Shown here: positions 1 to 64,000 of the stretch, one piece after another | Layout: each line of letters begins with the position of its first letter | Numbering within the stretch: position 1 is the first letter of the stretch | Assembly (NCBI GenBank): GCA_942490925.1 | Contig: CALNYX010000017.1 | Coordinates: forward strand, 888,143 to 952,142 | Origin: an uncultured Chlamydiaceae bacterium | GTDB lineage: Bacteria; Chlamydiota; Chlamydiia; Chlamydiales; JAAKFR01 | Length of the DNA stretch: 64,000 nt | Direction: 5' to 3' | Notes under the pieces: model-generated | What the model was told of the DNA's origin: nothing | Seen by the model: the letters and a program-made list of their open reading frames with translations, nothing else | Databases searched by the model: none | Position numbers and translations under genes: made by a program

Positions 1-9
1 ATCATCACA

Positions 10-744
10 GTGATGATTAACTATCTCTTGAAGATTTTCTGGGGCACACGCGCCATGGACGTTATCTTTGGCTTCCTAGCTTTTCTCTTTCTTTTCTTTT
101 TAGCGACCTGGTTTCATTTCCCAGTCCTTGGAAAGATCATGCTCAATGTGGTGAATGTTGCCGTCTTAGCCGTCTTCATCATTTTCCAACCTGAGATCCG
201 CTTAGCGCTTGCGCGCGTCAGGATTAAAGGGCGTAAGCTGCGTGAAATTCACGAATTTGATCAATTTCTAGAGCATTTATCAACAACTGTTTATAGGCTT
301 GCTGAAAAAGAAATTGGGGCTCTGATAGTTTTAGAAAACCAAGATAGTGTGATGGAGTATACAAGCTCTGCAGTAAAGCTGAATGCTGATTTTTCTCCTG
401 AACTTTTAGAATCGGTCTTTATGACAACCACGCCGTTGCATGATGGAGCTGTTGTTGTACGTGATACCACAATTCTCTCAGCTGGAACTATTCTGCCTCT
501 TGCACAAGAGACAGCGCAGCTTTCAAAAACAATGGGAACCCGTCATAGAGCTGCTCTAGGGGCGAGTCAAAAGACAGATGCTCTCATCATTGTAATCTCT
601 GAGGAGACAGGAAAAGTTTCGATTGCTCGCGATGGAATTTTAACGCGCGGCATCAAGGTCGATCGTTTTCGCGGGATTATTCGAAGTATCTTCACACCGC
701 CAGATGTGGCCAAAAAAATCAAACTTTGGAAGTGGGGTAAATGA
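10..744 (+). CDS. dacA: diadenylate cyclase (c-di-AMP synthase, CdaA/DacA type); N-terminus may lie upstream of the window
   Basis: N-terminal TM helices are followed by DAC-domain motifs TTPLHDGAVVVRD and GTRHRAALG...IVISEETGKVSIA. There is no in-frame stop between nt 1 and the GTG/ATG at 10-15. Confidence 0.85.
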   Translation: MMINYLLKIFWGTRAMDVIFGFLAFLFLFFLATWFHFPVLGKIMLNVVNVAVLAVFIIFQPEIRLALARVRIKGRKLREIHEFDQFLEHLSTTVYRLAEKEIGALIVLENQDSVMEYTSSAVKLNADFSPELLESVFMTTTPLHDGAVVVRDTTILSAGTILPLAQETAQLSKTMGTRHRAALGASQKTDALIIVISEETGKVSIARDGILTRGIKVDRFRGIIRSIFTPPDVAKKIKLWKWGK

Positions 745-1979
745 AAGAAGTTCTTCACCGCATTTTTCTCAAAAACTGGCCACGCAAGCTTATTGCACTT
801 ATCTCAGCTGTCGTTGTTTGGTTTCTGGTGAACGAGACAATCACCATCACGCGCACGATTCCCAATGTACCTGTTAGAGTGATCAATCTCTCTGCCGATA
901 AAACGGTCATTGGATTACTGCCGACCGGATTTTTGAAGTATCGCGTCTCCATTACTGTCACGGGAATGAAATCAACTGTCAATGAACTGAGGCCTGGTGA
1001 TCTAGAAGTTGTCATCAATGCGGAGGGTAAAACTGAGAGTTGGATTGCTTCTGTAGACAAGCAGGATCTGGTCAACCTCTCAGAGGATAACAAAGAGTGG
1101 CGCAAAGCAATCTCAACGGTTACAGCAAACGATCTCTATATCAAACTCAGTAAGCTTGTGACTGAGGAAATCCCTCTTACCATCAATAAGCCTATTGGAG
1201 ATCCACCAAAGGGATACCAATTCCTAGACATTTGGCCAAAATATCTCACGCAAAAAGTGAGTGGCCCTCAGGAGCAGGTTGCAGCCCTTAAGGAACACGG
1301 ACTTGAAGTTACATTTAACCTCAGTCGAATTACAAAATCTGAACTAGATACTTTAAATAGCTCTTCACAAACCGATGAACTGAGCTTCTTTGTCCCTGAA
1401 GCATGGAAGATGGTTGCGCTTCCTTTCAAAGATAACATTCAAGAGCCATTCAATGATCCACGTGCCAAGTTACTGCGCATTGATTTTCTTAAGCAGGAAT
1501 TGATTCCACTCGGCGTTGAACTGCCAATCACAATCTTCTTCCCTGTGAAGTATAGCCGGACCATTAATCCGCAAACCTACTCCCTTGCAACAAATCAGAT
1601 TGTAGAGAAGAAAAGTGGATTAAAGTTATTAACCATTCCTCTCTATGTCAGAGATGTAAGCCGTCTGTTTCTCGATGTTGTGCGCGATAACTTGCTGCTG
1701 ACTATCATTGCTACGCCACAGAGTGTACAAGAGCCTCTGAACTGGGCGATTGAATTTATTGATGAAAAAGCTCTCGAAGATGCGTATGTTGCCGCTTCGT
1801 TGAAGGAGATGGAAAAGACACACAAAGAGAACGAGTCTTTCTCGCAATATAATGAGCGGGCCATTCGCTTCCGATTCCGTGACTATTTGCGGCATCTTGA
1901 TCTCTTTACAGAAGATGGTTCTGCCTTAGAGCTTCAAGCTGAACTCGGCGGGAGCACCATTAAGCTAGACACAAAATGA
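741..1979 (+). CDS. ybbR: YbbR-domain protein (CdaR-like partner of the cyclase)
   Basis: ATGA overlap with dacA. It has an N-terminal TM helix (LIALISAVVVWFLV). Beta-rich segments (VPVRVINL...ITVTGMKSTVNELRPGDLEVVINAEG) look like YbbR repeats. Confidence 0.7.
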   Translation: MKEVLHRIFLKNWPRKLIALISAVVVWFLVNETITITRTIPNVPVRVINLSADKTVIGLLPTGFLKYRVSITVTGMKSTVNELRPGDLEVVINAEGKTESWIASVDKQDLVNLSEDNKEWRKAISTVTANDLYIKLSKLVTEEIPLTINKPIGDPPKGYQFLDIWPKYLTQKVSGPQEQVAALKEHGLEVTFNLSRITKSELDTLNSSSQTDELSFFVPEAWKMVALPFKDNIQEPFNDPRAKLLRIDFLKQELIPLGVELPITIFFPVKYSRTINPQTYSLATNQIVEKKSGLKLLTIPLYVRDVSRLFLDVVRDNLLLTIIATPQSVQEPLNWAIEFIDEKALEDAYVAASLKEMEKTHKENESFSQYNERAIRFRFRDYLRHLDLFTEDGSALELQAELGGSTIKLDTK

Positions 1980-3016
1980 AAGTTGCATTTCTCAAAAGCC
2001 GACTGAACTATCGTGGCGGTCTAGAAAAATATACATTGGCGCTTGCTCAATCTTTCCAAGAGAAGGGAGATTGCGTCTCCCTTCTCACAACTGATCCAAT
2101 GCCTGGTGCCATCAATCTCGGTCGCAGCTCAAAACTTTCGATCTACCACCATCTCCATTTTGATCAGCTTTGCAGCAGATGGCTAAAAGAGCATCCGCAA
2201 GACATCGTCTTTGGTATGGAGCGCAATCGCCATCAGACACACTACCGCGCAGGAAGTGGTGTGCATGCTTGCTATCTCAAACAACGGATGGAGATAGAGC
2301 CTTTTTCCAAGCGCCTCTCTCTTCGCCTTAATCCCCTCCACCATTTCTTGCTCAAACGGGAGAAAGAGGCCTTTGAAGACCCAAATCTCAAGGTTCTTTT
2401 CACCAATTCCCACATGGTACGTCAGCAAATCCTAGAAACGTATGCTGTCGATCCACAAAAAATCCAAGTTGTCCACAACGGAGTTGAGTGGCATGCATTT
2501 GAAAAGCCTTTCCAAAAACGCAAACCGGACTCCCCTTTCACTTTCCTTTTCGTTGGTAACGATTACCACCGAAAAGGACTACGCTATCTTTTGGAAGCCT
2601 TACCAAAGGAGTGTCAGCTTTTAGTTGTAGGCAAAGAGAAGGATGAGTCTTACTTTCGTCAAATAGCTTCCAAGCAAGTCACATTTTATGGTCCTCAAAA
2701 AGACTTGATCCCCTTTTATCGAAGAGCTCATGCTCTTGTCATTCCCTCTCTTTATGACCCTTTTTCCAATGTCACGCTCGAAGCTATGGCTATGGGCCTT
2801 TTTGTCGTTTCATCGAAGTTTAATGGAGGGCATGAGATTTTGACTCCTCAGACGGGAGCTGTCATTGAGGATCTTTTTTCAAAAGAGAGCGTTGTACAAT
2901 CTCTTGAAAAAGCTTTTGATTCTCAAGGAGCTAAAGAGATTCGTGAGCATGTCAAGCAGCTTGACTTTAGCAATCAGCTTGCGAAAATTGTAGAAATTGT
3001 TTACAAATCGCAGTAA
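1976..3016 (+). CDS. glycosyltransferase, GT4 / group 1 (GT-B fold)
   Basis: N-terminal GGLEKYTLALAQ and C-terminal PSLYDPFSNVTLEAMAMGLFVVSS (the E-x7-E region) are typical of group-1 glycosyltransferases. ATGA overlap with ybbR. Confidence 0.8.
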   Translation: MKVAFLKSRLNYRGGLEKYTLALAQSFQEKGDCVSLLTTDPMPGAINLGRSSKLSIYHHLHFDQLCSRWLKEHPQDIVFGMERNRHQTHYRAGSGVHACYLKQRMEIEPFSKRLSLRLNPLHHFLLKREKEAFEDPNLKVLFTNSHMVRQQILETYAVDPQKIQVVHNGVEWHAFEKPFQKRKPDSPFTFLFVGNDYHRKGLRYLLEALPKECQLLVVGKEKDESYFRQIASKQVTFYGPQKDLIPFYRRAHALVIPSLYDPFSNVTLEAMAMGLFVVSSKFNGGHEILTPQTGAVIEDLFSKESVVQSLEKAFDSQGAKEIREHVKQLDFSNQLAKIVEIVYKSQ

Positions 3017-4098
3017 TGTTTATCCGCCTATTTCTGCTTATTTTCGCTGCTTATTCCCTCCTAAATTGTGAGTTGCCTGCCTGCACAGGTCTCTTAGTTG
3101 AAGCAAAAGATCATACAATTGTTTCAGGGCGTACAGTCGAGTTTGGCATCGACCTCGATATGCATGTCGCCGTTATTCCTAGAGGCATGCAGTTTGTTGG
3201 ACAAACGCCTAAAGGCAATGGAATTTCCTACACTTCTAAATATGCTGCTGCAGGTATTTATTGTTTTGATCAAACAATAATTATGGACGGAATCAATGAA
3301 AAAGGGTTAGTTGCTGCGGCTTTTTATTTTTCTAATTACGCTCAATATGCTGATATTAATGCTCAGAACCAAAATCAAGCCCTTTCACCAGTTGACTTTA
3401 CCAACTGGATTCTGACCCAGTTTGCTACGATAGATGAAGTTAAAGAGGGCATTGAGTCGATTGCTATTGCGCCTACTGTTCTGAAAAATTGGGGGCCAAC
3501 ACCTCCTCCATTCCATTACATTGTTTATGATAAAAGCGGCAAAAGCATAGTGATTGAGCCGCGCGGTGGCACCTTAAAAGTTTATGAAAATAAGATCGGT
3601 ACGATCACCAATTCACCCACATTTGACTGGCAATTGACAAATCTCAGTAACTACATGAATCTATCGCCTTATAATGTACATCCTCTTGATTTAAGGGGGT
3701 TTCTCACAACAAGTTTTGGACAGGGCTCAGGAATGTTGGGACTTCCAGGTGACTTTACACCTCCCTCGCGCTTTGTCCGAGCAGCACTATTTTCAACAAG
3801 TGAGCTTCCAGCCAAAAATTCTCAAGAATCGGTCTATCAAACTTTTCATATTCTCAATCAATTTGACATCCCCTATGGCTCAGTTCGAGATAAGCAGCGA
3901 TCGGGCACTTCGTATGATTTCACTCAGCTGACCTCAGTAAAAGATCCCCAAAAGCTCTGTTACTACTACCGCTCTTATGAGGACCAGACAATTCGCTATA
4001 TCGACCTCAACCAGTTTGATTTGAATAGCAAGACGATCAAAAAACGCCTTGTTGGTGGAGACCAAAGAGGCGTTGATGTTTCTTCACTACTCAGATAA
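3016..4098 (+). CDS. choloylglycine hydrolase / linear amide C-N hydrolase family (Ntn hydrolase), secreted
   Basis: A signal peptide is followed by a candidate nucleophile Cys (LPA-CTGLLV). Family-like blocks include NEKGL..AAFYF, YIVYDKSGKSIVIEP, ITNSPTFDWQ and PGDFTPPSRFVRA. Its start overlaps the preceding stop by 1 nt (TAATG). Confidence 0.8.
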   Translation: MFIRLFLLIFAAYSLLNCELPACTGLLVEAKDHTIVSGRTVEFGIDLDMHVAVIPRGMQFVGQTPKGNGISYTSKYAAAGIYCFDQTIIMDGINEKGLVAAAFYFSNYAQYADINAQNQNQALSPVDFTNWILTQFATIDEVKEGIESIAIAPTVLKNWGPTPPPFHYIVYDKSGKSIVIEPRGGTLKVYENKIGTITNSPTFDWQLTNLSNYMNLSPYNVHPLDLRGFLTTSFGQGSGMLGLPGDFTPPSRFVRAALFSTSELPAKNSQESVYQTFHILNQFDIPYGSVRDKQRSGTSYDFTQLTSVKDPQKLCYYYRSYEDQTIRYIDLNQFDLNSKTIKKRLVGGDQRGVDVSSLLR

Positions 4099-4145
4099 TT
4101 GCGATCCATAGACATTTTATGGGGACTTGAGTACAATTCTGGGAG

Positions 4146-5351
4146 ATGATCTCCTATTTTTTTGTCCGAGTTTTTGGCTTTTTAATCTCCCTACTACCCT
4201 ATTCAGCTGTACATGCTATTGGAAGGGTAACGGGAAGTCTCGTCTACTATGTGCATACGCCCTTTCGCAAAAAAGCGATGAGTAATCTGGCGATTGCCTA
4301 TGGCAACACCTTGAGTGAAAAGCAGCGAAAAAAATTGGCTCGCCAATCGTTTCAAAATTTGATGATCACTTGTCTTGAATTTTTTCGATTGAAAAAAAGA
4401 GATCTGAAAAAAGTAATCAAAATGGTTGGACCTGAAAAGGTGACCGGTCTGCAGGAAAAAGGGCAGGGTATTGTCTTTCTAACGGGTCATCAAGCAAATT
4501 GGGAAATCCCCTTCTTGACGATCAACATGCTATCGCCTGGTGGTGTTGCTGTTGGTCGCCCAATTAAAAACCCCTATCTCTACCGCTGGGTTCTTTCTGT
4601 TCGAGAGATGAATGGGGGAAAAATTGTGATGCCAAGACAGGCGATCAAATCTGGATTAAAAGCTTTGCGCGCTGGTAAATACATCGGAATTGTGGGTGAT
4701 CAAGCTTTCCCTGATAGCGACTACTCCTACCCGTTTTTTGGAACGCGCGCGTGGACTTCAACAGCTCCAGCGCTTCTGGCCTACAAGACTAAATCCCCAA
4801 TCATCGTAGGCACATCGCATCGGATGCGCAATCACTACGAAGTGCGCGGCTCTGAGCATCTCTGGCCTGACTACTCAAAACCAATGAAAGAAGCTGTGGT
4901 TGATCTGATGGATCGAGCGATGCAGCACTTGGAGCAGAGTATCAAGGGTTCTCCAGATCAGTGGATGTGGATCCATGATCGGTGGAAACAGCAAGGTATT
5001 GATCATGTCAAGCGGCAATACCGCTACGGTTTTGTGCTTTTGATTTTCAAAGAGGCTCCAAGTATGATGCTTGTCAAACGGCTACGCCAGATTTTCCCTC
5101 GCAGTTTCTTGACCTATTGGTTGCCTGAAGGGGTTGAAATTGAGACCGATTGTGAAGTGAAGCACTATCGTGATTCAAGTGAGATCATGGTGCGGGATTG
5201 GCGTTATCAGTTGGTGCTTGATTTTGCAAATATGCCGCGTGTGCGTCGCCACTACCGAAGCCTTGGAGCTGTCAAAACACTCGTTGTAACTCCTGAAAAT
5301 GTGAAACAAACTGTTGTAAAGCCAGAATGCCTGCAAACCGTTACTATCTAG
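4146..5351 (+). CDS. lipid A biosynthesis (Kdo)2-lipid IVA acyltransferase family (LpxL/HtrB-like) with a C-terminal extension of about 100 aa
   Basis: N-terminal TM helix, acyltransferase H-x4-E motif (GHQANWE), GIVGDQ block and a PDQWMWIHDRWK tail are typical of the LpxL/LpxM family. About 100 further residues follow the usual end. Confidence 0.75.
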   Translation: MISYFFVRVFGFLISLLPYSAVHAIGRVTGSLVYYVHTPFRKKAMSNLAIAYGNTLSEKQRKKLARQSFQNLMITCLEFFRLKKRDLKKVIKMVGPEKVTGLQEKGQGIVFLTGHQANWEIPFLTINMLSPGGVAVGRPIKNPYLYRWVLSVREMNGGKIVMPRQAIKSGLKALRAGKYIGIVGDQAFPDSDYSYPFFGTRAWTSTAPALLAYKTKSPIIVGTSHRMRNHYEVRGSEHLWPDYSKPMKEAVVDLMDRAMQHLEQSIKGSPDQWMWIHDRWKQQGIDHVKRQYRYGFVLLIFKEAPSMMLVKRLRQIFPRSFLTYWLPEGVEIETDCEVKHYRDSSEIMVRDWRYQLVLDFANMPRVRRHYRSLGAVKTLVVTPENVKQTVVKPECLQTVTI

Positions 5352-6010
5352 ATGCCCCTTTCAAAAAGGGAGCGATGCATACACTTGCCCAAAGCGAGCA
5401 GCGCCACTTGAAAAAGGTGATGCGCGCGAAAGAGGGCACGAAACTCGAGCTCGTCAATGGTCGAGGCCAATTGGCAATCGGCTCACTTGTTGGTGAAGAG
5501 GTGCGACTTGAAAAAGTGAGCGAAGAGAAGACTCCAGAGCCTCTGATCCTCTGCCAAGCGCTGCCACGCGCTAACCGTCTCGATTCGATTGTTGAAAAAG
5601 GGACGGAGCTGGGTATGACAGAGCTTTGGCTTTTTCCTGGGGAGCTGAGTGAAAAAAAAGGGGCTAATCTTGCAAGGTTGGAGGCAATTACAATTGCAGC
5701 AATGAAGCAGTGTGGACGGCTCGACCTGCCAAAGGTGGTGATAAAAGAGCCTCTGCTAAAATGGGACAAGCTTCCTTATCCTGCCTTTTTTGGGGATGTC
5801 GAGCAGAGAGCTTCTGTTTTTGAATGCGACGAAAAGAGCCTCCTTTTCTTTGTCGGTCCAGAAGCGGGATTCAGTGAAAAGGAGGAGAAGCATTTGCGTC
5901 AGTTAGGAGCTAAAGGAGTGAAACTCCATCCTTACATTTTGCGCACGGATACAGCTCCGCTTGTAGCGCTTAGTCTGATTCAGTTGGCACGGATGAAACA
6001 CCACCCTTAA
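5327..6010 (+). CDS. rsmE: 16S rRNA (uracil1498-N3)-methyltransferase RsmE
   Basis: RYYLD start, PRANRLDSIVEKGTELG block and C-terminal FVGPEAGFSEKE...ILRTDTAPLVAL (SPOUT knot region). Confidence 0.85.
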   Translation: MPANRYYLDAPFKKGAMHTLAQSEQRHLKKVMRAKEGTKLELVNGRGQLAIGSLVGEEVRLEKVSEEKTPEPLILCQALPRANRLDSIVEKGTELGMTELWLFPGELSEKKGANLARLEAITIAAMKQCGRLDLPKVVIKEPLLKWDKLPYPAFFGDVEQRASVFECDEKSLLFFVGPEAGFSEKEEKHLRQLGAKGVKLHPYILRTDTAPLVALSLIQLARMKHHP

Positions 6011-7460
6011 CAAGCATCTCTCCGATGCTATCGACAACCATCATATTGGTTGTTCCAGCTCTGCCAAAGGGTGTTCCAGCTGTGATGACAACAAGATCTC
6101 CATACTGCACGAGCTTTCTTCCAAGGGCGTACTCACTAAGTTTTTTGTAGGCATCTTCAATCGTCACAGCACTTGGATCATACAAGGGTATCACGCCCCA
6201 GCAAAGGGCGAGCTGATGGTAGACTTTGAGACTCGGGGTCATGGCGATGATCGGTACGCGCGGTCTTAGTCTAGAGAGCAAGCGAGCTGTAGCTCCGCTT
6301 GTGGTAAAGGCAAAAATCGCTTTTGCATTGGCGCTATAAGCTGTTTTGATGCTCGCTGCAGCAACTGACGAGGCGACACTGAGCAATTCTCTTTCTGTGC
6401 TGAGTTTGAAAAAGTCTTCGTAGTCAAAGTCTCTTTCTGTCTCTTCAATAATCGATTTCATCATGCGCACAGCTTTGATCGGATATTTTCCAATGGCTGT
6501 CTCGCCTGAAAGCATCACTGCAGATGTACTGTCGTAAATTGCATTGGCGACATCAGAAGCTTCAGCGCGTGTCGGCCGGGGATTGACGATCATCGATTCG
6601 AGCATCTGAGTCGCTGTGACTGTCGATTTGCCAGCGCGGTAACTTTTGCGGACCATCATCTTTTGCAGACGAGGCACTTGATTCAAGGGAAGTTCAACAC
6701 CTAAATCTCCTCTTGCAATCATGATGCCATCGGCAACTTGCAAGATGCTTTCGAAATTGTCGACGCCACGTCCATTTTCAATCTTGGCAATGACTTTGGT
6801 GCTTGAGCATCCTTTCTGTTCTAAGATATGCTTGATAGCCAAGACATCCTCGGCAGAACGGACAAATGAGGCGGCAACCATGTCGACATCTTGCGCGCAT
6901 CCAAAATGAATATCATCCACATCTTTGGTGGTAAGAGAGGGAAGTTGGACATCGGCTCCGGGGATATTTACCCCTTTTGTCGAACGAATGATTCCACCAT
7001 GGTCAATCTCAACTTTGACACCACGTTCACTAATCTCTACGACATGTGTGACGATGTAGCCATTGTCGAGAAGGACAAACATCTCTTTGCGCAGGGCATC
7101 GAGGGCCGAGGGAGGCCTGAGCGTAATGGCTTCGCCATCTCCTTCGATTTCATCGCGTACAAGCCAGAGCTGTTGCCCCTCTTTGAGTGAGAGCTCATCA
7201 ACTTTGAGCTTGCCCAAACGAATCTCTGGCCCTTTCGTGTCGAGCATGATTCCAAGGGGAACTTTGAGTTTTTCTCGCACATCCTTGAGGAGTTGGATAT
7301 GCTCTCCATGGCTTTCATGTGTGCCGTGACTAAAATTGAGGCGCGCAATGTTCATTCCTGCTAGAATGAGCTCCTCGATTTTTTCTGGCGTGCAACAGGC
7401 AGGGCCAATAGTGCAAACAATTTTTGTGCGCGTAACCATAGATGGGATTATCCATAACAC
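5970..7460 (-). CDS. pyk: pyruvate kinase
   Basis: TKIVCTIGPA, MNIARLNFSHG, MLDTKGPEIR, IAKIENGRGV and MIARGDLGVE motifs. The more likely start is the ATG at 7439 (MVTRTKIVCTIGP). Confidence 0.95.
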   Translation of the reverse strand: MLWIIPSMVTRTKIVCTIGPACCTPEKIEELILAGMNIARLNFSHGTHESHGEHIQLLKDVREKLKVPLGIMLDTKGPEIRLGKLKVDELSLKEGQQLWLVRDEIEGDGEAITLRPPSALDALRKEMFVLLDNGYIVTHVVEISERGVKVEIDHGGIIRSTKGVNIPGADVQLPSLTTKDVDDIHFGCAQDVDMVAASFVRSAEDVLAIKHILEQKGCSSTKVIAKIENGRGVDNFESILQVADGIMIARGDLGVELPLNQVPRLQKMMVRKSYRAGKSTVTATQMLESMIVNPRPTRAEASDVANAIYDSTSAVMLSGETAIGKYPIKAVRMMKSIIEETERDFDYEDFFKLSTERELLSVASSVAAASIKTAYSANAKAIFAFTTSGATARLLSRLRPRVPIIAMTPSLKVYHQLALCWGVIPLYDPSAVTIEDAYKKLSEYALGRKLVQYGDLVVITAGTPFGRAGTTNMMVVDSIGEMLVKGGVSSVPTESD

Positions 7461-7474
7461 GATTCATAATTTAA

Positions 7475-7637
7475 AGGAACCTCTGAAAAATGCCGGCCTT
7501 GAATCTTTCAGTGCAATTTGCACCAGAGCGTCATTTTTGCCCTCCCTAACCCACAAGGGGTTAGCTTCGGTCTTCAAATTTAGCTCTGTTACAAATTTCA
7601 CTAAAATCTCCAAAACCCTCATTATTCAGAGGTTCCT
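7475..7637. repeat. 13-bp perfect inverted repeat bracketing the pyk-uvrA intergenic region
   Basis: aggaacctctgaa (7475-7487) and ttcagaggttcct (7625-7637). Each copy reads TTCAGAGGTTCCT in the direction of the adjacent gene. Confidence 0.6.
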
Positions 7638-7643
7638 AAAGTC

Positions 7644-10600
7644 ATGATTGTTCTAAAAAAGGTCTCGGTTCATAACCTCAAAAAGGTCAACCTTACACTC
7701 AAGCCAGGTGAGTTGATCCTCTTTACGGGCGTCTCTGGCTCTGGCAAATCCTCCATGGCCTTCGACACCATTTTTGTCGAAGGACAACGGCGCTACATCG
7801 AATCGCTCTCCTCTTTTGCCCGCCGCTATATCGGAGACATGAGCAAACCTGATGTCGAATTTGTCGGTGGACTCTCCCCAACCATCGCAATCGAGCAGAA
7901 GAGCGCTGGTAAAAATCCTAGATCGACAGTCGGAACACTCACTGAGATCTATGACTTTCTCCGTGTGCTATATGCCAGAGTTGGCACTCCCTACTGCCCA
8001 GAAACGGACGAGCCTGTAACCACGCAGAGCAAAGAACGGATCATCAAAAAGGTTCAAAAACTCCCTGAAGGTGGACGACTTGTCTTTCTAGCTCCCTATG
8101 CAAAAGATAAAAAGGGTGAGTTCAAAGAAGATTTTGCTTTCCTACTCAAAAAAGGCTTGATGCGCGCTCGGGTCGATGGCAACTTTGTCGATCTGAGCGA
8201 AGAGATCTCACTAGACAAAAGTCTGACGCATACAATTGATGTGGTGATCGATCGACTCAAAGTCTCTTCTGAAAATCAAACGCGCCTTGCTGAAGCAACG
8301 CTGCACGCTCTTGAAATCGGAAAAGGGATGTTCAGCATCTACGATATGGAGACCAAAGAGGAGGTGCTCTATTCAACGCATGCCTACTCCAAAAAAGCGG
8401 GCGTCTACTACTCCTCTCTTGAACCTCATGATTTTTCCTTCAACAGCCCCTCAGGCATGTGTCCCACCTGCCTTGGCTTGGGAGAGACAAAAACCTTTGA
8501 CTTGAACCTCATCCTTGACCCTGAAAAGAGCATCTCTGAAGATTGTTGTCTCATCGGCGGTAACTTCAACACGGTGCGCTACAGCAATATCTACCGCAAT
8601 TTGTCAGAACTCTACAACTTTGATCTCGATACTCCGTGGAAAGATCTCTCGAAGCGAGCCCAAAACATCTTCCTCTATGGAGTGAAAAAGAAGTGGCTTC
8701 AGATGCACTTTGTTCACCCAACACGCCCAGTGAGTTGGACTGACTATGTTGCCTGGCGTGGTGTTGTGCATGAAGCACAAAAGCGGTACTCTGAGGCCAA
8801 AAGTGATCTCTATCGGAAGAAGATGGAGCAATTGATGCACCATGAGCGCTGCCCCGACTGCCTCGGTGCGCGCCTCAAAGCGTATCCTGCTGCTACGCGA
8901 CTGGGAAGCAAAAAGATTCATGAATTGACCGCCTTGACAATTGAAGAGCTCACCACGTTTTTTGACACGTTGAAGCTCGATGCAACTGAGCAGGTGATCG
9001 CAGAAGAGCTCTTGCTTGAGATTCATAAAAGACTCCGCTTTTTGAAAGAGGTTGGCTTGCACTACCTCTCGCTTGATCGTACAGCGCCCACACTTTCAGG
9101 AGGAGAGGCGCAACGTGTGCGACTCGCCTCTCAAATTGGCTCGGGACTTGTGGGTGTGACCTATGTGCTCGATGAACCTTCCATCGGGCTGCATCCACGC
9201 GATAATCAGAAGTTGATCACAAGTCTCAAACGGCTACGGGATGTAGGCAACACGGTGATTGTCGTTGAGCATGATGAAGAGACGATTCGAGCGGCTGATC
9301 GGATCGTTGATTTTGGCCCAGGTCCAGGAACAAAGGGAGGAAAAATCCTCGTTAACGGTACACAAGAGGAGCTACTGGCTCACCGCGAATCCCTCACTGC
9401 TGACTACCTAACTGGAAGAAAGCGGATTGAGATTCCCAAAGAGCGACGTGAGCCAGAGGGTTTTCTCACACTTGTTGGCGCCACACATCACAACCTGCGT
9501 AACTGTACGGCCAAAATCCCGTTAGGAGTAATGGTTGCTGTGACGGGTGTTTCGGGCTCTGGAAAATCTTCGTTGATCATCGAGACTCTTTACCCAGCTC
9601 TTGCCAATCATTTGCACAATGCTGAGCATGTCGTTGGCAACTATGAGACGCTCGAAGGGCTTGAGCAGATCGACAAGGTGATTGCCATCGACCAATCGTC
9701 AATCGGAAAGAATCCCCGCTCCAACCCCTCAACCTACATCAAGATTTTCGATGAGATTCGCTCTCTTTTCTGTCGCCTGCCTGAGAGTCAAGCGCGCGGC
9801 TATCAACCTGGACGCTTCAGCTTCAACGTGCGTGAAGGCTCCTGCCCCCGTTGTGAGGGAATGGGCATGGTGCGTGTCGACATGGACTTTTTGGAAGATC
9901 AATGGGTCGTCTGCCCTAACTGCCAGAACAAACGTTTTGATCCTGAAACTCTCTCGATCTACTACAAGGGAAAGAATATCCATGATGTCCTAGAGATGAC
10001 AGTTGCCGAGGCTCTGGCCTTTTTTGCCAACATTCCAGCTCTGAAAAGAAAGCTCGTTCTGCTTGAAAAAGTTGGCATGGATTACATGACCCTTGGACAA
10101 GCCTCTACAACGCTCTCGGGTGGAGAGGCGCAACGCATCAAGCTTGCCAAACAACTCGTGCGTCCTCCTTCAGGAAATACACTCTACATCTTGGATGAGC
10201 CTACAACAGGATTGCATTTCCATGATATTCAGGCGCTACTCAAAGTGCTCAATGAACTTGTTGCCCGCGGAAATACGGTGCTTGTCATCGAACACAACAT
10301 GGACGTGGTCAAAACAGCTGACTGGGTGATTGATATAGGCCCTGAAGCAGGAGCTGCAGGAGGTGCTGTTGTTGCAGCTGGCACTCCAGAAGTTGTCGCA
10401 AAACAGAGCTCTCCAACAGGCATCGCAATTGCCGAAGCACTGCATCCACAGCTGCATGAAACTCCAACACCTATACATGTAGAAACATCCCCCTACCATG
10501 AAATTCAGATAAGCGGCGCCGCGCAAAACAACTTAAAACACCTTGAATTGCAAATTCCACGTGGTGCGATTACTGTCTGCTCAGGTCCTTCTGGATCGGG

Positions 10601-13178
10601 AAAAAGCTCGCTTGCATTTGAAACGGTCTATGCCGAAGGACAACGCCGCTACATCGAATCGCTCTCCCCCTATGCGCGTCAGTTTGTCCGTCAAATGCCC
10701 AAGCCAAAAGTGGGACATATCGAAGGACTCTCCCCAGCTGTTGCCATTGAACAGAAGCTCTCTGCTGGAAATCCCCGCAGCACAGTTGGAACGCAAACTG
10801 AGATCTATGACTATTTGCGTCTACTCTTTGCCCAAGCTGGAACGGCCTACTGCCCCGAGACTGGAGAGGTGATCAAACGGATCACACCTGAAGATGTCGT
10901 GACCCATATTTTAGATTTTCCTCAAGGGGAGCGGATCACTCTGCTTGCTCCAATCAGTCTCGAGAAACAAGACTCCTTTGAAGAGCGTATCGCACACTTC
11001 CAAAAGATGGGTTTCTTGCGCATTCGTTTGAATGAAACGCTCTATGAGCTTGATGAAACGATCTCGTTTGATCGGAAACGGAAAAATGAACTCGCCCTTG
11101 TCATCGATCGTCTCAAGGTGGATCCAGATAATCGCTCGCGGCTATTTCAGGCTGTTGAGAGTTGCGCAAAAATGGGCAATGAGAAAATTTTGGTGATGCG
11201 TGGTGATGGGAAAGATCAGCTCTTCAACCTTGCTTTTGCGGTGGAAAAAACAGGAAAATCCTACCGCAAGATCACGCCTCACACGCTCTCTTTCAATAGC
11301 GCTGAGGGAATGTGCCCCGATTGCCAAGGGTTGGGGTATCAATATGGCGCAAATCTCATGCAGAACCAAGCCGTGATGGAACACTCTTTGCGCGGTCTTT
11401 TGCGCACGATTTGGACGCATGATTCCCTTCCATTTTTTGAAACCTTTTTGGGAAAAAAGGGAATCGACTTTGACCTCCCCCTTGAAGAGTTGAGCACTGA
11501 TCAGCTCCAGTTGATTTTCAATGGATCTGATGAGCTGATCACGACAAAAAGAGGTTTTGCCTGCAAATGGCTCGGGATTCAACCGATTTTAGCGCGCGCT
11601 GGAAAAGGAGCTCATCGCGAGATTAGAGCCCCGCTTATTCCCCTGCTTGATGAGATCGAATGTTTCTCTTGTTTGGGCTCCAGGCTCAATCCCCTCGCAC
11701 GTAATGTACGCATTGAAGGACACTCCATCTCCTCTGTTTGTCAACTACCTATTGAAAAAGCTCTCCCTTTCATCGAATCGCTTGAAACTCCCACGCTTCT
11801 CGATGAGGTGATGAAACAACTCAAATCTCGCCTCCGTTTTTTGATAACCGTCGGTCTCAACTATCTCACGCTCGATAGGCGCGCTCCCACCTTGAGTAAT
11901 GGAGAAGCCCAACGGATTCGCCTTGCCAGACAGCTCGGCAGTGAGTTGACAGGCGTTCTCTATGTTCTTGACGAACCAACAATCGGCCTCCATCCACACG
12001 ACAATGAGAAACTCAACGGCGCTCTAAAACAACTCAAAGCCCTTGGCAATACCTTGCTCATGGTTGAGCATGATCCGCTCACACTTGCCATCGCCGATCA
12101 CCTGATCGATTTTGGCCCAGGCGCCGGCATCCTTGGAGGACACATCACGGCGCAAGGCACCTATGAGGAGATTTGCAACAATCCCAACTCTCTGACTGGC
12201 GACTATTTATCAGGCAGAAAAACCATTGATATTCCACAAACAAGACGCAGTCCAAAGGGGTATTTTAGCATTGAAAATGCCTGCAAACACAACTTGAAGA
12301 ATCTAACTCTTGAGTTTCCCATAGGCGTGATGAGCTGTTTAACAGGCATTTCAGGTTCTGGAAAATCAACCTTGATGCACGCTGTGATCAAACCGATGAT
12401 CACTCCCCTTGTGGCAAAAAAAGAGCCTTTCAACAAGCTCATTGTGATCGACCAAAATCCGATTGGTCAAACTGTGCGTGCAGACGTGGGAACCTACAGT
12501 GATGTGCTTCCTGTCTTTCGTCAGTTTTTCTCTCAACTAGGAGCTGCACGCACCAAAGGATTGCAACCAAGACACTTCAGCTACAATCACAAAAAAGGGA
12601 TGTGTACCAACTGTTGGGGACTAGGCTATAAAAAGGTCGAAATGCTCTTTCTTCCTCCCGTGAAAGTGACGTGTGATCAGTGTGAGGGAATGCGCCTTAA
12701 TCCTGTCAGTCTCACCGTTGACTATCAAGGGATGCACTTTGGCAACTTGTTACAATTGACCATCGAAGAGGCGCGTGCTCAGTTTGAGCTCTTGCCAAAA
12801 GCCCAGCGCATTTTAGATACACTCATCTCAGTTGGACTCGGCTATTTAAAATTAGGCCAAGAGATCGCATCTCTATCTGGAGGAGAAGCGCAACGGATCA
12901 AACTCTCTCGAGAGCTTGCGAAGCGTGGCACAGGCAAAACACTCTATCTACTTGATGAGCCAACAACAGGGCTCCATGCAGATGATGTGAAGAAGCTTCT
13001 CGCTCTACTCCAACGTCTTGTAGAAAAGGGCAACACCTGTATTGTGATCGAACACAACGTTGATGTGATTCGCACAGCCGATCATGTCATCGACCTTTCA
13101 GATGGTGCCATTGTAGCTCAGGGGACACCTGAGGAGATCAAAAAGGTGCCACACTCTTTGACAGGAAACTATCTTTGA
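7644..13178 (+). CDS. uvrA: excinuclease ABC subunit A, tandem-duplicated (two complete UvrA modules in one ORF)
   Basis: There are two full sets of UvrA hallmarks: 4 Walker A loops ([36 protein letters not shown]), 4 [16 protein letters not shown] signatures and CxxC zinc modules in each half. The second module restarts at [14 protein letters not shown] near nt 10500. Confidence 0.95.
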
Positions 13179-13193
13179 GCTACGTTTTGCTCA

Positions 13194-13550
13194 ATGAATA
13201 TTATACATGTGGCACGGATCTATCCAAAAGGTCGGCCTAAGTATCTCTTCTTAAAAAAAGAAGACTCAAAGTATTGCTGGGAAAAGACTGACTGCGAAGG
13301 AACTACGTCTGTCCAAGCGATTCGAAATGCCGAGAAGAGGTGGAAAGATGAGTTTTTTCAACTCGTCCATTGCGGATTTCGCTATTCACTCCCTACAAGA
13401 GATGAAGTTGGTGTGAACGCCAATTTCATGCAGATGGCCCAAAGCTATAGCGCTTCAAACGGACGCTACTTTGATCAAGATGCAGGCCATCTCTGTTTTG
13501 TCGATCTCGCATCCAAAGAGGCATTAGAGATTTGGAAAAAAATCCGCTGA
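13194..13550 (+). CDS. hypothetical protein (118 aa)
   Basis: ORF lies 15 nt after the uvrA stop and overlaps the pknD start by 19 nt. I recognised no family and saw no obvious SD. Confidence 0.45.
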   Translation: MNIIHVARIYPKGRPKYLFLKKEDSKYCWEKTDCEGTTSVQAIRNAEKRWKDEFFQLVHCGFRYSLPTRDEVGVNANFMQMAQSYSASNGRYFDQDAGHLCFVDLASKEALEIWKKIR

Positions 13551-16246
13551 CAACGATCGAGCACTACCAAGTGCGTAGCACTATTGGTAAAGGGGGTATG
13601 GGAGAGGTTTTGCTTGCCTACGATCCTCTTTGCGAGCGTGAGGTTGCTATCAAGCGCATTCGGCCTGATCTTACGGGCCATCAGGCGCTTGTTAAACGCT
13701 TTCATCGAGAAGCTAAAATCAGCGCAAGTCTTACCCACCCTGGCATTATCTCAGTCTACTCCATTGGCAAAGATTACTACGTCATGCCCTACGTTGCTGG
13801 CAAAACATTCAAACAAAACATCTACCAAGATCAACTCTCAATTGCTTCGCTGTTGCCAATCTTTCGCACCGTCTGTCAAACCATTGCCTATACCCATTCG
13901 AAAGGGATTTTGCACCGCGATCTCAAACCTGAGAATATTTTGGTCGGAACCTTTGGAGAGGTGATTGTCCTCGACTGGGGTCTTGCAGTTGCAATTGGCT
14001 CTGATGAAGAGGGTGTTGAAGAGATTGAGGTCGATGCTGAGATCACTAACCCTGGAAAACTCGTTGGGACAGTCGCTTATATGGCTCCGGAGCGCGCCAA
14101 AGGTGAAAAAGCTAACATTCAAACGGATGTCTATGCTCTAGGTGTCATCCTCTACCAAATCCTAACACTGCGCCTCCCCTTTGAACGCCCTCCTCTCAAA
14201 GAGTTTGTGAAGCAACTCAAACCTCGCTACATTGAAGCAACTGATCCTGAAGAAATTGCGCCCTATCGCGATGTACCCCCTCAACTCTCCCGCATCGTCA
14301 AAAAAAGCTTAGAGCCAGATCCAAAAAACCGCTACAACACTGTTGATGAACTGCTCGTTGATTTAATGGACTACCTTGAGGGACGCTCCCAATGGTTGAA
14401 AACAGCCGCTTTGAAAACTGAAGAAAAAAAACATTGGCAGTTCCAAGAACATGTTTTGATCACCAAGCACCTTGCTCTCACCGGAAGCGCAGAGGCCACA
14501 GAGTGGGTCAATGTTATGCTCTCGCGCGCCGCTTTTTCTGAAAACATTCGCTTGGAAACCCGCATTTATCTCGATGAAGGAGGCGCAGGCCTTGGCTTTC
14601 TCATCAACGTCCCTGAAGCTGCTGAGCGGAGCGATCCCTTTGATGGTTACTGCCTCTGGCTTGGAAGTGAAGAGAGTGGCGCCTCAGTTTTGTTTCGCAA
14701 CACCGTCGAAGTGCTTTCCCTTCCCGATCTCTATGTAAAAAAGGGGCAGTGGCACACCATTGTCCTTGAAAAACTCGACAATAAAATCACCCTCCTTCGC
14801 AATGGTAAAGAGGTCTTTAGCTACATCAGCTACCTTCCCCTCTCAGGTACACATGTCGGCCTACTTTCCTGCGATGCCAACTTCAAAATTGACGACCTTG
14901 TCATCAAAGTTGGCAGCCAAAACCTGACCGTCAGCTGCCTAGCAATTGCCGACGCCTTTTTAGCCCACAAAGATTTCAAAACTGCTTTTGCCCAATACCA
15001 AAGAATTGCAGAATCTTTCTCAGGCTATACTGAAGGGCGTGAAGCACGCTTCCGCGCAGGCATCACACTCCTAGAACAGGCCTCTGTTGAAAAAAATGAG
15101 CACTACTTCCAACTTGCCCTTGAAGAATTTTCTCGCCTGCATAGTACACCAGGAGCACCTCTAGAATATCTTGGCAAAGCCCTTGTCTACCAAGCACTCA
15201 AAGATCACCTCGAAGAGATCAAATCCCTAGAGCTTGGCCTGCGCCGCTACTACAAACATCCACTTGTTGCCCCGCTGCGCGAACAAATCGCTTACCGCAT
15301 GCATGAAGCGGCGCAAACAGATCGCCGTTCAGCCTACCATCTCATGCTCATAGCCTTGCGACTTTTGCCTGAGGTTGTCAAAAAAGAAGATTCGAAACGT
15401 CTATTTTCTCACCTCATCAAACATTGGGAGCCGCTTCCCTTTCTCGAAAGCCTTCTCGATCCCACCTTTGCCGATGGAAAACCCGCAGCGTCACGCTTTG
15501 CAATTCCTCTTGCCTTTTGGCTTGCTGCGCCCTACACCCTCTTAGAAATCTTCCAAGAGGTGCAAGAAGATACAACTGCTGCTCAAGATATTCTCTACTC
15601 ACTCTTTGAACTTGGATCCTATGGACTGGCACAAAAACTGATGGGAACCTTCAAAGCTGAACAACTTCAACCCCTAGCCCTCTGCCACAGCGTCTCGCTA
15701 GAAGAGGCTTGCAACAACCTCAACCCCAAACATTTTCGCATCTACAGCTACCTCATGCGCTTTGCCTTGCGCAATGACCAAGAAGAGTACGTGCACCAGC
15801 TTGCCAAAGAGTTAGAGGAGACTCCCCTCTCGAGCCAAGACCGCATCCTATGTGATGCCTACCGCATTTGGGCCTACTTGAAACAAGAAGATGCCAGCAG
15901 TGCAGGAGCAATTTTCGATACCTACCCCCTTGAGCTGCTCAACCAAGAGACAACACTGCTCCACCCACTTTTTGGCTGCTACCTCCACCTTACCGAAGGA
16001 GAAGAGATTGCCAATATCCACTTTGCAGGAGTGATTGAAACCCCATTTCCACGTTCGTGGGCACTGCTCAGCCACGAACTCACCAATCAAGTGACCCAGA
16101 CACCGGGCTGGTATAGCACCTCCTTTATGTGGGAGCGACGCCACCTCTACCGCCTCCTCACCCTCTACTACACCATTAGTGAAAATCCAGAACTCGAAGC
16201 CTACTACCGTGGGCTCGAGAGAGAAGAGTACATCTATGCTGAATAA
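13532..16246 (+). CDS. pknD: Ser/Thr protein kinase with large C-terminal non-kinase region (PknD-like)
   Basis: Hanks kinase motifs GKGGMGEV, AIK, HRDLKPENIL, DWGLA and GTVAYMAPE. The C-terminus has a beta-rich lectin-like segment followed by helical repeats. From memory, the gene is close to valS as in Chlamydia (here a Nudix gene and a small minus-strand ORF intervene). Confidence 0.9.
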   Translation: MEKNPLTTIEHYQVRSTIGKGGMGEVLLAYDPLCEREVAIKRIRPDLTGHQALVKRFHREAKISASLTHPGIISVYSIGKDYYVMPYVAGKTFKQNIYQDQLSIASLLPIFRTVCQTIAYTHSKGILHRDLKPENILVGTFGEVIVLDWGLAVAIGSDEEGVEEIEVDAEITNPGKLVGTVAYMAPERAKGEKANIQTDVYALGVILYQILTLRLPFERPPLKEFVKQLKPRYIEATDPEEIAPYRDVPPQLSRIVKKSLEPDPKNRYNTVDELLVDLMDYLEGRSQWLKTAALKTEEKKHWQFQEHVLITKHLALTGSAEATEWVNVMLSRAAFSENIRLETRIYLDEGGAGLGFLINVPEAAERSDPFDGYCLWLGSEESGASVLFRNTVEVLSLPDLYVKKGQWHTIVLEKLDNKITLLRNGKEVFSYISYLPLSGTHVGLLSCDANFKIDDLVIKVGSQNLTVSCLAIADAFLAHKDFKTAFAQYQRIAESFSGYTEGREARFRAGITLLEQASVEKNEHYFQLALEEFSRLHSTPGAPLEYLGKALVYQALKDHLEEIKSLELGLRRYYKHPLVAPLREQIAYRMHEAAQTDRRSAYHLMLIALRLLPEVVKKEDSKRLFSHLIKHWEPLPFLESLLDPTFADGKPAASRFAIPLAFWLAAPYTLLEIFQEVQEDTTAAQDILYSLFELGSYGLAQKLMGTFKAEQLQPLALCHSVSLEEACNNLNPKHFRIYSYLMRFALRNDQEEYVHQLAKELEETPLSSQDRILCDAYRIWAYLKQEDASSAGAIFDTYPLELLNQETTLLHPLFGCYLHLTEGEEIANIHFAGVIETPFPRSWALLSHELTNQVTQTPGWYSTSFMWERRHLYRLLTLYYTISENPELEAYYRGLEREEYIYAE

Positions 16247-16769
16247 TCTCCCTGTTGTCCAAGATACAGAAACCATTCACACAGGCTTTTTCAATATCCG
16301 CTGTGATCGTCTACGTATCCGCGGCAAGGATGAGTATGACTACTTCACCCTTGTGGCACGTCCCTTTGCAGTCATGGTGCTTGCCACTACACCTGAGGGG
16401 AAATACGTCATCAACCGTGAATATCGCCATCCAGTTAATCAGATCCTTCTTAGTTGTCCTGGAGGCGTCTTAGATGATGGTGAAGCGCCCCTTGATTGCG
16501 CTGCAAGAGAACTTGCTGAAGAGACTGGTTATAGCGCTGAGCATTTTGAAATTCTTGGAGAGACATTTCCTTTTCCAGGTGTCACCAATCAAAAGAGCAT
16601 CTTTGTACGCGCGACAAATGCCAAGAAAACAGGAGAAACCTCCCTTGAATATACTGAGTTTATCGAAACAGATCTCTATACCAAAGAGGAAATCTGGAAG
16701 AAGATCCATGCTGGAGAGCCAACTGATGGCATCTTATGCACCGCCCTTTTCCTCGATCAAGCTAAATAA
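16236..16769 (+). CDS. NUDIX hydrolase (ADP-ribose pyrophosphatase-like)
   Basis: Nudix box GGVLDDGEAPLDCAARELAEETGY. I place the start at ATG 16236 (MLNNLPVV...), which overlaps the pknD stop by 11 nt. The track ORF extends to 16179, inside pknD. Confidence 0.85.
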   Translation: MLNNLPVVQDTETIHTGFFNIRCDRLRIRGKDEYDYFTLVARPFAVMVLATTPEGKYVINREYRHPVNQILLSCPGGVLDDGEAPLDCAARELAEETGYSAEHFEILGETFPFPGVTNQKSIFVRATNAKKTGETSLEYTEFIETDLYTKEEIWKKIHAGEPTDGILCTALFLDQAK

Positions 16770-17134
16770 GTCTCGTCGAGATTCGTCCATTTAAACAGCA
16801 AAGCAATCCCCATGAAGAGTGATGCAACAACAAGAGTAATACGATCCCACTCCACCTTCTGACGATCTTGCGCAATAATACGCACCCCTTCAAGAGCTGC
16901 TCTCGAAACTAGAGGCGCGTACAAAAAAGCAAAAGTTATGTACATCAAACGATTCTCCTGGGAGCAAAAGGCCGCCAAAGGGATCCATATAAATTGGTTT
17001 ACACCGTAAGCAAGACGGATCCCAAATCTATGCTCTCTCCAGTAAGGGAGCGCACTCCGCCGTATTTCGATTCGATTACGGCAATTCCTTTTCAAGAGTT
17101 TCTTTATGATATGCCTCAAATTTTGAAAGGACAT
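16757..17134 (-). CDS. hypothetical small membrane protein
   Basis: 125-aa ORF with 2-3 hydrophobic segments (IWIPLAAF, MYITFAFLYAPLV, LVVASLFMGIALLF). No family recognised. Its 3' end overlaps the Nudix 3' end by 13 nt. Confidence 0.4.
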   Translation of the reverse strand: MSFQNLRHIIKKLLKRNCRNRIEIRRSALPYWREHRFGIRLAYGVNQFIWIPLAAFCSQENRLMYITFAFLYAPLVSRAALEGVRIIAQDRQKVEWDRITLVVASLFMGIALLFKWTNLDETYLA

Positions 17135-17166
17135 TAATCTCTTCTTGAGCTATCCTTTCCTCCTCT

Positions 17167-20100
17167 ATGGAAGAACTACCCAAAGCTTACGATCCTAAGC
17201 TCACCGATGTCAAATGGTCCCAATTTTGGGAAGAGAATGGCTTTTTTAAAGTCGACCCCACATCTGACAAACCAGCCTACTCAATTGTCATTCCCCCTCC
17301 TAATGTCACAGGTGTGCTCCATATGGGACACGCTCTTGTCAACACCCTTCAAGACATTCTGATCCGCTGGAAAAGGATGAGTGGCTACGAAGCATTGTGG
17401 ATGCCAGGAACCGACCATGCCGGCATTGCCACACAGACTGTTGTTGAACGTCATCTGATGCAGAGTGAAGGAAAAAGACGGAGCGACTACGATCGAGAGG
17501 TTTTTCTCAAACATATCTGGGATTGGAAAGAGAAGAGCGAAACAACGATCCTCAAACAGCTCAAAAGTCTCGGTTGCTCATGTGATTGGTCAAGACTCCG
17601 TTTTACCCTGGATGATGGCTGCAGCCTAGCTGTTCGCACCATGTTCAAAAAACTTTTTGATGAAGGGCTGATCTACCGTGGCGACTACCTTGTCAACTGG
17701 GATCCAGTCACTCAAACAGCCCTTGCTGATGATGAAGTCGAATACGAAGAGCGTGAGAGTTATCTCTGGTATTTCAAATACCATCTCGTCGATGGCTCTG
17801 GCTATGTGCATATTGCCACGACACGCCCAGAAACCCTTCTTGGTGATACAGCCATCGCCGTCTCCCCCAAAGATGAGCGTTACAAGCATTTGATCAACAA
17901 AAAAGTGCGCGTTCCATTTGTCGATCGCGAAATTCCCATCATTGCTGACCCCTACGTCGACCCTGAGTTTGGAACAGGCATGGTCAAGATCACTCCTGCC
18001 CACGATCCAAATGACTACAAGATTGGTCTCAATCACAATCTGCCCATGATCAATGTGATGACAACTGATGGGCGCATGAATGAGAATGCTGGCCCCTTCC
18101 ATGAAATGAGCCGTGAAGAGGCAAGGGAAGCTGTTGTTCACCAGATGAAAGAGCTTGGGCTGCTTGATAAAACAGAGCGCTACAGCTTGCGCGTTGGGAT
18201 CTCCTACCGCTCTAAAGCAATTATTGAACCCCTTCTCTCTAAGCAGTGGTTTGTCAAGATGGAGTCGTTCAAAGAGAAGCTTAGAGCAGCTGTCAATGAT
18301 GAGCGGGTCAAGATTCTGCCACCCTCTTGGAAACAGACCTATTTCCACTGGATCGATAACCTGCGTGACTGGTGCATCAGTCGACAACTTTGGTGGGGAC
18401 ATCGCATCCCCGTTTGGTACAACAAAGAAGATCCAACGCAGATGCGTTGCTCCACAGAAGAGATCGATGATGAAATGTGGGAGCAAGATCCTGACGTACT
18501 CGACACCTGGTTCTCTTCAGCCCTATGGCCCTTTAGCACCATGGGCTGGCCCAACAAAACTCCTGAGCTTAAAAAGTTCTATCCCAACAGCGTGCTTGTC
18601 ACTGGACATGACATCCTCTTTTTCTGGGTAGCACGCATGATTGCAATGGGAGAGCACGCGCTTGACAAAGTTCCTTTCCCTGAAACTTTCCTCCATGGCC
18701 TCATCTATGGCCGCTCCTACTGGAGAAATAATAGCGATGGAAGTATCACCTACGTCGCTGGCGAGGAGAAAAAGCAATATGATCTTGGCAAACAACCTCC
18801 AAAAGAGGTGCACTCCAAGTGGGAAAAACTCTCCAAGTCAAAAGGCAATGTCATTGATCCTCTCGAGCTCATCGACGAGTATGGCACCGATGCTGTGCGC
18901 ATGTCCCTCTGCGCCTGTGCCAACCAGTCTCCACAAATCGACCTCGATCGCAGACGGTTTGACGAATTTAAAAACTTCGCTAACAAAGTGTGGAATGGTG
19001 CCCGTTTTGTCTTCATGAACCTCTCTGACCTGACAGACAGCGAGCTCGACCAAAACTTTGAGCTTGCACTTGAAGACAAATGGATCCTCTCTGCAATGGG
19101 ACGCGTCAATCGGCAAGTCAATGAGAGCCTCTCCAACTACCACTTTGATCAAGCTGCTCAACTCTCCTACGACTTTTTCTGGAAAGAGTTTTGCGCCTAC
19201 TACGTTGAATTTTCTAAACCGATCCTCTTTGGTGACGACAAAACAGCTCGCAAAAACAAACAGAAAATCCTTGCTACTGTGCTGAGCAATAGCATCCGTC
19301 TTCTACACCCGATGGCACCCTTTATCACAGAAGAGCTCTACCAACTGCTTAAAAAGCAGTTTCCCTCTCTTCTTCCTGAGCCAGCTTGCATTGTTGCCCC
19401 CTACCCACAAGCATTGCCAGAGGATGAAGCAATCCATGAGCAGTTTGCGCACATTGAGAAAGTGATCTACACCATCCGAAACATCCGCGGCGAGATGAAA
19501 ATTCCTCCACATATCGCTACAGATGTCTATCTCATTGGCAATTTCCCGCAAGAGCAGACCAGACTCATCGGCGCACTTGTCAAGACAACCCAAATCATTT
19601 GCACCGACAAAGCTCCAGAGTTTCCGCTCAGTGCAACAGGCGTTGTCGGAGAGCTTACCATTCTCATTCCACTCCCTCAGGAACTTGCTGATAAAGAGAA
19701 GCAGCGGCTTGAGAAAGAACGCGAGAAGCTTGAAAATAGCCTCGCTCGCCTCAAACAGTTGCTCGACAACCAGGACTTTCTTGCCAAGGCAGCTCCTGAG
19801 TTGATTGAGAAGAAAAAAAGCGAGCTGAGCTCCACTCAAAATGAACTCAACAGCTTGAATGCTAAATTAGTTGTGAATAAATACACCTTCAAACCCTACA
19901 ACGCTCAATACCCCCACTTGTTTGCTGTAGAAAAATCTCGTCTTACTGAACATATCCAAGCCGACATTCAACATGTTGGCAGCACAGCAGTTCCGAACCT
20001 AGGCGGAAAAGGAATTATTGATATTGCCATAGCAACCGAGAGTATTGAAGAAACCTCAAAGCAACTAGAGATGTTGGGATATGAATTTCATAAAAATGGG

Positions 20101-20343
20101 AGTACAGCTGAGCGGTTATTTTTCCGCAAAGGACACGAGTATCACATCCATTTGATGCACCCTAACAGTCAAGAGTTAAAAGATCTGATTATTTTCAGAG
20201 ATTTGCTCAAAGCAGATCTAGAAGTTATGCAGCAATATGCTGAGATCAAAAAACGCGCAAATGGGAATAAAACGCTCTATCGAGAACTTAAAAAGCAGTT
20301 GATTGAGCCTACCCTTTCCTTCTGGAGAAGGAAAGCACCATGA
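17167..20343 (+). CDS. valS: valine--tRNA ligase fused in frame to a C-terminal GrpB-family domain
   Basis: Class I HIGH (HMGHA) and KMSKS-like (KLSKSKGN) motifs, a ValRS editing/CP1 region and a C-terminal coiled coil ending ...LNSLNAKL. About 158 aa of GrpB-like sequence follow with no stop (HVGSTAVPNLGGKGIIDIAI, HIHLM, FRDLLKAD). Confidence 0.9.
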   Translation: MEELPKAYDPKLTDVKWSQFWEENGFFKVDPTSDKPAYSIVIPPPNVTGVLHMGHALVNTLQDILIRWKRMSGYEALWMPGTDHAGIATQTVVERHLMQSEGKRRSDYDREVFLKHIWDWKEKSETTILKQLKSLGCSCDWSRLRFTLDDGCSLAVRTMFKKLFDEGLIYRGDYLVNWDPVTQTALADDEVEYEERESYLWYFKYHLVDGSGYVHIATTRPETLLGDTAIAVSPKDERYKHLINKKVRVPFVDREIPIIADPYVDPEFGTGMVKITPAHDPNDYKIGLNHNLPMINVMTTDGRMNENAGPFHEMSREEAREAVVHQMKELGLLDKTERYSLRVGISYRSKAIIEPLLSKQWFVKMESFKEKLRAAVNDERVKILPPSWKQTYFHWIDNLRDWCISRQLWWGHRIPVWYNKEDPTQMRCSTEEIDDEMWEQDPDVLDTWFSSALWPFSTMGWPNKTPELKKFYPNSVLVTGHDILFFWVARMIAMGEHALDKVPFPETFLHGLIYGRSYWRNNSDGSITYVAGEEKKQYDLGKQPPKEVHSKWEKLSKSKGNVIDPLELIDEYGTDAVRMSLCACANQSPQIDLDRRRFDEFKNFANKVWNGARFVFMNLSDLTDSELDQNFELALEDKWILSAMGRVNRQVNESLSNYHFDQAAQLSYDFFWKEFCAYYVEFSKPILFGDDKTARKNKQKILATVLSNSIRLLHPMAPFITEELYQLLKKQFPSLLPEPACIVAPYPQALPEDEAIHEQFAHIEKVIYTIRNIRGEMKIPPHIATDVYLIGNFPQEQTRLIGALVKTTQIICTDKAPEFPLSATGVVGELTILIPLPQELADKEKQRLEKEREKLENSLARLKQLLDNQDFLAKAAPELIEKKKSELSSTQNELNSLNAKLVVNKYTFKPYNAQYPHLFAVEKSRLTEHIQADIQHVGSTAVPNLGGKGIIDIAIATESIEETSKQLEMLGYEFHKNGSTAERLFFRKGHEYHIHLMHPNSQELKDLIIFRDLLKADLEVMQQYAEIKKRANGNKTLYRELKKQLIEPTLSFWRRKAP

Positions 20344-20585
20344 AATACATTCTTCTCATACTTGCCAGTTCCATCTGTATTGTTGGCTACGCCCTCTACT
20401 ACTACGGATTTTCTGCCAAGCGTGGCCAACCAATTCTCTACCTTGAAGACCTCTATGTAAAACCCAACTATCGTGGAGAGGGAATTGGCTGGCACGTCTT
20501 TGACTGGAATGAGAAAGCGAAAGCCTTTTATAAAAGCTTAGGAGCCTATATGAGAGAAGACTTAATACAAGTGAGGTGGGAGTGA
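20340..20585 (+). pseudogene. GNAT N-acetyltransferase remnant (N-terminally truncated, internal deletion)
   Basis: It retains only IVGYALYYYGFS..RGQPILYLEDLYVKPNYRGEGIG (beta4 and the acetyl-CoA loop), joined directly to W.VFDWNEKAKAFYKSLGA (the C-terminal motif). About 60 N-terminal and about 20-25 internal residues of a normal GNAT are missing. Confidence 0.55.
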
Positions 20586-21124
20586 TGCGTTGTTTTGGAA
20601 ACGAATCCGAGCTCTATGCGCGCTACCATGATGAGGAGTGGGCTATCCCCTCTCATGATGACAACTACCTCTTTGAAATGCTCATCCTAGAAGGTGTACA
20701 AGCAGGCCTAAGCTGGGAAATTGTACTTAAGCGGCGCGAAGCCTATCGCAAAGCCTACCACAATTTTGATCCAAAAAAAGTTGCGCAGATGAGCGATGAG
20801 CAATTAGAAGCCCTCCTGCAAGATCCAGCATTGATACGTAATCGCAGAAAGATCTTTGGTGCAAGGCAAAATGCCCAGGTCTTTTTGGAAATGCAAAAGG
20901 AATTTGGCTCATTTGATGCCTACATCTGGAAGTTTGTCGACGATAAGCCAATTGTGAATCGATGGAGGCAAAAAAAAGATGTCCCAACAGAGACATCTAT
21001 TAGCCAAGCAATTTCTAAGGATTTGAAAAAACGTGGGATGACATTTGTCGGTCCCACGATTCTATATGCCTACATGCAAGCTGTTGGGATGGTCAATGAC
21101 CACCTCATCTCTTGCAATCAGTAA
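20585..21124 (+). CDS. tag: DNA-3-methyladenine glycosylase I
   Basis: MRCFGNE..YARYHDEEWAIP..DDNYLFEMLILEGVQAGLSW..VLKRREAYRKAY matches the Tag family throughout. The track ORF starts 9 nt earlier (20576). Confidence 0.9.
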   Translation: MRCFGNESELYARYHDEEWAIPSHDDNYLFEMLILEGVQAGLSWEIVLKRREAYRKAYHNFDPKKVAQMSDEQLEALLQDPALIRNRRKIFGARQNAQVFLEMQKEFGSFDAYIWKFVDDKPIVNRWRQKKDVPTETSISQAISKDLKKRGMTFVGPTILYAYMQAVGMVNDHLISCNQ

Positions 21125-21236
21125 CAACTAAGAGACTTCGTCATTACCATCTTCTTTTACTGCCACGTTAGCACGTAGATTATAAAAAAAATAAACTCTT
21201 TTTTAAAAATCTATATAGATCTAGTTTATGTGTTTT

Positions 21237-22598
21237 TTAATTAACCATCTGCTCAGCAGGAACAGCTTTCTTGAAGAAGAAGTCAGTCTCTTTGACGACT
21301 ACGCCCGAGAGGGCAAAAATGCCGATGAGGTTTGGAAGGGCCATGAAGGCATTGGCAATGTCTGCAACAGGCCAGATCACCTCTAGAGGGATCATCACGC
21401 CTAAGAAGACACAGATCGTGAAGAGCACGCGATAGTAGTAGGCTGAGCGACTACCCAAGATGTATTCGCAACACTTCTCACCATAATACGACCAACCGAT
21501 GATCGTAGAAAGTCCAAAAAGGATACAACCCAAAATCACCACATAGCCACCGAAGGGAAAAGCTCTTTCAAAGGCGACAACTGTCATATAGGCCCCATTG
21601 AGGATCTTACCATCTGGACCAAGGTCACCAAGAACGTGCGTCACCGCAATCGCAAGACCTGTGAATGTACAGACAATTGTTGAGAGAAAGGCTCCTGTCA
21701 TCGAAACGAGAGCTTGCCTGGCAGGATAATCTGTTTTGGCAGCCGCTGCTGCAATGGGAGCGCTACCTAGGCCAGATTCATTGGAAAAGACACTGCGCGC
21801 AATTCCCATCTGCACAGCCATAATGAGCGTTGCTCCAGCAAAACCTCCGACAGCAGCTTGCCCACTAAAAGCAGAGTGCCAAATCAACGAGAGCGCAGCT
21901 GGGATCTCTTTAAAGTAGATTCCAAGAACAGTAAAGCTGCCGACAATATAGATCAGAGCCATGACAGGCACAAGATAGGAAGTCACTTTTCCAATCGATT
22001 GAATCCCACCAATCAGCACAGCTCCAGTACATAGAGCTAACGCAAGACCTGTGATCCAGGCGCTCACTCCAAAGTAGTTAGACATGGCTAGTGCAATCGA
22101 ATTAGACTGAACAAGGTTTCCTGTTGTAATCGTTGTGATCGCACCAAAAAGCGCAAAGAAAGCGGCTAGTTTTTTCCAACCTAGACCTCTATCAATGTAA
22201 TACATTGGGCCACCGGCCATCTGCCCTTTTTTATCCGTGATGCGGTATTTAACTGCCAAAACCCCTTCACAATATTTTGTTGACATTCCGATCAGGGTAA
22301 TGACCCACAGCCAAACAAGAGATCCAAGGCCTCCCATTGCGACAGCTGTGGCAATACCGGCAATATTCCCAATTCCGATGGTTGCAGCAAGAGCAGTTGT
22401 CAAGGCTTGAAAGTGGCTGATATCCCCAACTGCTGTATGATCGTGACGCATGAAGGCAAGCTTCAAACTATAGAAGAGATAGCGGAACTGTAATCCTCTG
22501 AGTTTGACAGTCAGATAGATACCAAGAGCGATGAGGATAACAAAGAGTGGCTGCCAGACTCCATTATCGATTTTTTGAAAGAGTGAGATCCAGTCCAT
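21237..22598 (-). CDS. alanine/glycine:cation (sodium) symporter, AGCS family
   Basis: Polytopic membrane protein of about 11 TM. Family-like blocks include LRGLQFRY, FQALTTALAATIGIGNIAGIATAV, GGPMYYI, FSNESGLGSAPIAAAAAKT and SYYGEKC. Confidence 0.9.
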   Translation of the reverse strand: MDWISLFQKIDNGVWQPLFVILIALGIYLTVKLRGLQFRYLFYSLKLAFMRHDHTAVGDISHFQALTTALAATIGIGNIAGIATAVAMGGLGSLVWLWVITLIGMSTKYCEGVLAVKYRITDKKGQMAGGPMYYIDRGLGWKKLAAFFALFGAITTITTGNLVQSNSIALAMSNYFGVSAWITGLALALCTGAVLIGGIQSIGKVTSYLVPVMALIYIVGSFTVLGIYFKEIPAALSLIWHSAFSGQAAVGGFAGATLIMAVQMGIARSVFSNESGLGSAPIAAAAAKTDYPARQALVSMTGAFLSTIVCTFTGLAIAVTHVLGDLGPDGKILNGAYMTVVAFERAFPFGGYVVILGCILFGLSTIIGWSYYGEKCCEYILGSRSAYYYRVLFTICVFLGVMIPLEVIWPVADIANAFMALPNLIGIFALSGVVVKETDFFFKKAVPAEQMVN

Positions 22599-22692
22599 AA
22601 TATTAAGGAAAAGATTTTAACGAATTCTTGATCAAGCGTCAAGGGTTTTGTCTTTTCTAGAAACTCCTTGATTTGGTACTCTCTAAGTTTTG

Positions 22693-23718
22693 ATGGATAC
22701 ACCGAAACAACTACAAGACGCCCTACCGCAGACAAAGAAGCAAGCTTCTTTCATTGCTCACTCTCGAAATGAGATCGAAGCGATCCTTAATGGAGTCGAT
22801 CAAAGACTCCTGCTTATTGTGGGTCCTTGCTCTGTTCATGACCCTGAAGCTACAATCGACTATGCTAAACGGTTTAAGGAACTTGCAAAAAGTGTTTCAG
22901 ATCGTTTTCTACTGGTCATGCGCACCTATTTCGAGAAGCCCCGCACAACGATTGGTTGGAAAGGTTTGCTCTATGATCCACATCTTGATGGTTCGTATGA
23001 GGTACAAACAGGAGTCCACATCGTCAGAAAACTTGTTTCAGATCTCACAGATTTAGAGGTTCCGATTGGAAGTGAACTACTTGAGATGACAACAGCGCAT
23101 TATTATGCCGATTATCTTGCATGGGGGTGTATTGGGGCTCGCACGGCAGCTTCCCCTCCACACCGTCAGTTTGCCTCAAGTCTCCCCTTCCCCATCGGTT
23201 TTAAAAATACGACAGATGGCAATGTCGAGGCTGCGATCCAAGGAATTACTTCCGCGAATAGTTCTCACGTCTTTTTAGGGCTCAATACCAAAGGGGAGAT
23301 GGCACGTATCTACACGTCAGGCAATCCAGATTGTCACATTATTCTGCGTGGAAGTGAGATACGCCCTAACTATTTTCCGCACGATGTAGCTGAAACCATC
23401 GAAAAGTGCAAAGAAGCAGGTGTACAAGAGAGACTCCTAGTCGATTGTTCTCATGACAATAGCTTCAAAATTCCCGAGGAGCAGATTCCTGTCCTTGATT
23501 CAGTCATCGATCAGGTTGCTAAAGGGAACCATAAGTTGGTTGGTGCAATGCTTGAGAGCAATATCCATGCTGGTACACAACTAGTCGATGGAGAGCTCAA
23601 GTATGGTGTATCGATTACAGATCCCTGTTTATCGTGGGAAACAACAGAGCGTGTGATTAAAAAAGCTCACGATCGCCTATCAGGTGTGCCCTCCGAGCAG
23701 CTCTGTCTCGTCTACTAG
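22693..23718 (+). CDS. aroG: 3-deoxy-7-phosphoheptulonate (DAHP) synthase, class I
   Basis: LLIVGPCSVHD, MRTYFEKPRTTIGWKGLLYDP, GARTAASPPHRQ, PIGFKNTTDG and VDCSHDNS motifs. The track start at 22690 is a TTG immediately before the ATG at 22693. Confidence 0.9.
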   Translation: MDTPKQLQDALPQTKKQASFIAHSRNEIEAILNGVDQRLLLIVGPCSVHDPEATIDYAKRFKELAKSVSDRFLLVMRTYFEKPRTTIGWKGLLYDPHLDGSYEVQTGVHIVRKLVSDLTDLEVPIGSELLEMTTAHYYADYLAWGCIGARTAASPPHRQFASSLPFPIGFKNTTDGNVEAAIQGITSANSSHVFLGLNTKGEMARIYTSGNPDCHIILRGSEIRPNYFPHDVAETIEKCKEAGVQERLLVDCSHDNSFKIPEEQIPVLDSVIDQVAKGNHKLVGAMLESNIHAGTQLVDGELKYGVSITDPCLSWETTERVIKKAHDRLSGVPSEQLCLVY

Positions 23719-23778
23719 GATCAATTGTAGACTGAGAAATGGGTGACAAAATCTTCAAAATTGACTATACTTTTTGCC

Positions 23779-24870
23779 ATGAAAAAGCATTCAGAACTCA
23801 CCTTTACTGAACTACACGTTGATGGCTATGAAAGAGTCGTCGAAGCTGTAGATAAAACTGTCGGATTGCACGCTATTATTGCAATCCATAGCACCACTTT
23901 AGGATCAGCCTTAGGCGGCATCCGTGTCTATCCCTATAAAACTTTTGAAGAAGCTTTGACAGATGTCTGTCGCTTAGCCGAGGGGATGACTTGTAAGGCT
24001 GCTATTATGGGAACAGGCACTGGTGGAGCAAAAGCTGTTATTATTACAGATCATAAAGCTCCTAAAAGCGAAGCGTTACTCCTGGCATTTGCTGAAGCTG
24101 TCAACTACCTCGAGGGTCAATATATCTGCGCTGAAGATACCGGCATCACTGAAAAGGATATGGTCGTTATAAACAAGGGAAGCAAATATGTTGTTGGCTT
24201 GCCTCAAATCAGTGGAAACCCCTCACCGTTTACAGCTTGGGGAGTATTGCGCGGGATACAGGCAACCTGTATGCAATTGTTTGATGCGCCTACGGTTGAA
24301 GGAAGGACGATTGCTATTCAAGGACTTGGTGTTGTTGGAATGGATTTAGCTCGTCACCTTTTTTGGGATGGAGCGCAACTCATTGTTGCAGACCTTGATG
24401 AAAAAAATGTTGAAGACGCGATGCTACAATTTGGCGCAAAACGTGTGAATCCTGATGAAATTCTAGAAGTTGAATGCGACATTTTAGTCCCTTGTGCTTT
24501 TGGTGGTTTCCTAAACAAACAATCTATTCCTAAACTGCGTTGCAAAGCAGTTGCAGGCGCAGCGAATAATCAACTCCTTACAGCAGACGATGGTCGTCTT
24601 CTTTTAGAAAGAGACATTCTCTATGCTCCTGATTTTGTGATTAATGCAGCGGGCCTTGTCAATGCTTGCGGTGAGATCTCAAATAGTGGTTACAATGCTG
24701 TTGCTGTTCGACAAGACGTTAACCGCATTTATGACATTTTGCTTCGCATCTTCAAGCTTTCAAAAGAGCAAAACATCCCGACAAACTGCATTGCAGATGA
24801 GATTGTCGCCTATAATCTCAAGCATGCGATAGGCAAACGGACAGAAGAAATTATGTTCCGCTCAACATAG
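23779..24870 (+). CDS. Leu/Phe/Val (Glu/Leu/Phe/Val family) amino-acid dehydrogenase
   Basis: AIIAIHSTTLGSALGGIRVYPY and GGAKAVI catalytic-region motifs, and a Rossmann GLGVVG. ATG 23779 gives a family-typical N-terminus; the track ORF begins at GTG 23743. Confidence 0.85.
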   Translation: MKKHSELTFTELHVDGYERVVEAVDKTVGLHAIIAIHSTTLGSALGGIRVYPYKTFEEALTDVCRLAEGMTCKAAIMGTGTGGAKAVIITDHKAPKSEALLLAFAEAVNYLEGQYICAEDTGITEKDMVVINKGSKYVVGLPQISGNPSPFTAWGVLRGIQATCMQLFDAPTVEGRTIAIQGLGVVGMDLARHLFWDGAQLIVADLDEKNVEDAMLQFGAKRVNPDEILEVECDILVPCAFGGFLNKQSIPKLRCKAVAGAANNQLLTADDGRLLLERDILYAPDFVINAAGLVNACGEISNSGYNAVAVRQDVNRIYDILLRIFKLSKEQNIPTNCIADEIVAYNLKHAIGKRTEEIMFRST

Positions 24871-24909
24871 TTCTATTTTCCTTTAAAAGCTCAGTTTGGC
24901 ACTAATTTG

Positions 24910-25701
24910 TTATAGAGGATCTGCTTGAGCTGCTAAGTAGCCACCATTTTCATGTAACGGATCTTTGCACCAGCCTCGTAGGAATTGATTCGGAAAGATA
25001 TTGATGCCAAAGTCCGCTACAGTATTGCTTTTTCTGTCGACATAGCCCCAGAGCTGTTTTTTATCAGGTAAATCTTTTAAATAGATATCGAGCTGGGTTG
25101 ATTCAGCAACTAAGTTTTCTTGAGAAGAAAATAGCAGCTCCATAGCTTCTTGACTCTCTTTATTATATGACTCAAATCTCCCAAGGCGTTCTCTGATTCT
25201 CCAAAAAAAGCCTGTGCATAGATACTTTTTATTAACAGAGACATCAGATAAAGTTATTTTCCAAAGTTCCCATGCTTCCACATATTCTTGAGGCTTTTGC
25301 TGCATTTCATTCAAATAATGGATGACAAAGTTCAAGTTATATTGATGATTCAAAAGCGTACAAAATTCAGTAACAATTGAGAGCAGGTTTTGAGCAGGAA
25401 CTTCAGCTTTTTCTTGATAGTCAATGGAGAGCTTTTCTTCAGAAAAGAGGTCTGTCAAAAATTGTTCAAAACTCAAATAGTTGACAGGTTTGGTAGCATA
25501 GAAAATAGCCTCTGCCCATTTCTCATACTCTTCAGCCTCCAAACAAATTAAACCTAAAAAAAGCCTGTGCGATTCATATGCATTAATTTCTGACGCAAGG
25601 ACATCCCTACAAATAATTGGACTCAGGCGACTTAGAAAAATCATGCCGATATTAAAACTTTGTAATGGAGTTACAAAATCTTGGGAGTGTAATTCTGTCA
25701 T
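24910..25701 (-). CDS. hypothetical protein (263 aa), AT-rich orphan
   Basis: Long uninterrupted ORF with no signal peptide or TM segment and no family recognised. Sampled 60-nt lines are visibly more AT-rich than the flanking genes. Confidence 0.5.
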   Translation of the reverse strand: MTELHSQDFVTPLQSFNIGMIFLSRLSPIICRDVLASEINAYESHRLFLGLICLEAEEYEKWAEAIFYATKPVNYLSFEQFLTDLFSEEKLSIDYQEKAEVPAQNLLSIVTEFCTLLNHQYNLNFVIHYLNEMQQKPQEYVEAWELWKITLSDVSVNKKYLCTGFFWRIRERLGRFESYNKESQEAMELLFSSQENLVAESTQLDIYLKDLPDKKQLWGYVDRKSNTVADFGINIFPNQFLRGWCKDPLHENGGYLAAQADPL

Positions 25702-25732
25702 AACACTAATTTATTGCTGATCTTACGCTAAA

Positions 25733-27535
25733 TTATTTTTTGCGTTTGCGCTCGTTTTCTGTCAGCAAGATCTTACGAAGACGGATTATGTCAGGAGTGA
25801 TCTCAATCCATTCATCCTGCTCAATGTAGGTAATCGCTTCCTCTAGGTTAAAACGACGGCACGGAGCTGTTGTCAAACTCTCATCTGTACCTGAAGCACG
25901 GACGTTTGTGAGCTGTTTAGCTTTTGTGATGTTGACAACTAGATCATTCTCACGGCTATTCTCACCAACAATCATCCCTTCGTACACTTCATCACCTGCT
26001 GAGACAAAAAGCTCACCGCGATCTTGAAGTGTAAAGGCTGCATAAGCATTGGCTTTGCCTGGACAGAGTGAAACCATCACGCCACGAGGACGTCCAACAA
26101 TTGTTCCTTTGTGCGGAGAGTAGTTCTCAAAGATGGAAGTTAAGATTCCAAGACCTTTAGTTGTGGTCAAAAAGTCGTTGCGGTACCCCATCAATCCACG
26201 TGTTGGAATCAAAAATTCCATGTGAGTGATGCCATGTTCATCAGTGCTGAGGTTTTGCATTTCTCCACGTTTCTTTGAGAGCTGATCAATTACGCTTCCA
26301 GAGTACTCTTCAGGCACATCGATATGCACGCGGTCAATCGGCTCACACTTCTTCCCATCAATTTCTTTGATAATGACTTGAGGTTTTGAAACGCAACACT
26401 CAAATCCTTCTCTACGCATTGCTTCAAGTAGAATTGAAAGATGCAATTCTCCACGTCCAGCAATACTAACACTTTGTTCGTTGTCAGTGATTTGATACGA
26501 AATATTGGCGCGTTGCTCTTTATAGAGACGATCGCGAATTTTGTTCATTGTGACATGTTTACCGCTTTTTCCTACAAATGGACCGTTGTTGACCCAAACA
26601 TCAATCGAAACAGTCGGCTCATCAACTTTAATAGGAGGAAGTACATTGATGTGTACAGGATCACAGAGGGTATCTCCGATCATGATCTCAGCAATACCTG
26701 AAAGGGAAACGATATCTCCAACACCAGCTTCTTCAACTTCAATACGTTTTAACCCGTGGTGGCCTTCAATCCGCGTAATTGATGCGCGTGTCTGCTTGCC
26801 ACTCGCATCAATGTGCATGACTTGCTGACCCTTACGCACTTTTCCTTGTAAGATACGACCACATGCCTGTCTACCGACATAATCGTCATAACCAAGGGTT
26901 GAGGCTTGGAATTGGAAAGGATTATCTAGACTCCCCTTTAAGCGCGGAGACGTCTCGATGATCAGATCAAAGAGTGCTGAAAAATCTTCTTTAGGGTCAG
27001 TACTATCATGGTAAGCATAACCTTTCAAAGCAGATGCTAAACAATATTTAAAGTCGAGTTGCTCATCATTAGCACCGAGTTCAACAAAAAGATCAAAAGT
27101 TTCGTTGAGAACGCGTTCAGGATCAGCTTGAGGGCGATCAATCTTGTTCAGAACAACAATCGGACAGAGTCCCATCTTCAGAGATTTAGAGAGCACAAAG
27201 CGTGTCTGAGGCATCGGCCCCTCTTTTGCATCAACGATTAGAAGAACTGTATCAACCATACCAAGTACGCGCTCAACTTCTCCTGAGAAGTCAGCGTGGC
27301 CAGGGGTATCGATGATATTAACCTTAAAATCTTTGTATTCAATGGAGGTATGCTTAGAAAAGATGGTGATCCCACGCTCTTTTTCTTGGTCATACGAATC
27401 CATGACGCGCTCATCAACAGCTTCGTTGTCACGGAAAATATTAGATTGTTTTAGAAGCCCATCGAGCAGTGTAGTTTTACCGTGGTCAATGTGGGCGATA
27501 ATAGCAATATTGCGAATTTTTTCTGGAGTAAACAT
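25733..27535 (-). CDS. typA: translational GTPase TypA/BipA
   Basis: IRNIAIIAHIDHGKTT, DTPGHADF and NKID GTPase motifs, plus BipA-type domains through the C-terminal RLRK..L..ERKR. Confidence 0.95.
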   Translation of the reverse strand: MFTPEKIRNIAIIAHIDHGKTTLLDGLLKQSNIFRDNEAVDERVMDSYDQEKERGITIFSKHTSIEYKDFKVNIIDTPGHADFSGEVERVLGMVDTVLLIVDAKEGPMPQTRFVLSKSLKMGLCPIVVLNKIDRPQADPERVLNETFDLFVELGANDEQLDFKYCLASALKGYAYHDSTDPKEDFSALFDLIIETSPRLKGSLDNPFQFQASTLGYDDYVGRQACGRILQGKVRKGQQVMHIDASGKQTRASITRIEGHHGLKRIEVEEAGVGDIVSLSGIAEIMIGDTLCDPVHINVLPPIKVDEPTVSIDVWVNNGPFVGKSGKHVTMNKIRDRLYKEQRANISYQITDNEQSVSIAGRGELHLSILLEAMRREGFECCVSKPQVIIKEIDGKKCEPIDRVHIDVPEEYSGSVIDQLSKKRGEMQNLSTDEHGITHMEFLIPTRGLMGYRNDFLTTTKGLGILTSIFENYSPHKGTIVGRPRGVMVSLCPGKANAYAAFTLQDRGELFVSAGDEVYEGMIVGENSRENDLVVNITKAKQLTNVRASGTDESLTTAPCRRFNLEEAITYIEQDEWIEITPDIIRLRKILLTENERKRKK

Positions 27536-27543
27536 GGTGCAAC

Positions 27544-27572
27544 ATTCTACTCGCTTTCAGAATCTTTGTCAC
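27544..27572 (-). promoter_or_regulatory. sigma70-like promoter candidate for typA (GTGACA-17 nt-TAGAAT), 8 nt from the ATG
   Basis: The minus strand reads GTGACA aagattctgaaagcgag TAGAAT gttgcacc ATG. There is no SD between the -10 and the ATG. Confidence 0.45.
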
Positions 27573-27624
27573 TATCAATCCCATTTTTCTAGATTTTAAT
27601 ACTCTGAGGATAAAAAGAGTCTGT

Positions 27625-28065
27625 TTATTTTCCGCTCTGGTCTAGAGATGTGGAATCAATTGTAATGACTTCTGCCCAGAGATGGTGATTCCACTGGTCG
27701 ATCAACGTTCCTTCATGATAGATCTGAACAGAGTAGGAGAGAATCCCCTGATATTTCCAAAAATCTTTATCCATCAAGCGAAACATCCAAGTCCCCCATC
27801 TCTCACATGTACTCCTGCGAAACTCTTGCATTTCGCGGTTGCCATAGCGTACTTGCAAGACAATCTCTGCTGGAACGCAAGAGGGAGGCAAATTCCACCT
27901 GATCACAAGTTGCTGCCCAGTAAAGCAGGAGCATCTTGGATCAGGGGTATCAATCTGCTTAGCAGCCAAATACTTGGTATCAAGATACTCTGAGCGTACG
28001 GACAACGGCCGCGAATACTGACAACCTGCCAGGCAGAGTAACATGAGTGCACAAAAATATTTCAC
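27625..28065 (-). CDS. putative lipoprotein, last gene of the V-ATPase operon
   Basis: Signal peptide with lipobox (LLCLAG-C). ATGA-type 4-nt overlap with the atpK stop. No family recognised. Confidence 0.6.
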   Translation of the reverse strand: MKYFCALMLLCLAGCQYSRPLSVRSEYLDTKYLAAKQIDTPDPRCSCFTGQQLVIRWNLPPSCVPAEIVLQVRYGNREMQEFRRSTCERWGTWMFRLMDKDFWKYQGILSYSVQIYHEGTLIDQWNHHLWAEVITIDSTSLDQSGK

Positions 28066-28484
28066 AGCAGCAAGAGGGCAAAGACAAATGCAAAGAGTGA
28101 AAAGGATTCAACAATCCCGATAGCGGCAAAACATTTTCCGTAAATAGCTGGTTGCTTGGCTGAGGCTTGAATACCTGTAGCACAACACTTTCCTTGCAAA
28201 ATCGATGAGAAGAGCAGGGCAAACCCGATGCTTAAGCCGATACCAACTCCGCCGAGAGCTGAAAGTGATTTATCCTTGATTGCTCCATTCATCAAGAGCA
28301 TCAAGATAAATCCGTAAATCGCTTGTGATGAGGGCATCGCCGACATCCCGATCATTTTTCCGTGTCCCTCGTCAATACGAGCCATCACAGCATGTGACGC
28401 CATCCCTGCAATTCCGCAGCCAAATGAGCTACCGATACAGGCAAGTCCTAAAACCAATGCTGGTCCTACAACATCAAAGTCCAT
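28062..28484 (-). CDS. atpK: V-type ATP synthase subunit K (proteolipid c)
   Basis: 140-aa, Gly/Ala-rich, four-helix hydrophobic protein in the V-ATPase operon, directly after atpI. Confidence 0.85.
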   Translation of the reverse strand: MDFDVVGPALVLGLACIGSSFGCGIAGMASHAVMARIDEGHGKMIGMSAMPSSQAIYGFILMLLMNGAIKDKSLSALGGVGIGLSIGFALLFSSILQGKCCATGIQASAKQPAIYGKCFAAIGIVESFSLFAFVFALLLL

Positions 28485-28492
28485 TGTTTCTC

Positions 28493-30394
28493 CTAGTCAA
28501 TTTGTAGCAAAGAGAGGGGCTGAAATTGTCGTCCGCCACCTTCAAAGCTGTAATGATACCATTCAATAAAGTTAAGACGCAAACCATGAATGACTCCACC
28601 CATTAAGGCGAGCACAAAATTCACGGTATGCCCCGCTAAAAAGACAAAAATTCCAAAATATATCGGCATGCTTGCACCGATATGATCAAAAGTTGTTCCC
28701 ATAATCATGCCTGCAAGCGAAAGGGCATAAATCCGCAAATAAGACATCACATCTGCAAACACTTGAATCACTTGCATCGGTTCAGCAATGCCTGCCCACT
28801 TATGCTGAATAATCGCAAGAAGTGTCGCAAGCCCAATTCCGATAAATAACATATAGAGTCCAATAATCGGACTGCCTGCTTGTGGAACATCAAACAAGAA
28901 ATAGATAAATGAGGTTGCTTTGATCACCTGAGGGAAGTAGAGATAGCCACCGATTAAGAAGATGACCCACCCTAAACCAGCCCAATTGCGATCGAGGTAG
29001 CGCAAAAAGGAGATGAGGATATGGATAGTCCCAATAAAGATGGCCAGTTCAATCAAAATATTGTCTGTGAAGGTGTCATAGATGACATATTTATCGCCAG
29101 TATCTGTCTCTTTACGCACACCCATTAAGAAAGCTTCTGTAGTTTTAGCATCCTTGAGTTTAGGGTAGCTTTTGACAATCTCCTGATAAGCGCTATTTTT
29201 TTTCTCCATCAGGTAGTTAGCCTTCCGTTTCACAGCCCAGTCGACAACCGAGATCTTGCGCATGGGATTGTCTGGGGCAATAGGAATACCAAAAAACGAG
29301 GTGAGCATCACTCCCCAAACGATACACCCTATCGATAGTGACATTGCAAGTAGAATGACGCGTCTAGCTAGGCCTGGCTTTTTACCAAACTTGAAGTAGA
29401 GAAAGAGCGTGAAACCAAAAATGAGAATTCCATAGCCGGCATCTGCAACGATCATAGAAAAGAACATTCCAAAGGCGATAAATACCCAAAGTGAAGGATC
29501 ACGATCATCTTTAGCTGGCGTGTCATAAATGTTGACAAGATCCTCTCCAAGTCGCCCAAAACGTTTGTTTTCAAGATAAGTCGGCGTGCGATCTTTCTCT
29601 TCAACAGCAATGACTTCAATAACCATATCGAGTTCATCTACAATTTTGTCGAGAAGAGCTCGCTTATTCTTGGGAACCCATCCCTCGACAGAAAAGGCGC
29701 GAGCCTCAAGCAGTGGTTCAACTTTATCTTTTGCCTGGTTAAGGTGGTGGCGATTTAACGCATCCGTCAACCCTTTTTTGAGCAGGTCTTTTTGGTGAGC
29801 AAGCGTTGCAAGTTGCGTCTCAAGATGATCGATATCTCGATACATATTGGCTAAGTCATACCGCAACTCATTTACAGAACGCTCAATGATGATTTCAACT
29901 AAACCCTCATAGGGAGTGCGCTCAGCATTGATTGCTACATAGTAGTCTAGACCGTAAGAAGAGCCAACAAAAATTAGGTTTTCTCCTTCTACATCGGATC
30001 CTTGCTTGGCAAAAAAGAATTGGAAAATGCGCTTGGACTCTTGTTCCAATGCATGAAGATTTGAAACAGAAAACTCACCAAAGATTTCAACGCGTGAGAT
30101 CTCTTTTTCGGTGATTCGTTTCTGCTCGAGTAGATGCTCAAGCTTCTCTTTGTACTCGATTACAGCTCGTGCAAGCACACTTGCTGACTTGTAGTCGGCC
30201 TGAGGAGCCTGTTTCACCGGTACCATTTGACGTAGCACATGCAGTGCATCGATAAAGTTTTGGATATTGCCAGGAACTTCCAAATCAACCGGGCCAATAA
30301 ACTCGACAATGCCCTGATCTTGCGCATGCTTGAAAAAACGTTCGCGGTTGGAAGCAGGTCCGAGCATCAATACTTTTTCTACATCAACACGCAT
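28493..30394 (-). CDS. atpI: V-type ATP synthase subunit I (a-subunit homologue)
   Basis: An N-terminal soluble coiled-coil half is followed by a polytopic C-terminal half with the conserved YLRIYALSLAG / HGLRLNFIEW region. Confidence 0.9.
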   Translation of the reverse strand: MRVDVEKVLMLGPASNRERFFKHAQDQGIVEFIGPVDLEVPGNIQNFIDALHVLRQMVPVKQAPQADYKSASVLARAVIEYKEKLEHLLEQKRITEKEISRVEIFGEFSVSNLHALEQESKRIFQFFFAKQGSDVEGENLIFVGSSYGLDYYVAINAERTPYEGLVEIIIERSVNELRYDLANMYRDIDHLETQLATLAHQKDLLKKGLTDALNRHHLNQAKDKVEPLLEARAFSVEGWVPKNKRALLDKIVDELDMVIEVIAVEEKDRTPTYLENKRFGRLGEDLVNIYDTPAKDDRDPSLWVFIAFGMFFSMIVADAGYGILIFGFTLFLYFKFGKKPGLARRVILLAMSLSIGCIVWGVMLTSFFGIPIAPDNPMRKISVVDWAVKRKANYLMEKKNSAYQEIVKSYPKLKDAKTTEAFLMGVRKETDTGDKYVIYDTFTDNILIELAIFIGTIHILISFLRYLDRNWAGLGWVIFLIGGYLYFPQVIKATSFIYFLFDVPQAGSPIIGLYMLFIGIGLATLLAIIQHKWAGIAEPMQVIQVFADVMSYLRIYALSLAGMIMGTTFDHIGASMPIYFGIFVFLAGHTVNFVLALMGGVIHGLRLNFIEWYHYSFEGGGRQFQPLSLLQID

Positions 30395-31010
30395 CGACTT
30401 TTTCCTTCAGCTTACGCTGCTCAATTTTGGTTTTAGCCACCTTTGCCTGACCCACAGCTGCTAACTCCTGGTCTCCCAAAAAGACCTTGATTCTTTTGAT
30501 GTTGTGTTGAGAACGAGGAATCAAATTCTTTTCAAAAAGATTCACTCGAATCGACACCTCTCGCAGCTCTTTTTCCAAAGCTTCTAGCTTCTCTTCAGCA
30601 ACCATCACCTCCGCTCTAGCCTTCACCATTGCGCGGAGATGGAGCACAGCACCATCTAGCCACGCCGGTGTGCTGAAAAGAGGGTACTCAAACGGCTTGA
30701 AACTCACCCCTTCAAAAATTGGGACATCAACCCCTGCAATATTTTCATACCGCTTATCAATACTCTTGACCTCTGCAGCCTGCTGCAAACTCAAACCGAT
30801 CTTTTCACTGAGCAGGCTCCCTTCAGAAGAGACTGTCAGCCGCTTTTCATGAAACCCATCCTCAAGATCTGTAATCTCACCACGCACATCATTGACTTCA
30901 CTTTGCAACATCGCTTTTTTGAGCTGCAAAGTGGGCAAATACTTCTCCAACTGGGCGAGCTTCACCTGTTGGGAGCGCAATTCATTTTTAGTGAGTTTGA
31001 CTTCTGCCAC
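30384..31010 (-). CDS. atpD: V-type ATP synthase subunit D
   Basis: The LTKNEL...KLAQLEKYLPTLQLKKAML start and long helical body are typical of V/A-type subunit D. Confidence 0.9.
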   Translation of the reverse strand: MAEVKLTKNELRSQQVKLAQLEKYLPTLQLKKAMLQSEVNDVRGEITDLEDGFHEKRLTVSSEGSLLSEKIGLSLQQAAEVKSIDKRYENIAGVDVPIFEGVSFKPFEYPLFSTPAWLDGAVLHLRAMVKARAEVMVAEEKLEALEKELREVSIRVNLFEKNLIPRSQHNIKRIKVFLGDQELAAVGQAKVAKTKIEQRKLKEKVDAC

Positions 31011-31012
31011 AC

Positions 31013-32311
31013 CTACCCTGGCCAGTATTTTTCAACAAGTTTCTGCTTGATTCCCACTTCATGCCTCTGGAAGCACTCAGCAAGAATCTTCCAACCTAAA
31101 TCAAGCGCCTCTTCAAGAGAAATATTCACCTCAAGATCCATCATCTGCTTTTCAAATAGCTTTGAATAGGCCAATAGTTTTTCATCCCAACGCGACAATT
31201 TGAAACCCATTGACTCACGCTCTTTTGCTTTTTTAGAATCGGCATAGAGACGAATCATACCATTGGCCAAATCTCCATGATCATCGCGTGTCACCTTTCC
31301 AATGACAAGCTGTTTCAAACGGGAGAGTGAACCAAATGGATCTATTGAACCATCATGCAAATAAAACTGGCCCTCAGTGATATATCCCGTATTATCGGGC
31401 ACTGGGTGCGTCACATCGTCACCTGGCATTGTTGTTACGCTGATCACGGTGATTGAGCCACTTCCATCGATATCGACTGCTTTTTCATAACGTGAAGCCA
31501 AATCAGAGTAGATAGATCCTGGATAGCCTCGATTTGAGGGAACCTGATCCATTGTGATCGAAATCTCTTTGATTGCATCAGCAAACGCAGTCATATCAGT
31601 GAGCAGTACAAGTACATTTTTTCCACTTGTTGCAAACTTTTCAGCGCAGGCCAATGCCATATCAGGAGCGAGCATACATTCTACTGCAGGATCGACGGCG
31701 CGATGAACAAACATCACTGTACGTTCTGCAGAGCCCGCATTTTCAGCGTTGTCGATAAAGGCTTGGTAGTCGGCAAAGGTAAGTCCCATTCCGCCAATCA
31801 TCACGACATCAGCATCCGTTTGATTGGCGATCCGCATTAAAAGGGCATTGTAAGGCTCTCCTGCGACCGAAAAGATTGGAATTTTCTGAGACTTCACAAG
31901 ACAGTTAAACATGTCAATCATCGGAATGTTGGTACGCACCATTTCACGAGGAATGATCCGTTTAACTGGATTGAAAGATGTTTGCCCAATCTCTACCTGC
32001 TCTCCAAAAATTTCTGGGCCATTATCGATCGGTTCGCCTGCCCCATTGAGGCGACGTCCTAACAGACCTTCTCCATAAGTCGCCTCCATTTGACGGCCGA
32101 GGAAAATCACTTTGTCTCCCGTCGAAATTCCGCGCGTACCACCAAAGACCTGAAGCGTTGCTTGATCCTGTTCAAAACGGAGCACCGAAGCATACGTAGA
32201 CTGGCCATCTTTTTTCTCAATGCGTGCCAAATCACCCAGCTTTGCTTTTTCAGCCGTCACCGTGATCAAATTTCCTCGCATATCATTGATTCGATCGTGT
32301 ATTTTTTTCAT
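31013..32311 (-). CDS. atpB: V-type ATP synthase subunit B
   Basis: Non-catalytic B-subunit blocks: [47 protein letters not shown]. Confidence 0.95.
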
Positions 32312-34062
32312 ACCTTCGCACTGTTAATCATTTCCTGAATCTCAGCTAAAATGTGCTGAAACTCCTCACTTTTAAACTCGACAGAGTTCATCGATTTGAT
32401 CTTCCCTTGCAACGTCAAGAAAAACTCCCGCGCTTTATCGCGAGAAGGAAACTCAAACTGCGTGTCAAAAATCAAATTGATCAACTCAAAAAGCGGGATT
32501 TGCCGCTCTAGTGGACAGTAGGCATCGATTGGATCAAACGCATTTTGCTGCAAATAGCAAAAATCATAGAGCTCAGCTTTCAAATGAACAAGAATGTCAT
32601 CCATTGAAGTTCCCTCTTCTCCAACAACCTCCATCCGCTTCCCAATTTCATCCCCCTCTTTCAAGAAACGCGCCGCTTGTGTCACCATCTCTCCCCATCC
32701 TGCGACATCCTTCTCAAGTTGCTTTGCCACAACTCCAACATATTTTGACCATGAGATTAACGGATCAACAGCAGGGTAGCGCCTTGCATCAGAGCGGCTA
32801 CGCGATAGGCCACAAAAGGCCCCAACAACAGAGAGTGTCGCCTGAGTAACAGGCTCTTCAAAGTTTCCTCCTGCGGGAGAAACAGCTCCGCAAATGGTGA
32901 CCGTTCCCTGTTTATCCCCTTTCAAGGAGACCACGCCCCCACGTTCATAAAAGGCTGCAATGCGTGAGGCCAAATAGGCTGGAAACGCCTCTTCACCCGG
33001 AATCTCTTCCAACCGACCAGACATCTCACGAAGAGCTTGCGCCCATCTTGAGGTTGAGTCTGCTAAGAGCAAGACATCAAGCCCCATCTGGCGGTAATAC
33101 TCTGCAATTGTCATTCCCATATAAATGGACGATTCACGTGCCGCAACAGGCATCGAAGATGTATTACAAATGATACACGTACGCGTCATCAATGGTTCGT
33201 TTGTATGCGGATCGATCAATTCAGGAAACTCTCGCAATACCTCAACAACCTCACCAGCACGCTCTCCACAAGCACAGAGCACGACTAAATCGACAGAAGA
33301 ATATTTTGAAAGATGGTGTTGCAACACTGTTTTTCCAGCTCCAAATGGCCCAGGAGTACAGAAAGTTCCTCCTTTCAAAATAGGCATCTGTGTATCCAAA
33401 ATGCGTGACCCCGTGTCCATCATCTTAGTTGGCTTCACCTTTTCTCCCTGAAAAAGCGGTATTTTAATCGGCCATTTTTGCACCATCGTAAAGGAGAGCT
33501 CTTCGCCCTTCTCATCTTTACCACGTGCAACCACCGTATCAATCGTGTACTTCCCTGGAGAAATCACCCAAGTAAGCGTCACTTTTCCAAAAAACGCGAA
33601 TGGGACCATAATCTGATGTTCAAAACGTCCTTCCAAAGTCGTCCCAAGCGTCTCTCCCCTTTCCAGACAATCCCCAATTTTTGCAACTGGCACATAATCC
33701 CACTCAGCCTTGCGATCGAGAGGCTCTACATAAATTCCCCTAGGAAGAAAATAACCCGTTTTCTCTGCAATTGCTTCTAAACGGTTTTGCAATCCATCAA
33801 AAATCGAGCGTAGAAGCCCTGGTCCAAGTTCAGCTTCAAGCAAATCTCCAGTAAACCGCACAGGCGTGCCTAGCTGAACACCGCGAGTATCTTCAAAAAC
33901 CTGAAGCTTCACTTCATTACCAACGACCTCAAGCACCTCTCCTTTCAAACCTATTTGATCGACCTCAACATAAGCCACTTCCCCTTGGCGTACCTCTCCT
34001 TCAAATTTCACTTGAAGCAGATTTCCAAATCCCTTCACGACCGTTCCAGTAGCTAGTGTCAT
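32308..34062 (-). CDS. atpA: V-type ATP synthase subunit A (catalytic)
   Basis: Walker [10 protein letters not shown], followed by [15 protein letters not shown] and [22 protein letters not shown]. Confidence 0.95.
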
Positions 34063-34853
34063 GTCACTTTCCTTTCTATTTCATCGATCACTTCAATTCC
34101 CTTCTGCATATCAAGCTCCAGCCATCTCTCTACAATAATCAAGCGCGCCATATAATTTAAGATCCGATTGATTGTGAAGAGTTCTCCTCCCCAAAGCTCA
34201 ATCATATGATTAAATTGATACTCATAAAGCGCTTTGTGCAATTCTAGCGGATTTTCTTGATGATGTTCGAAAACAGGCTTCAAATCCTTATAATCAAAGG
34301 GCGGTTCATACCCCTTCGCATCTTTTTGCGCAAGCAATTGAGCAATAAAAGGATCCGTTTCATCCTCATACTGTAATTCAACTGCAATATCCTTCTCCAA
34401 CAACTTAGCTCGAAACCCAAGTAAAACAAGCCTCCACTCTTTTTGAAAATGGAAATAGCTGCGTAGAAAACCCTTATGCTCCTCTGCTGCATGATCATAA
34501 AAATCACTCAGCAGAAATGAAAAGTTTGCTAGCCTATCTTCATTCGAGTGATGCTTATTGAGAAAATCGACTAAAAACGGAGGAAATTCCTCATCTCCAG
34601 GCCAGGAATAGTCAAGCAGCGCCTGTTCAATCTCCTCAGCATTCAGGTTACCTCGAGGATCCAAAGGCTCTACAGCCCAGAAGCTTCGGATATTTTCAAA
34701 GTCTATCTGTCTGAAAAAAGCCTCTACACTCTTTAAATCATCATCGCTGAGGTTAACCTTAAGCAACTCTTTGAGTTCCACATAACCCAAAGCCGGCACA
34801 TGTCCAATTTCGAGAGGAGGGAGCAAACTTGCTAAAAAAAAATACTCATTCAT
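34059..34853 (-). CDS. DUF2764-like protein (V-ATPase operon member, possible subunit C/d analogue)
   Basis: It lies between atpE and atpA with 4-nt overlaps on both sides. The YFFLASLLPPLE start matches the family I recall at this position in chlamydial V-ATPase operons. Confidence 0.7.
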   Translation of the reverse strand: MNEYFFLASLLPPLEIGHVPALGYVELKELLKVNLSDDDLKSVEAFFRQIDFENIRSFWAVEPLDPRGNLNAEEIEQALLDYSWPGDEEFPPFLVDFLNKHHSNEDRLANFSFLLSDFYDHAAEEHKGFLRSYFHFQKEWRLVLLGFRAKLLEKDIAVELQYEDETDPFIAQLLAQKDAKGYEPPFDYKDLKPVFEHHQENPLELHKALYEYQFNHMIELWGGELFTINRILNYMARLIIVERWLELDMQKGIEVIDEIERKVT

Positions 34854-35476
34854 GTTTGAAATAGAATCTCACGAAAATCTTTACGGATATACCGACCAAG
34901 CAGCTCTTTGAGCGCTTCATCACTCAAATCAAGCGTAAGCTTGCGATCCAATAACTTAAGCTGGACTCCGCCAGCAAACTCACCTATCTCTACACTCTGC
35001 CCCTTTAACTTCTGCACAATTTCTTTAGCTAACAGCGCATTCACCTGCTCGACTGTCACTGTTTTTGCAACAACAGCTGAAAAGTCTGCGCTAGTTCCTT
35101 CTTTTTCAATAGCTTGCGCCAAAGCTGTAATCAGATTTGCGCTAACTTTTGGATCAACCGTCTCCTTTTCAATCCAATCCATTAGACTGCTGTTAAGGAG
35201 TTTGTTCTCTATATCTTGCCTCAACGATTCAAGGATCTGCTGACATGCTTGAACCAACGTACTGTTGAACAATTTTTTTTCATCTTCAATCTTTTTACGC
35301 GCCCCATTGATGAGTTGCTGCGCTTTTTCTTCAGCTTCGCGCAAAAGGCGTTGACTCTTTTCTTGCGCCTGTTCAAGAATTGCAGCTGCTTCATGCTTAG
35401 CAGGTTCAATAGTTTCTGTTTTCAGAATCTCACATATTTTTTTGATTTTGTCTTTGCCTGTATCGACTGAATCCAT
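34850..35476 (-). CDS. atpE: V-type ATP synthase subunit E
   Basis: First gene of the operon. It has a long N-terminal charged helix (AAAILEQAQEKSQRLLREAEEKAQQLI) and a globular C-terminal domain. Confidence 0.8.
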   Translation of the reverse strand: MDSVDTGKDKIKKICEILKTETIEPAKHEAAAILEQAQEKSQRLLREAEEKAQQLINGARKKIEDEKKLFNSTLVQACQQILESLRQDIENKLLNSSLMDWIEKETVDPKVSANLITALAQAIEKEGTSADFSAVVAKTVTVEQVNALLAKEIVQKLKGQSVEIGEFAGGVQLKLLDRKLTLDLSDEALKELLGRYIRKDFREILFQT

Positions 35477-35554
35477 TATGGTGAACCTCTTTGTACGTTA
35501 GAGCAACAGGGTGTCAGAGAAATCTAAAAAATTCAAGGGATTTTCGAGGTCACG

Positions 35555-36022
35555 ATGCGTTTCATTTTTACACTACTTTTTTTCTCTTCAGTTGGATTTG
35601 CCAATTTTACGTTTATTCCACCAAAGGGTTGGGATTGCGTTCAAGATCGCGATCAGCTCCCAAAAAAAGTTCAAGTTGTTTATATTGGGACAGGTAACGC
35701 CAATTTCATGCCCTCGCTTAACCTTGCCGAAGAGCCTGTTACGATATCATTGCGCGAGTATGTCTCCGCCGCCAAAACCTACCATGAAGCCGAACCCGAG
35801 ACGGCTTGCCGCGAACTTGGCACAATCAAAACAAAGGCAGGCAATGCACACGTTCTACAAATCGATCGAAAGACAGGTTGGGGCGATGTACGGTTCATTC
35901 AAGCAACATTGATAGTCAACAACATAGCTTATGTAATTACAGGCACCTGTTTAAGAGATGAGTTCGGCACATTTTGCCCTGCTTTCTTCGAAGCGATACA
36001 AACGTTTGATGTTGAGAGATGA
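35555..36022 (+). CDS. secreted hypothetical protein (possibly PsbP/DcrB-like fold)
   Basis: Signal peptide MRFIFTLLFFSSVGFA, then F.PPKGW..V, reminiscent of DUF1795/PsbP-type proteins (weak). GAGG lies 5 nt upstream of the ATG. Confidence 0.5.
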   Translation: MRFIFTLLFFSSVGFANFTFIPPKGWDCVQDRDQLPKKVQVVYIGTGNANFMPSLNLAEEPVTISLREYVSAAKTYHEAEPETACRELGTIKTKAGNAHVLQIDRKTGWGDVRFIQATLIVNNIAYVITGTCLRDEFGTFCPAFFEAIQTFDVER

Positions 36023-36101
36023 AAAAAGTTTGTACAGGAAATATAAATTTTACTAGAATGACACTTAAGCATAAAAAACATATGCAACCACGGAGAGACC
36101 A

Positions 36102-36389
36102 ATGAAAAAAGCAATCTCATGTTTATCGATCTTAGCACTGCTTGCTGGACCATTCGCTAACTTTGCATTTGCGGATGAAGTAGAAGTTTCTGAAACTGTA
36201 GAAGCGCCTACATACGTCACACTTCCAACAGACAACGCACTTGCTGCAAATGATAACTACTATAGCAGCCCAGCTTACGAAAGTGGCACATTTATGGGTA
36301 TGAACTGGATTAAATGGGGCCTATTGTTAGGTGCTATTGGTGGTGCAACAGCAATTGCTGTGACGCACAACACAAGCAACTCCCATTAA
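36102..36389 (+). CDS. small tail-anchored secreted/membrane protein (95 aa)
   Basis: Signal peptide (MKKAISCLSILALLAGPFANFAFA), an acidic middle, a C-terminal TM segment (WGLLLGAIGGATAIAV) and a short polar tail ending NTSNSH. GGAGAG lies about 6 nt upstream of the ATG. Confidence 0.5.
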   Translation: MKKAISCLSILALLAGPFANFAFADEVEVSETVEAPTYVTLPTDNALAANDNYYSSPAYESGTFMGMNWIKWGLLLGAIGGATAIAVTHNTSNSH

Positions 36390-36425
36390 TCTAATTGAGG
36401 CACCGAGAGTTATCGAGGAATTGAG

Positions 36426-36908
36426 ATGAAGAAAGTTATTGCGTTGTTGTCTATGCTCTTAATGTGCAGCAACAGCCTGTGTGCCGCTAGTGACACTTTT
36501 ATAGACTACCAAAACTACAATCATGGTTACTGCCCTGATTGTAGTTGCTATCCGTGTCGTTGCGACTCACATCCTTGTTCAGATCCAAACCCATGCTCTC
36601 AGTGCCCTAATGGTTCTTGCCCCCAAAACACAGACGGCCCCTATCCGATGCAACCACCTCCATGTCCTCCAGGGGCATCATGTGGAAGTTGCAACGAGTC
36701 GTCCCCTTGTGGCCAGCCTGCTTGTAGCTCTTGTCCTACTCCATGTTCACCTTGTAGTTCACCGTGCCAAGATCCTTGTGATCCTTGCGCTCCAGTTTGT
36801 GGTACAGATTGCGGAATATCAGTTTGTGCGATTGGAGTTGCAGTTGCTGCAGTTGCAGCGGCAGCAGCCATTATCATTGCCTCTTCTAATGGATCTGCTT
36901 CTCACTAA
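36426..36908 (+). CDS. Cys/Pro-rich tail-anchored protein (160 aa)
   Basis: Signal peptide (MKKVIALLSMLLMCSNSLCA). The ectodomain of about 100 aa has about 23 of the protein's about 25 Cys (two more lie in the signal peptide) and about 23 Pro, with recurrent x-P-C units. A C-terminal TM segment (VCAIGVAVAAVAAAAAIIIA) is followed by the tail SSNGSASH. GAGG lies 7 nt upstream. Confidence 0.6.
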   Translation: MKKVIALLSMLLMCSNSLCAASDTFIDYQNYNHGYCPDCSCYPCRCDSHPCSDPNPCSQCPNGSCPQNTDGPYPMQPPPCPPGASCGSCNESSPCGQPACSSCPTPCSPCSSPCQDPCDPCAPVCGTDCGISVCAIGVAVAAVAAAAAIIIASSNGSASH

Positions 36909-36949
36909 ACATTGCCAAAAATCCACTCTTCAGTAAGAATAGTTCACCT

Positions 36950-37399
36950 ATGATCTATTTACTTATGCTCTTATCCCTATTTTGTAGTTGCAGACACCCC
37001 AATTGCTGGGAGTGTCAGGAGATGACTAAAACGGCTCAAGAGCACCGTTCTGCTCGCGTCACGTTTACCCCTGACAGCACATTTTGTACTCTCCAATTAG
37101 AGTTATTGCAGGGAGAGTTTGGTACTATTGGTTATCTAAATACTGTACGAGGTAATTTGCCACCGACTGACAAAGTCACCATTGCAATTGGTGAAAAGAT
37201 CAGTATTGTGGACGGGATTCGTTTAGAGGGCAATCAAAAGATGCGTCTCCCCGACCAGGCGACAGAGCTGATTATTGATTCGCTTTTAGAAGAGAAGCAA
37301 ATCAAGATTATTCTGCAGAACTACCATGTTCAGGTTGAACCTGATTCCAAGCATCGGCATTTAGTCCATCGCAGCAAGCGCTTCCGCGACATCTTCTAA
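36950..37399 (+). CDS. hypothetical protein (149 aa), possible lipoprotein
   Basis: The hydrophobic N-terminus MIYLLMLLSLFCSC is a weak lipobox. No family recognised. Confidence 0.4.
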   Translation: MIYLLMLLSLFCSCRHPNCWECQEMTKTAQEHRSARVTFTPDSTFCTLQLELLQGEFGTIGYLNTVRGNLPPTDKVTIAIGEKISIVDGIRLEGNQKMRLPDQATELIIDSLLEEKQIKIILQNYHVQVEPDSKHRHLVHRSKRFRDIF

Positions 37400-37594
37400 T
37401 CTAATCAACAAATATGCAAATGTCGATTTGCTGCTTGGAAATCGTCAAGACCTAAGTCGCTAATTTGAAATCGCAACATTTTTTGTTTTTTGTTCCAGTT
37501 GGACGATCTCGAGTGCGGCTAGTATAAGCGATACAGCGAGCGAGAGATCGTTCTAACGGGCAAAAAGGCAAAAAATCCCCCCAAGTCTGTGCTA

Positions 37595-37966
37595 TCAGTG
37601 ACTTGCAAGTGCCTCTGGCACGTCGCGTAGAGGCTCGACTCTGAATGCTATTTGGAACAGCTCGCCCTGGACATTAAGTTCGATGACTGAACTTAAACGA
37701 GTTAATAGAAGATTAAACGGCACCTTCACATGATGTGATCCCACATCAATCGCCACAGCTGTCTTCCCTAAAATCTTATGCGATTCATGAATCTGACGGC
37801 AGAGCGCTTCAAACTGTTGCAGCTGACCGAGCATCTCCTCATCAAATGCATACTTTTGACCACATTCACTGCAGCAAACGGTTTCATGCGTCTTATCAAG
37901 TACCGAGAATAAGATCGGCGATTTACATTTGTGACATTGAAACTGTAGACGATGCCCGACTTCCAT
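37595..37966 (-). CDS. hypothetical zinc-ribbon protein (123 aa)
   Basis: N-terminal CxxC...CxxC pair (CHKCKSP...CCSECGQKY). No family recognised. Confidence 0.45.
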   Translation of the reverse strand: MEVGHRLQFQCHKCKSPILFSVLDKTHETVCCSECGQKYAFDEEMLGQLQQFEALCRQIHESHKILGKTAVAIDVGSHHVKVPFNLLLTRLSSVIELNVQGELFQIAFRVEPLRDVPEALASH

Positions 37967-38098
37967 ATTGCTTTACCTTCTGATTTTCAGGTTAATATAC
38001 GGCAGAATCTCGATCTTTGCAAGCCGCATTGTCAACAAACCTATTAGTATGTTAAAAGTAGAGTAAGTTTAACTTTCATTATTGACAAGGGCATTCTC

Positions 38099-39070
38099 AT
38101 GGCAACAAAACTCGATCTCCTCAAAAAAATGACAACAGTTGTGTGCGATACAGGAGATATTAATAGCATCAAACAGTACTCTCCTCAAGATGCAACGACT
38201 AATCCCTCATTGATTTACCAAGCTGCTTCTGAAGAGGCCTACCAATACCTAATCGATGATGCTATCGACTATGGTGTTAAAAATGGTCATGGTGAAGCAG
38301 AGACTATGCACCTGATCATGGATAAGCTCTTTGTCAACTTTGGAGTCGAGATTCTTAAAATTGTGCCAGGCCGTGTTTCAACAGAAGTTGATGCTCGCCT
38401 CTCATTTGACGTTGCGGGCAGTATGCATAAAGCAAAATCGATCATCACTCTCTATGAAAATGCTGGTATTGATAAAAGCCGAGTACTGATTAAGCTTGCT
38501 TCAACTTGGGAGGGTGTACAGGTTGCCAAAGTACTTGAGAAAGAGGGCATCCATTGCAATATGACACTCATGTTTAGCCTTGCACAAGCCGTTGCTTGCG
38601 CTGAGGTTGGAGCAACACTGATCTCCCCTTTTGTTGGACGTATCTTTGATTGGTATAAAGCTGCTGAGAAAGTTGACAGCTATCCTCCAGAGAAAGATCC
38701 AGGAGTTCTTTCTGTAAAAGCCATTTATAACTACTACAAGAAATTTGGCCATAAGACCCAAATTATGGGCGCCTCATTTCGTAATGTCGGTGAAATCTTG
38801 GAGTTAGCAGGTTGCGATCTACTCACTATAGCTCCTAAATTTCTAGAGACTTTGAGTAAGGAAGAGGGTGATGTACCACAGAAGCTCAATGCTGCGAATG
38901 CTGAGAAAGAGAACATTGAGAAGCTTGAAGTGGATGAAAAGGCTTTCCGCTTCATGTTGAACGATGATGCGATGGCAATTGAAAAGCTTTCTGAAGGAAT
39001 CCGTAAGTTTGCAGCTGATACTGTGAAGCTTGAGCAGCGCATCCTAGAAAAGGTCGCTGCCAAAAAATAG
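38099..39070 (+). CDS. tal: transaldolase
   Basis: [39 protein letters not shown] and ISPFVGRI motifs (the Schiff-base Lys lies in IKLAST). Confidence 0.95.
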
Positions 39071-39072
39071 CA

Positions 39073-51580: not shown

Positions 51581-51853
51581 TTAACCTATGAGCAATTTAA
51601 CCATCATGTTGACCAACCCCAAACATCCTCGAATGAGAAGATCAATAAAATATATGCTGAACCCAAATGCAAAGATGCATGCTACAACGATCTTTGTATA
51701 AGCTTTCAGCTCTTCTTTGGACGTCCAGTCGACTCTCTTGAGCTCTAGCTTAACTTCGCCCATAAAGCGGACGACTTTTCGCCCATCTGCCGCTTTAGAA
51801 GCAGCGCTCGGACGTCCTTTTTTTGTCTCCATTTTACCAATAGCCTTCTGCAC
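51581..51853 (-). CDS. secE: preprotein translocase subunit SecE
   Basis: A small protein with a basic N-terminus, V.FMGEVK.ELKRV.W and a single C-terminal TM segment, in the conserved position before nusG. Confidence 0.85.
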   Translation of the reverse strand: MQKAIGKMETKKGRPSAASKAADGRKVVRFMGEVKLELKRVDWTSKEELKAYTKIVVACIFAFGFSIYFIDLLIRGCLGLVNMMVKLLIG

Positions 51854-51884
51854 TGTTCATCTACTCGTTTTTCACTTCATTTTC

Positions 51885-51957
51885 CGAGTGCGGAGGGACT
51901 CGAACCCCCGACCGGCGACTTTGGAGATCGCTGCTCTACCAGCTGAGCTACACACCC
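51885..51957 (-). tRNA. trnW: tRNA-Trp (anticodon CCA)
   Basis: Hand-folded 73-nt cloverleaf: acceptor GGGTGTG/CGCACTC, D arm GCTC-AGCTGGTA-GAGC, anticodon arm GCGAT-CTCCAAA-GTCGC, T arm GGGGG-TTCGAGT-CCCTC. CCA is not encoded. Confidence 0.93.
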
Positions 51958-51962
51958 AAACC

Positions 51963-51995
51963 AAAAAAATGAGAGGGAGACGCTCTCCCTCTCAT
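51963..51995 (-). terminator. rho-independent terminator-like hairpin after tuf
   Basis: Perfect 11-bp stem atgagagggag / ctccctctcat (51969-51979 / 51985-51995). On the minus strand it is followed by a T7 run whose first T is the last stem base. It sits 9 nt after the tuf stop and 5 nt before tRNA-Trp. Confidence 0.8.
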
Positions 51996-52004
51996 TAAAG
52001 AACT

Positions 52005-53189
52005 CTACTCAATAATTTTTGAGATTGTTCCAGCGCCAATTGTGCGTCCACCTTCGCGGATGGCAAAGCGCATACCTTCTTCCATCGCTACGGGAGCGAT
52101 TAGCTCGGCTGTAAACTCAACGTTATCACCAGGCATGACCATTTCTGTTCCTTCTGGCAGTGTTACAGAACCTGTAACATCTGTTGTACGGAAGTAGAAT
52201 TGTGGACGGTAGCCAGTGAAAAATGGCTTATGACGACCACCTTCATCTTTTGTCAAAATATAAACTGTTCCTTTGAACTTCTTGTGAGGTGTCACTGTGT
52301 TTGGAGCGCAAAGCACCATTCCACGTTCGATGTCATCTTTCTCAACACCACGCAGCAAAATTCCGACGTTTTCACCAGCACGCGCTTCATCAAGAAGTTT
52401 GTTGAACATTTCAAGACCAGTTGCAACTGTCTCACGTGTATCACGTAGACCAACCATTTGCAGCTTGTCGTTGATTTTCACAACACCACGCTCAACACGT
52501 CCTGTTGCAACAGTTCCACGACCAGAAATTGAGAAAACGTCCTCAACAGGCATCAAAAATGGCTTATCCACTTCACGTGCTGGTGTTGGGATGTGATCAT
52601 CAACAGCTTGCATCAATTCTTTGATGCTTTCAGCGTACTTTGCATCGCCTTCAAGAGCTTTCAGAGCAGAACCTTTGATGATTGGAGTATCTTTGTACCC
52701 TTTCTCTTCAAGAAGCTCTGTCAATTCCATCTCAACAAGCTCGATCAATTCAGCGTCTGCTTCACCGATCATGTCAACTTTGTTCAAGAAGACAACGATT
52801 GAAGGAACACCGACTTGGTGAGCTAAAAGGATGTGCTCTTTTGTTTGAGGCATCGCTCCATCTGTAGCCGCAACCACTAGGATTGCGCCATCCATCTGAG
52901 CAGCACCAGTAATCATGTTTTTAACGTAGTCGGCGTGACCAGGGCAGTCGACGTGCGCGTAGTGGCGTCCGCCTGTTTCGTATTCAACGTGGCTTGAGTT
53001 AATGGTAATTCCACGCGCTCTCTCTTCAGGCGTGTTATCGATTGAAGCGAAATCGCGGGCTTTAGCACCACCGGCTTCAGCTAGGACTTTTGTAATTGCT
53101 GCTGTAAGTGTCGTTTTTCCGTGGTCGACGTGTCCAATAGTTCCGATGTTGACGTGGGGCTTGTCCCTCTGAAATGTCTCCTTTGCCAT
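52005..53189 (-). CDS. tuf: elongation factor Tu
   Basis: [32 protein letters not shown] and NKVD, with full-length EF-Tu similarity. Confidence 0.98.
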
Positions 53190-53222
53190 GATTTTCCTCT
53201 TGGTTGTTAATAGTTTTTTTTC

Positions 53223-53294
53223 TGCCCAGAATAGGACTTGAACCTACGACCGCTTGCTTACCATGCAAGTGCTCTACCTCTGAGCTATCTGGGC
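53223..53294 (-). tRNA. trnT: tRNA-Thr (anticodon GGT)
   Basis: Hand-folded 72-nt cloverleaf: acceptor GCCCAGA/TCTGGGC, D arm GCTC-AGAGGTA-GAGC, anticodon arm CTTGC-ATGGTAA-GCAAG, T arm GTAGG-TTCAAGT-CCTAT. Confidence 0.93.
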
Positions 53295-53312
53295 TTGCAA
53301 TAGTGAGGTAGC

Positions 53313-53342
53313 ATACTAGCATGAAAAGAAGAAAAATGGCAA
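53313..53342 (-). promoter_or_regulatory. weak sigma70-like promoter candidate for tRNA-Thr-tuf (TTGCCA-18 nt-TAGTAT)
   Basis: Minus-strand hexamers lie 19-48 nt upstream of the tRNA-Thr 5' end. The spacing is 18 nt and the match to consensus is only partial. Confidence 0.3.
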
Positions 53343-53354
53343 AGCAATATTTTT

Positions 53355-53576
53355 TTAGCGCCCTTGGCGATAAACAATACGGGCTTTGCTTAAGTCGTAT
53401 GGGGACATTTCAACTGTAACCCGATCGCCGACCAGAACGCGGATATTCCGCATACGCATTTTTCCACAGAGGTGACCGATCACCTCTCTCTTATTTTCCA
53501 GAATAATCCGGAAATTCATGTTGGGTAGCAGTTCAACAACTTCCCCTTCTACTCGAATTGAATCTTCTTTAGACAT
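53355..53576 (-). CDS. infA: translation initiation factor IF-1
   Basis: [24 protein letters not shown]......H..GKMR...IR...GD.VTVE.SPYDLSK.RIV.R, a full-length IF-1 pattern. Confidence 0.97.
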
Positions 53577-53588
53577 ATAGGAGGCCTG

Positions 53589-53617
53589 TTATAAAAAAGA
53601 GTGGTCCTTCTTGTCAA
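53589..53617 (-). promoter_or_regulatory. sigma70-like promoter candidate for infA (TTGACA-17 nt-TTATAA), 12 nt from the ATG
   Basis: The minus strand reads TTGACA agaaggaccactctttt TTATAA caggcctcctat ATG. The -35 is perfect, and no SD is present on the mRNA strand. Confidence 0.5.
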
Positions 53618-53629
53618 GAATAATTCTCC

Positions 53630-54679
53630 TTGCTATGCTGCTTCCCAATGACATGTTGTGAACGCATATTTTCTGGAATGGCTACGGTTGGCTCAACAAT
53701 TGGGCAAGCTCCGGCTTGCCTTTCTAGGTTTTTCTCTGGGGTTGGAACTGCCTGTGCTAACACAAATGAAGCAACTTCTGAGACCCTTGCTTCTAGAACG
53801 AGCTGCATTACCTCAAGCTGCACCGGATTTAGTCGCACAGTCTATGATTGGACCTTAGAGCCAGTTGGCCGCGCTTCTTGCAAGACCGCAAATTTCATGC
53901 GCGCTCACTGGAAAGATCTCCTTGGCAATGCACTCGCTTGGGGAGCGATTATCGTCCTATGTGGCGCCTTGCACGGCTTTCAAACTGTTTCGCTTCCCAT
54001 GCTCATTGGTACCGGAGCTGGAATTGCAGTTGGCAGTTTAACGGGCATTGTGACCGCTAAACTTTTTGGTGAGAAGGCAAGAGAGAAAACAATCTGGGGT
54101 CTTTTTAACTCTAATATCAACAAACTGCCTCCAAATGGAACAAAAACCCTTCTTTTGGCTGTTGCAACTTCTGCCTATCTCCTGGCAGCGAGCATCATGC
54201 CACATGCAATGGGTGGGATCACGGGACTGATTGTGGGCAATCTGGCTGTGACCATGATTGCATTGACAGCTGCTAAGTGGAGTGATCGTAGAGACGAGGT
54301 TGGCATCACTCGGGAGGAACAAAAAGAACTTGATGGACTGCTACAGAAACGTGAAGATCGTCAATTGGTAAAAGCGGATGAAGTCCGTCGTGCAGTCGAA
54401 CTCTTAAGGCAGAAGGCGTCTAGTGTGCGCACAACGGATGAGACAACAGCTCTTCTTGACCTCAGATCAAAACTCCAAGCGCATGAAACACGTGGAATCC
54501 TAGATGATCAAGCTGGACGCATCCAAAACTTGGAAGCTCAAGTGCAGCAACTTCAAGCGCAACTAGAGCGAGATGCAACCGCAAGACAAGAAGCTGCTGA
54601 GCAAGCACTCGTTGCAGCCCGTGCAGCTTTACCACCCCCTTTATATGGATCTCCAAAAGCTGAAAAACCTCCCGAGTGA
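53630..54679 (+). CDS. Inc-like membrane protein (two bilobed hydrophobic domains plus a C-terminal coiled coil); start uncertain
   Basis: Hydrophobic pairs occur at aa 98-116/121-145 and 172-190/194-215. A charged heptad-like region follows (aa about 225-330, for example IQNLEAQVQQLQAQLERD). The N-terminal 90 aa or so are Ser/Thr/Cys-rich. Alternative Met starts are at 53648, 53678 and 53897, and none has a clear SD. Confidence 0.55.
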   Translation: MLCCFPMTCCERIFSGMATVGSTIGQAPACLSRFFSGVGTACANTNEATSETLASRTSCITSSCTGFSRTVYDWTLEPVGRASCKTANFMRAHWKDLLGNALAWGAIIVLCGALHGFQTVSLPMLIGTGAGIAVGSLTGIVTAKLFGEKAREKTIWGLFNSNINKLPPNGTKTLLLAVATSAYLLAASIMPHAMGGITGLIVGNLAVTMIALTAAKWSDRRDEVGITREEQKELDGLLQKREDRQLVKADEVRRAVELLRQKASSVRTTDETTALLDLRSKLQAHETRGILDDQAGRIQNLEAQVQQLQAQLERDATARQEAAEQALVAARAALPPPLYGSPKAEKPPE

Positions 54680-55031
54680 GCAGGTCTATCAACAGATCAT
54701 GCTTTTTGGAAAACAACTTCCTCCCTTTGACCCTGAATGGAAAAAGGAAGAGAATCTTGTACCTGGCTGTCAAAGCATAATGTATCTCCATGCCTCGCTC
54801 AAAGAGGGACGTCTCTATTTTGCAGCGCATAGTGAAGCGCTCATCTCAGCTGGCCTAGCCGCTATCCTCATCTCTGTATATGACGGTGAAACACCTGAAA
54901 CAATTTTGAAAGCTGAGCCAACCTTCCTCGAAGAGCTCAATATCCCAGGCAGTTTGACGCCAGGGCGTGCCAATGGATTGGCTAGCTTGTGGCTGAAGAT
55001 GAAGCAAGCTGCTCTGAAGGCTTTGATCTGA
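54645..55031 (+). CDS. sufE: SufE-family sulfur acceptor protein
   Basis: ENLVPGCQSIMYLHA (the active-site Cys context), ALISAGLAAIL and LTPGRANGLASL. ATG 54645 gives a family-typical length of about 128 aa; the track ORF begins at 54573. Confidence 0.85.
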   Translation: MDLQKLKNLPSEQVYQQIMLFGKQLPPFDPEWKKEENLVPGCQSIMYLHASLKEGRLYFAAHSEALISAGLAAILISVYDGETPETILKAEPTFLEELNIPGSLTPGRANGLASLWLKMKQAALKALI

Positions 55032-56646
55032 GATCGAACTCGAGTTTCCATTCTCCGCACCAGAGTTCCAAAACACCCAGCTCTGTCACTTTGGCTGTAA
55101 GCTTCACAAGTACGGCCTGCTTCCCCTCTCCTTTCAAGACTGTCTCAATTGGATGAAGCTCCTGCAATTCTCGAAGGGGAAAGGTTTTTCCCACTTCATT
55201 TGGGGCAGGATGGGCAAAGAAGCGAAAAATTGCTGGTTGATTGACAGTAAGACTAAAGGTCTCATCGAGCGTGACGCTGCTCCCCTCTTCCATGCCAAAT
55301 GGAACGATACAGACTGCTTTGAGTGGTGGTGGAATTCCCGGAACGGCTGGCGCCGCTCCCTCAACACCGATGTAGTAACTGCGAGCTGTGCCGGCACGCA
55401 CACGTATCCCCTGTCCAGCACGCACCTTGCCGTAGTAAGCTGCGCCAAGGCTCACGCCAAAGTCAAGGTCTGCATCTGGCAAGATTTTGACGTCTGCTCC
55501 CCACATAGCGAGCTGTTGCAATAGACGTTTTTGAAAGGCATCCGCTTTCATGGTGCCGCCATTGAAAAGAATGGCGGTTGGCAATTCGAGCAGAAAATTG
55601 GCGAGTTGCGCAGTGATGCGCGGATCACGCACATAGGGAAGTGCCAGTGTAGAAAGACCAGCTGCTGGTTGCCTTTCAACTTGCTCTTCAAATGGGACAA
55701 GTGGAAAAAATCCTTCGACAAGCAGCTGCTGTACTTCATCTCTGCTCATGGTAGCTGTCAAGGCTCCTCCAATCAGGCTGCTGCCCCGACCTGGAATCGT
55801 GAGATCAACTTGATCAGGGGCATTTTCAGCTAGCAGCTTCTCTTTGGCTTGACGACAGACATGCACTAAACTTGTGAACTGCCACTCATCAAGCTCTACA
55901 GCAAACTTCTCTTTGGCCATGTAAGCAAGAGCGAGATCCATGTTATCACCACCAAGTAGGAGGTGTTCACCGACAGCTTTCCGTTCAAGCTCGAGGTTTC
56001 CTTCTCGTTCCTGCACGGTAATCAAGCTAAAGTCGGTGGTTCCTCCACCGCTATCCACAACGAGAACGGTGTCTCCAACCTTGAGATGTTGGCGCCAATC
56101 CTCTTCATGCTTGGCAAGCCAGGCATAAAAAGCAGCGAGTGGCTCTTCGAGCAAAACAACGGAGGGGTAACCGGCAAGCTCGGCTGCCTCTTGCACGAGT
56201 TGGCGAGCTGATGGATCAAAGGAGGCGGGCACTGTGAGGAAGACTGTCTGATCGTCAATATGACAGGCTTTTTTGATGTGTTTTAGGTAGGCTCCGCAAA
56301 CTTCGAGCGGGCTTTTCCCTTTGAGAATTGGAGAGCGACGATCGATGCCAGCGTGCGCAAGCCACGATTTGGCAGAGTGAATGACTTGGTCGGGAACTTC
56401 AACGCTCCGCTCTCTTGCATAATGGCCTACAACTCCCTCTTCATAGAAGGAGGGAAGTGTTGGTTTCTCAGCGATCAGATCGCGGTCTATCTGCTGCTCA
56501 ATCGGAGCAATTTTACCATCGATTGCGACGGTACAGTTGGTGGTGCCTAAATCAATGCCAATCACACTTCCACCTCTGCAGGACAAAGGATTGTCTGGTC
56601 TGACTCTCGAATCTGCTTGGGTAGATCCTGCTTTTGCGCTTGCCAC
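54982..56646 (-). CDS. Hsp70-family (actin-fold) ATPase, non-DnaK type; probable true start is GTG 56565
   Basis: IGIDLGTTNCTVA, LTVPASFD, LEEPLAAFYAW, VVDSGGGTTDFSLI, LGGDNMD and LFNGGTMK motifs. The beta-rich C-terminus is short and there is no helical lid. GTG at 56565 overlaps the upstream TGA (GTGA). Confidence 0.85.
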   Translation of the reverse strand: MASAKAGSTQADSRVRPDNPLSCRGGSVIGIDLGTTNCTVAIDGKIAPIEQQIDRDLIAEKPTLPSFYEEGVVGHYARERSVEVPDQVIHSAKSWLAHAGIDRRSPILKGKSPLEVCGAYLKHIKKACHIDDQTVFLTVPASFDPSARQLVQEAAELAGYPSVVLLEEPLAAFYAWLAKHEEDWRQHLKVGDTVLVVDSGGGTTDFSLITVQEREGNLELERKAVGEHLLLGGDNMDLALAYMAKEKFAVELDEWQFTSLVHVCRQAKEKLLAENAPDQVDLTIPGRGSSLIGGALTATMSRDEVQQLLVEGFFPLVPFEEQVERQPAAGLSTLALPYVRDPRITAQLANFLLELPTAILFNGGTMKADAFQKRLLQQLAMWGADVKILPDADLDFGVSLGAAYYGKVRAGQGIRVRAGTARSYYIGVEGAAPAVPGIPPPLKAVCIVPFGMEEGSSVTLDETFSLTVNQPAIFRFFAHPAPNEVGKTFPLRELQELHPIETVLKGEGKQAVLVKLTAKVTELGVLELWCGEWKLEFDLRSKPSEQLASSSATS

Positions 56647-57023
56647 CCTTTGTGGCGAAGCACTCCTTTATAAGGAGCATTTCCTTTCACTTTTCCGACA
56701 ACTTTGATTGCTGAGTGGTCATACCCTTCTGGAATCAGCACTTCTTGCCCTTCACCCTCTTTCAGGACGGGACGGATACTTACCCACTCTTCAAGGCTCT
56801 GCGCGCAATCTTGATGGATGTTGCGCACAGCAGCTCCGATTTGCGCATCTGAAAAAGAGGCGATATCTTCCTTGAGAAAATCGATGAGTCTCCCCTGCTT
56901 TTGCAACAAGTAGAGCAATTTGAGATGAGAGGGATCTTGTTTCTCCTCTTTCCCATCAACAAAAGCTTTTGCTTCGTTTTTGTTTTTCAATGCTTTGAAA
57001 AAAGCTCTCAATGCTAACATCAT
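56562..57023 (-). CDS. DUF2760-like protein (Hsp70-associated)
   Basis: LLYLLQKQGRLIDFLKEDIASFSDAQIGAAVRNIH...GVLRHKGWQA...LCPAEVEV matches my recollection of the DUF2760 family, which is typically adjacent to Hsp70-like genes. Confidence 0.7.
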   Translation of the reverse strand: MMLALRAFFKALKNKNEAKAFVDGKEEKQDPSHLKLLYLLQKQGRLIDFLKEDIASFSDAQIGAAVRNIHQDCAQSLEEWVSIRPVLKEGEGQEVLIPEGYDHSAIKVVGKVKGNAPYKGVLRHKGWQAQKQDLPKQIRESDQTILCPAEVEV

Positions 57024-58216
57024 AATGCCACCACAACTCCAAGTTTTCCTAAGATTTCTACTGAAAAGACCACAAGCGCGTAAAGGGCCACAAGGATCAC
57101 TAGCCCTTTCCCTCCAAAAATGCGATCTTTGTCATCAAATTTTTTCCGATAGCGCCCCACCCAAACCATCAGAGCGGGAAAGAGGCAATTTAAAATGGCA
57201 TCGCCAATGCCGCCAGAGGCATCGAGCGCACGCAAAAAGACATTCTCAATGGTGAACGCAAATAGAAGCGTCGGCACAATCACCAATAGAGCAATGACAA
57301 CAGCGCCCCATGCACGCTTTTGAATTTTTAGGCCATCAGCCAGAAAGTCAGACAATCCAAGCCCTATTCCTAAAAACGAGGTGACAAGCGCAAAAAAGGC
57401 GAAGAGATCGGCTGCCAGGCCCAACCAGGTTTTGCCAACAGCGCTGCCCAAAAATTGTGTGGCAGGCTTTCCATTGGCCAAAGCAGCGGCTAACCCTTGA
57501 TCCCCATCATAAAGGACTGTACCGAGCACAAGCCACTGCCAGATCACATAGAGAAAAAGAGCTCCTGTCGTGCCATATAAAATGGACCGCCGAATCGCTC
57601 TCCCATCTTTTTTCAAATAGATGGTTAAACTGGGCACAATTGTCTGGAAACTGAAAATTGTCATCAATAGCGGGGCAGCCATGAGGGAAGTGCCCCAATT
57701 TTTCCGCATCAACAGCGGCCATTTGACAAAGGGAAGACCTCCACCAATGAGAAAAAAGTAGGAAGCGACAAGGCCAACCATCAAAAGAGCATTGATCCGA
57801 CCGACAATGACGCTTCCGAGGTAGACAATAAAGCCGAGCAGGCAGACAAAAATCAAAAAAGCTGGAGGATCTGAGAGATTAAAAGCGCTCCCCATCATCT
57901 CCCCGCCAGCTGCTGTATAGGCGACAAGTGAGGCGTAACTGATAAAGAGATAGAGCACCCAAGCAAATGCTTTTCCAAGAGGGCCGAGTAGACGGGATGA
58001 CATCGTGATGATGTGCGCTCCCTCCTCCATCCAGAGACTCGCTTCAACGAGGTAGAGCGCTGAGGTTGTCATGAAAGCCCAGCCGATAAGCATCAGAGCA
58101 AATGCGGGCCAAAATCCCATGTTGCCAGTGACGACTGGGAACGCTAGCATCCCACCGCCAATAGCTGTACCTGCGACGAGCAGGGTTGCGCCTAAAACAC
58201 TTCCTTTTTGTTGCAT
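57020..58216 (-). CDS. tyrP: aromatic amino acid (Tyr/Trp) permease, HAAAP family
   Basis: The N-terminus GSVLGATLLVAGTAIGGGMLAFPV is typical of TyrP/Mtr/TnaB. It has about 11 TM segments and a length of 398 aa. Confidence 0.85.
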   Translation of the reverse strand: MQQKGSVLGATLLVAGTAIGGGMLAFPVVTGNMGFWPAFALMLIGWAFMTTSALYLVEASLWMEEGAHIITMSSRLLGPLGKAFAWVLYLFISYASLVAYTAAGGEMMGSAFNLSDPPAFLIFVCLLGFIVYLGSVIVGRINALLMVGLVASYFFLIGGGLPFVKWPLLMRKNWGTSLMAAPLLMTIFSFQTIVPSLTIYLKKDGRAIRRSILYGTTGALFLYVIWQWLVLGTVLYDGDQGLAAALANGKPATQFLGSAVGKTWLGLAADLFAFFALVTSFLGIGLGLSDFLADGLKIQKRAWGAVVIALLVIVPTLLFAFTIENVFLRALDASGGIGDAILNCLFPALMVWVGRYRKKFDDKDRIFGGKGLVILVALYALVVFSVEILGKLGVVVAL

Positions 58217-58249
58217 GGGGGGAAAGATTGGCAGGTTTAAATCTCAATG

Positions 58250-59359
58250 TCAATAGATAAAGTAGAGGCCCGCTGTGGCGCCTTGAGCCCAAAAATCTTT
58301 ATTGTGCAGGGAGAAGAGTGGGGCGCTGGCGCCCGAGAGCGTTCCACCATTTTGCTGGCTTGTGTTGACATTCAAATCCATCTGCTCACCAGCAAGCGCA
58401 ACCTTTGGCCAGTAGATCAGATCATAACCGACAGAAGCGAAGATACCCCTGCATAGTTGGTAGCGCGCGCGGGCATTGAGCATCGACACCGTTTCAAAGG
58501 TGCGACGGGTATGTGGACCAATATTTGTTGGCAATGCGAGCAGTCCACCATTAAATGTATTGCCACCAGTGCGCGTATTGCCCTCAATTTTGACGGTTTC
58601 AATCATATTACCCAAACCAACTTTTCCTACAACATTGAGTACAATCGACTGACCAAACCACTGAATATCAAACCCAACTAGCCCTGCATAGTAGTTGTTG
58701 CGACAATGAAACATATCGGTGCGCAAGGTTTGCACGCTTGACACTGTCGTCCTTGAGCTGAGATCGAAATTATCAAACAGCTGTGTAAACATACCACCTG
58801 CTAGAAGGTCAAATTCCATGTGGCGCGTGCCAGGTCTGCGGTAGCGGGCAAAGAGATCGATCCCCCAGGCGCGATTCGCTGTTTGAATATCAACGCCTCC
58901 ATTGCCAGAAACTGTTGGAAAAGAGAGAAGTTCTGCATCCTGCGCTGCTGAGACGACGTTGAAAAAGGGGCGGGCTAAAATAGGTGAGCCACTGCTATTT
59001 GAGGAGACAGTGAACCCTTTTTTCTCATTGCCAGTGCTAAACACACTTGTTCCAAACCCAATGGTGCGTGTCATCCAAACACCGATATCTGCATGCAATC
59101 CTGAGACTGGTGAATGACCAACTCGATCATCTCCAAAGAGAATCGAGGTGGTCGAGAGCCCAAGAACCCCCGCATTATCTTGCTCTGTGCCAGCTACACT
59201 TGTTGTGACAAGCGCTGGATAGTAACGCTCCTTACGCCAAAAAAGGGCGTAATCCATGCCACCCCACCAACCTGGAAGCATCCAGCGACTAGGGAGTAAT
59301 GCTTCAGCAACAGAGGAGAGACAGAACACCAACAGAGCACAACGAATTAGAGTAAACAA
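58250..59359 (-). CDS. putative outer-membrane beta-barrel protein (porin candidate)
   Basis: Signal peptide (MFTLIRCALLVFCLSSVAEA). The sequence is Gly/Thr/Asn-rich with alternating amphipathic stretches and a C-terminal aromatic end ...TAGLYFIY. No specific family could be confirmed. Confidence 0.6.
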   Translation of the reverse strand: MFTLIRCALLVFCLSSVAEALLPSRWMLPGWWGGMDYALFWRKERYYPALVTTSVAGTEQDNAGVLGLSTTSILFGDDRVGHSPVSGLHADIGVWMTRTIGFGTSVFSTGNEKKGFTVSSNSSGSPILARPFFNVVSAAQDAELLSFPTVSGNGGVDIQTANRAWGIDLFARYRRPGTRHMEFDLLAGGMFTQLFDNFDLSSRTTVSSVQTLRTDMFHCRNNYYAGLVGFDIQWFGQSIVLNVVGKVGLGNMIETVKIEGNTRTGGNTFNGGLLALPTNIGPHTRRTFETVSMLNARARYQLCRGIFASVGYDLIYWPKVALAGEQMDLNVNTSQQNGGTLSGASAPLFSLHNKDFWAQGATAGLYFIY

Positions 59360-60525
59360 TGGATACTCTCCTCTTTTCCGCCTGTAACTTGGACATGTCC
59401 ATCTGCAGTGACTAGTACGTCATGTTCTAAGCGCACACCAAACTCCCCTGGTAAATAGATCCCCGGTTCGATTGAAAAACAGGTGCGGGGTAAAATTTTT
59501 CGACGATCAGCTGTCTCTAGATTATCAAGATTTGCCCCAGCACCATGCACATTAGTATCGATGTTGTGCCCAGAGCGATGCGTGAAATAGTCTCCATACC
59601 CTTGCTCTTGGATATAGCCTCGGCAGACATCATCAACTTCAGCGCCCGTCACTTTTTGTTGCTCCTCAAAACGCGCTTTGATGAATTCAAGAGCTTTTGC
59701 CTGCGCTATTTTGACAATGGAAAAAATCTCTTGCTGCTTAGGCGTTGGCTCTCGCCCCACAATTCCAACACGCGTAATATCGGCATAAACAGAGTGTGGT
59801 AGATCTTTCTTGCACCAGAGATCAACAAGAACAAAATCCCCTTCGTGAATTTCAGCAGCTTCATGCTTAGTTGCCATATAGTGGGGCAATGCCGAATGCT
59901 CATTGACCGCACATGTTGGGCCATCTTCTGTGATACAATTTTGCGCAGTAAACTCACTGACAATAAACTTTTGCACATCGTACTCAGTGACCCGCTTATC
60001 TGCGCGAATCCGTTCTGTGATGAATTCCCACACATGCGCAATCGTATCCTCTAATACTGCTGCTGCATCTAAATGCAACTGAATCTGCTCATCGTTAAGG
60101 ACACTTGTAAAGTGCTGCAACAAATCATCAGAGCTTACAACTTTGACACCAAGAGATTGGATCATTTCAATTGTGCCACCATCAACAACAGAGATATAGG
60201 GATTTTCTCCGTGAGGTGAGTATTCCATCGCCACTTTTTTTGCTTTTCCAACAACATCCTTCAATGTCTTTTCCAGCTCTGTCCATGAGAGAAATAAATG
60301 TTGCTTTCCAGGGATAAAATCTAAACTCCCTTTTTCGATCAGATGCAAGAACTTATGAGGCTCTCCCTCAGCGGGAATCCAATAGAAGAGACGACGCGTG
60401 ATGACCAGATGAGGAGGGATCTCCAATAACTCGCGCACAAAACGATTTGAACCGTGGTTATCATAGAGCAACCAGCCATCAATTCCGTGTTCCTGCAAAC
60501 GCGATTGAATCTCTTCTATTTCCAT
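59347..60525 (-). CDS. M24-family metallopeptidase (Xaa-Pro amino/dipeptidase-like)
   Basis: A pita-bread metal-ligand pattern: DFVLVDLW, YADITR, HRSGHNI, FSIEPGIY, RLEHDVLVT. Confidence 0.85.
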   Translation of the reverse strand: MEIEEIQSRLQEHGIDGWLLYDNHGSNRFVRELLEIPPHLVITRRLFYWIPAEGEPHKFLHLIEKGSLDFIPGKQHLFLSWTELEKTLKDVVGKAKKVAMEYSPHGENPYISVVDGGTIEMIQSLGVKVVSSDDLLQHFTSVLNDEQIQLHLDAAAVLEDTIAHVWEFITERIRADKRVTEYDVQKFIVSEFTAQNCITEDGPTCAVNEHSALPHYMATKHEAAEIHEGDFVLVDLWCKKDLPHSVYADITRVGIVGREPTPKQQEIFSIVKIAQAKALEFIKARFEEQQKVTGAEVDDVCRGYIQEQGYGDYFTHRSGHNIDTNVHGAGANLDNLETADRRKILPRTCFSIEPGIYLPGEFGVRLEHDVLVTADGHVQVTGGKEESIHCLL

Positions 60526-60598
60526 ATCATCTCACTATGGCAAATCAATTTTTTTTTCAATAGCTAGAAAATCTCTAAGCCTCTATCTTTTTTGTACG

Positions 60599-62137
60599 AT
60601 GTTAAGACTTATTGCCACTATTATCCTTTTTCTCTCCTCAGCCCTTCATGCTGATATACAAGCCATCCTTTTTGGCGCTGAAATTCCAGGTTCTCAATAC
60701 TTTGCTGCCGATCTTGAAAAAAGAGGCTATGTCGTTGATCTCTCCTATGAAGTGAGTCCTGACTCTGTTATCTTACTCTCAGACACCTCAGATATCCTTG
60801 AAATGATCCCTTTTCAAGACATGCCAACACTCCTTGAAGAGCTTGTAGCTCATGGAATTAACATCCCCTATCGCTATGTCTGTGTAGAAAATCATGAACT
60901 GTGGACAGAAGCTCTCGGCAATCCCCAAGACACACCTATCTTACTCATCTGTGGTGCTGGCTGTCATGCTCACTTCTGGAATGATTACATCTGCCAAAAA
61001 CTCATACAACAAGGTTACTACGTCATTCGTTATGATCACCGAGACGTTGGACTTTCATCCGCTTCGGATGAACCATATGATCTAGATGTCCTCGCTGAAG
61101 ATGCTATTCAAATCATTGATGCTTACAATCTTGACAATGTACATTTAATTGGTCATTCGATGGGGGGATTCATTTCGCAACTTGTGGCTGCTCGCTATCC
61201 AGAAAGGATTGCAAGCCTCACATTGATTGGCACTGGCCCTGTAGGTCCAACTCGTCGAAATGAACAACCCATGACCGTCCAAGAAATTGCGACAGTCGCC
61301 CAAACCATGCATGTCATGTTTTCTCATGGACTGTCTGCTGACTTTGAAAAAACACACATCGCTTTTCATTCAATTTGGGAACATCTTAGTGGTAATACAC
61401 TTGTTGAGGCAAGCCTCACCTACCCCTATGTGCATGAAATGTACACACGCACGCGTCCTCACCATACTTCGGGCTATAGTCATTTTTCAGCCATCCAAAA
61501 GATGATCAAGACACTTGAGACACGGCGGGGCATTTTTGAATTCATCCAAGCTCCAGCGCTTATCATTCATGGAGCATTAGATCCATTGATCTTGCCCCAA
61601 AGGGGTGGCATTGCTTTACATGATGCCCTTCCTAACTCAGAGCTCCTTCTTATCCCTGAGATGGGACATGTTTTTTTCAACGAAACCCTTGAAGATCAAA
61701 TCTTCACAACCTTTCTAAAATTTATGCAAAAACAACAAAGACCTCAAACAGTCGTCGGCCTACAACAACGCATCTCCTCTGGCACAGCATTTGAAGAGAT
61801 CAAAAATCATTGGGAGCATTTTGAAACGGCTGACTTCCCGCTTGAAGAGAGAGGTGATCTCGTTGCAATTTACTCTGATTATGAAGGGGATGAAACACAA
61901 CCCTACAACCTAACTATTGGCTATTTTGTAGATGTTGATAAGGCTCCAGAGGGCTGGACACTCAAACAGATCCCAGCAGCTAATTATGGACATATTCATG
62001 CTGACGGCCCCATTCCTGATAGCATTGTCTCGGCTTGGCAAAAAGTGTGGCAGAGTTCTTGGAATCGGAGTTTTCAATACGACTACGAAGTCTATGGTGA
62101 GCAAGGCATTGATCTCTATATTGGCGTCAACGCTTGA
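60599..62137 (+). CDS. secreted three-module protein: unknown N-domain + alpha/beta-hydrolase + GyrI-like/Cass2-type effector-binding domain
   Basis: Signal peptide (LFLSSALHA). Hydrolase nucleophile elbow GHSMGG, with HGALDP and EMGHVF as triad candidates. The C-terminal 125 aa or so (FEEIKNHWEHF...YSDYEGDETQPYNLTIGYFV...YEVYGEQGIDLYIGV) resembles GyrI-like ligand-binding domains. Confidence 0.75.
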   Translation: MLRLIATIILFLSSALHADIQAILFGAEIPGSQYFAADLEKRGYVVDLSYEVSPDSVILLSDTSDILEMIPFQDMPTLLEELVAHGINIPYRYVCVENHELWTEALGNPQDTPILLICGAGCHAHFWNDYICQKLIQQGYYVIRYDHRDVGLSSASDEPYDLDVLAEDAIQIIDAYNLDNVHLIGHSMGGFISQLVAARYPERIASLTLIGTGPVGPTRRNEQPMTVQEIATVAQTMHVMFSHGLSADFEKTHIAFHSIWEHLSGNTLVEASLTYPYVHEMYTRTRPHHTSGYSHFSAIQKMIKTLETRRGIFEFIQAPALIIHGALDPLILPQRGGIALHDALPNSELLLIPEMGHVFFNETLEDQIFTTFLKFMQKQQRPQTVVGLQQRISSGTAFEEIKNHWEHFETADFPLEERGDLVAIYSDYEGDETQPYNLTIGYFVDVDKAPEGWTLKQIPAANYGHIHADGPIPDSIVSAWQKVWQSSWNRSFQYDYEVYGEQGIDLYIGVNA

Positions 62138-63997
62138 CTAACGAGGACGCGTCGTAATCCTCTCGTAAGCTGCCATGACAATTTTGTGTAACATCTCTGA
62201 GTACTCAATATTGGCGAAACCTGCCATATAATTGAGTTTGCCATCCCAACACCATCCTGGGTTTGGATTGACCTCTAGAAGTTTGATTCTACCTTGAGCA
62301 TCTTTCCTAAAATCAAACCGCGCATAATCACGACATCCTAAACGCTCAAAAAGCTGGCATGAACTATCGGTTAGAATCCGAAGTTCTTCTTCAGTAAGCT
62401 GCGCCTGCTTGTAACTAATGTGATTCCAATAAGGTGAGTCAGGTAACCATTTGGATTCATAGGAGAGGATACGCGGAAGCTTCTTAGAAAGGCGGCTATA
62501 GTCGACTTCAAGGATAGGGAGCACCTCAAAGTTGAGGGTATTTCCAATAACCCCTACACTATATTCAGTGCCAGATAGAAATTCTTGGATCAAAATCGGT
62601 ACGTTGGGCACAAGCGTTTTAAGTCGATCATAGTAATTGAGAAGCTCATCAGCATTGTGAACCACAGCTTGTTGCAAAATTCCAATTGAGCTGTCCCCAT
62701 TTGCAGGTTTTAGAAATGCGGGAAAATTGTTTGGAAGTGCTGCAGAAGAATTATTCGGATCAATCCAAATCTCATCAGGAACCAGAATTTCTAATGATTG
62801 CGCCACCGTGCGCGTCAGGGATTTATCATAGCATGCTGCTAAACAAGCAGGCCCGGCTCCTGAATAGGGGATATTGAGCATTTCCAAAAGAGCTGGAAGG
62901 TGTAATTCTTTTGTTGCGTCATTATAAAACCCCTCATCGCAAAGATTAAATACAAAGGTTGGAGGTGACTTGCTAAGAGATCTAATCAGTGATTGATGGT
63001 TATCAAGGTAGGTAAATTTAAAATCCAGTAGATGTCCAAGCGCCTCTTTGAGGTTATTGATTGTTACAAAGTCCTCTTCATTAAATTGCCCCTCTTTTTT
63101 GACCATATCCGGCAACGAGGGATCTCCCATAAGGACAGTACAGGCAATTTTTTTCTTTGCTAAATGTGGTTGTTGTAGAATTTTTTTAGGTGCTCGGGCT
63201 TTGAGGGTCACCCGATGTGCCATCATACCTAAGTCTTGCTCCCTTGAGGAGAGAGAAATGACATTATCCAAAAACTCAATTTCATAAAATCCTGCGCGCT
63301 CTAGCAATGCTTGAAGGCTTTTATAGCAATAAAGTCGTTCTGCATAAAATTGATCGGCGATTACCCCTTTATCAACCTCTATCACCACCTCTCTACAAAT
63401 GAGCCGAGTACAATCCTCCGAGAGATGACGCTCCCGACAGACTAAAAGAGACTGATCTATCCACTCCCAACTGCGTGGTTGGTAGTTATTTTGAATCCAT
63501 TCACCGTTAGTTACATCTAAATAGATGGCTCCTTGAGAAGTGAGGATACGATTCACCTCTTGAAGCACCTTGAGATCATCGTCCTCATGTTCAAAATATC
63601 CGAATGAATTGCCTAAAAGAGTGACGATATCAATCGAGCAAGAAGGCAATCGTAATTTTCGTGCATCACCCTCAGAGAAGCGCGTATAATGAGAGACTTC
63701 CTGAGAACGAGCTCGAGAACGTGCTAATCGAATCAAATAGCGAGAACGGTCAATTCCACTGAGTTGTCTATAGCCCCGCTTTGCCAACTCCAAAATATGC
63801 CGTCCTTGACCACAACATAAGTCTAGGAGCTTGTGCGACTCAGTGGCACCTGTAGCCTTAATGATGCTATCCACTTCATTTTTTGTGTTTTCATCATTTT
63901 CAACTACGTCAGCATCAGTCTTAAGATACAGGGAATTGAATAGATCACGCCACCATTCGGTAGGAAGATGTTTCTCAAGATCAGCAATGGGGCCCAA
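62138..63997 (-). CDS. class I SAM-dependent methyltransferase fused to a D-Ala-D-Ala-ligase-like ATP-grasp enzyme (5' end probably outside the window)
   Basis: The N-terminal half has SAM motif I LLDLCCGQGRH, then GIDRS and IVTLLGNSFGYF. The C-terminal half has FNLCDEG, NIPYSGAG, FLKPANGDSSIG, EFLSGTEYSVGVIG and ARFDFR...IKLLEVNPNPG. The ORF reaches the window edge, where the track start is only a TTG. Confidence 0.8.
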   Translation of the reverse strand: MGPIADLEKHLPTEWWRDLFNSLYLKTDADVVENDENTKNEVDSIIKATGATESHKLLDLCCGQGRHILELAKRGYRQLSGIDRSRYLIRLARSRARSQEVSHYTRFSEGDARKLRLPSCSIDIVTLLGNSFGYFEHEDDDLKVLQEVNRILTSQGAIYLDVTNGEWIQNNYQPRSWEWIDQSLLVCRERHLSEDCTRLICREVVIEVDKGVIADQFYAERLYCYKSLQALLERAGFYEIEFLDNVISLSSREQDLGMMAHRVTLKARAPKKILQQPHLAKKKIACTVLMGDPSLPDMVKKEGQFNEEDFVTINNLKEALGHLLDFKFTYLDNHQSLIRSLSKSPPTFVFNLCDEGFYNDATKELHLPALLEMLNIPYSGAGPACLAACYDKSLTRTVAQSLEILVPDEIWIDPNNSSAALPNNFPAFLKPANGDSSIGILQQAVVHNADELLNYYDRLKTLVPNVPILIQEFLSGTEYSVGVIGNTLNFEVLPILEVDYSRLSKKLPRILSYESKWLPDSPYWNHISYKQAQLTEEELRILTDSSCQLFERLGCRDYARFDFRKDAQGRIKLLEVNPNPGWCWDGKLNYMAGFANIEYSEMLHKIVMAAYERITTRPR

Positions 63998-64000
63998 ACA

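Follow-up and report, generated by a model that had tools for sequence, protein, structure and literature searches.

A Chlamydiae valine–tRNA ligase fused in frame to a GrpB domain, probably a passenger from a decaying accessory cassette

In the 64-kb stretch of Chlamydiae DNA analyzed here (the window), the frame of the valyl-tRNA synthetase (ValRS) gene valS runs on into a GrpB domain. GrpB is a widespread family of uncharacterised function, and the locus raises the question of whether the two genes are truly joined and, if so, whether the added domain does anything for the synthetase. An earlier note on this DNA had described ValRS fused in frame to a full GrpB module and had offered gene fusion, read-through, and sequencing or assembly error as possible origins. 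The fused structure itself was borne out: positions 17167–20343 (+ strand) form a single uninterrupted frame of 1058 aa in the open reading frame list, and the Pfam and NCBIfam matches are complete for both parts.

The ValRS portion (aa 1–901; 17167–19869, + strand) is complete by NF004349 and Pfam, including its C-terminal tRNA-binding coiled coil. The NCBIfam ValRS equivalog NF004349 scored 1145.6 bits against a cut-off of 704, covering aa 6–900 and model positions 2–859 of 860, and TIGR00422 scored 1007.5 bits on the fused protein (cut-off 612.1). Pfam placed tRNA-synt_1, Anticodon_1 (PF08264, aa 637–787) and Val_tRNA-synt_C (PF10458, aa 842–901) in this part, and the signatures HMGHA (HIGH) and KLSKS (KMSKS) can be read in the translation, the KLSKS variant being common to the orthologs. 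Identity to Chlamydiae ValRS over aa 1–901 is 57–71%, and there is no second valS in the 64-kb window. Judged by the full-length equivalog match, the motifs and the domains, the N-terminal part is a valine–tRNA ligase, a class Ia aminoacyl-tRNA synthetase (aaRS). Its coiled-coil arm (aa 842–901; 19690–19869, + strand; PF10458) was modeled by AF2 as two helices, construct residues 8–37 and 47–71 or aa 838–867 and 877–901, the second ending at Leu901.

The remainder of the frame is a GrpB module with a nucleotidyltransferase (NTase) fold (19873–20343, + strand), comprising residues 903–1058 and a TGA stop. The earlier note had located GrpB in aa 900–1058 and given it about 158 aa; the module is there, although it measures 156 aa from the GTG, with the leucine before it being residue 901, and the motifs quoted for it (HVGSTAVPNLGGKGIIDIAI, YHIHLM, FRDLLKAD and YAEIKKR) are all present. 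Within the fusion, PF04229 matched aa 909–1047 (E 2.9e-30; 106 bits, with the cut-off at 25.5; profile positions 5–154 of 159), and the module searched alone gave E 7.5e-32 and 111 bits against the gathering score of 25.5. By sequence it matched PDB 2nrk (E 3e-12), and it shares 44–56% identity with stand-alone GrpB proteins of Chlamydiae and PVC type. The AF2 model of the domain has a pLDDT of 94–98; its best Foldseek match in the PDB was again 2nrk (E 1.6e-9, TM 0.72 normalized to the target), with 6n39, terminal uridylyltransferases and LnuA ranking next. By profile coverage, fold and invariant residues, the C-terminal part is a member of the GrpB (UPF0157) family. The fused product would be a ValRS of about 120 kDa bearing a GrpB domain behind a nonhelical junction of about seven residues.

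The junction reads gct aaa TTA gtt GTG aat aaa at 19861–19881, exactly as described earlier, and the protein stretch spanning it is ...LNAKLVVNKYTFK... The earlier note had pointed out that a change of TTA to TAA would create a stop codon, with GTG following 3 nt later, which is literally true, and had thereby implied that a TAA stop might have mutated to TTA at 19868. In the ortholog alignment, TTA (19867–19869, + strand) encodes Leu901, the last conserved ValRS residue: the column holds leucine in 93 and isoleucine in 19 of 119 ValRS orthologs (L/I in 112/119, 94%) and is preceded by lysine or arginine in 115 of the 119. The TTA is thus a conserved ValRS leucine codon and not a mutated stop codon, and a stop-loss origin at this position was rejected on that ground. 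GTG (19873–19875, + strand) falls at the start-methionine column of stand-alone GrpB, the window's V-NKYTFKPYN facing MKKYVFKPYN in another Chlamydiae genome (L014); a further 23 stand-alone GrpB proteins align likewise, and by this alignment the GTG is the former grpB start codon. By sequence and alignment, a lone GTT (Val902; 19870–19872, + strand) separates the ValRS tail from the GrpB start column. The ortholog tails extend 0–9 residues past the Leu901 column, usually three to five, and one ortholog ends exactly at it; the fusion thus has no linker, and the native valS stop is missing.

We found the combination in this genome only. PF04229 was absent from the 119 closest ValRS proteins, the query itself excepted, and no fused GrpB was seen at 80 related genome loci, the nearest genome in the collections having about 70% ValRS identity to the window. 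No protein among 1.84 billion representatives, whose clustering at 50% may hide fusions, matched both halves of the query (aa 701–1058). A GrpB-only search of a 5.8-billion protein set returned stand-alone proteins only, but it was biased against long targets, missing the query's own 1058-aa protein and the GrpB fusions of 326–620 aa recovered by the representative search, and is of no use for excluding fusions. Seen from the GrpB side, there was no aaRS among 15 GrpB fusions and no valS in the flanks of 80 metagenomic GrpB loci, in agreement with the earlier statement that GrpB is no usual appendage of these enzymes. Among 80 valS loci, one had grpB nearby: the L014 genome carries a stand-alone grpB in the same orientation as valS and 218 nt upstream of it, an adjacency that hints at a nonrandom link.

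The partners that GrpB does keep are of another kind. At least 8 of the 15 fusions join GrpB to a GNAT acetyltransferase, and of 50 downstream neighbors of grpB at least 10 are GNAT genes, as are at least 9 of 48 upstream neighbors. Other recurring partners are APH, CPT-like and P-loop kinases. The window conforms to this pattern. Directly behind the fusion lies an 81-aa GNAT acetyltransferase remnant (20340–20585, + strand) whose ATG shares bases with the TGA of the fusion (ATGA) and is preceded by the Shine–Dalgarno-like GGAGAAGGA. It gave partial Pfam GNAT matches only. A true homolog, an intact 178-aa GNAT adjoining grpB in the genome L116, is 45% identical to it and shows what is missing: about 80 aa at the N-terminus and 20 aa past the RGxGIG loop. 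The GNAT that follows grpB in L085 was rejected as an ortholog of the remnant (E 0.87), and that link holds at the superfamily level only.

The two genes form part of a longer block in the spacer between valS and agcS. This spacer spans 1368 nt in the window against 290–770 nt in the seven closest relatives, and in the window it carries grpB, the GNAT remnant and tag. The 3-methyladenine DNA glycosylase gene tag (20576–21124, + strand; PF03352, E 5.7e-80) is the last gene of this lineage-specific block before agcS; it is absent from the valS–agcS spacer of the seven closest relatives, while in L040 and L049 it lies directly upstream of valS. Composition was examined for a sign of recent transfer: the GC3 of the GrpB part (0.40) is lower than that of every valS chunk (0.48–0.58), yet similar to the values for dahp (0.41) and nudix (0.43). 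The degraded GNAT gene and the block confined to this lineage, a context that the earlier note missed, indicate an accessory cassette in decay.

The GrpB part has itself been altered. In an alignment of 25 sequences, it carries two deletions found in the window sequence alone, one of 8 aa (20127/20128) and one of 4 aa (20256/20257), which remove the DLPDxEE loop before the YHxH strand and an AAxE segment. The loop is near-invariant in the closest GrpB subfamily and also missing from the distant 2nrk, and therefore defines the subfamily rather than the family. Of the 56 columns with conservation of 90% or more, the window GrpB differs at nine; the mean over 81 homologs is 1.8, and just four homologs reach nine. 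On the same conserved-column test, the ValRS of this lineage stands at about 2.2 times the mean. All 32 of the 32 subfamily-invariant columns in the 25-sequence alignment are nevertheless kept, including HVGS, K948, D952 and H993/H995, as are the subfamily motifs HVGS, GGKG, IID, YHxH and FRD, and the frame is open through all 156 codons. Since the invariant residues are retained, the fold is predicted with pLDDT 94–98 and there is no internal stop, the domain may still be active.

The reading that we consider probable is a genuine, lineage-specific translational fusion of valS to a decaying GrpB–GNAT cassette, with GrpB as a passenger. A small accessory block of grpB, a GNAT gene and tag lies directly 3' of valS in this genome. 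The original valS stop would have lain farther downstream than the TTA and was most likely deleted; we infer that it went together with a few final codons of the tail and the spacer between the genes, the simplest event being a single in-frame deletion, after which Leu901 is followed by one valine codon and the GTG at which grpB used to start. In the fusion, which would be made as one chain, the essential work is done by the ValRS part, and GrpB, coming from a small-molecule-modifying cassette, is most likely carried along as a tolerated passenger. The fusion is most likely a one-off accident and no new kind of synthetase.

A functional bifunctional protein, in which GrpB is maintained because its tethering to ValRS is useful, we regard as unlikely. 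It is favored by the retention of all invariant GrpB residues with a confidently predicted fold, by the open 156-codon frame and by the second Chlamydiae genome, in which grpB immediately precedes valS in the same orientation; appended domains also have precedents in CoaE–GrpB (NF002879, PDB 6n39, PMC2765170), in the aaRS-appended enzyme domains of reduced genomes (PMC7694997, PMC13215547) and in the IleRS–GNAT model NF040702. Possible uses would be as a helper of folding or solubility, as in the UPF0157 domain of CoaE, or as an NTase acting on a ValRS-directed inhibitor or on tRNA at the coiled-coil arm. Against it, the fusion is known from one genome only, valS is missing from the GrpB flanks and aaRS from the GrpB fusions, the partner GNAT is wrecked, and GrpB itself combines subfamily-unique deletions, the DLPDxEE loop included, with raised divergence. 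The L014 neighbor, too, is 49% identical to the window GrpB, compared with up to 56% for closer proteins, and it sits on the other side of valS. The most specific version, a working ValRS–GrpB whose NTase is tethered to the tRNA-binding arm and acts on a ValRS-targeting inhibitor or on tRNA-Val, appears highly improbable; if it were true, the adjacency in L014 would be a real functional link and GrpB would gain its first physiological context.

There is little reason to expect that the fusion is an artefact or a rare population variant, with valS and grpB truly separate, a stop in or next to 19861–19875 and GrpB translated from the GTG. The genes would indeed be split by one substitution (TTA to TAA) or by a one-base indel, and out-of-frame stops lie close by at 19863 (TAA), 19868 (TAG) and 19874 (TGA). 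An independent Logan assembly of ERR9669565 is identical to the NCBI-derived window over 14984–20423 except for one C3/C2 homopolymer ~4.4 kb upstream of the junction, a difference that implies an error in at least one of the assemblies or a polymorphic population. At the junction itself the two agree base for base, which makes a sequencing error unlikely, though both may rest on the same reads and the agreement is at the assembly level. The longest base run there is three. Homology to the ValRS tail extends in frame to Leu901 and homology to GrpB starts from the GTG in the same frame, so that an error would have to lie within just three bases, and a stop at 19867–19869 would remove the residue that is leucine or isoleucine in 94% of orthologs. 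A search of JGI metagenomes for the exact junction DNA, with N at 19868, matched neither the TTA nor the TAA version. The earlier suggestion of a sequencing or assembly error is therefore disfavored, while that of a gene fusion fits the evidence.

Dual expression, in which internal initiation at GTG 19873 adds free GrpB and the fusion has little consequence for it, seems similarly doubtful. The GTG stands where grpB originally started, but ribosomes moving through the fused frame would as a rule block access to an internal start, and no Shine–Dalgarno-like motif was found within 25 nt upstream. Most of the starts checked in the window likewise have no such motif; its absence at the GTG is therefore no bar to initiation. 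Promoter and terminator scans gave counts no higher than chance, and the only promoter-like match nearby, at 19709–19737, belongs to a set of 6 where 5.3 were expected. Read-through, the third origin proposed earlier, is inapplicable because the junction contains no stop codon to read through.

If the fusion is real and expressed, it would show that a synthetase the cell depends on can bear an enzyme domain of 156 residues at the end of its tRNA-binding coiled coil with almost no linker, and it would provide a natural example of gene-fusion origin in shrinking intracellular genomes, in a domain combination seen nowhere else in these searches. If GrpB is just a passenger, as is most likely, the locus is mainly an annotation curiosity. 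The pattern of GrpB partners may be more useful than the fusion itself. In the literature we found no established activity for GrpB, just a structural-genomics entry and the folding study of CoaE–UPF0157; the association with GNAT and with APH- and chloramphenicol-phosphotransferase-like kinases suggests the modification of small molecules (antibiotics or xenobiotics) as a testable function.

The fusion can be set beside several known systems. Enzyme domains appended to aaRS are found in reduced genomes, and the MetRS of M. penetrans, with its N-terminal aminotransferase and putative NTase, is like the window protein a class I synthetase of a host-associated or reduced genome fused to an unrelated enzyme (PMC7694997, PMC13215547); IleRS with a GNAT domain (NCBIfam NF040702) is another synthetase with an appended enzyme domain. 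These cases involve other synthetases and other folds, and the domain added to MetRS supplies the amino-acid substrate, whereas the window GrpB has no evident functional link and derives from a decaying cassette. Stand-alone GrpB (PF04229; E. faecalis EF_0920, PDB 2nrk) has the same fold and invariant residues; unlike it, the window GrpB stands behind a 901-aa synthetase without a start-codon context of its own, has lost the DLPDxEE loop and the 4-aa segment, and has a degraded GNAT partner. In many of the stand-alone GrpB and the GrpB–GNAT and GrpB–APH fusions, a GNAT directly follows GrpB, as it does in the window. In the CoaE–GrpB (UPF0157) proteins of actinobacteria, such as M. tuberculosis Rv1631 (PDB 6n39), the partner is dephospho-CoA kinase and no aaRS, and the combination is so well conserved that a separate equivalog model exists for it, in contrast to a ValRS fusion seen in one genome. 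A folding role has been reported for the UPF0157 domain of mycobacterial CoaE (PMC2765170). The window GrpB matches the NCBIfam CoaE model NF002879 across the GrpB part, and in both proteins GrpB is attached C-terminally to an essential housekeeping enzyme.

The valS gene runs without a stop into grpB as a single 1,058-aa open reading frame (ORF) (17167-20343, plus strand), with the junction bases gct aaa TTA gtt GTG aat aaa (19861-19881); the earlier note described the in-frame fusion correctly. The ValRS domain set is complete by Pfam, with the C-terminal coiled-coil arm at aa 842-901, and the NCBIfam ValRS equivalog scored 1145.6 bits over aa 6-900 (cut-off 704 bits). The profile search that the note had proposed for the second part matched GrpB (PF04229) at aa 909-1047 (E 2.9e-30), and this tail by itself matched the solved E. 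faecalis GrpB 2nrk (E 3e-12). In the AlphaFold2 model of aa 831-1058 (mean pLDDT 90), both coiled-coil helices terminate at Leu901 and are followed by a nonhelical junction of ~7 residues (pLDDT about 72) and a GrpB domain with pLDDT of 94-98. In structure, the model again matched 2nrk best (TM 0.72, normalized to the target); next came 6n39, a CoaE-GrpB structure, and then terminal uridylyltransferases and LnuA.

Of the residues that are invariant in an alignment of 25 sequences, the GrpB module retains all 32; it carries two deletions peculiar to it, one of 8 aa that removes the near-invariant DLPDxEE loop and one of 4 aa. Among 56 highly conserved columns it departs from the consensus at 9, against a mean of 1.8 in 81 homologs, only 4 of which reach 9; in the same test, the ValRS part was off at 19 of 411 columns against a mean of 8.6 (2.2 times), with 8 of 119 orthologs reaching 19. 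By these counts, the lineage is fast overall and GrpB roughly twice as fast again. The GC3 of GrpB (0.40) is below that of every valS chunk and similar to that of other window genes. Our preferred reading, held with moderate confidence, is a real fusion of a single lineage in which GrpB is probably tolerated rather than selected, with the ValRS part intact and presumably functional. That the fusion is instead functional and maintained seems unlikely. In favor of this alternative, the catalytic-looking residues and the predicted fold are intact, and there are precedents: actinobacteria have a stable CoaE-GrpB fusion, for which a folding role has been reported (PMC2765170), synthetases with appended enzyme domains are known from reduced genomes (PMC7694997, PMC13215547), and NCBIfam includes a model of an IleRS that carries a GNAT domain. 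The deletions and rate of change of the module point the other way.

We aligned 119 ValRS orthologs across the junction. At the Leu901 column, 93 of them have L and 19 have I, and at the column before it 115 have K or R. One ortholog has Leu901 as its final residue; the others extend 1-9 residues beyond, usually 3-5, with one outlier at 17. On the GrpB side, the stand-alone start MKKYVFKPYN aligns with V(GTG)-NKYTFKPYN of the window, which places GTG in the start-Met column. By these alignments, the fusion places one Val codon between the last conserved ValRS residue and the start codon of a complete grpB, and TTA is a native Leu codon rather than a former stop. A TTA-to-TAA change would indeed separate the two genes, as the earlier note remarked, but it does not describe how the fusion arose, TTA being the codon of a native, conserved Leu. 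The native valS tail, stop codon, and spacer are absent at the junction, and a single in-frame deletion would be the simplest cause of their loss. Extra internal initiation at the GTG, the ancestral start position by alignment, would be compatible with the preferred reading and is very unlikely; we found no Shine-Dalgarno (SD) motif before it, and promoter-like matches did not exceed the chance level. Some 50 nt ahead of the junction there is an A7 run (19814-19820), and both other frames have stops at the junction (TAA 19863, TAG 19868, and TGA 19874, within 19863-19876); slippage by +1 or -1 on this run, or an indel within it, would give ValRS without GrpB, its last ~15 residues altered.

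The identical 1,058-aa protein is recorded in the NCBI genome (1.8-Mb contig) and in the Logan assembly of run ERR9669565. The 5.4-kb Logan contig matches window 14984-20423 with no mismatches and one gap, a CCC/CC homopolymer at 15438-15440 (L001 about 455) inside the pknD-like kinase gene, reflecting either an assembly error in one assembly or a polymorphism. This gene (13532-16246, 904 aa) is intact in the window and frameshifted in the Logan contig, where it is called as 186-aa and 228-aa pieces. Because of the gap, the two assemblies are not copies of each other, and they agree across the junction, though possibly built on shared reads. The longest single-base run there is three bases, and as in-frame ValRS homology reaches Leu901 and GrpB homology, in that frame too, starts with the GTG codon, only three bases are left where an error could hide; all this argues against a sequencing or assembly artifact, which we consider very unlikely.

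PF04229 was absent from all 119 best ValRS matches (Chlamydiae, at most 70% identical) and a fused GrpB from all 80 related genome loci, so the comparison with sister genomes called for in the earlier note leaves the fusion in the window only. No protein matched both halves when aa 701-1058 were searched against 1.84 billion representative proteins, where 50% clustering could hide such cases, and JGI metagenomes gave no match to the DNA of the junction. The fusion is not shared by the relatives searched, and within the reach of these searches, which found no other such protein, the combination of domains is new. The only other grpB-valS adjacency among the 160 loci examined was in L014 (MAG SZAS-12, L014:10007-13578), where a separate grpB of 171 aa precedes valS by 218 nt, both genes being on one strand; it is on the opposite side of valS from the window's. 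At 49% identity to the window GrpB, versus up to 56% for others, it is not the closest relative. L014 also has the same flanking gene order as the window. Along with L002, L019, L028, L072, and L081, it is labeled Chlamydia trachomatis, Verrucomicrobia, Acidobacteria, or Gammaproteobacteria; the valS loci of these MAGs are 57-71% identical to the environmental-Chlamydiae-type ValRS of the window, and this identity and the L014 gene order make the labels look unreliable.

The gene order in the seven closest relatives is pknD-like, valS, agcS (minus strand), and DAHP synthase, with 290-770 nt between valS and agcS versus 1,368 nt in the window, where the stretch holds grpB, an 81-aa ORF, and tag (3-methyladenine glycosylase, 20576-21124, downstream of valS). 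The tag gene is not present at the valS locus of the closest relatives and is the gene just before valS in two other Chlamydiae MAGs (L040:1278-1820, L049:9359-9901); the small accessory genes on the valS flanks seem to vary among genomes. The 81-aa ORF (20340-20585), which overlaps the fusion stop by ATGA and retains an SD-like GGAGAAGGA, has partial GNAT matches in Pfam. It is 45% identical to the intact 178-aa GNAT adjoining grpB in metagenomic locus L116 (L116:2658-3191), relative to which ~80 residues are missing at the N terminus and 20 more behind the RGxGIG loop, and is the remnant of a GNAT acetyltransferase gene. At the valS start (17167) we found no SD-like motif, with cctcct upstream instead. 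The nudix-valS spacer is occupied by a 125-aa minus-strand ORF (16757-17134), which had no match in any related locus; a 62-aa gene is called there in the Logan contig.

The earlier note had doubted that GrpB is a usual appendage of synthetases, and our survey of its partners, covering long relatives from an exhaustive search and 80 metagenomic loci of the GrpB subfamily, bore this out: valS occurred in none of the 80 loci, and the synthetase genes nearby, one class I and one class II, were about the chance expectation. GrpB was fused in 15 of the 80 loci, with GNAT (at least 8), P-loop kinases (4), and APH kinases (3) as partners; RibD_C and tandem GrpB fusions were also seen. The gene immediately downstream encoded a GNAT in at least 10 of 50 cases, as did the upstream neighbor in at least 9 of 48. 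Kinases of the chloramphenicol-phosphotransferase-like and APH types recurred as neighbors, and an AadA-like nucleotidyltransferase was among the fusions or immediate neighbors (L087-L166, L085, P0254-P0363). The closest stand-alone grpB genes lie in varied settings, with GNAT just downstream in two of four, and the window order of GrpB then GNAT is the usual pairing. From this survey, with its strong links to these enzymes, GrpB looks like part of small-molecule-modifying cassettes and not of translation, which suggests that the family acts in modifying small molecules (antibiotics or xenobiotics); we found no functional assignment in the literature searched.

Under the preferred reading of a tolerated fusion, a valS without its stop and spacer would read into an adjoining GrpB-GNAT accessory cassette, itself decaying, and GrpB would be attached past the end of the second coiled-coil helix. 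The actinobacterial fusion carries GrpB on CoaE, whereas the window carries it on ValRS. A synthetase joined to a neighboring gene in a host-associated bacterium is of a familiar kind; the window fusion occurs in one genome and bears signs of decay.

Follow-up and report, generated by a model that had tools for sequence, protein, structure and literature searches.

The textbook explanation for the rigidity of the chlamydial infectious particle is the disulfide cross-linking of Cys-rich envelope proteins. To our knowledge, the cross-linked components are known almost solely from Chlamydia itself, and anchoring in the inner membrane is unlike all the chlamydial Cys-rich envelope proteins that we know of. 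One of these proteins, OmcA, is a lipoprotein that is anchored in the outer membrane by its N-terminus, has no C-terminal helix and is encoded next to omcB. OmcA orthologues have been reported only in Chlamydia and Chlamydiifrater (PMC10448858), so that this small Cys-rich partner is missing in the clade that carries the genes described here.

In this study, we analysed the window, a 64,000-nucleotide stretch of DNA in which the original prediction had placed a tandem pair of ORFs (ORF1 and ORF2) for exported, C-terminally anchored proteins. The gene order of the window (pyk, long uvrA, protein kinase, valS, V-ATPase, tal and rpoC) is Chlamydia-like and bears out the chlamydial host that had been assumed. 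ORF2 and its relatives share several features with OmcA: both are small, Sec-exported and very Cys-rich proteins of the chlamydial envelope that lack a globular fold, a DPCAP pentapeptide and CxxC units occur in both, and each is presumed to act in the infectious form as a periplasmic disulfide cross-linker. However, the ORF2 family has a signal of the signal peptidase I type, a C-terminal helix predicted to lie in the inner membrane, a Pro-rich stalk and a DYQNYNHGYC head, and its genes adjoin the V-ATPase operon. The earlier statement that ORF2 is unrelated to OmcA was upheld, because Chlam_OMP3 (PF03503) matched 0 of 48 family members even at E ≤ 10, and the hhalign probability was 1–3% (1.2 and 2.8% for alignments A1 and A2 against the OmcA alignment, whose sequences were verified by exact look-up). 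Homology to OmcA was also rejected by BLASTP, and the common pentapeptide is compositional. A conserved lipobox Cys as in OmcA is absent; the signal of ORF2 is regarded as not of the lipoprotein type, because its Cys residues (C14 and C19) are not conserved in alignment A1. Nor was omcB adjacent to the array at any of the loci, where the neighbours are the V-ATPase operon, a gene for a 155-aa protein, a lipoprotein gene, a Zn-ribbon gene and tal.

Anatomy and coding status of ORF1 and ORF2

Both ORFs were confirmed with the limits given in Table 1, and both show the predicted layout of an MKK.I..LS.L start, a hydrophobic helix and a polar tail ending in S-H. This likeness is beyond chance: an HMM of the conserved C-terminal module (C-module), built without any window sequence or ORF1-type sequence, matched ORF2 with 49.5 bits (E = 7.8e-15) and ORF1 with 19.4 bits (E = 2e-5), the next best ORF fragment in the window reaching E = 0.22. 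To judge from their sequences, ORF1 and ORF2 are diverged tandem paralogues.

Table 1. Positions of the array, its parts and neighbouring features in the window
Feature	Position	Strand	Basis or remark
Conserved exported 155-aa protein, signal peptide, alpha+beta; first gene of putative operon	35555..36022	+	Between V-ATPase operon and array
Sigma-70-like promoter match, weak (TGTACA-17-TAGAAT), upstream of ORF1	36031..36059	+	9/12 positions
Shine-Dalgarno-like GGAGAG, 4 nt 5' of ORF1 ATG	36092..36097	+	Read from sequence
ORF1, 95 aa, Cys-poor paralogue: signal peptide, acidic/aromatic ectodomain, C-module	36102..36389	+	Sequence, leave-out HMM
ORF1 C-module	36270..36386	+	Alignment; leave-out HMM E = 2e-5
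Shine-Dalgarno-like GAGGA, 6 nt 5' of ORF2 ATG	36415..36419	+	Read from sequence
ORF2, 160 aa, Cys/Pro-rich member	36426..36908	+	Sequence, family alignment
ORF2 predicted Sec signal peptide, residues 1–21, cleavage at about C-A-A/S	36426..36488	+	Alignment A1; AF2 helix 2–21
ORF2 N-terminal head module SDTFIDYQNYNHGYCPDCSCYPCRC, one His and five Cys, spacing CxxCxCxxCxC	36489..36563	+	Family alignment
ORF2 low-complexity Pro/Cys stalk, residues 47–115	36564..36770	+	Length and composition vary among homologues
ORF2 juxtamembrane motif DPCDPCAPVCGTDCGISVC of C-module	36771..36827	+	Family alignment
ORF2 conserved transmembrane helix, small-residue-rich, VCAIGVAVAAVAAAAAIIIA	36822..36881	+	AF2 helix; family conservation
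ORF2 polar non-basic tail SSNGSASH, predicted cytoplasmic	36882..36905	+	Sequence
Antisense ORF, not a gene	36641..36877	-	Atypical codon-position GC
Predicted lipoprotein, 149 aa, last gene of putative operon	36950..37399	+	After array in most loci

ORF1 has its signal peptide at residues 1–24, with FAFA before and DEV after the cleavage site, and of the shared parts beyond it retains the C-module alone. Here, P-AYESGTFMGMN is a Cys-free version of P-x-AP-x-CGTxCGIS, followed by a helix at approximately W69–V87 and the tail THNTSNSH. A word-indexed homologue search with ORF1 yielded nothing beyond ORF1 itself; its relatives came from tblastn searches in the loci, which revealed orthologues at L002 (47% identity), L007 and L018. 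The exact ORF1 protein is also present in a public collection, on a 1,802,975-bp contig.

The composition of ORF2 agrees with the counts given originally. Its 25 Cys residues comprise 2 in the signal peptide, 22 in the 110-aa ectodomain and C134 at the membrane border, and it contains 23 Pro, exactly 10 xPC units and, in an ectodomain nearly devoid of hydrophobic core residues, 5 large hydrophobics. Cys makes up 20% of the ectodomain, with seven CxxC and five CxxxC spacings, which places ORF2 among the most Cys-rich members of its family (median 12, maximum 28 Cys). The cleavage site was placed by the -3/-1 rule, and the conserved end of the signal peptide in alignment A1 is x-A-A followed by S or D. 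In the head, Y28, Q29, N30, Y31, H33, G34, Y35, C39, P43, C44 and C46 are at least 90% conserved; its Cys spacing is retained in 50 of the 59 scored members, and most members contain the consensus DYQNYNHGYCPxCxCxPCxC. P0060 carries two copies of the module, and the core, GHCPxCDCSPCEC, is present three times in an unrelated 839-aa protein (P0111). A segment longer than the stalk proper, taken from the end of the head to about 14 residues before the helix, is 82 aa long in ORF2 and 19–112 aa (median 44) in the family, with median contents of 28% Pro and 13% Cys across the members. Next to the membrane, G130 does not vary at all, and conservation reaches 90% or more at C118, P120, A122, P123, C125, C129 and S132; even the paralogues without Cys retain P..AP..G...G. 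AF2, run with the family alignment, returned two helices only for ORF2, the signal peptide and a C-terminal helix at residues 133–153 (pLDDT ~80–87), with no fold between them; the stalk had a pLDDT of 43–58 and no secondary structure. A search for tandem DNA repeats that would explain the low complexity found only two short repeats, inside the Ala-rich helix.

Because long alternative frames overlap ORF2 (the +2 frame is 83% open and the antisense ORF has 78 aa), ORF2 could in principle be a non-gene whose frame is kept open by Cys, Pro and Ala codon composition. A public gene call has in fact chosen the antisense frame: assembly L022, which is 100% identical to window positions 34987–37401, carries a 76-aa antisense gene at 1655–1885(-), corresponding to approximately 36641–36871 of the window, and no plus-strand gene over ORF2. 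The comparative data refute this reading, which we consider almost certainly wrong. Motifs are conserved family-wide, synteny is conserved in 21 genomes and a Shine-Dalgarno-like site precedes ORF2. Among 52 family genes, the sense frame alone is open in every case; for any one of the other frames, openness of 80% or more is seen in just 2–13% of the genes. The original caution that the overlapping ORFs owe their length to composition therefore held, but not the suggestion that they are equal to the sense frame. The alternative frames have atypical GC1/2/3 values, and the GC3 of ORF2 (0.35) is close to that of the window genes (0.43 ± 0.05). Purifying selection on the low-complexity ORF, the absence of which had been named as a ground for dismissing it, is evident from orthologue dN/dS values of 0.03–0.14, compared with 0.62 for a recent tandem duplicate. 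These values come from orthologue pairs elsewhere in the family and not from ORF2 itself, because a metagenome scan for close ORF2 relatives detected none with >58% identity. On this comparative evidence, we regard ORF1 and ORF2 as real genes.

A tandem array confined to uncultured chlamydiae

ORF2-family genes were identified at 21 genomic loci, all of which (21/21) belong to chlamydial MAGs, and occur in 1–5 tandem copies at one syntenic locus in these 21 genomes. The order at this locus is V-type ATPase operon, gene for the exported 155-aa protein, array, lipoprotein gene, Zn-ribbon gene and transaldolase gene. ORF1 and ORF2 occupy precisely this position and form part of a variable tandem array that is kept clade-wide. 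At L025 and L026, the array still lies beside the V-ATPase operon though the downstream synteny differs; one family member, P0124, is located at an unrelated locus. The gene for the 155-aa protein is present at all 17 loci with sufficient upstream sequence (37–61% identity), and the alignment of its products (A4) contains 19 invariant columns. This protein gave only weak hints of PsbP_2/LpqN, no match in a sequence search against the PDB, and a single-sequence AF2 model (pLDDT 52) whose matches to NTF2-like folds were not significant. The 149-aa lipoprotein shows 25–33% identity across 14 loci, and lipoboxes of canonical form, among them LLSGC, LLTAC and LLPAC, are found in its homologues. Both operon neighbours of the array encode exported products, one periplasmic and one a lipoprotein. 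Intergenic gaps are 36–79 bp in the window operon, and genes overlap at other loci. The sigma-70-like site is suggestive only as an ORF1 promoter, because such sites are no commoner than in shuffled sequences; in scans of the region upstream of the operon, no motif for sigma-28, sigma-54 or sigma-66 stood out from background.

A word-indexed search detected 47 ORF2 homologues, and a profile search among 1.84e9 proteins detected 79 cluster representatives at E ≤ 1e-3, almost all of 70–200 aa. All of the named relatives are ‘hypothetical’ proteins of uncultured Chlamydiales. They include proteins of Chlamydiae Clade IV (Ca. Sororchlamydiaceae), the sister family of Chlamydiaceae; L001 and L019 are from Clade IV MAGs (PMC11249467; PMC9666466). 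The family is built of a signal peptide, a head (in most members), a variable low-complexity stalk and the C-module, and the signal peptide and C-terminal helix are present in all members. The C-module consists of P-x-AP-x-C-G-T-x-C-G-I-S, the small-residue helix and a His-rich, non-basic tail, and its searchable signature, P-x-A-P-x-(C)-G-(T)-x-(C)-G-[ILVM]-[SNT] plus helix and His tail, is found in both ORF1 and ORF2. Ten members, ORF1 among them, contain 0–1 Cys, and the alignments point to the C-module, not Cys richness, as the defining conserved element of the family. In 152 tails, His is the commonest residue (24%) and occurs in 136, up to a natural His6, K or R occurs in 26, and the mean net charge is -0.17. 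Ectodomains vary widely: a 553-aa member at L020 contains approximately six tandem 35-aa Cys/Pro repeats, and a member at L012 has a Tyr/Pro/Asn/Gly stalk. A C-module profile search for large cargo added just seven further proteins, all small. Two other candidates were set aside, P0120 (366 aa) as a spurious repeat match and P0084 as a frameshifted fragment.

Pfam and NCBIfam scans of ORF1, ORF2 and the 48 aligned members gave nothing meaningful, and no PDB match was found for the family. PDB profile matches to designed Kelch repeats and to an antibody CH1 segment were rejected as chance, being summed weak matches with a single-domain E of ~90. A literature search on the motifs and on Cys-rich proteins of the clade containing Ca. 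Sororchlamydiaceae found no description. The family therefore appears to be undescribed and, judging from the sequences retrieved, confined to uncultured chlamydiae.

Candidate functions of the family

By analogy with OmcA, OmcB and MOMP of Chlamydia, disulfide cross-linking in the cell envelope is the most likely function of an ORF2-type stalk. In composition, the stalks look like those of cross-linked structural proteins, as seen in the Cys/Pro of ORF2, the repeats at L020 and the Tyr/Pro/Asn/Gly of L012. High-sulfur keratin-associated and extensin-like proteins likewise have low-complexity Cys/Pro or Tyr/Pro repeats and rely on covalent cross-linking over fold; however, they are eukaryotic, unrelated in sequence and not membrane-anchored, so that the comparison is one of analogy only. 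We consider it quite possible, though short of probable, that the family as a whole represents bitopic (type I), inner-membrane-anchored, disulfide-crosslinkable structural proteins of the periplasm. Such a protein would be exported by Sec, lose its signal peptide after A-x-A and be halted in the cytoplasmic membrane by the predicted small-residue C-terminal helix, leaving the 8-aa His-containing tail inside the cell. The ectodomain, which has neither a hydrophobic core nor a predicted fold, would form an extended, flexible, Pro-rich stalk that is tipped by the CxxCxCxxCxC head and has another Cys motif beside the membrane. As the periplasm turns oxidising with the change to the infectious form, the thiols may form intermolecular disulfides with other copies and with the Cys-rich outer-membrane complex, by analogy with Chlamydia, and a periplasmic matrix of cross-linked protein would then hold the inner membrane. 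ORF1 and other paralogues without Cys may co-assemble via the conserved helix without being cross-linked. Several observations stand against parts of this model. The existence of ten members with 0–1 Cys means that cross-linking cannot be the function of the common C-module. The parity of the mature Cys count (51 even, 31 odd) is unconstrained, the tail lacks the usual stop-transfer positive charges, inner-membrane anchorage sets the family apart from the Cys-rich chlamydial envelope proteins known so far, and the strict head spacing together with the His is as compatible with a metal site as with a disulfide knot.

This last point leads to a periplasmic, membrane-tethered, metallothionein-like protein, in which thiolate clusters of head and stalk would bind Cu(I), Zn or Cd for metal buffering or detoxification at the inner membrane. 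The exact Cys spacing of the head, the His conserved in most members, the Cys content and spacings of the ORF2 ectodomain and the His-rich tails all hint at metal chemistry, and three copies of the core in P0111 are what would be expected of an autonomous small metal-binding knuckle. Metallothioneins (SmtA/BmtA and MymT; eukaryotic MT) likewise combine high Cys content, CxC and CxxC motifs and no hydrophobic core, and the conserved His beside the Cys cluster of the head is a further likeness. However, the known bacterial metallothioneins are cytosolic and have neither signal peptide nor membrane helix, whereas the family is exported and, by prediction, membrane-anchored, as rich in Pro as in Cys, and without CC pairs. 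Metallothionein profiles did not match ORF2, the best score being E = 7.3 for one member against PF12749 (Metallothio_Euk). In addition, Cys number and position vary widely among stalks, some of which are Cys-free over long stretches, Cys-free paralogues with the same C-module occur at the same locus, and an oxidising periplasm is unfavourable to thiolate clusters. We therefore consider metal binding rather unlikely.

Two further explanations start from the C-module. If it is the functional core, the proteins would be small accessory subunits that cross the membrane once, with a helix packed into a membrane complex and with ectodomains as variable decorations. One candidate partner, by analogy with Voa1/Ac45, is the neighbouring V-type ATPase, at its K-ring or I subunit. 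Voa1 (yeast) and Ac45/ATP6AP1 (mammal), which plug the eukaryotic c-ring, have the same type I layout as the family, in which a signal peptide is followed by a domain that is lumenal or periplasmic, a single C-terminal helix and a very short tail; ORF2-family genes, for their part, lie beside V-type ATPase genes. The likeness to these eukaryotic proteins is one of layout, a relation in sequence not being expected, and we know of no bacterial V/A-ATPase with such a subunit. Conservation across all paralogues, Cys-free ones included, is highest in the helix and its flanks, the A/G/V/I run may suit tight helix packing, and the array is beside the V-ATPase operon at every locus with enough upstream sequence. 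Nevertheless, the operon is divergently transcribed with another gene between, and the linkage may be inertia, because atpE-...-tal-rpoC is ancestral chlamydial synteny. The unrelated locus of P0124, the copy number of 1–5, which is odd for a stoichiometric subunit, and Chlamydia, which presumably has the same ATPase without this family, also count against it, and we judge such a role improbable.

The other explanation treats the C-module as a signal for sorting or processing at the C-terminus, comparable to PEP-CTERM, MYXO-CTERM, GlyGly-CTERM or CGP-CTERM, with a dedicated enzyme that cleaves at P-x-AP-x-CGTxCG and attaches or releases the ectodomain. A tripartite layout of short motif (here with Cys and Gly), helix and short tail, common to proteins with unrelated ectodomains, is the hallmark of CTERM signals. 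We nevertheless consider this very unlikely: no NCBIfam/TIGRFAM CTERM model matched the 48 members at E ≤ 10, the tail is His-rich instead of carrying a basic cluster, the carriers retrieved by profile searches are few, almost all small (the L020 member being the exception) and clustered mostly at one locus, without the diverse cargo per genome of CTERM systems, and inspection of ~12 kb around each locus showed no suggestive candidate for a sorting enzyme. CYSTM proteins resemble the family in being small, with an N-terminal part rich in Pro and a Cys-rich stretch at or within a helix at the extreme C-terminus; however, they are eukaryotic and tail-anchored without a signal peptide, so that their N-terminus is cytosolic, whereas the ORF2 family has a cleavable signal peptide and gave no Pfam match to CYSTM (PF12734).

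Implications for the chlamydial envelope

It is possible, though on balance doubtful, that an OmcA-less sister clade of Chlamydiaceae builds its envelope with tandemly amplified, inner-membrane-anchored, intrinsically disordered Cys/Pro or Tyr/Pro stalk proteins. If so, the redox state of the periplasm would turn these proteins from flexible into covalently cross-linked ones, the cross-linked layer would have its tether in the inner membrane and not in the outer one, and the common C-terminal membrane module with its His tail would be previously unknown. In a bolder variant, the conserved helix would dock into the neighbouring V-type ATPase, which would make these proteins the first bacterial counterparts of Voa1/Ac45-type accessory subunits. 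The choice of the antisense frame over ORF2 in a public annotation shows that gene callers can miss such genes, and small Cys/Pro-rich envelope proteins are thus probably under-counted in MAG annotations; the head module and C-module, which have no Pfam or NCBIfam entry, provide a defined, searchable signature. A Cys-rich family that is separate, conserved and under strong selection in a sister lineage, with the opposite membrane anchorage predicted, is a concrete candidate for the solution of other chlamydiae to envelope rigidity and may offer a handle on how the envelope changed en route to animal pathogens.

Coding status of ORF1 and ORF2

The tandem genes ORF1 (Cys-poor) and ORF2 (Cys/Pro-rich) were found exactly where the original prediction had placed them, with SD-like sites 4 and 6 nt upstream of their respective ATG codons. 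Direct counting reproduced the composition described for ORF2, namely 25 Cys, 23 Pro and ten xPC units. Of the Cys, two (C14 and C19) belong to the signal peptide, 22 to the 110-aa ectodomain, and C134 lies at the membrane border; with only five large hydrophobic residues, the ectodomain is nearly devoid of hydrophobic core residues, as claimed. The two products also share the expected start (MKK.I..LS.L) and end, where a hydrophobic stretch precedes a polar tail that terminates in S-H. In an AlphaFold2 prediction using a 48-sequence alignment, the only helices of ORF2 are the signal peptide and C-terminal residues 133-153 (pLDDT 80-87), and the region between them is unstructured (pLDDT 43-58).

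A word-indexed search of 5.8 billion clusters yielded 47 ORF2 homologues (the best being 47% identical), and a profile search of 1.84 billion representatives yielded 79 family relatives at E<=1e-3, nearly all of 70-200 aa. Every named relative is a 'hypothetical protein' from an uncultured Chlamydiales/Chlamydiota MAG, and the 21 loci detected in a genome scan are all in chlamydial MAGs. Purifying selection, the absence of which had been named as an argument against these genes, is evident from the dN/dS values of 0.03-0.14 in orthologue pairs (L011 versus L014, four genes each; dS ~1-1.8); a recent tandem duplicate in L021 gave 0.62. It had also been cautioned that composition alone may keep long alternative-frame ORFs open. 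Composition does have this effect, but among 52 family genes the sense frame is the only one open throughout, and any given alternative frame is open over 80% or more of its length in just 2-13%. Thus, the long alternative ORFs arise as by-products of Cys/Pro/Ala codon usage, in agreement with codon-position GC, and there is scarcely any chance that the ORF2 frame is non-coding.

The exact ORF2 sequence was not found in a 15-billion-protein collection that contains ORF1, the 155-aa neighbour, the Zn-ribbon protein and the transaldolase of the same 1,802,975-bp contig. In a public assembly (L022) that is 100% identical to positions 34987-37401 of the window, the gene caller placed a gene on the antisense strand and left ORF2 without any call. 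The source record therefore probably lacks an annotation of ORF2 or carries a wrong one. The public call of the 149-aa lipoprotein gene starts at an internal Met (~37022), resulting in the loss of the signal peptide, and the exact 149-aa product was not found in the protein collection.

Coordinates of the features discussed (positions in the window unless a locus is named)
Feature	Position	Strand	Remarks
UvrA-like protein	7644-13178	+	very long, 1844 aa; duplicated UvrA interaction and ABC ATPase domains
Valyl-tRNA synthetase	17167-20343	+	C-terminal GrpB domain, residues 909-1047
263-aa ORF	24910-25701	-	no Pfam match at E<=1e-5
V-type ATPase operon	atpE ends 35476	-	first block of the syntenic order
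Exported 155-aa protein	35555-36022	+	always between V-ATPase operon and array
ORF1	36102-36389	+	95 aa
ORF2	36426-36908	+	160 aa
Antisense ORF	36641-36877	-	called as 76-aa gene in L022 (1655-1885, -)
149-aa predicted lipoprotein	36950-37399	+	after ORF2; canonical lipoboxes in homologues
123-aa Zn-ribbon protein	37595-37966	-	two CxxC pairs, weak zinc-ribbon matches
519-aa ORF	39073-40632	-	between tal and rpoC; no Pfam match at E<=1e-5
553-aa superfamily member	L020 4099-5760	+	signal peptide, about six tandem 35-aa Cys/Pro repeats (CQPCGPMTSPGPCSPQGYPMSCESSGSCSQPCPMP)
P0124, weak member	L024 6001-6411		C-module only, E=1.4e-4

Anatomy of the family

Judged from their sequences, ORF1 and ORF2 are paralogues. 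Every locus carries a tandem array of 1-5 family genes, and all array members have a signal peptide and the C-module (C-terminal motif, helix and tail); the N-terminal Cys module, or head, occurs in only some. Ten members contain 0-1 Cys, and the Cys-free members retain P..AP..G(T)..G ahead of the helix, where the motif is SPAYESGTFMGMNW in ORF1 versus DPCAPVCGTDCGISV in ORF2. A C-module HMM built without window sequences or ORF1-type sequences matched ORF1 at E=2e-5 (0.22 for the next ORF fragment of the window), and ORF1 has orthologues at L002 (47% identity), L007 and L018.

The family alignment resolves four parts: signal peptide, head, stalk and C-module. The signal peptide ends in x-A-A before S/D, and its Cys residues are not conserved; thus, it is not a lipoprotein signal. 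The head, (S/D)(D/N)TFxDYQNYNHGYCPxCxCxPCxC, lies at the mature N-terminus, and Y28, Q29, N30, Y31, H33, G34, Y35, C39, P43, C44 and C46 are at least 90% conserved; the CxxCxCxxCxC spacing is kept in 50 of the 59 scored members. The stalk varies in length: the slightly longer segment measured, from the head to ~14 residues before the helix, spans 19-112 aa (median 44; 82 in ORF2), with a median composition of 28% Pro and 13% Cys. Poly-Pro/Ala stalks containing few Cys also occur, and one stalk at L012 is rich in Tyr, Pro, Asn and Gly. The C-module comprises the motif (D)P(C)AP(V)CG(T)xCG[ILV][SNT]xC, a conserved helix of small residues and a short tail of the type SSNGS..H(x)H. Among the residues of the tails, His is the most frequent (24%); it is present in 136 of 152 tails, and K or R in only 26. 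In the 553-aa superfamily member, the repeats are followed by a Tyr/Pro/Gly-rich region and a C-module with a natural His6 tail.

By sequence comparison, the head behaves as a module, being duplicated in P0060 and having its core reused in P0111. P0060 (148 aa) has two complete tandem heads (SNTFLDYQNYNHGYCPSCNC.PCSC, twice) ahead of the C-module. P0111, an 839-aa orphan from a 12-kb contig of a JGI metagenome, is unrelated to the family, lacks a signal peptide, matches nothing in Pfam or PHROG, and contains three copies of the head core GHCPxCDCSPCEC; because of these copies, the CxxCxCxxCxC+His unit may be an autonomous mini-domain that is also used outside chlamydiae.

In Pfam and NCBIfam scans, 48 members as well as ORF1 and ORF2 all lacked a match, with none to Chlam_OMP3, metallothionein, CYSTM or CTERM sorting models; a PDB search gave chance matches only, and no description of the family motifs or of Cys-rich proteins of the clade was found in the literature. 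The family is thus undescribed in the libraries and literature searched. Homology to OmcA was rejected: with OmcA sequences confirmed by exact look-up, none was detected by BLASTP or profile-profile comparison. The original interpretation is supported in part: the ORF2 protein is new and real, and its sequence is unlike OmcA, but the roles first suggested for it are putative.

Locus, neighbours and lineage

The gene order is syntenic across all genomes: V-type ATPase operon, 155-aa gene, array, lipoprotein, Zn-ribbon, transaldolase and rpoC. At L025 and L026, the block from the ATPase through the 155-aa gene and a family member to the next gene is kept despite different downstream genes. Because intergenic gaps are short in the window (36-79 bp) and genes abut or overlap at other loci, the region 35555-37399 is suggested to form one operon of exported proteins. 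Nineteen residues of the conserved 155-aa protein are invariant, among them those of PxxW, D..QLP and YH; the protein shows weak PsbP_2/LpqN hints and, from a low-confidence model, non-significant NTF2-like matches. In its 452-aa homologue at L020, the signal peptide is followed by an insertion of five or six tandem repeats rich in Ser. The 123-aa protein, encoded convergently to the array operon, is 49-71% identical across loci. P0124 is flanked by two PTS EIIA genes on one side and an SSF transporter on the other, at a different chlamydial locus; therefore, the C-module can occur outside the V-ATPase locus.

Elsewhere, the window contains pyk, the uvrA-like gene, a protein kinase gene, valS, rpoC and rpoB, a typical chlamydial order that resembles the C. 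trachomatis CT301-CT315 region. Valyl-tRNA synthetase appears to be fused to its GrpB domain. Since RpoC identity to the window is 80-88% at all loci, we infer one fairly tight clade. MAGs K940_chlam_9 (L001) and KR126_chlam_2 (L019) belong to Chlamydiae Clade IV (PMC11249467), since renamed Ca. Sororchlamydiaceae, the sister family of Chlamydiaceae (PMC9666466). Both the array locus and two members of the family are present in CAMAUB010000053.1 (L021), a record whose title reads 'Chlamydia trachomatis isolate MaH-04nov19-12'; it is the window's closest relative here (60% identity for ORF2, 75% for the DUF2764 protein), and its species label is almost certainly wrong.

Candidate roles

In this family, an export signal is combined with a Pro/Cys ectodomain that is disordered, a conserved Cys5-His head and a conserved juxtamembrane motif and helix; the family is conserved and selected, tandemly amplified and placed in a putative operon with other exported proteins. 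We tentatively propose that these proteins would adopt a type I topology in the inner membrane, with the stalk in the periplasm, where its thiols would be disulfide cross-linked into the envelope of the infectious form. This role would be akin to that of OmcA in Chlamydia, although the family would be anchored to the opposite membrane; OmcA orthologues have been reported only in Chlamydia and Chlamydiifrater (PMC10448858).

A tethered metal binder, which we consider unlikely, would be favoured by the precise Cys spacing in the head and by the abundance of His in the tails. The universal feature of the family is the C-module, not Cys, and this would fit an accessory subunit that acts through its helix in a membrane complex, which may be the neighbouring V-ATPase; such a role seems slightly more doubtful still. 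That the C-module serves as a sorting signal is improbable, because its tail is not basic and diverse cargo is lacking. With cross-linking as the tentatively preferred reading, the family, whose hosts are uncultured, provides a concrete candidate for envelope cross-linking in the sister lineage of the pathogens and brings a new membrane module.

Follow-up and report, generated by a model that had tools for sequence, protein, structure and literature searches.

A gene at one end of the 64,000-nucleotide stretch of DNA analysed here (the window) encodes a real and intact fusion of two enzymes, a methyltransferase and an ATP-dependent amide-bond ligase, and the compound made by the fusion protein is probably a small N-methylated amino-acid conjugate. 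In the fullest form of this reading, to which we give about an even chance, the protein is a self-contained bifunctional ligase and α-N-methyltransferase that makes a small N-methyl-aminoacyl amide. The gene had been presented as an unusual find in this genome; a database search for the architecture showed instead that it belongs to a large family, widespread and highly conserved, whose sequences are already known but which is uncharacterised.

Positions 62138 to 64000 of the window, read on the minus strand, form a single unbroken frame of 620 codons with its stop at 62138-62140. The original prediction held that the window cuts the 5′ end of the gene, and extension of the contig bore this out: in contig L001 of the Logan assembly, where the window ends at position 4377, the ATG lies at position 4299, 26 codons past the window end, and an in-frame stop precedes it by 3 codons. 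The list of open reading frames puts a "TTG start" at 63997, which is a window-edge artefact. The full protein has 646 amino acids (P0001, 100% identical to the window translation), and residue numbers here refer to P0001. Every motif quoted earlier (LLDLCCGQGRH, GIDRS, LLGNSFGYF, FNLCDEG, NIPYSGAG, FLKPANGDSSIG, EFLSGTEYSVGVIG and ARFDFR..LLEVNPNPG) was found in the translated frame, and the earlier domain boundary (about nt 63157) was correct to within about 15 nt. The reading frame, Pfam, NCBIfam, and PDB sequence and fold searches all confirmed a methyltransferase and a Ddl-type ATP-grasp in one covalent fusion. An assembly artefact or chimera that joined two genes was ruled out by the independent Logan assembly, which is base-identical across the gene (over 5,783 nt), by the recurrence of the same architecture in thousands of homologous proteins, and by the existence of a split form. 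The gene and its main parts are as follows:

62138..64000, minus strand: methyltransferase / ATP-grasp fusion gene; 620 codons and the stop in the window, the first 26 codons beyond the window end
63188..63982, minus strand: NmbA-like class I SAM-dependent methyltransferase, P0001 aa 33-297 (Pfam, PDB 9RI2)
63143..63187, minus strand: variable Lys-rich interdomain linker KKILQQPHLAKKKIA, with unconserved alignment columns and a pLDDT that dips to 60 in the 301-310 block
62153..63142, minus strand: Ddl-type ATP-grasp ligase with all three sub-domains, P0001 aa 313-642 (Pfam, NCBIfam, Foldseek)

The methyltransferase half is made up of a Rossmann core, N-terminal cap strands and a four-strand cap (AF2 secondary structure), and the Pfam models Methyltransf_25, 11 and 31 match aa 55-165 (E 5.5e-16 to 3e-13). 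When the single sequence was searched against the PDB, it matched NmbA (PDB 9RI2) at E 5.8e-21. NmbA was also the top PDB match overall of the family profile (E 1.5e-29), across the whole methyltransferase and cap (profile positions 39-265 against NmbA residues 14-237), and other methyltransferases followed at about 1e-16 or worse. This protein, the N-methyl-bacillithiol synthase CT1040 of Chlorobaculum tepidum, is the best solved relative over its full length, N-terminal cap strands and four-strand cap included, and the two have signatures in common beyond the generic SAM motifs: GRH after motif I (LDIACGAGRH in NmbA), SFGYFE, PR(S/T) and E(E/R)R.LSE. By these alignments the methyltransferase half is specifically related to NmbA, a relationship that is new in the present analysis. 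In the AF2 model strands 202-248 follow the Rossmann core and the cap aligns full-length, with an exact cap topology that is unreliable from AF2; AlphaFold mis-predicts the cap topology of NmbA (PMC12719100). The principal motifs of this half are:

63797..63829, minus strand: motif I LLDLCCGQGRH, the SAM-binding glycine loop (alignment to NmbA)
63743..63757, minus strand: GIDRS, motif II, with acidic D110 ending β2 and contacting the SAM ribose (motif definitions of PMC12719100)
63593..63613, minus strand: GNSFGYF, motifs IV/V (alignment to NmbA)

D86, G90, G92, R93 and H94 of motif I are invariant in 120/120 homologues, as are D110, Y161 and F162, and D138 is Asp in 119/120. LLDLCCGQG, D110, D138 and SFGY161F162 align with the NmbA motifs, and class I motifs I-VI are all present, including the aromatic pair: Y161 and F162 correspond by alignment to Y134 and F135 of NmbA, which stack on the adenine (PMC12719100). 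NmbA adds a methyl group to the cysteine α-amino nitrogen of bacillithiol (PMC12719100). Further characterised relatives in the PDB are CypM and glycine/sarcosine N-methyltransferase, both amine N-methyltransferases, and the methyltransferase of a split-gene form matches the NCBIfam daptide and glycine/sarcosine N-methyltransferase models. NmbA itself stands alone, with 266 aa, and co-occurs with bshA-C (PMC12719100, PMC6282198), whereas in the present protein the domain has a ligase attached, and because of that fusion the protein length differs; the fusion is also found in lineages not known for bacillithiol synthesis. The domain and NmbA are 33% identical over 215 aligned positions; this falls short of the 35% minimum used in the NmbA authors' similarity network (PMC12719100) and does not fix the predicted methyl acceptor.

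The kinship to NmbA is specific, covering the whole domain including the cap, and invites a more particular version of the ligase and N-methyltransferase reading, namely a synthase of a low-molecular-weight thiol. The ligase would couple cysteine with an amine scaffold (the job ascribed to BshC, or a GshF-like step), and N-methylation of the cysteine by the NmbA-like half would yield N-methyl-bacillithiol or a new N-methyl-cysteinyl thiol. Four tryptophans that are invariant in the family alignment (W544, W551, W609 and W611) would line loops of the acceptor site, and such residues are typical of sugar-binding sites; Waddlia, a basal chlamydia, is reported to encode the N-Me-BSH pathway (PMC6282198). 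Against this, members of the family are frequent among Alpha- and Gammaproteobacteria and also occur in a chytrid, where glutathione users are expected, and no bsh gene adjoined the fusion in any locus surveyed. To our knowledge bshA/B have not been reported in Alpha- and Gammaproteobacteria; nor have they been reported in eukaryotes (PMC12719100). We consider this version improbable.

For the ligase half, Pfam Dala_Dala_lig_C matches aa 424-608 (E 9.8e-22) and the NCBIfam Ddl models match aa 326-612 (E 5e-33). The PDB sequence search returned VanA at 2e-22 and Ddl at 1e-18 to 1e-12, and Foldseek placed the AF2 model (pLDDT 85.5) against Ddl chains at E about 1e-19 with TM 0.7-0.83 (target-normalised) over about 340 aligned columns. 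Residues were mapped to DdlB and VanA through HMMER sequence alignments to VanA, P. aeruginosa DdlB and Y. pestis Ddl; these alignments begin at about aa 390, and the N-domain was not alignable to Ddl/VanA by HMMER. The segments that bear on function are:

63068..63127, minus strand: family-specific N-domain loop GDPSLPDMVKKEGQFNEEDF, replacing the Ddl GGxSxExEVS segment that carries Glu15
62930..62947, minus strand: NLCDEG signature, standing where Ddl has its "LHG" (His63) segment
62681..62716, minus strand: FLKPANGDSSIG, the ATP-binding Lys and Ser-Ser loop (K457 = DdlB K144; S463, S464 = S150, S151)
62555..62596, minus strand: ILIQEFLSGTEYSV, adenine and ribose contacts (Q498, E499, L501, E505 = DdlB E180 to E187)
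62447..62461, minus strand: YESKW, the ω-loop (K543 = DdlB K215; W544 at DdlB Tyr216 / VanA His244)
62237..62320, minus strand: RFDFR...LLEVNPNPGWCWDGK, Mg and transition-state residues (R587, D589, E602, N604 = DdlB R255, D257, E270, N272)

Because K457, S463, S464, Q498, E499, E505, K543, R587, D589, E602 and N604 are invariant in 120/120 homologues, and K419 (DdlB K97 by alignment) is Lys in 119/120, the ligase assignment is not undone by missing ATP- or Mg-binding residues, which are intact. By alignment across these 120 homologues the catalytic inventory of both halves is complete, and both active sites look intact. The fold, with its three sub-domains, is that of the Ddl/VanA family (EC 6.3.2.4; PDB 2DLN, 1IOW, 4ZQI, 1E4E), which has the ATP, Mg and transition-state residues in common with the fusion (K97, K144, S150, S151, E180, E187, K215, R255, D257, E270, N272), and the acyl-phosphate, amide-forming chemistry is presumably the same.

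Identity to Ddl/VanA is only about 21-24%, and the bit scores fall below every NCBIfam Ddl/Van cut-off: 114.1 against 243 for the Ddl model NF002378, 113.2 against 245.65 for TIGR01205, 80 against 775 for the VanA model and 67 against 520 for the D-Ala-D-Ser model. In the fusion GGxSxExEVS has become GDPxLPD...NxED, the His63 region NLCDEG (N378, C380, E382 and G383 invariant in the family alignment), Tyr216 W544, and Ser281 and Leu282 G613 and K614 (alignment); the replacements at the Glu15 segment, His63, Tyr216 (Trp) and Ser281 (Gly) are all invariant in the family. The position of DdlB Tyr216 and VanA His244, which holds His or Phe in Van or Lac ligases, decides the second substrate. Other departures from Ddl/VanA are a longer, invariant ω-loop (YESKWxPDSPYW), the attached methyltransferase and the lack of a mur/dcw context: the fusion gene has no mur neighbour in the window or in L001, nor in any of the 73 loci analysed. 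Together the low scores and the changed D-Ala site residues rule out a true Ddl, in line with the original prediction that the gene is distinct from the canonical chlamydial MurC-Ddl fusion. In Ddl, Glu15 binds the D-Ala1 ammonium. The corresponding place at the N-terminus of the first N-domain helix (334-348 in the AF2 secondary structure) is held by acidic E335 and D336, which open that helix; we counted this, a match of secondary-structure register only, as a point consistent with the ligase and N-methyltransferase reading.

A further alternative is a role in peptidoglycan synthesis, in which the protein would ligate stem peptides or cross-bridges, or serve as an additional D-Ala-D-Ala (or D-Ala-D-X) ligase, with the methyltransferase an accessory. 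Ddl and VanA are the best characterised relatives, and in two CPR contigs stand-alone members of the ATP-grasp subfamily (47-55% identical) lie in the dcw cluster, between murG and a MurL-like gene, a position that, for at least some of the subfamily, hints at an acceptor related to peptidoglycan. The same CPR clusters, however, hold a separate protein that scores far better as Ddl (188 bits), and the shortfall against the Ddl and VanA cut-offs, the invariant replacements in the D-Ala site and the lack of mur genes beside the fusion (0/73 loci) all weigh against such a ligase. N-methylation of D-Ala-D-Ala would moreover present MurF with a secondary amine. The family also occurs in a chytrid, and fungi are without peptidoglycan. 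We regard a peptidoglycan-related function as having only a small probability.

The homologue search recovered the fusion architecture in thousands of proteins of 610-680 aa; the top 120 homologues have the same two domains at 55-74% identity. It is present in at least 566 GTDB species, in the PVC phyla, Proteobacteria, Nitrospirota and others, plus a chytrid fungus. Database entries are named either "methyltransferase domain-containing protein" or "D-alanine--D-alanine ligase", and in the full-text literature searched we found no paper describing a methyltransferase / Ddl-like ATP-grasp fusion. The family signatures DLCCGQGRH, SWEWID, GDPxLPD, NLCDEG, YESKWxPDSPYW and NPNPGWCWDGK are all present in the window protein. 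Split two-gene forms also occur, one of them with overlapping methyltransferase and ATP-grasp genes. Because mean pairwise identity is equal in the two halves (0.62), because the architecture is kept across species, and because the genes overlap in that split form, the two halves can be said to behave as one unit. The ATP-grasp subfamily was bounded by score, with 361 representatives at E up to 1e-30 and canonical Ddl at about 1e-12 to 1e-22; its members are fused elsewhere to SET (in a methyltransferase-grasp-SET protein), to an S9 peptidase and to GNAT, and LRR repeats are also among the fusion partners of relatives. GNAT and SET domains, as other amine-modifying partners of the same subfamily, and the S9 peptidase fusion were counted as suggestive of the ligase and N-methyltransferase reading.

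The same data may be read differently. A small-molecule biosynthetic enzyme would not usually keep about 60% identity across phyla, and the substrate could instead be a conserved macromolecule. The ATP-grasp would then add an amino acid to a carboxylate of a conserved protein, at the C-terminus or a Glu side chain, in the manner of RimK or tubulin-tyrosine ligase, and the methyltransferase would act on the same target. Such a protein or peptide modifier would fit the conservation of both halves (mean 62%), the relatives fused to SET (a protein-lysine methyltransferase fold), LRR repeats and an S9 peptidase, the carboxypeptidase-type genes that adjoin some loci (M32, AstE/AspA, one MATCAP) and the absence of a metabolic operon partner. 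In contrast, no Pfam RimK or TTL match was obtained at E up to 0.01, and no RimK, TTL or LysX model matches the fusion; its nearest ligases by sequence and fold are Ddl and VanA, which act on small molecules, and its nearest methyltransferase relatives modify small molecules at free amino groups, or a peptide at its N-terminus. Nor was a conserved neighbouring small protein or candidate substrate gene found in the loci surveyed. A protein modifier is, in our judgement, unlikely, if somewhat less so than the thiol or peptidoglycan alternatives.

The genomic neighbourhood was surveyed by calling open reading frames in 81 loci, clustering them by all-against-all BLAST and scanning the immediate neighbours with Pfam. 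No conserved operon partner was found across 73 loci, which fits a self-sufficient enzyme working on common metabolites. Synteny was lineage-restricted only (RsmB, GuaA and GuaB in Hyphomicrobiaceae; RluD and RpoH in Stellaceae), with scattered hydrolases besides. In about a quarter of the loci the fusion gene lies beside a gene of the peptidase or amidohydrolase kind (AstE/AspA in 6, α/β-hydrolase in 5, M32 in 3, M24 in 3, MATCAP in 1), a modest and heterogeneous adjacency given as raw counts across loci; for the α/β-hydrolase the count is 5/71. Within the window the convergent neighbour at 60599-62137 is an α/β-hydrolase + Cass2 protein related to methyl- and macrolide esterases (RdmC, EstT/EstX); it appears to be a secreted esterase, its signal peptide judged by eye from the translation. 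No homologue of it was seen beside the fusion gene in other loci, the M24 peptidase neighbour of the window recurs in only 2 others (29% identity), and a Simkaniaceae relative has entirely different neighbours, the α/β-hydrolase absent. With neither gene conserved and the Simkaniaceae locus different, the window neighbours were dropped as functional partners.

These neighbours are relevant to one further scheme, in which the methyltransferase would form a short-lived methyl ester on a carboxyl group to direct or protect the ATP-grasp ligation, and the adjacent α/β-hydrolase would then remove the ester. The precedent is the assembly of cystargolide and belactosin, where the CysG methyltransferase, ATP-grasp ligases and a hydrolase act together with cryptic O-methylation of a carboxyl group (PMC11427300). 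SAM methylation and ATP-grasp ligation cooperate there on one small peptide (PMC11427300), as is proposed here, but the enzymes are separate and encoded in a secondary-metabolite cluster, whereas the present gene stands alone and its methyltransferase is of the N-methylating type. The esterase-like convergent neighbour and the α/β-hydrolases at the 5/71 loci would agree with ester removal; on the other side, the nearest methyltransferase relatives are N- and not O-methyltransferases, and the neighbouring hydrolase, apparently exported, is without a homologue at other loci and missing from the Simkaniaceae locus. We consider this scheme very improbable, the least so favoured of the four alternatives.

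A small methylated amide or peptide made in two steps, as put forward in the original prediction, remains the best reading, and it is better grounded than before because the methyltransferase half is NmbA-like and thus kin to an α-amino N-methyltransferase. The product classes named in that prediction, a compatible solute, a polyamine conjugate or a cell-wall-like dipeptide, would be speculative candidates only. The proposed order of events is as follows: the C-terminal Ddl-type ATP-grasp would use ATP and Mg2+ to activate a carboxylate as an acyl phosphate, which would then be coupled to an amine. The likeliest donor of the carboxylate would be an amino acid with a free α-amino group, and the likeliest acceptor a further amino acid or some other carboxylate-bearing amine. 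With SAM, the N-terminal NmbA-related domain would methylate the free amino group of the aminoacyl amide, or that of the amino acid before ligation, leaving a small N-methylated conjugate, dipeptide-like or aminoacyl, as the end product. We infer from the comparisons above that both reactions take place on one metabolite, as well as their order, nitrogen as the methyl acceptor and the small size of the substrate. A bolder proposal, possible but held tentatively, is that this one gene suffices to make an undescribed, widespread N-methylated aminoacyl metabolite, such as a new N-methyl-cysteinyl low-molecular-weight thiol or an N-methyl dipeptide osmolyte or protectant. Such a metabolite would be common to environmental chlamydiae, planctomycetes, hyphomicrobia, nitrifiers and chytrid fungi, and recruitment of the NmbA-type methyltransferase would have run either out of thiol metabolism or into it.

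Should the two-step reading be true, one gene of about 1.9 kb would amount to a complete pathway to an N-methylated amide, carried by hundreds of species, among them obligate intracellular chlamydiae with small genomes, and by some eukaryotes. Identification of the product would assign a function to thousands of sequences mislabelled "D-alanine--D-alanine ligase", extend the newly defined NmbA class of N-directed methyltransferases past bacillithiol, and provide a compact ligase-methyltransferase module for the biocatalytic synthesis of N-methyl peptides. In the meantime, the gene should not be counted as a Ddl when peptidoglycan pathways are reconstructed in Chlamydiae and Planctomycetes.

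Two known fusions invite comparison. GshF is a γ-glutamylcysteine ligase fused to a Ddl-like ATP-grasp glutathione synthetase, and there too a Ddl-like ATP-grasp has been recruited by fusion for a small peptide metabolite; its partner, however, is a GshA-type ligase and not a methyltransferase, and no GshF chain was among the PDB matches of the family profile at E up to 1e-8. Closer in design is Ngg, reportedly described by Sagot et al. in PNAS in 2010 as a bifunctional N-acetylglutaminylglutamine synthase, GNAT plus ATP-grasp, of the NAGGN osmolyte pathway. As proposed for the present protein, an amine-capping enzyme and an ATP-grasp dipeptide ligase lie in one polypeptide and yield an N-capped dipeptide; the cap is acetyl in Ngg and would be methyl here, and Ngg has an operon partner, AsnO, whereas the fusion is without a conserved one. 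A GNAT-fused member (P0224) exists within the fusion's own ATP-grasp subfamily.

The fusion gene is an unbroken frame of 620 codons at window positions 62138-64000 on the reverse strand, with its stop codon at 62138-62140 in the translation, where all the peptide motifs quoted in the original prediction were found. The 5' end had been described as cut by the window, and it is: the window end corresponds to position 4377 of L001, an independently assembled 13-kb contig, on which the ATG lies 26 codons further upstream and an in-frame stop 3 codons before that. The frame continues past the window, so the ORF list's 'TTG start' at 63997 is no true start but a product of the window edge. A database protein of 646 aa (P0001, used here for residue numbering) is 100% identical to the frame. 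Class I methyltransferase models of Pfam (Methyltransf_25/11/31) matched at aa 55-165 (E 5.5e-16 to 3e-13) and Dala_Dala_lig_C at aa 424-608 (E 9.8e-22), while Ddl models of NCBIfam covered aa 326-612 (E 5e-33). The domain boundary first estimated lies near those set in this analysis, which are listed here with the adjoining gene:

63188-63982, reverse strand, methyltransferase plus cap
63143-63187, reverse strand, variable Lys-rich linker
62153-63142, reverse strand, ATP-grasp domain
60599-62137, forward strand, α/β-hydrolase plus Cass2 protein of 512 aa, tail-to-tail with the fusion gene with zero intergenic bases

The covalent methyltransferase/Ddl-type fusion is real, as originally proposed. 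L001 is identical to the window over 5,783 nt, and the architecture is common to the best matches in 5.8 billion proteins. That search returned 5,622 matches at E up to 0.001, a total that takes in generic methyltransferases and Ddls too; the best 120 of them are all of 612-683 aa, have the same two domains, and share 55-74% identity. Mean pairwise identity in the 120-sequence alignment is 0.62 in each half, as expected for one functional unit. The fusion occurs among Chlamydiae in Simkaniaceae, Waddliaceae, and Parachlamydiales, and elsewhere in Planctomycetota, Alpha-, Beta-, and Gammaproteobacteria, Nitrospirota, Nitrospinota, Omnitrophota, Sumerlaeota, and Dehalococcoidia. When one genome was scanned for each GTDB species, its presence was confirmed in at least 566 species, among them Hyphomicrobium zavarzinii and Filomicrobium insigne, both in culture, and one MAG each of Candidatus Kuenenia and Bathyarchaeia; the chytrid fungus Polyrhizophydium stewartii encodes a 790-aa version. 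In one genome the fusion is split into two overlapping genes, for a methyltransferase of 327 aa and an ATP-grasp protein of 338 aa. The sequences themselves are not new, as thousands of copies have been deposited and both halves are known kinds of enzyme. Their source names are solely 'methyltransferase domain-containing protein' or 'D-alanine--D-alanine ligase', Pfam and NCBIfam hold no model specific to the fusion, and no paper found by full-text search describes it. As far as could be checked, the combination, its breadth, and the link to NmbA described next are undescribed.

The closest solved structure to the methyltransferase half in a single-sequence PDB search was 9RI2_A, 'Methyltransferase, putative' (E 5.8e-21, aa 41-265). 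This is NmbA of Chlorobaculum tepidum, which has been shown to use SAM to methylate bacillithiol on the amino nitrogen of its cysteine moiety (PMC12719100). With the family profile, NmbA was the top PDB match for the entire fusion (E 1.5e-29, 105.7 bits), with an alignment that begins in the N-terminal cap strands and extends across the four-strand cap; other methyltransferases followed at 1e-16 or worse. Beyond the generic SAM motifs the two share GRH after motif I, SFGYFE, PR(S/T), and ER.LSE. Further characterized relatives in the PDB are amine N-methyltransferases, namely CypM (cypemycin N-terminus) and glycine/sarcosine N-methyltransferase, and the split-gene methyltransferase scored highest against glycine/sarcosine and daptide N-methyltransferase models. 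From these relatives, the methyltransferase half is best described as a putative NmbA-class N-methyltransferase, probably directed at an α-amino group. Membership of the NmbA orthologue group is not established, identity being 33% over 215 positions and the domain being fused.

An AlphaFold2 model of the fusion protein (pLDDT 85.5, pTM 0.66) matched the fold of Ddl and VanA chains, about 340 columns being aligned at a TM of about 0.8 normalized to the target. To map the catalytic residues, the protein was aligned by HMMER with VanA, P. aeruginosa DdlB, and Y. pestis Ddl (306 aa, as E. coli DdlB). In DdlB terms, K419 corresponds to K97, K457 to K144, S463 and S464 to S150 and S151, Q498/E499 and E505 to the E180 to E187 region, K543 to K215, R587 to R255, D589 to D257, E602 to E270, and N604 to N272. 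All are invariant in 120 of 120 homologues except K419 (119 of 120), and therefore the ATP- and Mg-binding residues, on which the original prediction hung, have not been lost. Elsewhere the protein departs from Ddl. Its N-terminal sub-domain has diverged beyond alignment, with GDPxLPD...NxED in place of the Glu15 segment and NLCDEG in place of the His63 segment; the ω-loop position that selects the second substrate, occupied by Tyr216 in DdlB and by His244 in VanA, carries an invariant Trp within a longer invariant lid, YESKWxPDSPYW; and Ser281/Leu282 are Gly/Lys, inside NPNPGWCWDGK. A true Ddl is ruled out by these changes and by a score of 114 bits against a cut-off of 243, the Van cut-offs being missed by far more. 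When 1.84 billion cluster representatives were searched exhaustively with HMMER, 361 clusters matched at E 1e-30 or better, whereas canonical Ddl appears in the PDB at E 1e-12 to 1e-22; the ligase half thus belongs to a distinct ATP-grasp subfamily, clearly apart from canonical Ddl.

We give an even chance to a two-step model, the simplest one to draw on all these findings, in which a ligase and an N-methyltransferase act on common metabolites. The Ddl-type domain would form an amide from a carboxylate that it has first activated as the acyl phosphate. The donor would probably be an amino acid, its free ammonium probably held by the acidic pair E335 and D336, which would occupy the place of Ddl Glu15 on the helix, a placement made from secondary-structure register only. 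The NmbA-like domain would then methylate the free amino group of the aminoacyl product, just as NmbA acts on the bacillithiol Cys, or methylation might precede ligation. The narrower case of a specific low-molecular-weight thiol synthase is improbable.

Genomic context bears on the choice of substrate. Clustering and Pfam scans of flanking genes revealed no universal partner in 73 loci, only lineage-restricted synteny (RsmB, GuaA, and GuaB, or RluD and RpoH). Because of this, and of the presence of the fusion in reduced genomes and a fungus, common metabolites are proposed as substrates. None of the neighbours in this genome is conserved: histidine phosphatase, MYG1, HIT, isochorismatase, and a HEAT-repeat protein lie upstream, and an M24 peptidase, a BBP7 porin, and an aromatic amino-acid permease lie beyond the α/β-hydrolase gene. 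Near the permease/porin gene boundary, beyond window position about 58217, L001 falls out of register with the window, an indel or assembly difference. In a Simkaniaceae relative, whose protein is 73% identical, a large glutamate dehydrogenase is encoded upstream and the downstream genes are hrcA-grpE-dnaK. An ornithine-decarboxylase-type gene occurs at five alphaproteobacterial loci. At about a quarter of the 73 loci an amide hydrolase adjoins the fusion gene: AstE/AspA-type deacylase at 6 (Planctomycetota and one Gammaproteobacterium), α/β-hydrolase at 5, M32 carboxypeptidase at 3, M24 at 3, and MATCAP at 1, a modest enrichment in raw locus counts. The α/β-hydrolase of this genome is nearest to the macrolide esterases EstT/EstX and the aclacinomycin methylesterase RdmC (E 1e-24 to 2e-38) and ends in a Cass2/GyrI-like ligand-binding domain; no counterpart of it adjoins the fusion gene elsewhere among the loci analysed. 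Its translation, judged by eye, has an apparent N-terminal signal peptide. A cryptic O-methyl-ester mechanism involving the neighbouring esterase has a precedent (PMC11427300) and is very improbable here.

The same ATP-grasp subfamily occurs in other architectures, including fusions to a GNAT acetyltransferase (P0224), to a methyltransferase before it and SET after it (P0178), to an S9 prolyl-oligopeptidase in the choanoflagellate Barroeca monosierra (P0226, 1,153 aa), and to LRR repeats in a Lokiarchaeon (Lokiarchaeia; P0155, 1,210 aa). Most partners of the ligase are thus enzymes that modify amines, or peptidases. An enzyme that modifies proteins or peptides would account for the SET, LRR, and carboxypeptidase associations and the unusually high conservation; we consider it unlikely, if somewhat less so than the thiol synthase. 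Stand-alone members are of 335-350 aa. Two CPR contigs (L085 6001-10969, L087 6001-11123) carry one within the dcw cluster, in the order MurD, FtsW, MurG, stand-alone ATP-grasp, a weakly MurL-like gene (in L085), and a double ATP-grasp of approximately 807 aa, the C-terminal half of which in L085 is the better Ddl (188 bits). This arrangement suggests unusual stem-peptide chemistry in those CPR lineages. It also favours a peptidoglycan-related ligase, but that reading, to which we assign little likelihood, is contradicted by the residues at the site and by the member from a fungus. On two DPANN archaeal contigs (L088 6001-7403, L089 990-2374) the stand-alone ATP-grasp is followed by an ORF of 102-108 aa that matches just part of the Diphthamide_syn (Dph2) family. 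The fusion gene offers a clean, testable single-gene target; in practice, it should not be tallied as Ddl in cell-wall reconstructions of Chlamydiae or Planctomycetes.

Several other genes in the window were recorded. The valyl-tRNA synthetase (17167-20343, forward strand; tRNA-synt_1, Anticodon_1, Val_tRNA-synt_C) bears an extra C-terminal GrpB domain (aa 909-1047, E 2.9e-30) and looks like an unusual synthetase fusion. A UvrA-like protein (7644-13178, forward) has 1,844 aa, about twice the usual size, with two UvrA interaction-domain matches, and a eukaryote-type Ser/Thr protein kinase (13532-16246, forward; 904 aa, Pkinase E 7e-43) ends in a long extension that matches no domain. A 349-aa ORF (53630-54679, forward) adjoining the tuf / tRNA region has no Pfam match; with its Cys/Thr-rich N-terminus, hydrophobic segments, and coiled-coil-like Gln/Ala-rich C-terminus, the product could be a lineage-specific membrane (Inc-like?) protein. 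At 54982-57023 on the reverse strand, a divergent Hsp70/HscA-like ATPase (554 aa, far under the DnaK and HscA cut-offs) lies directly downstream of a DUF2760 protein (153 aa), their ends overlapping, and a SufE gene (54573-55031) lies opposite.
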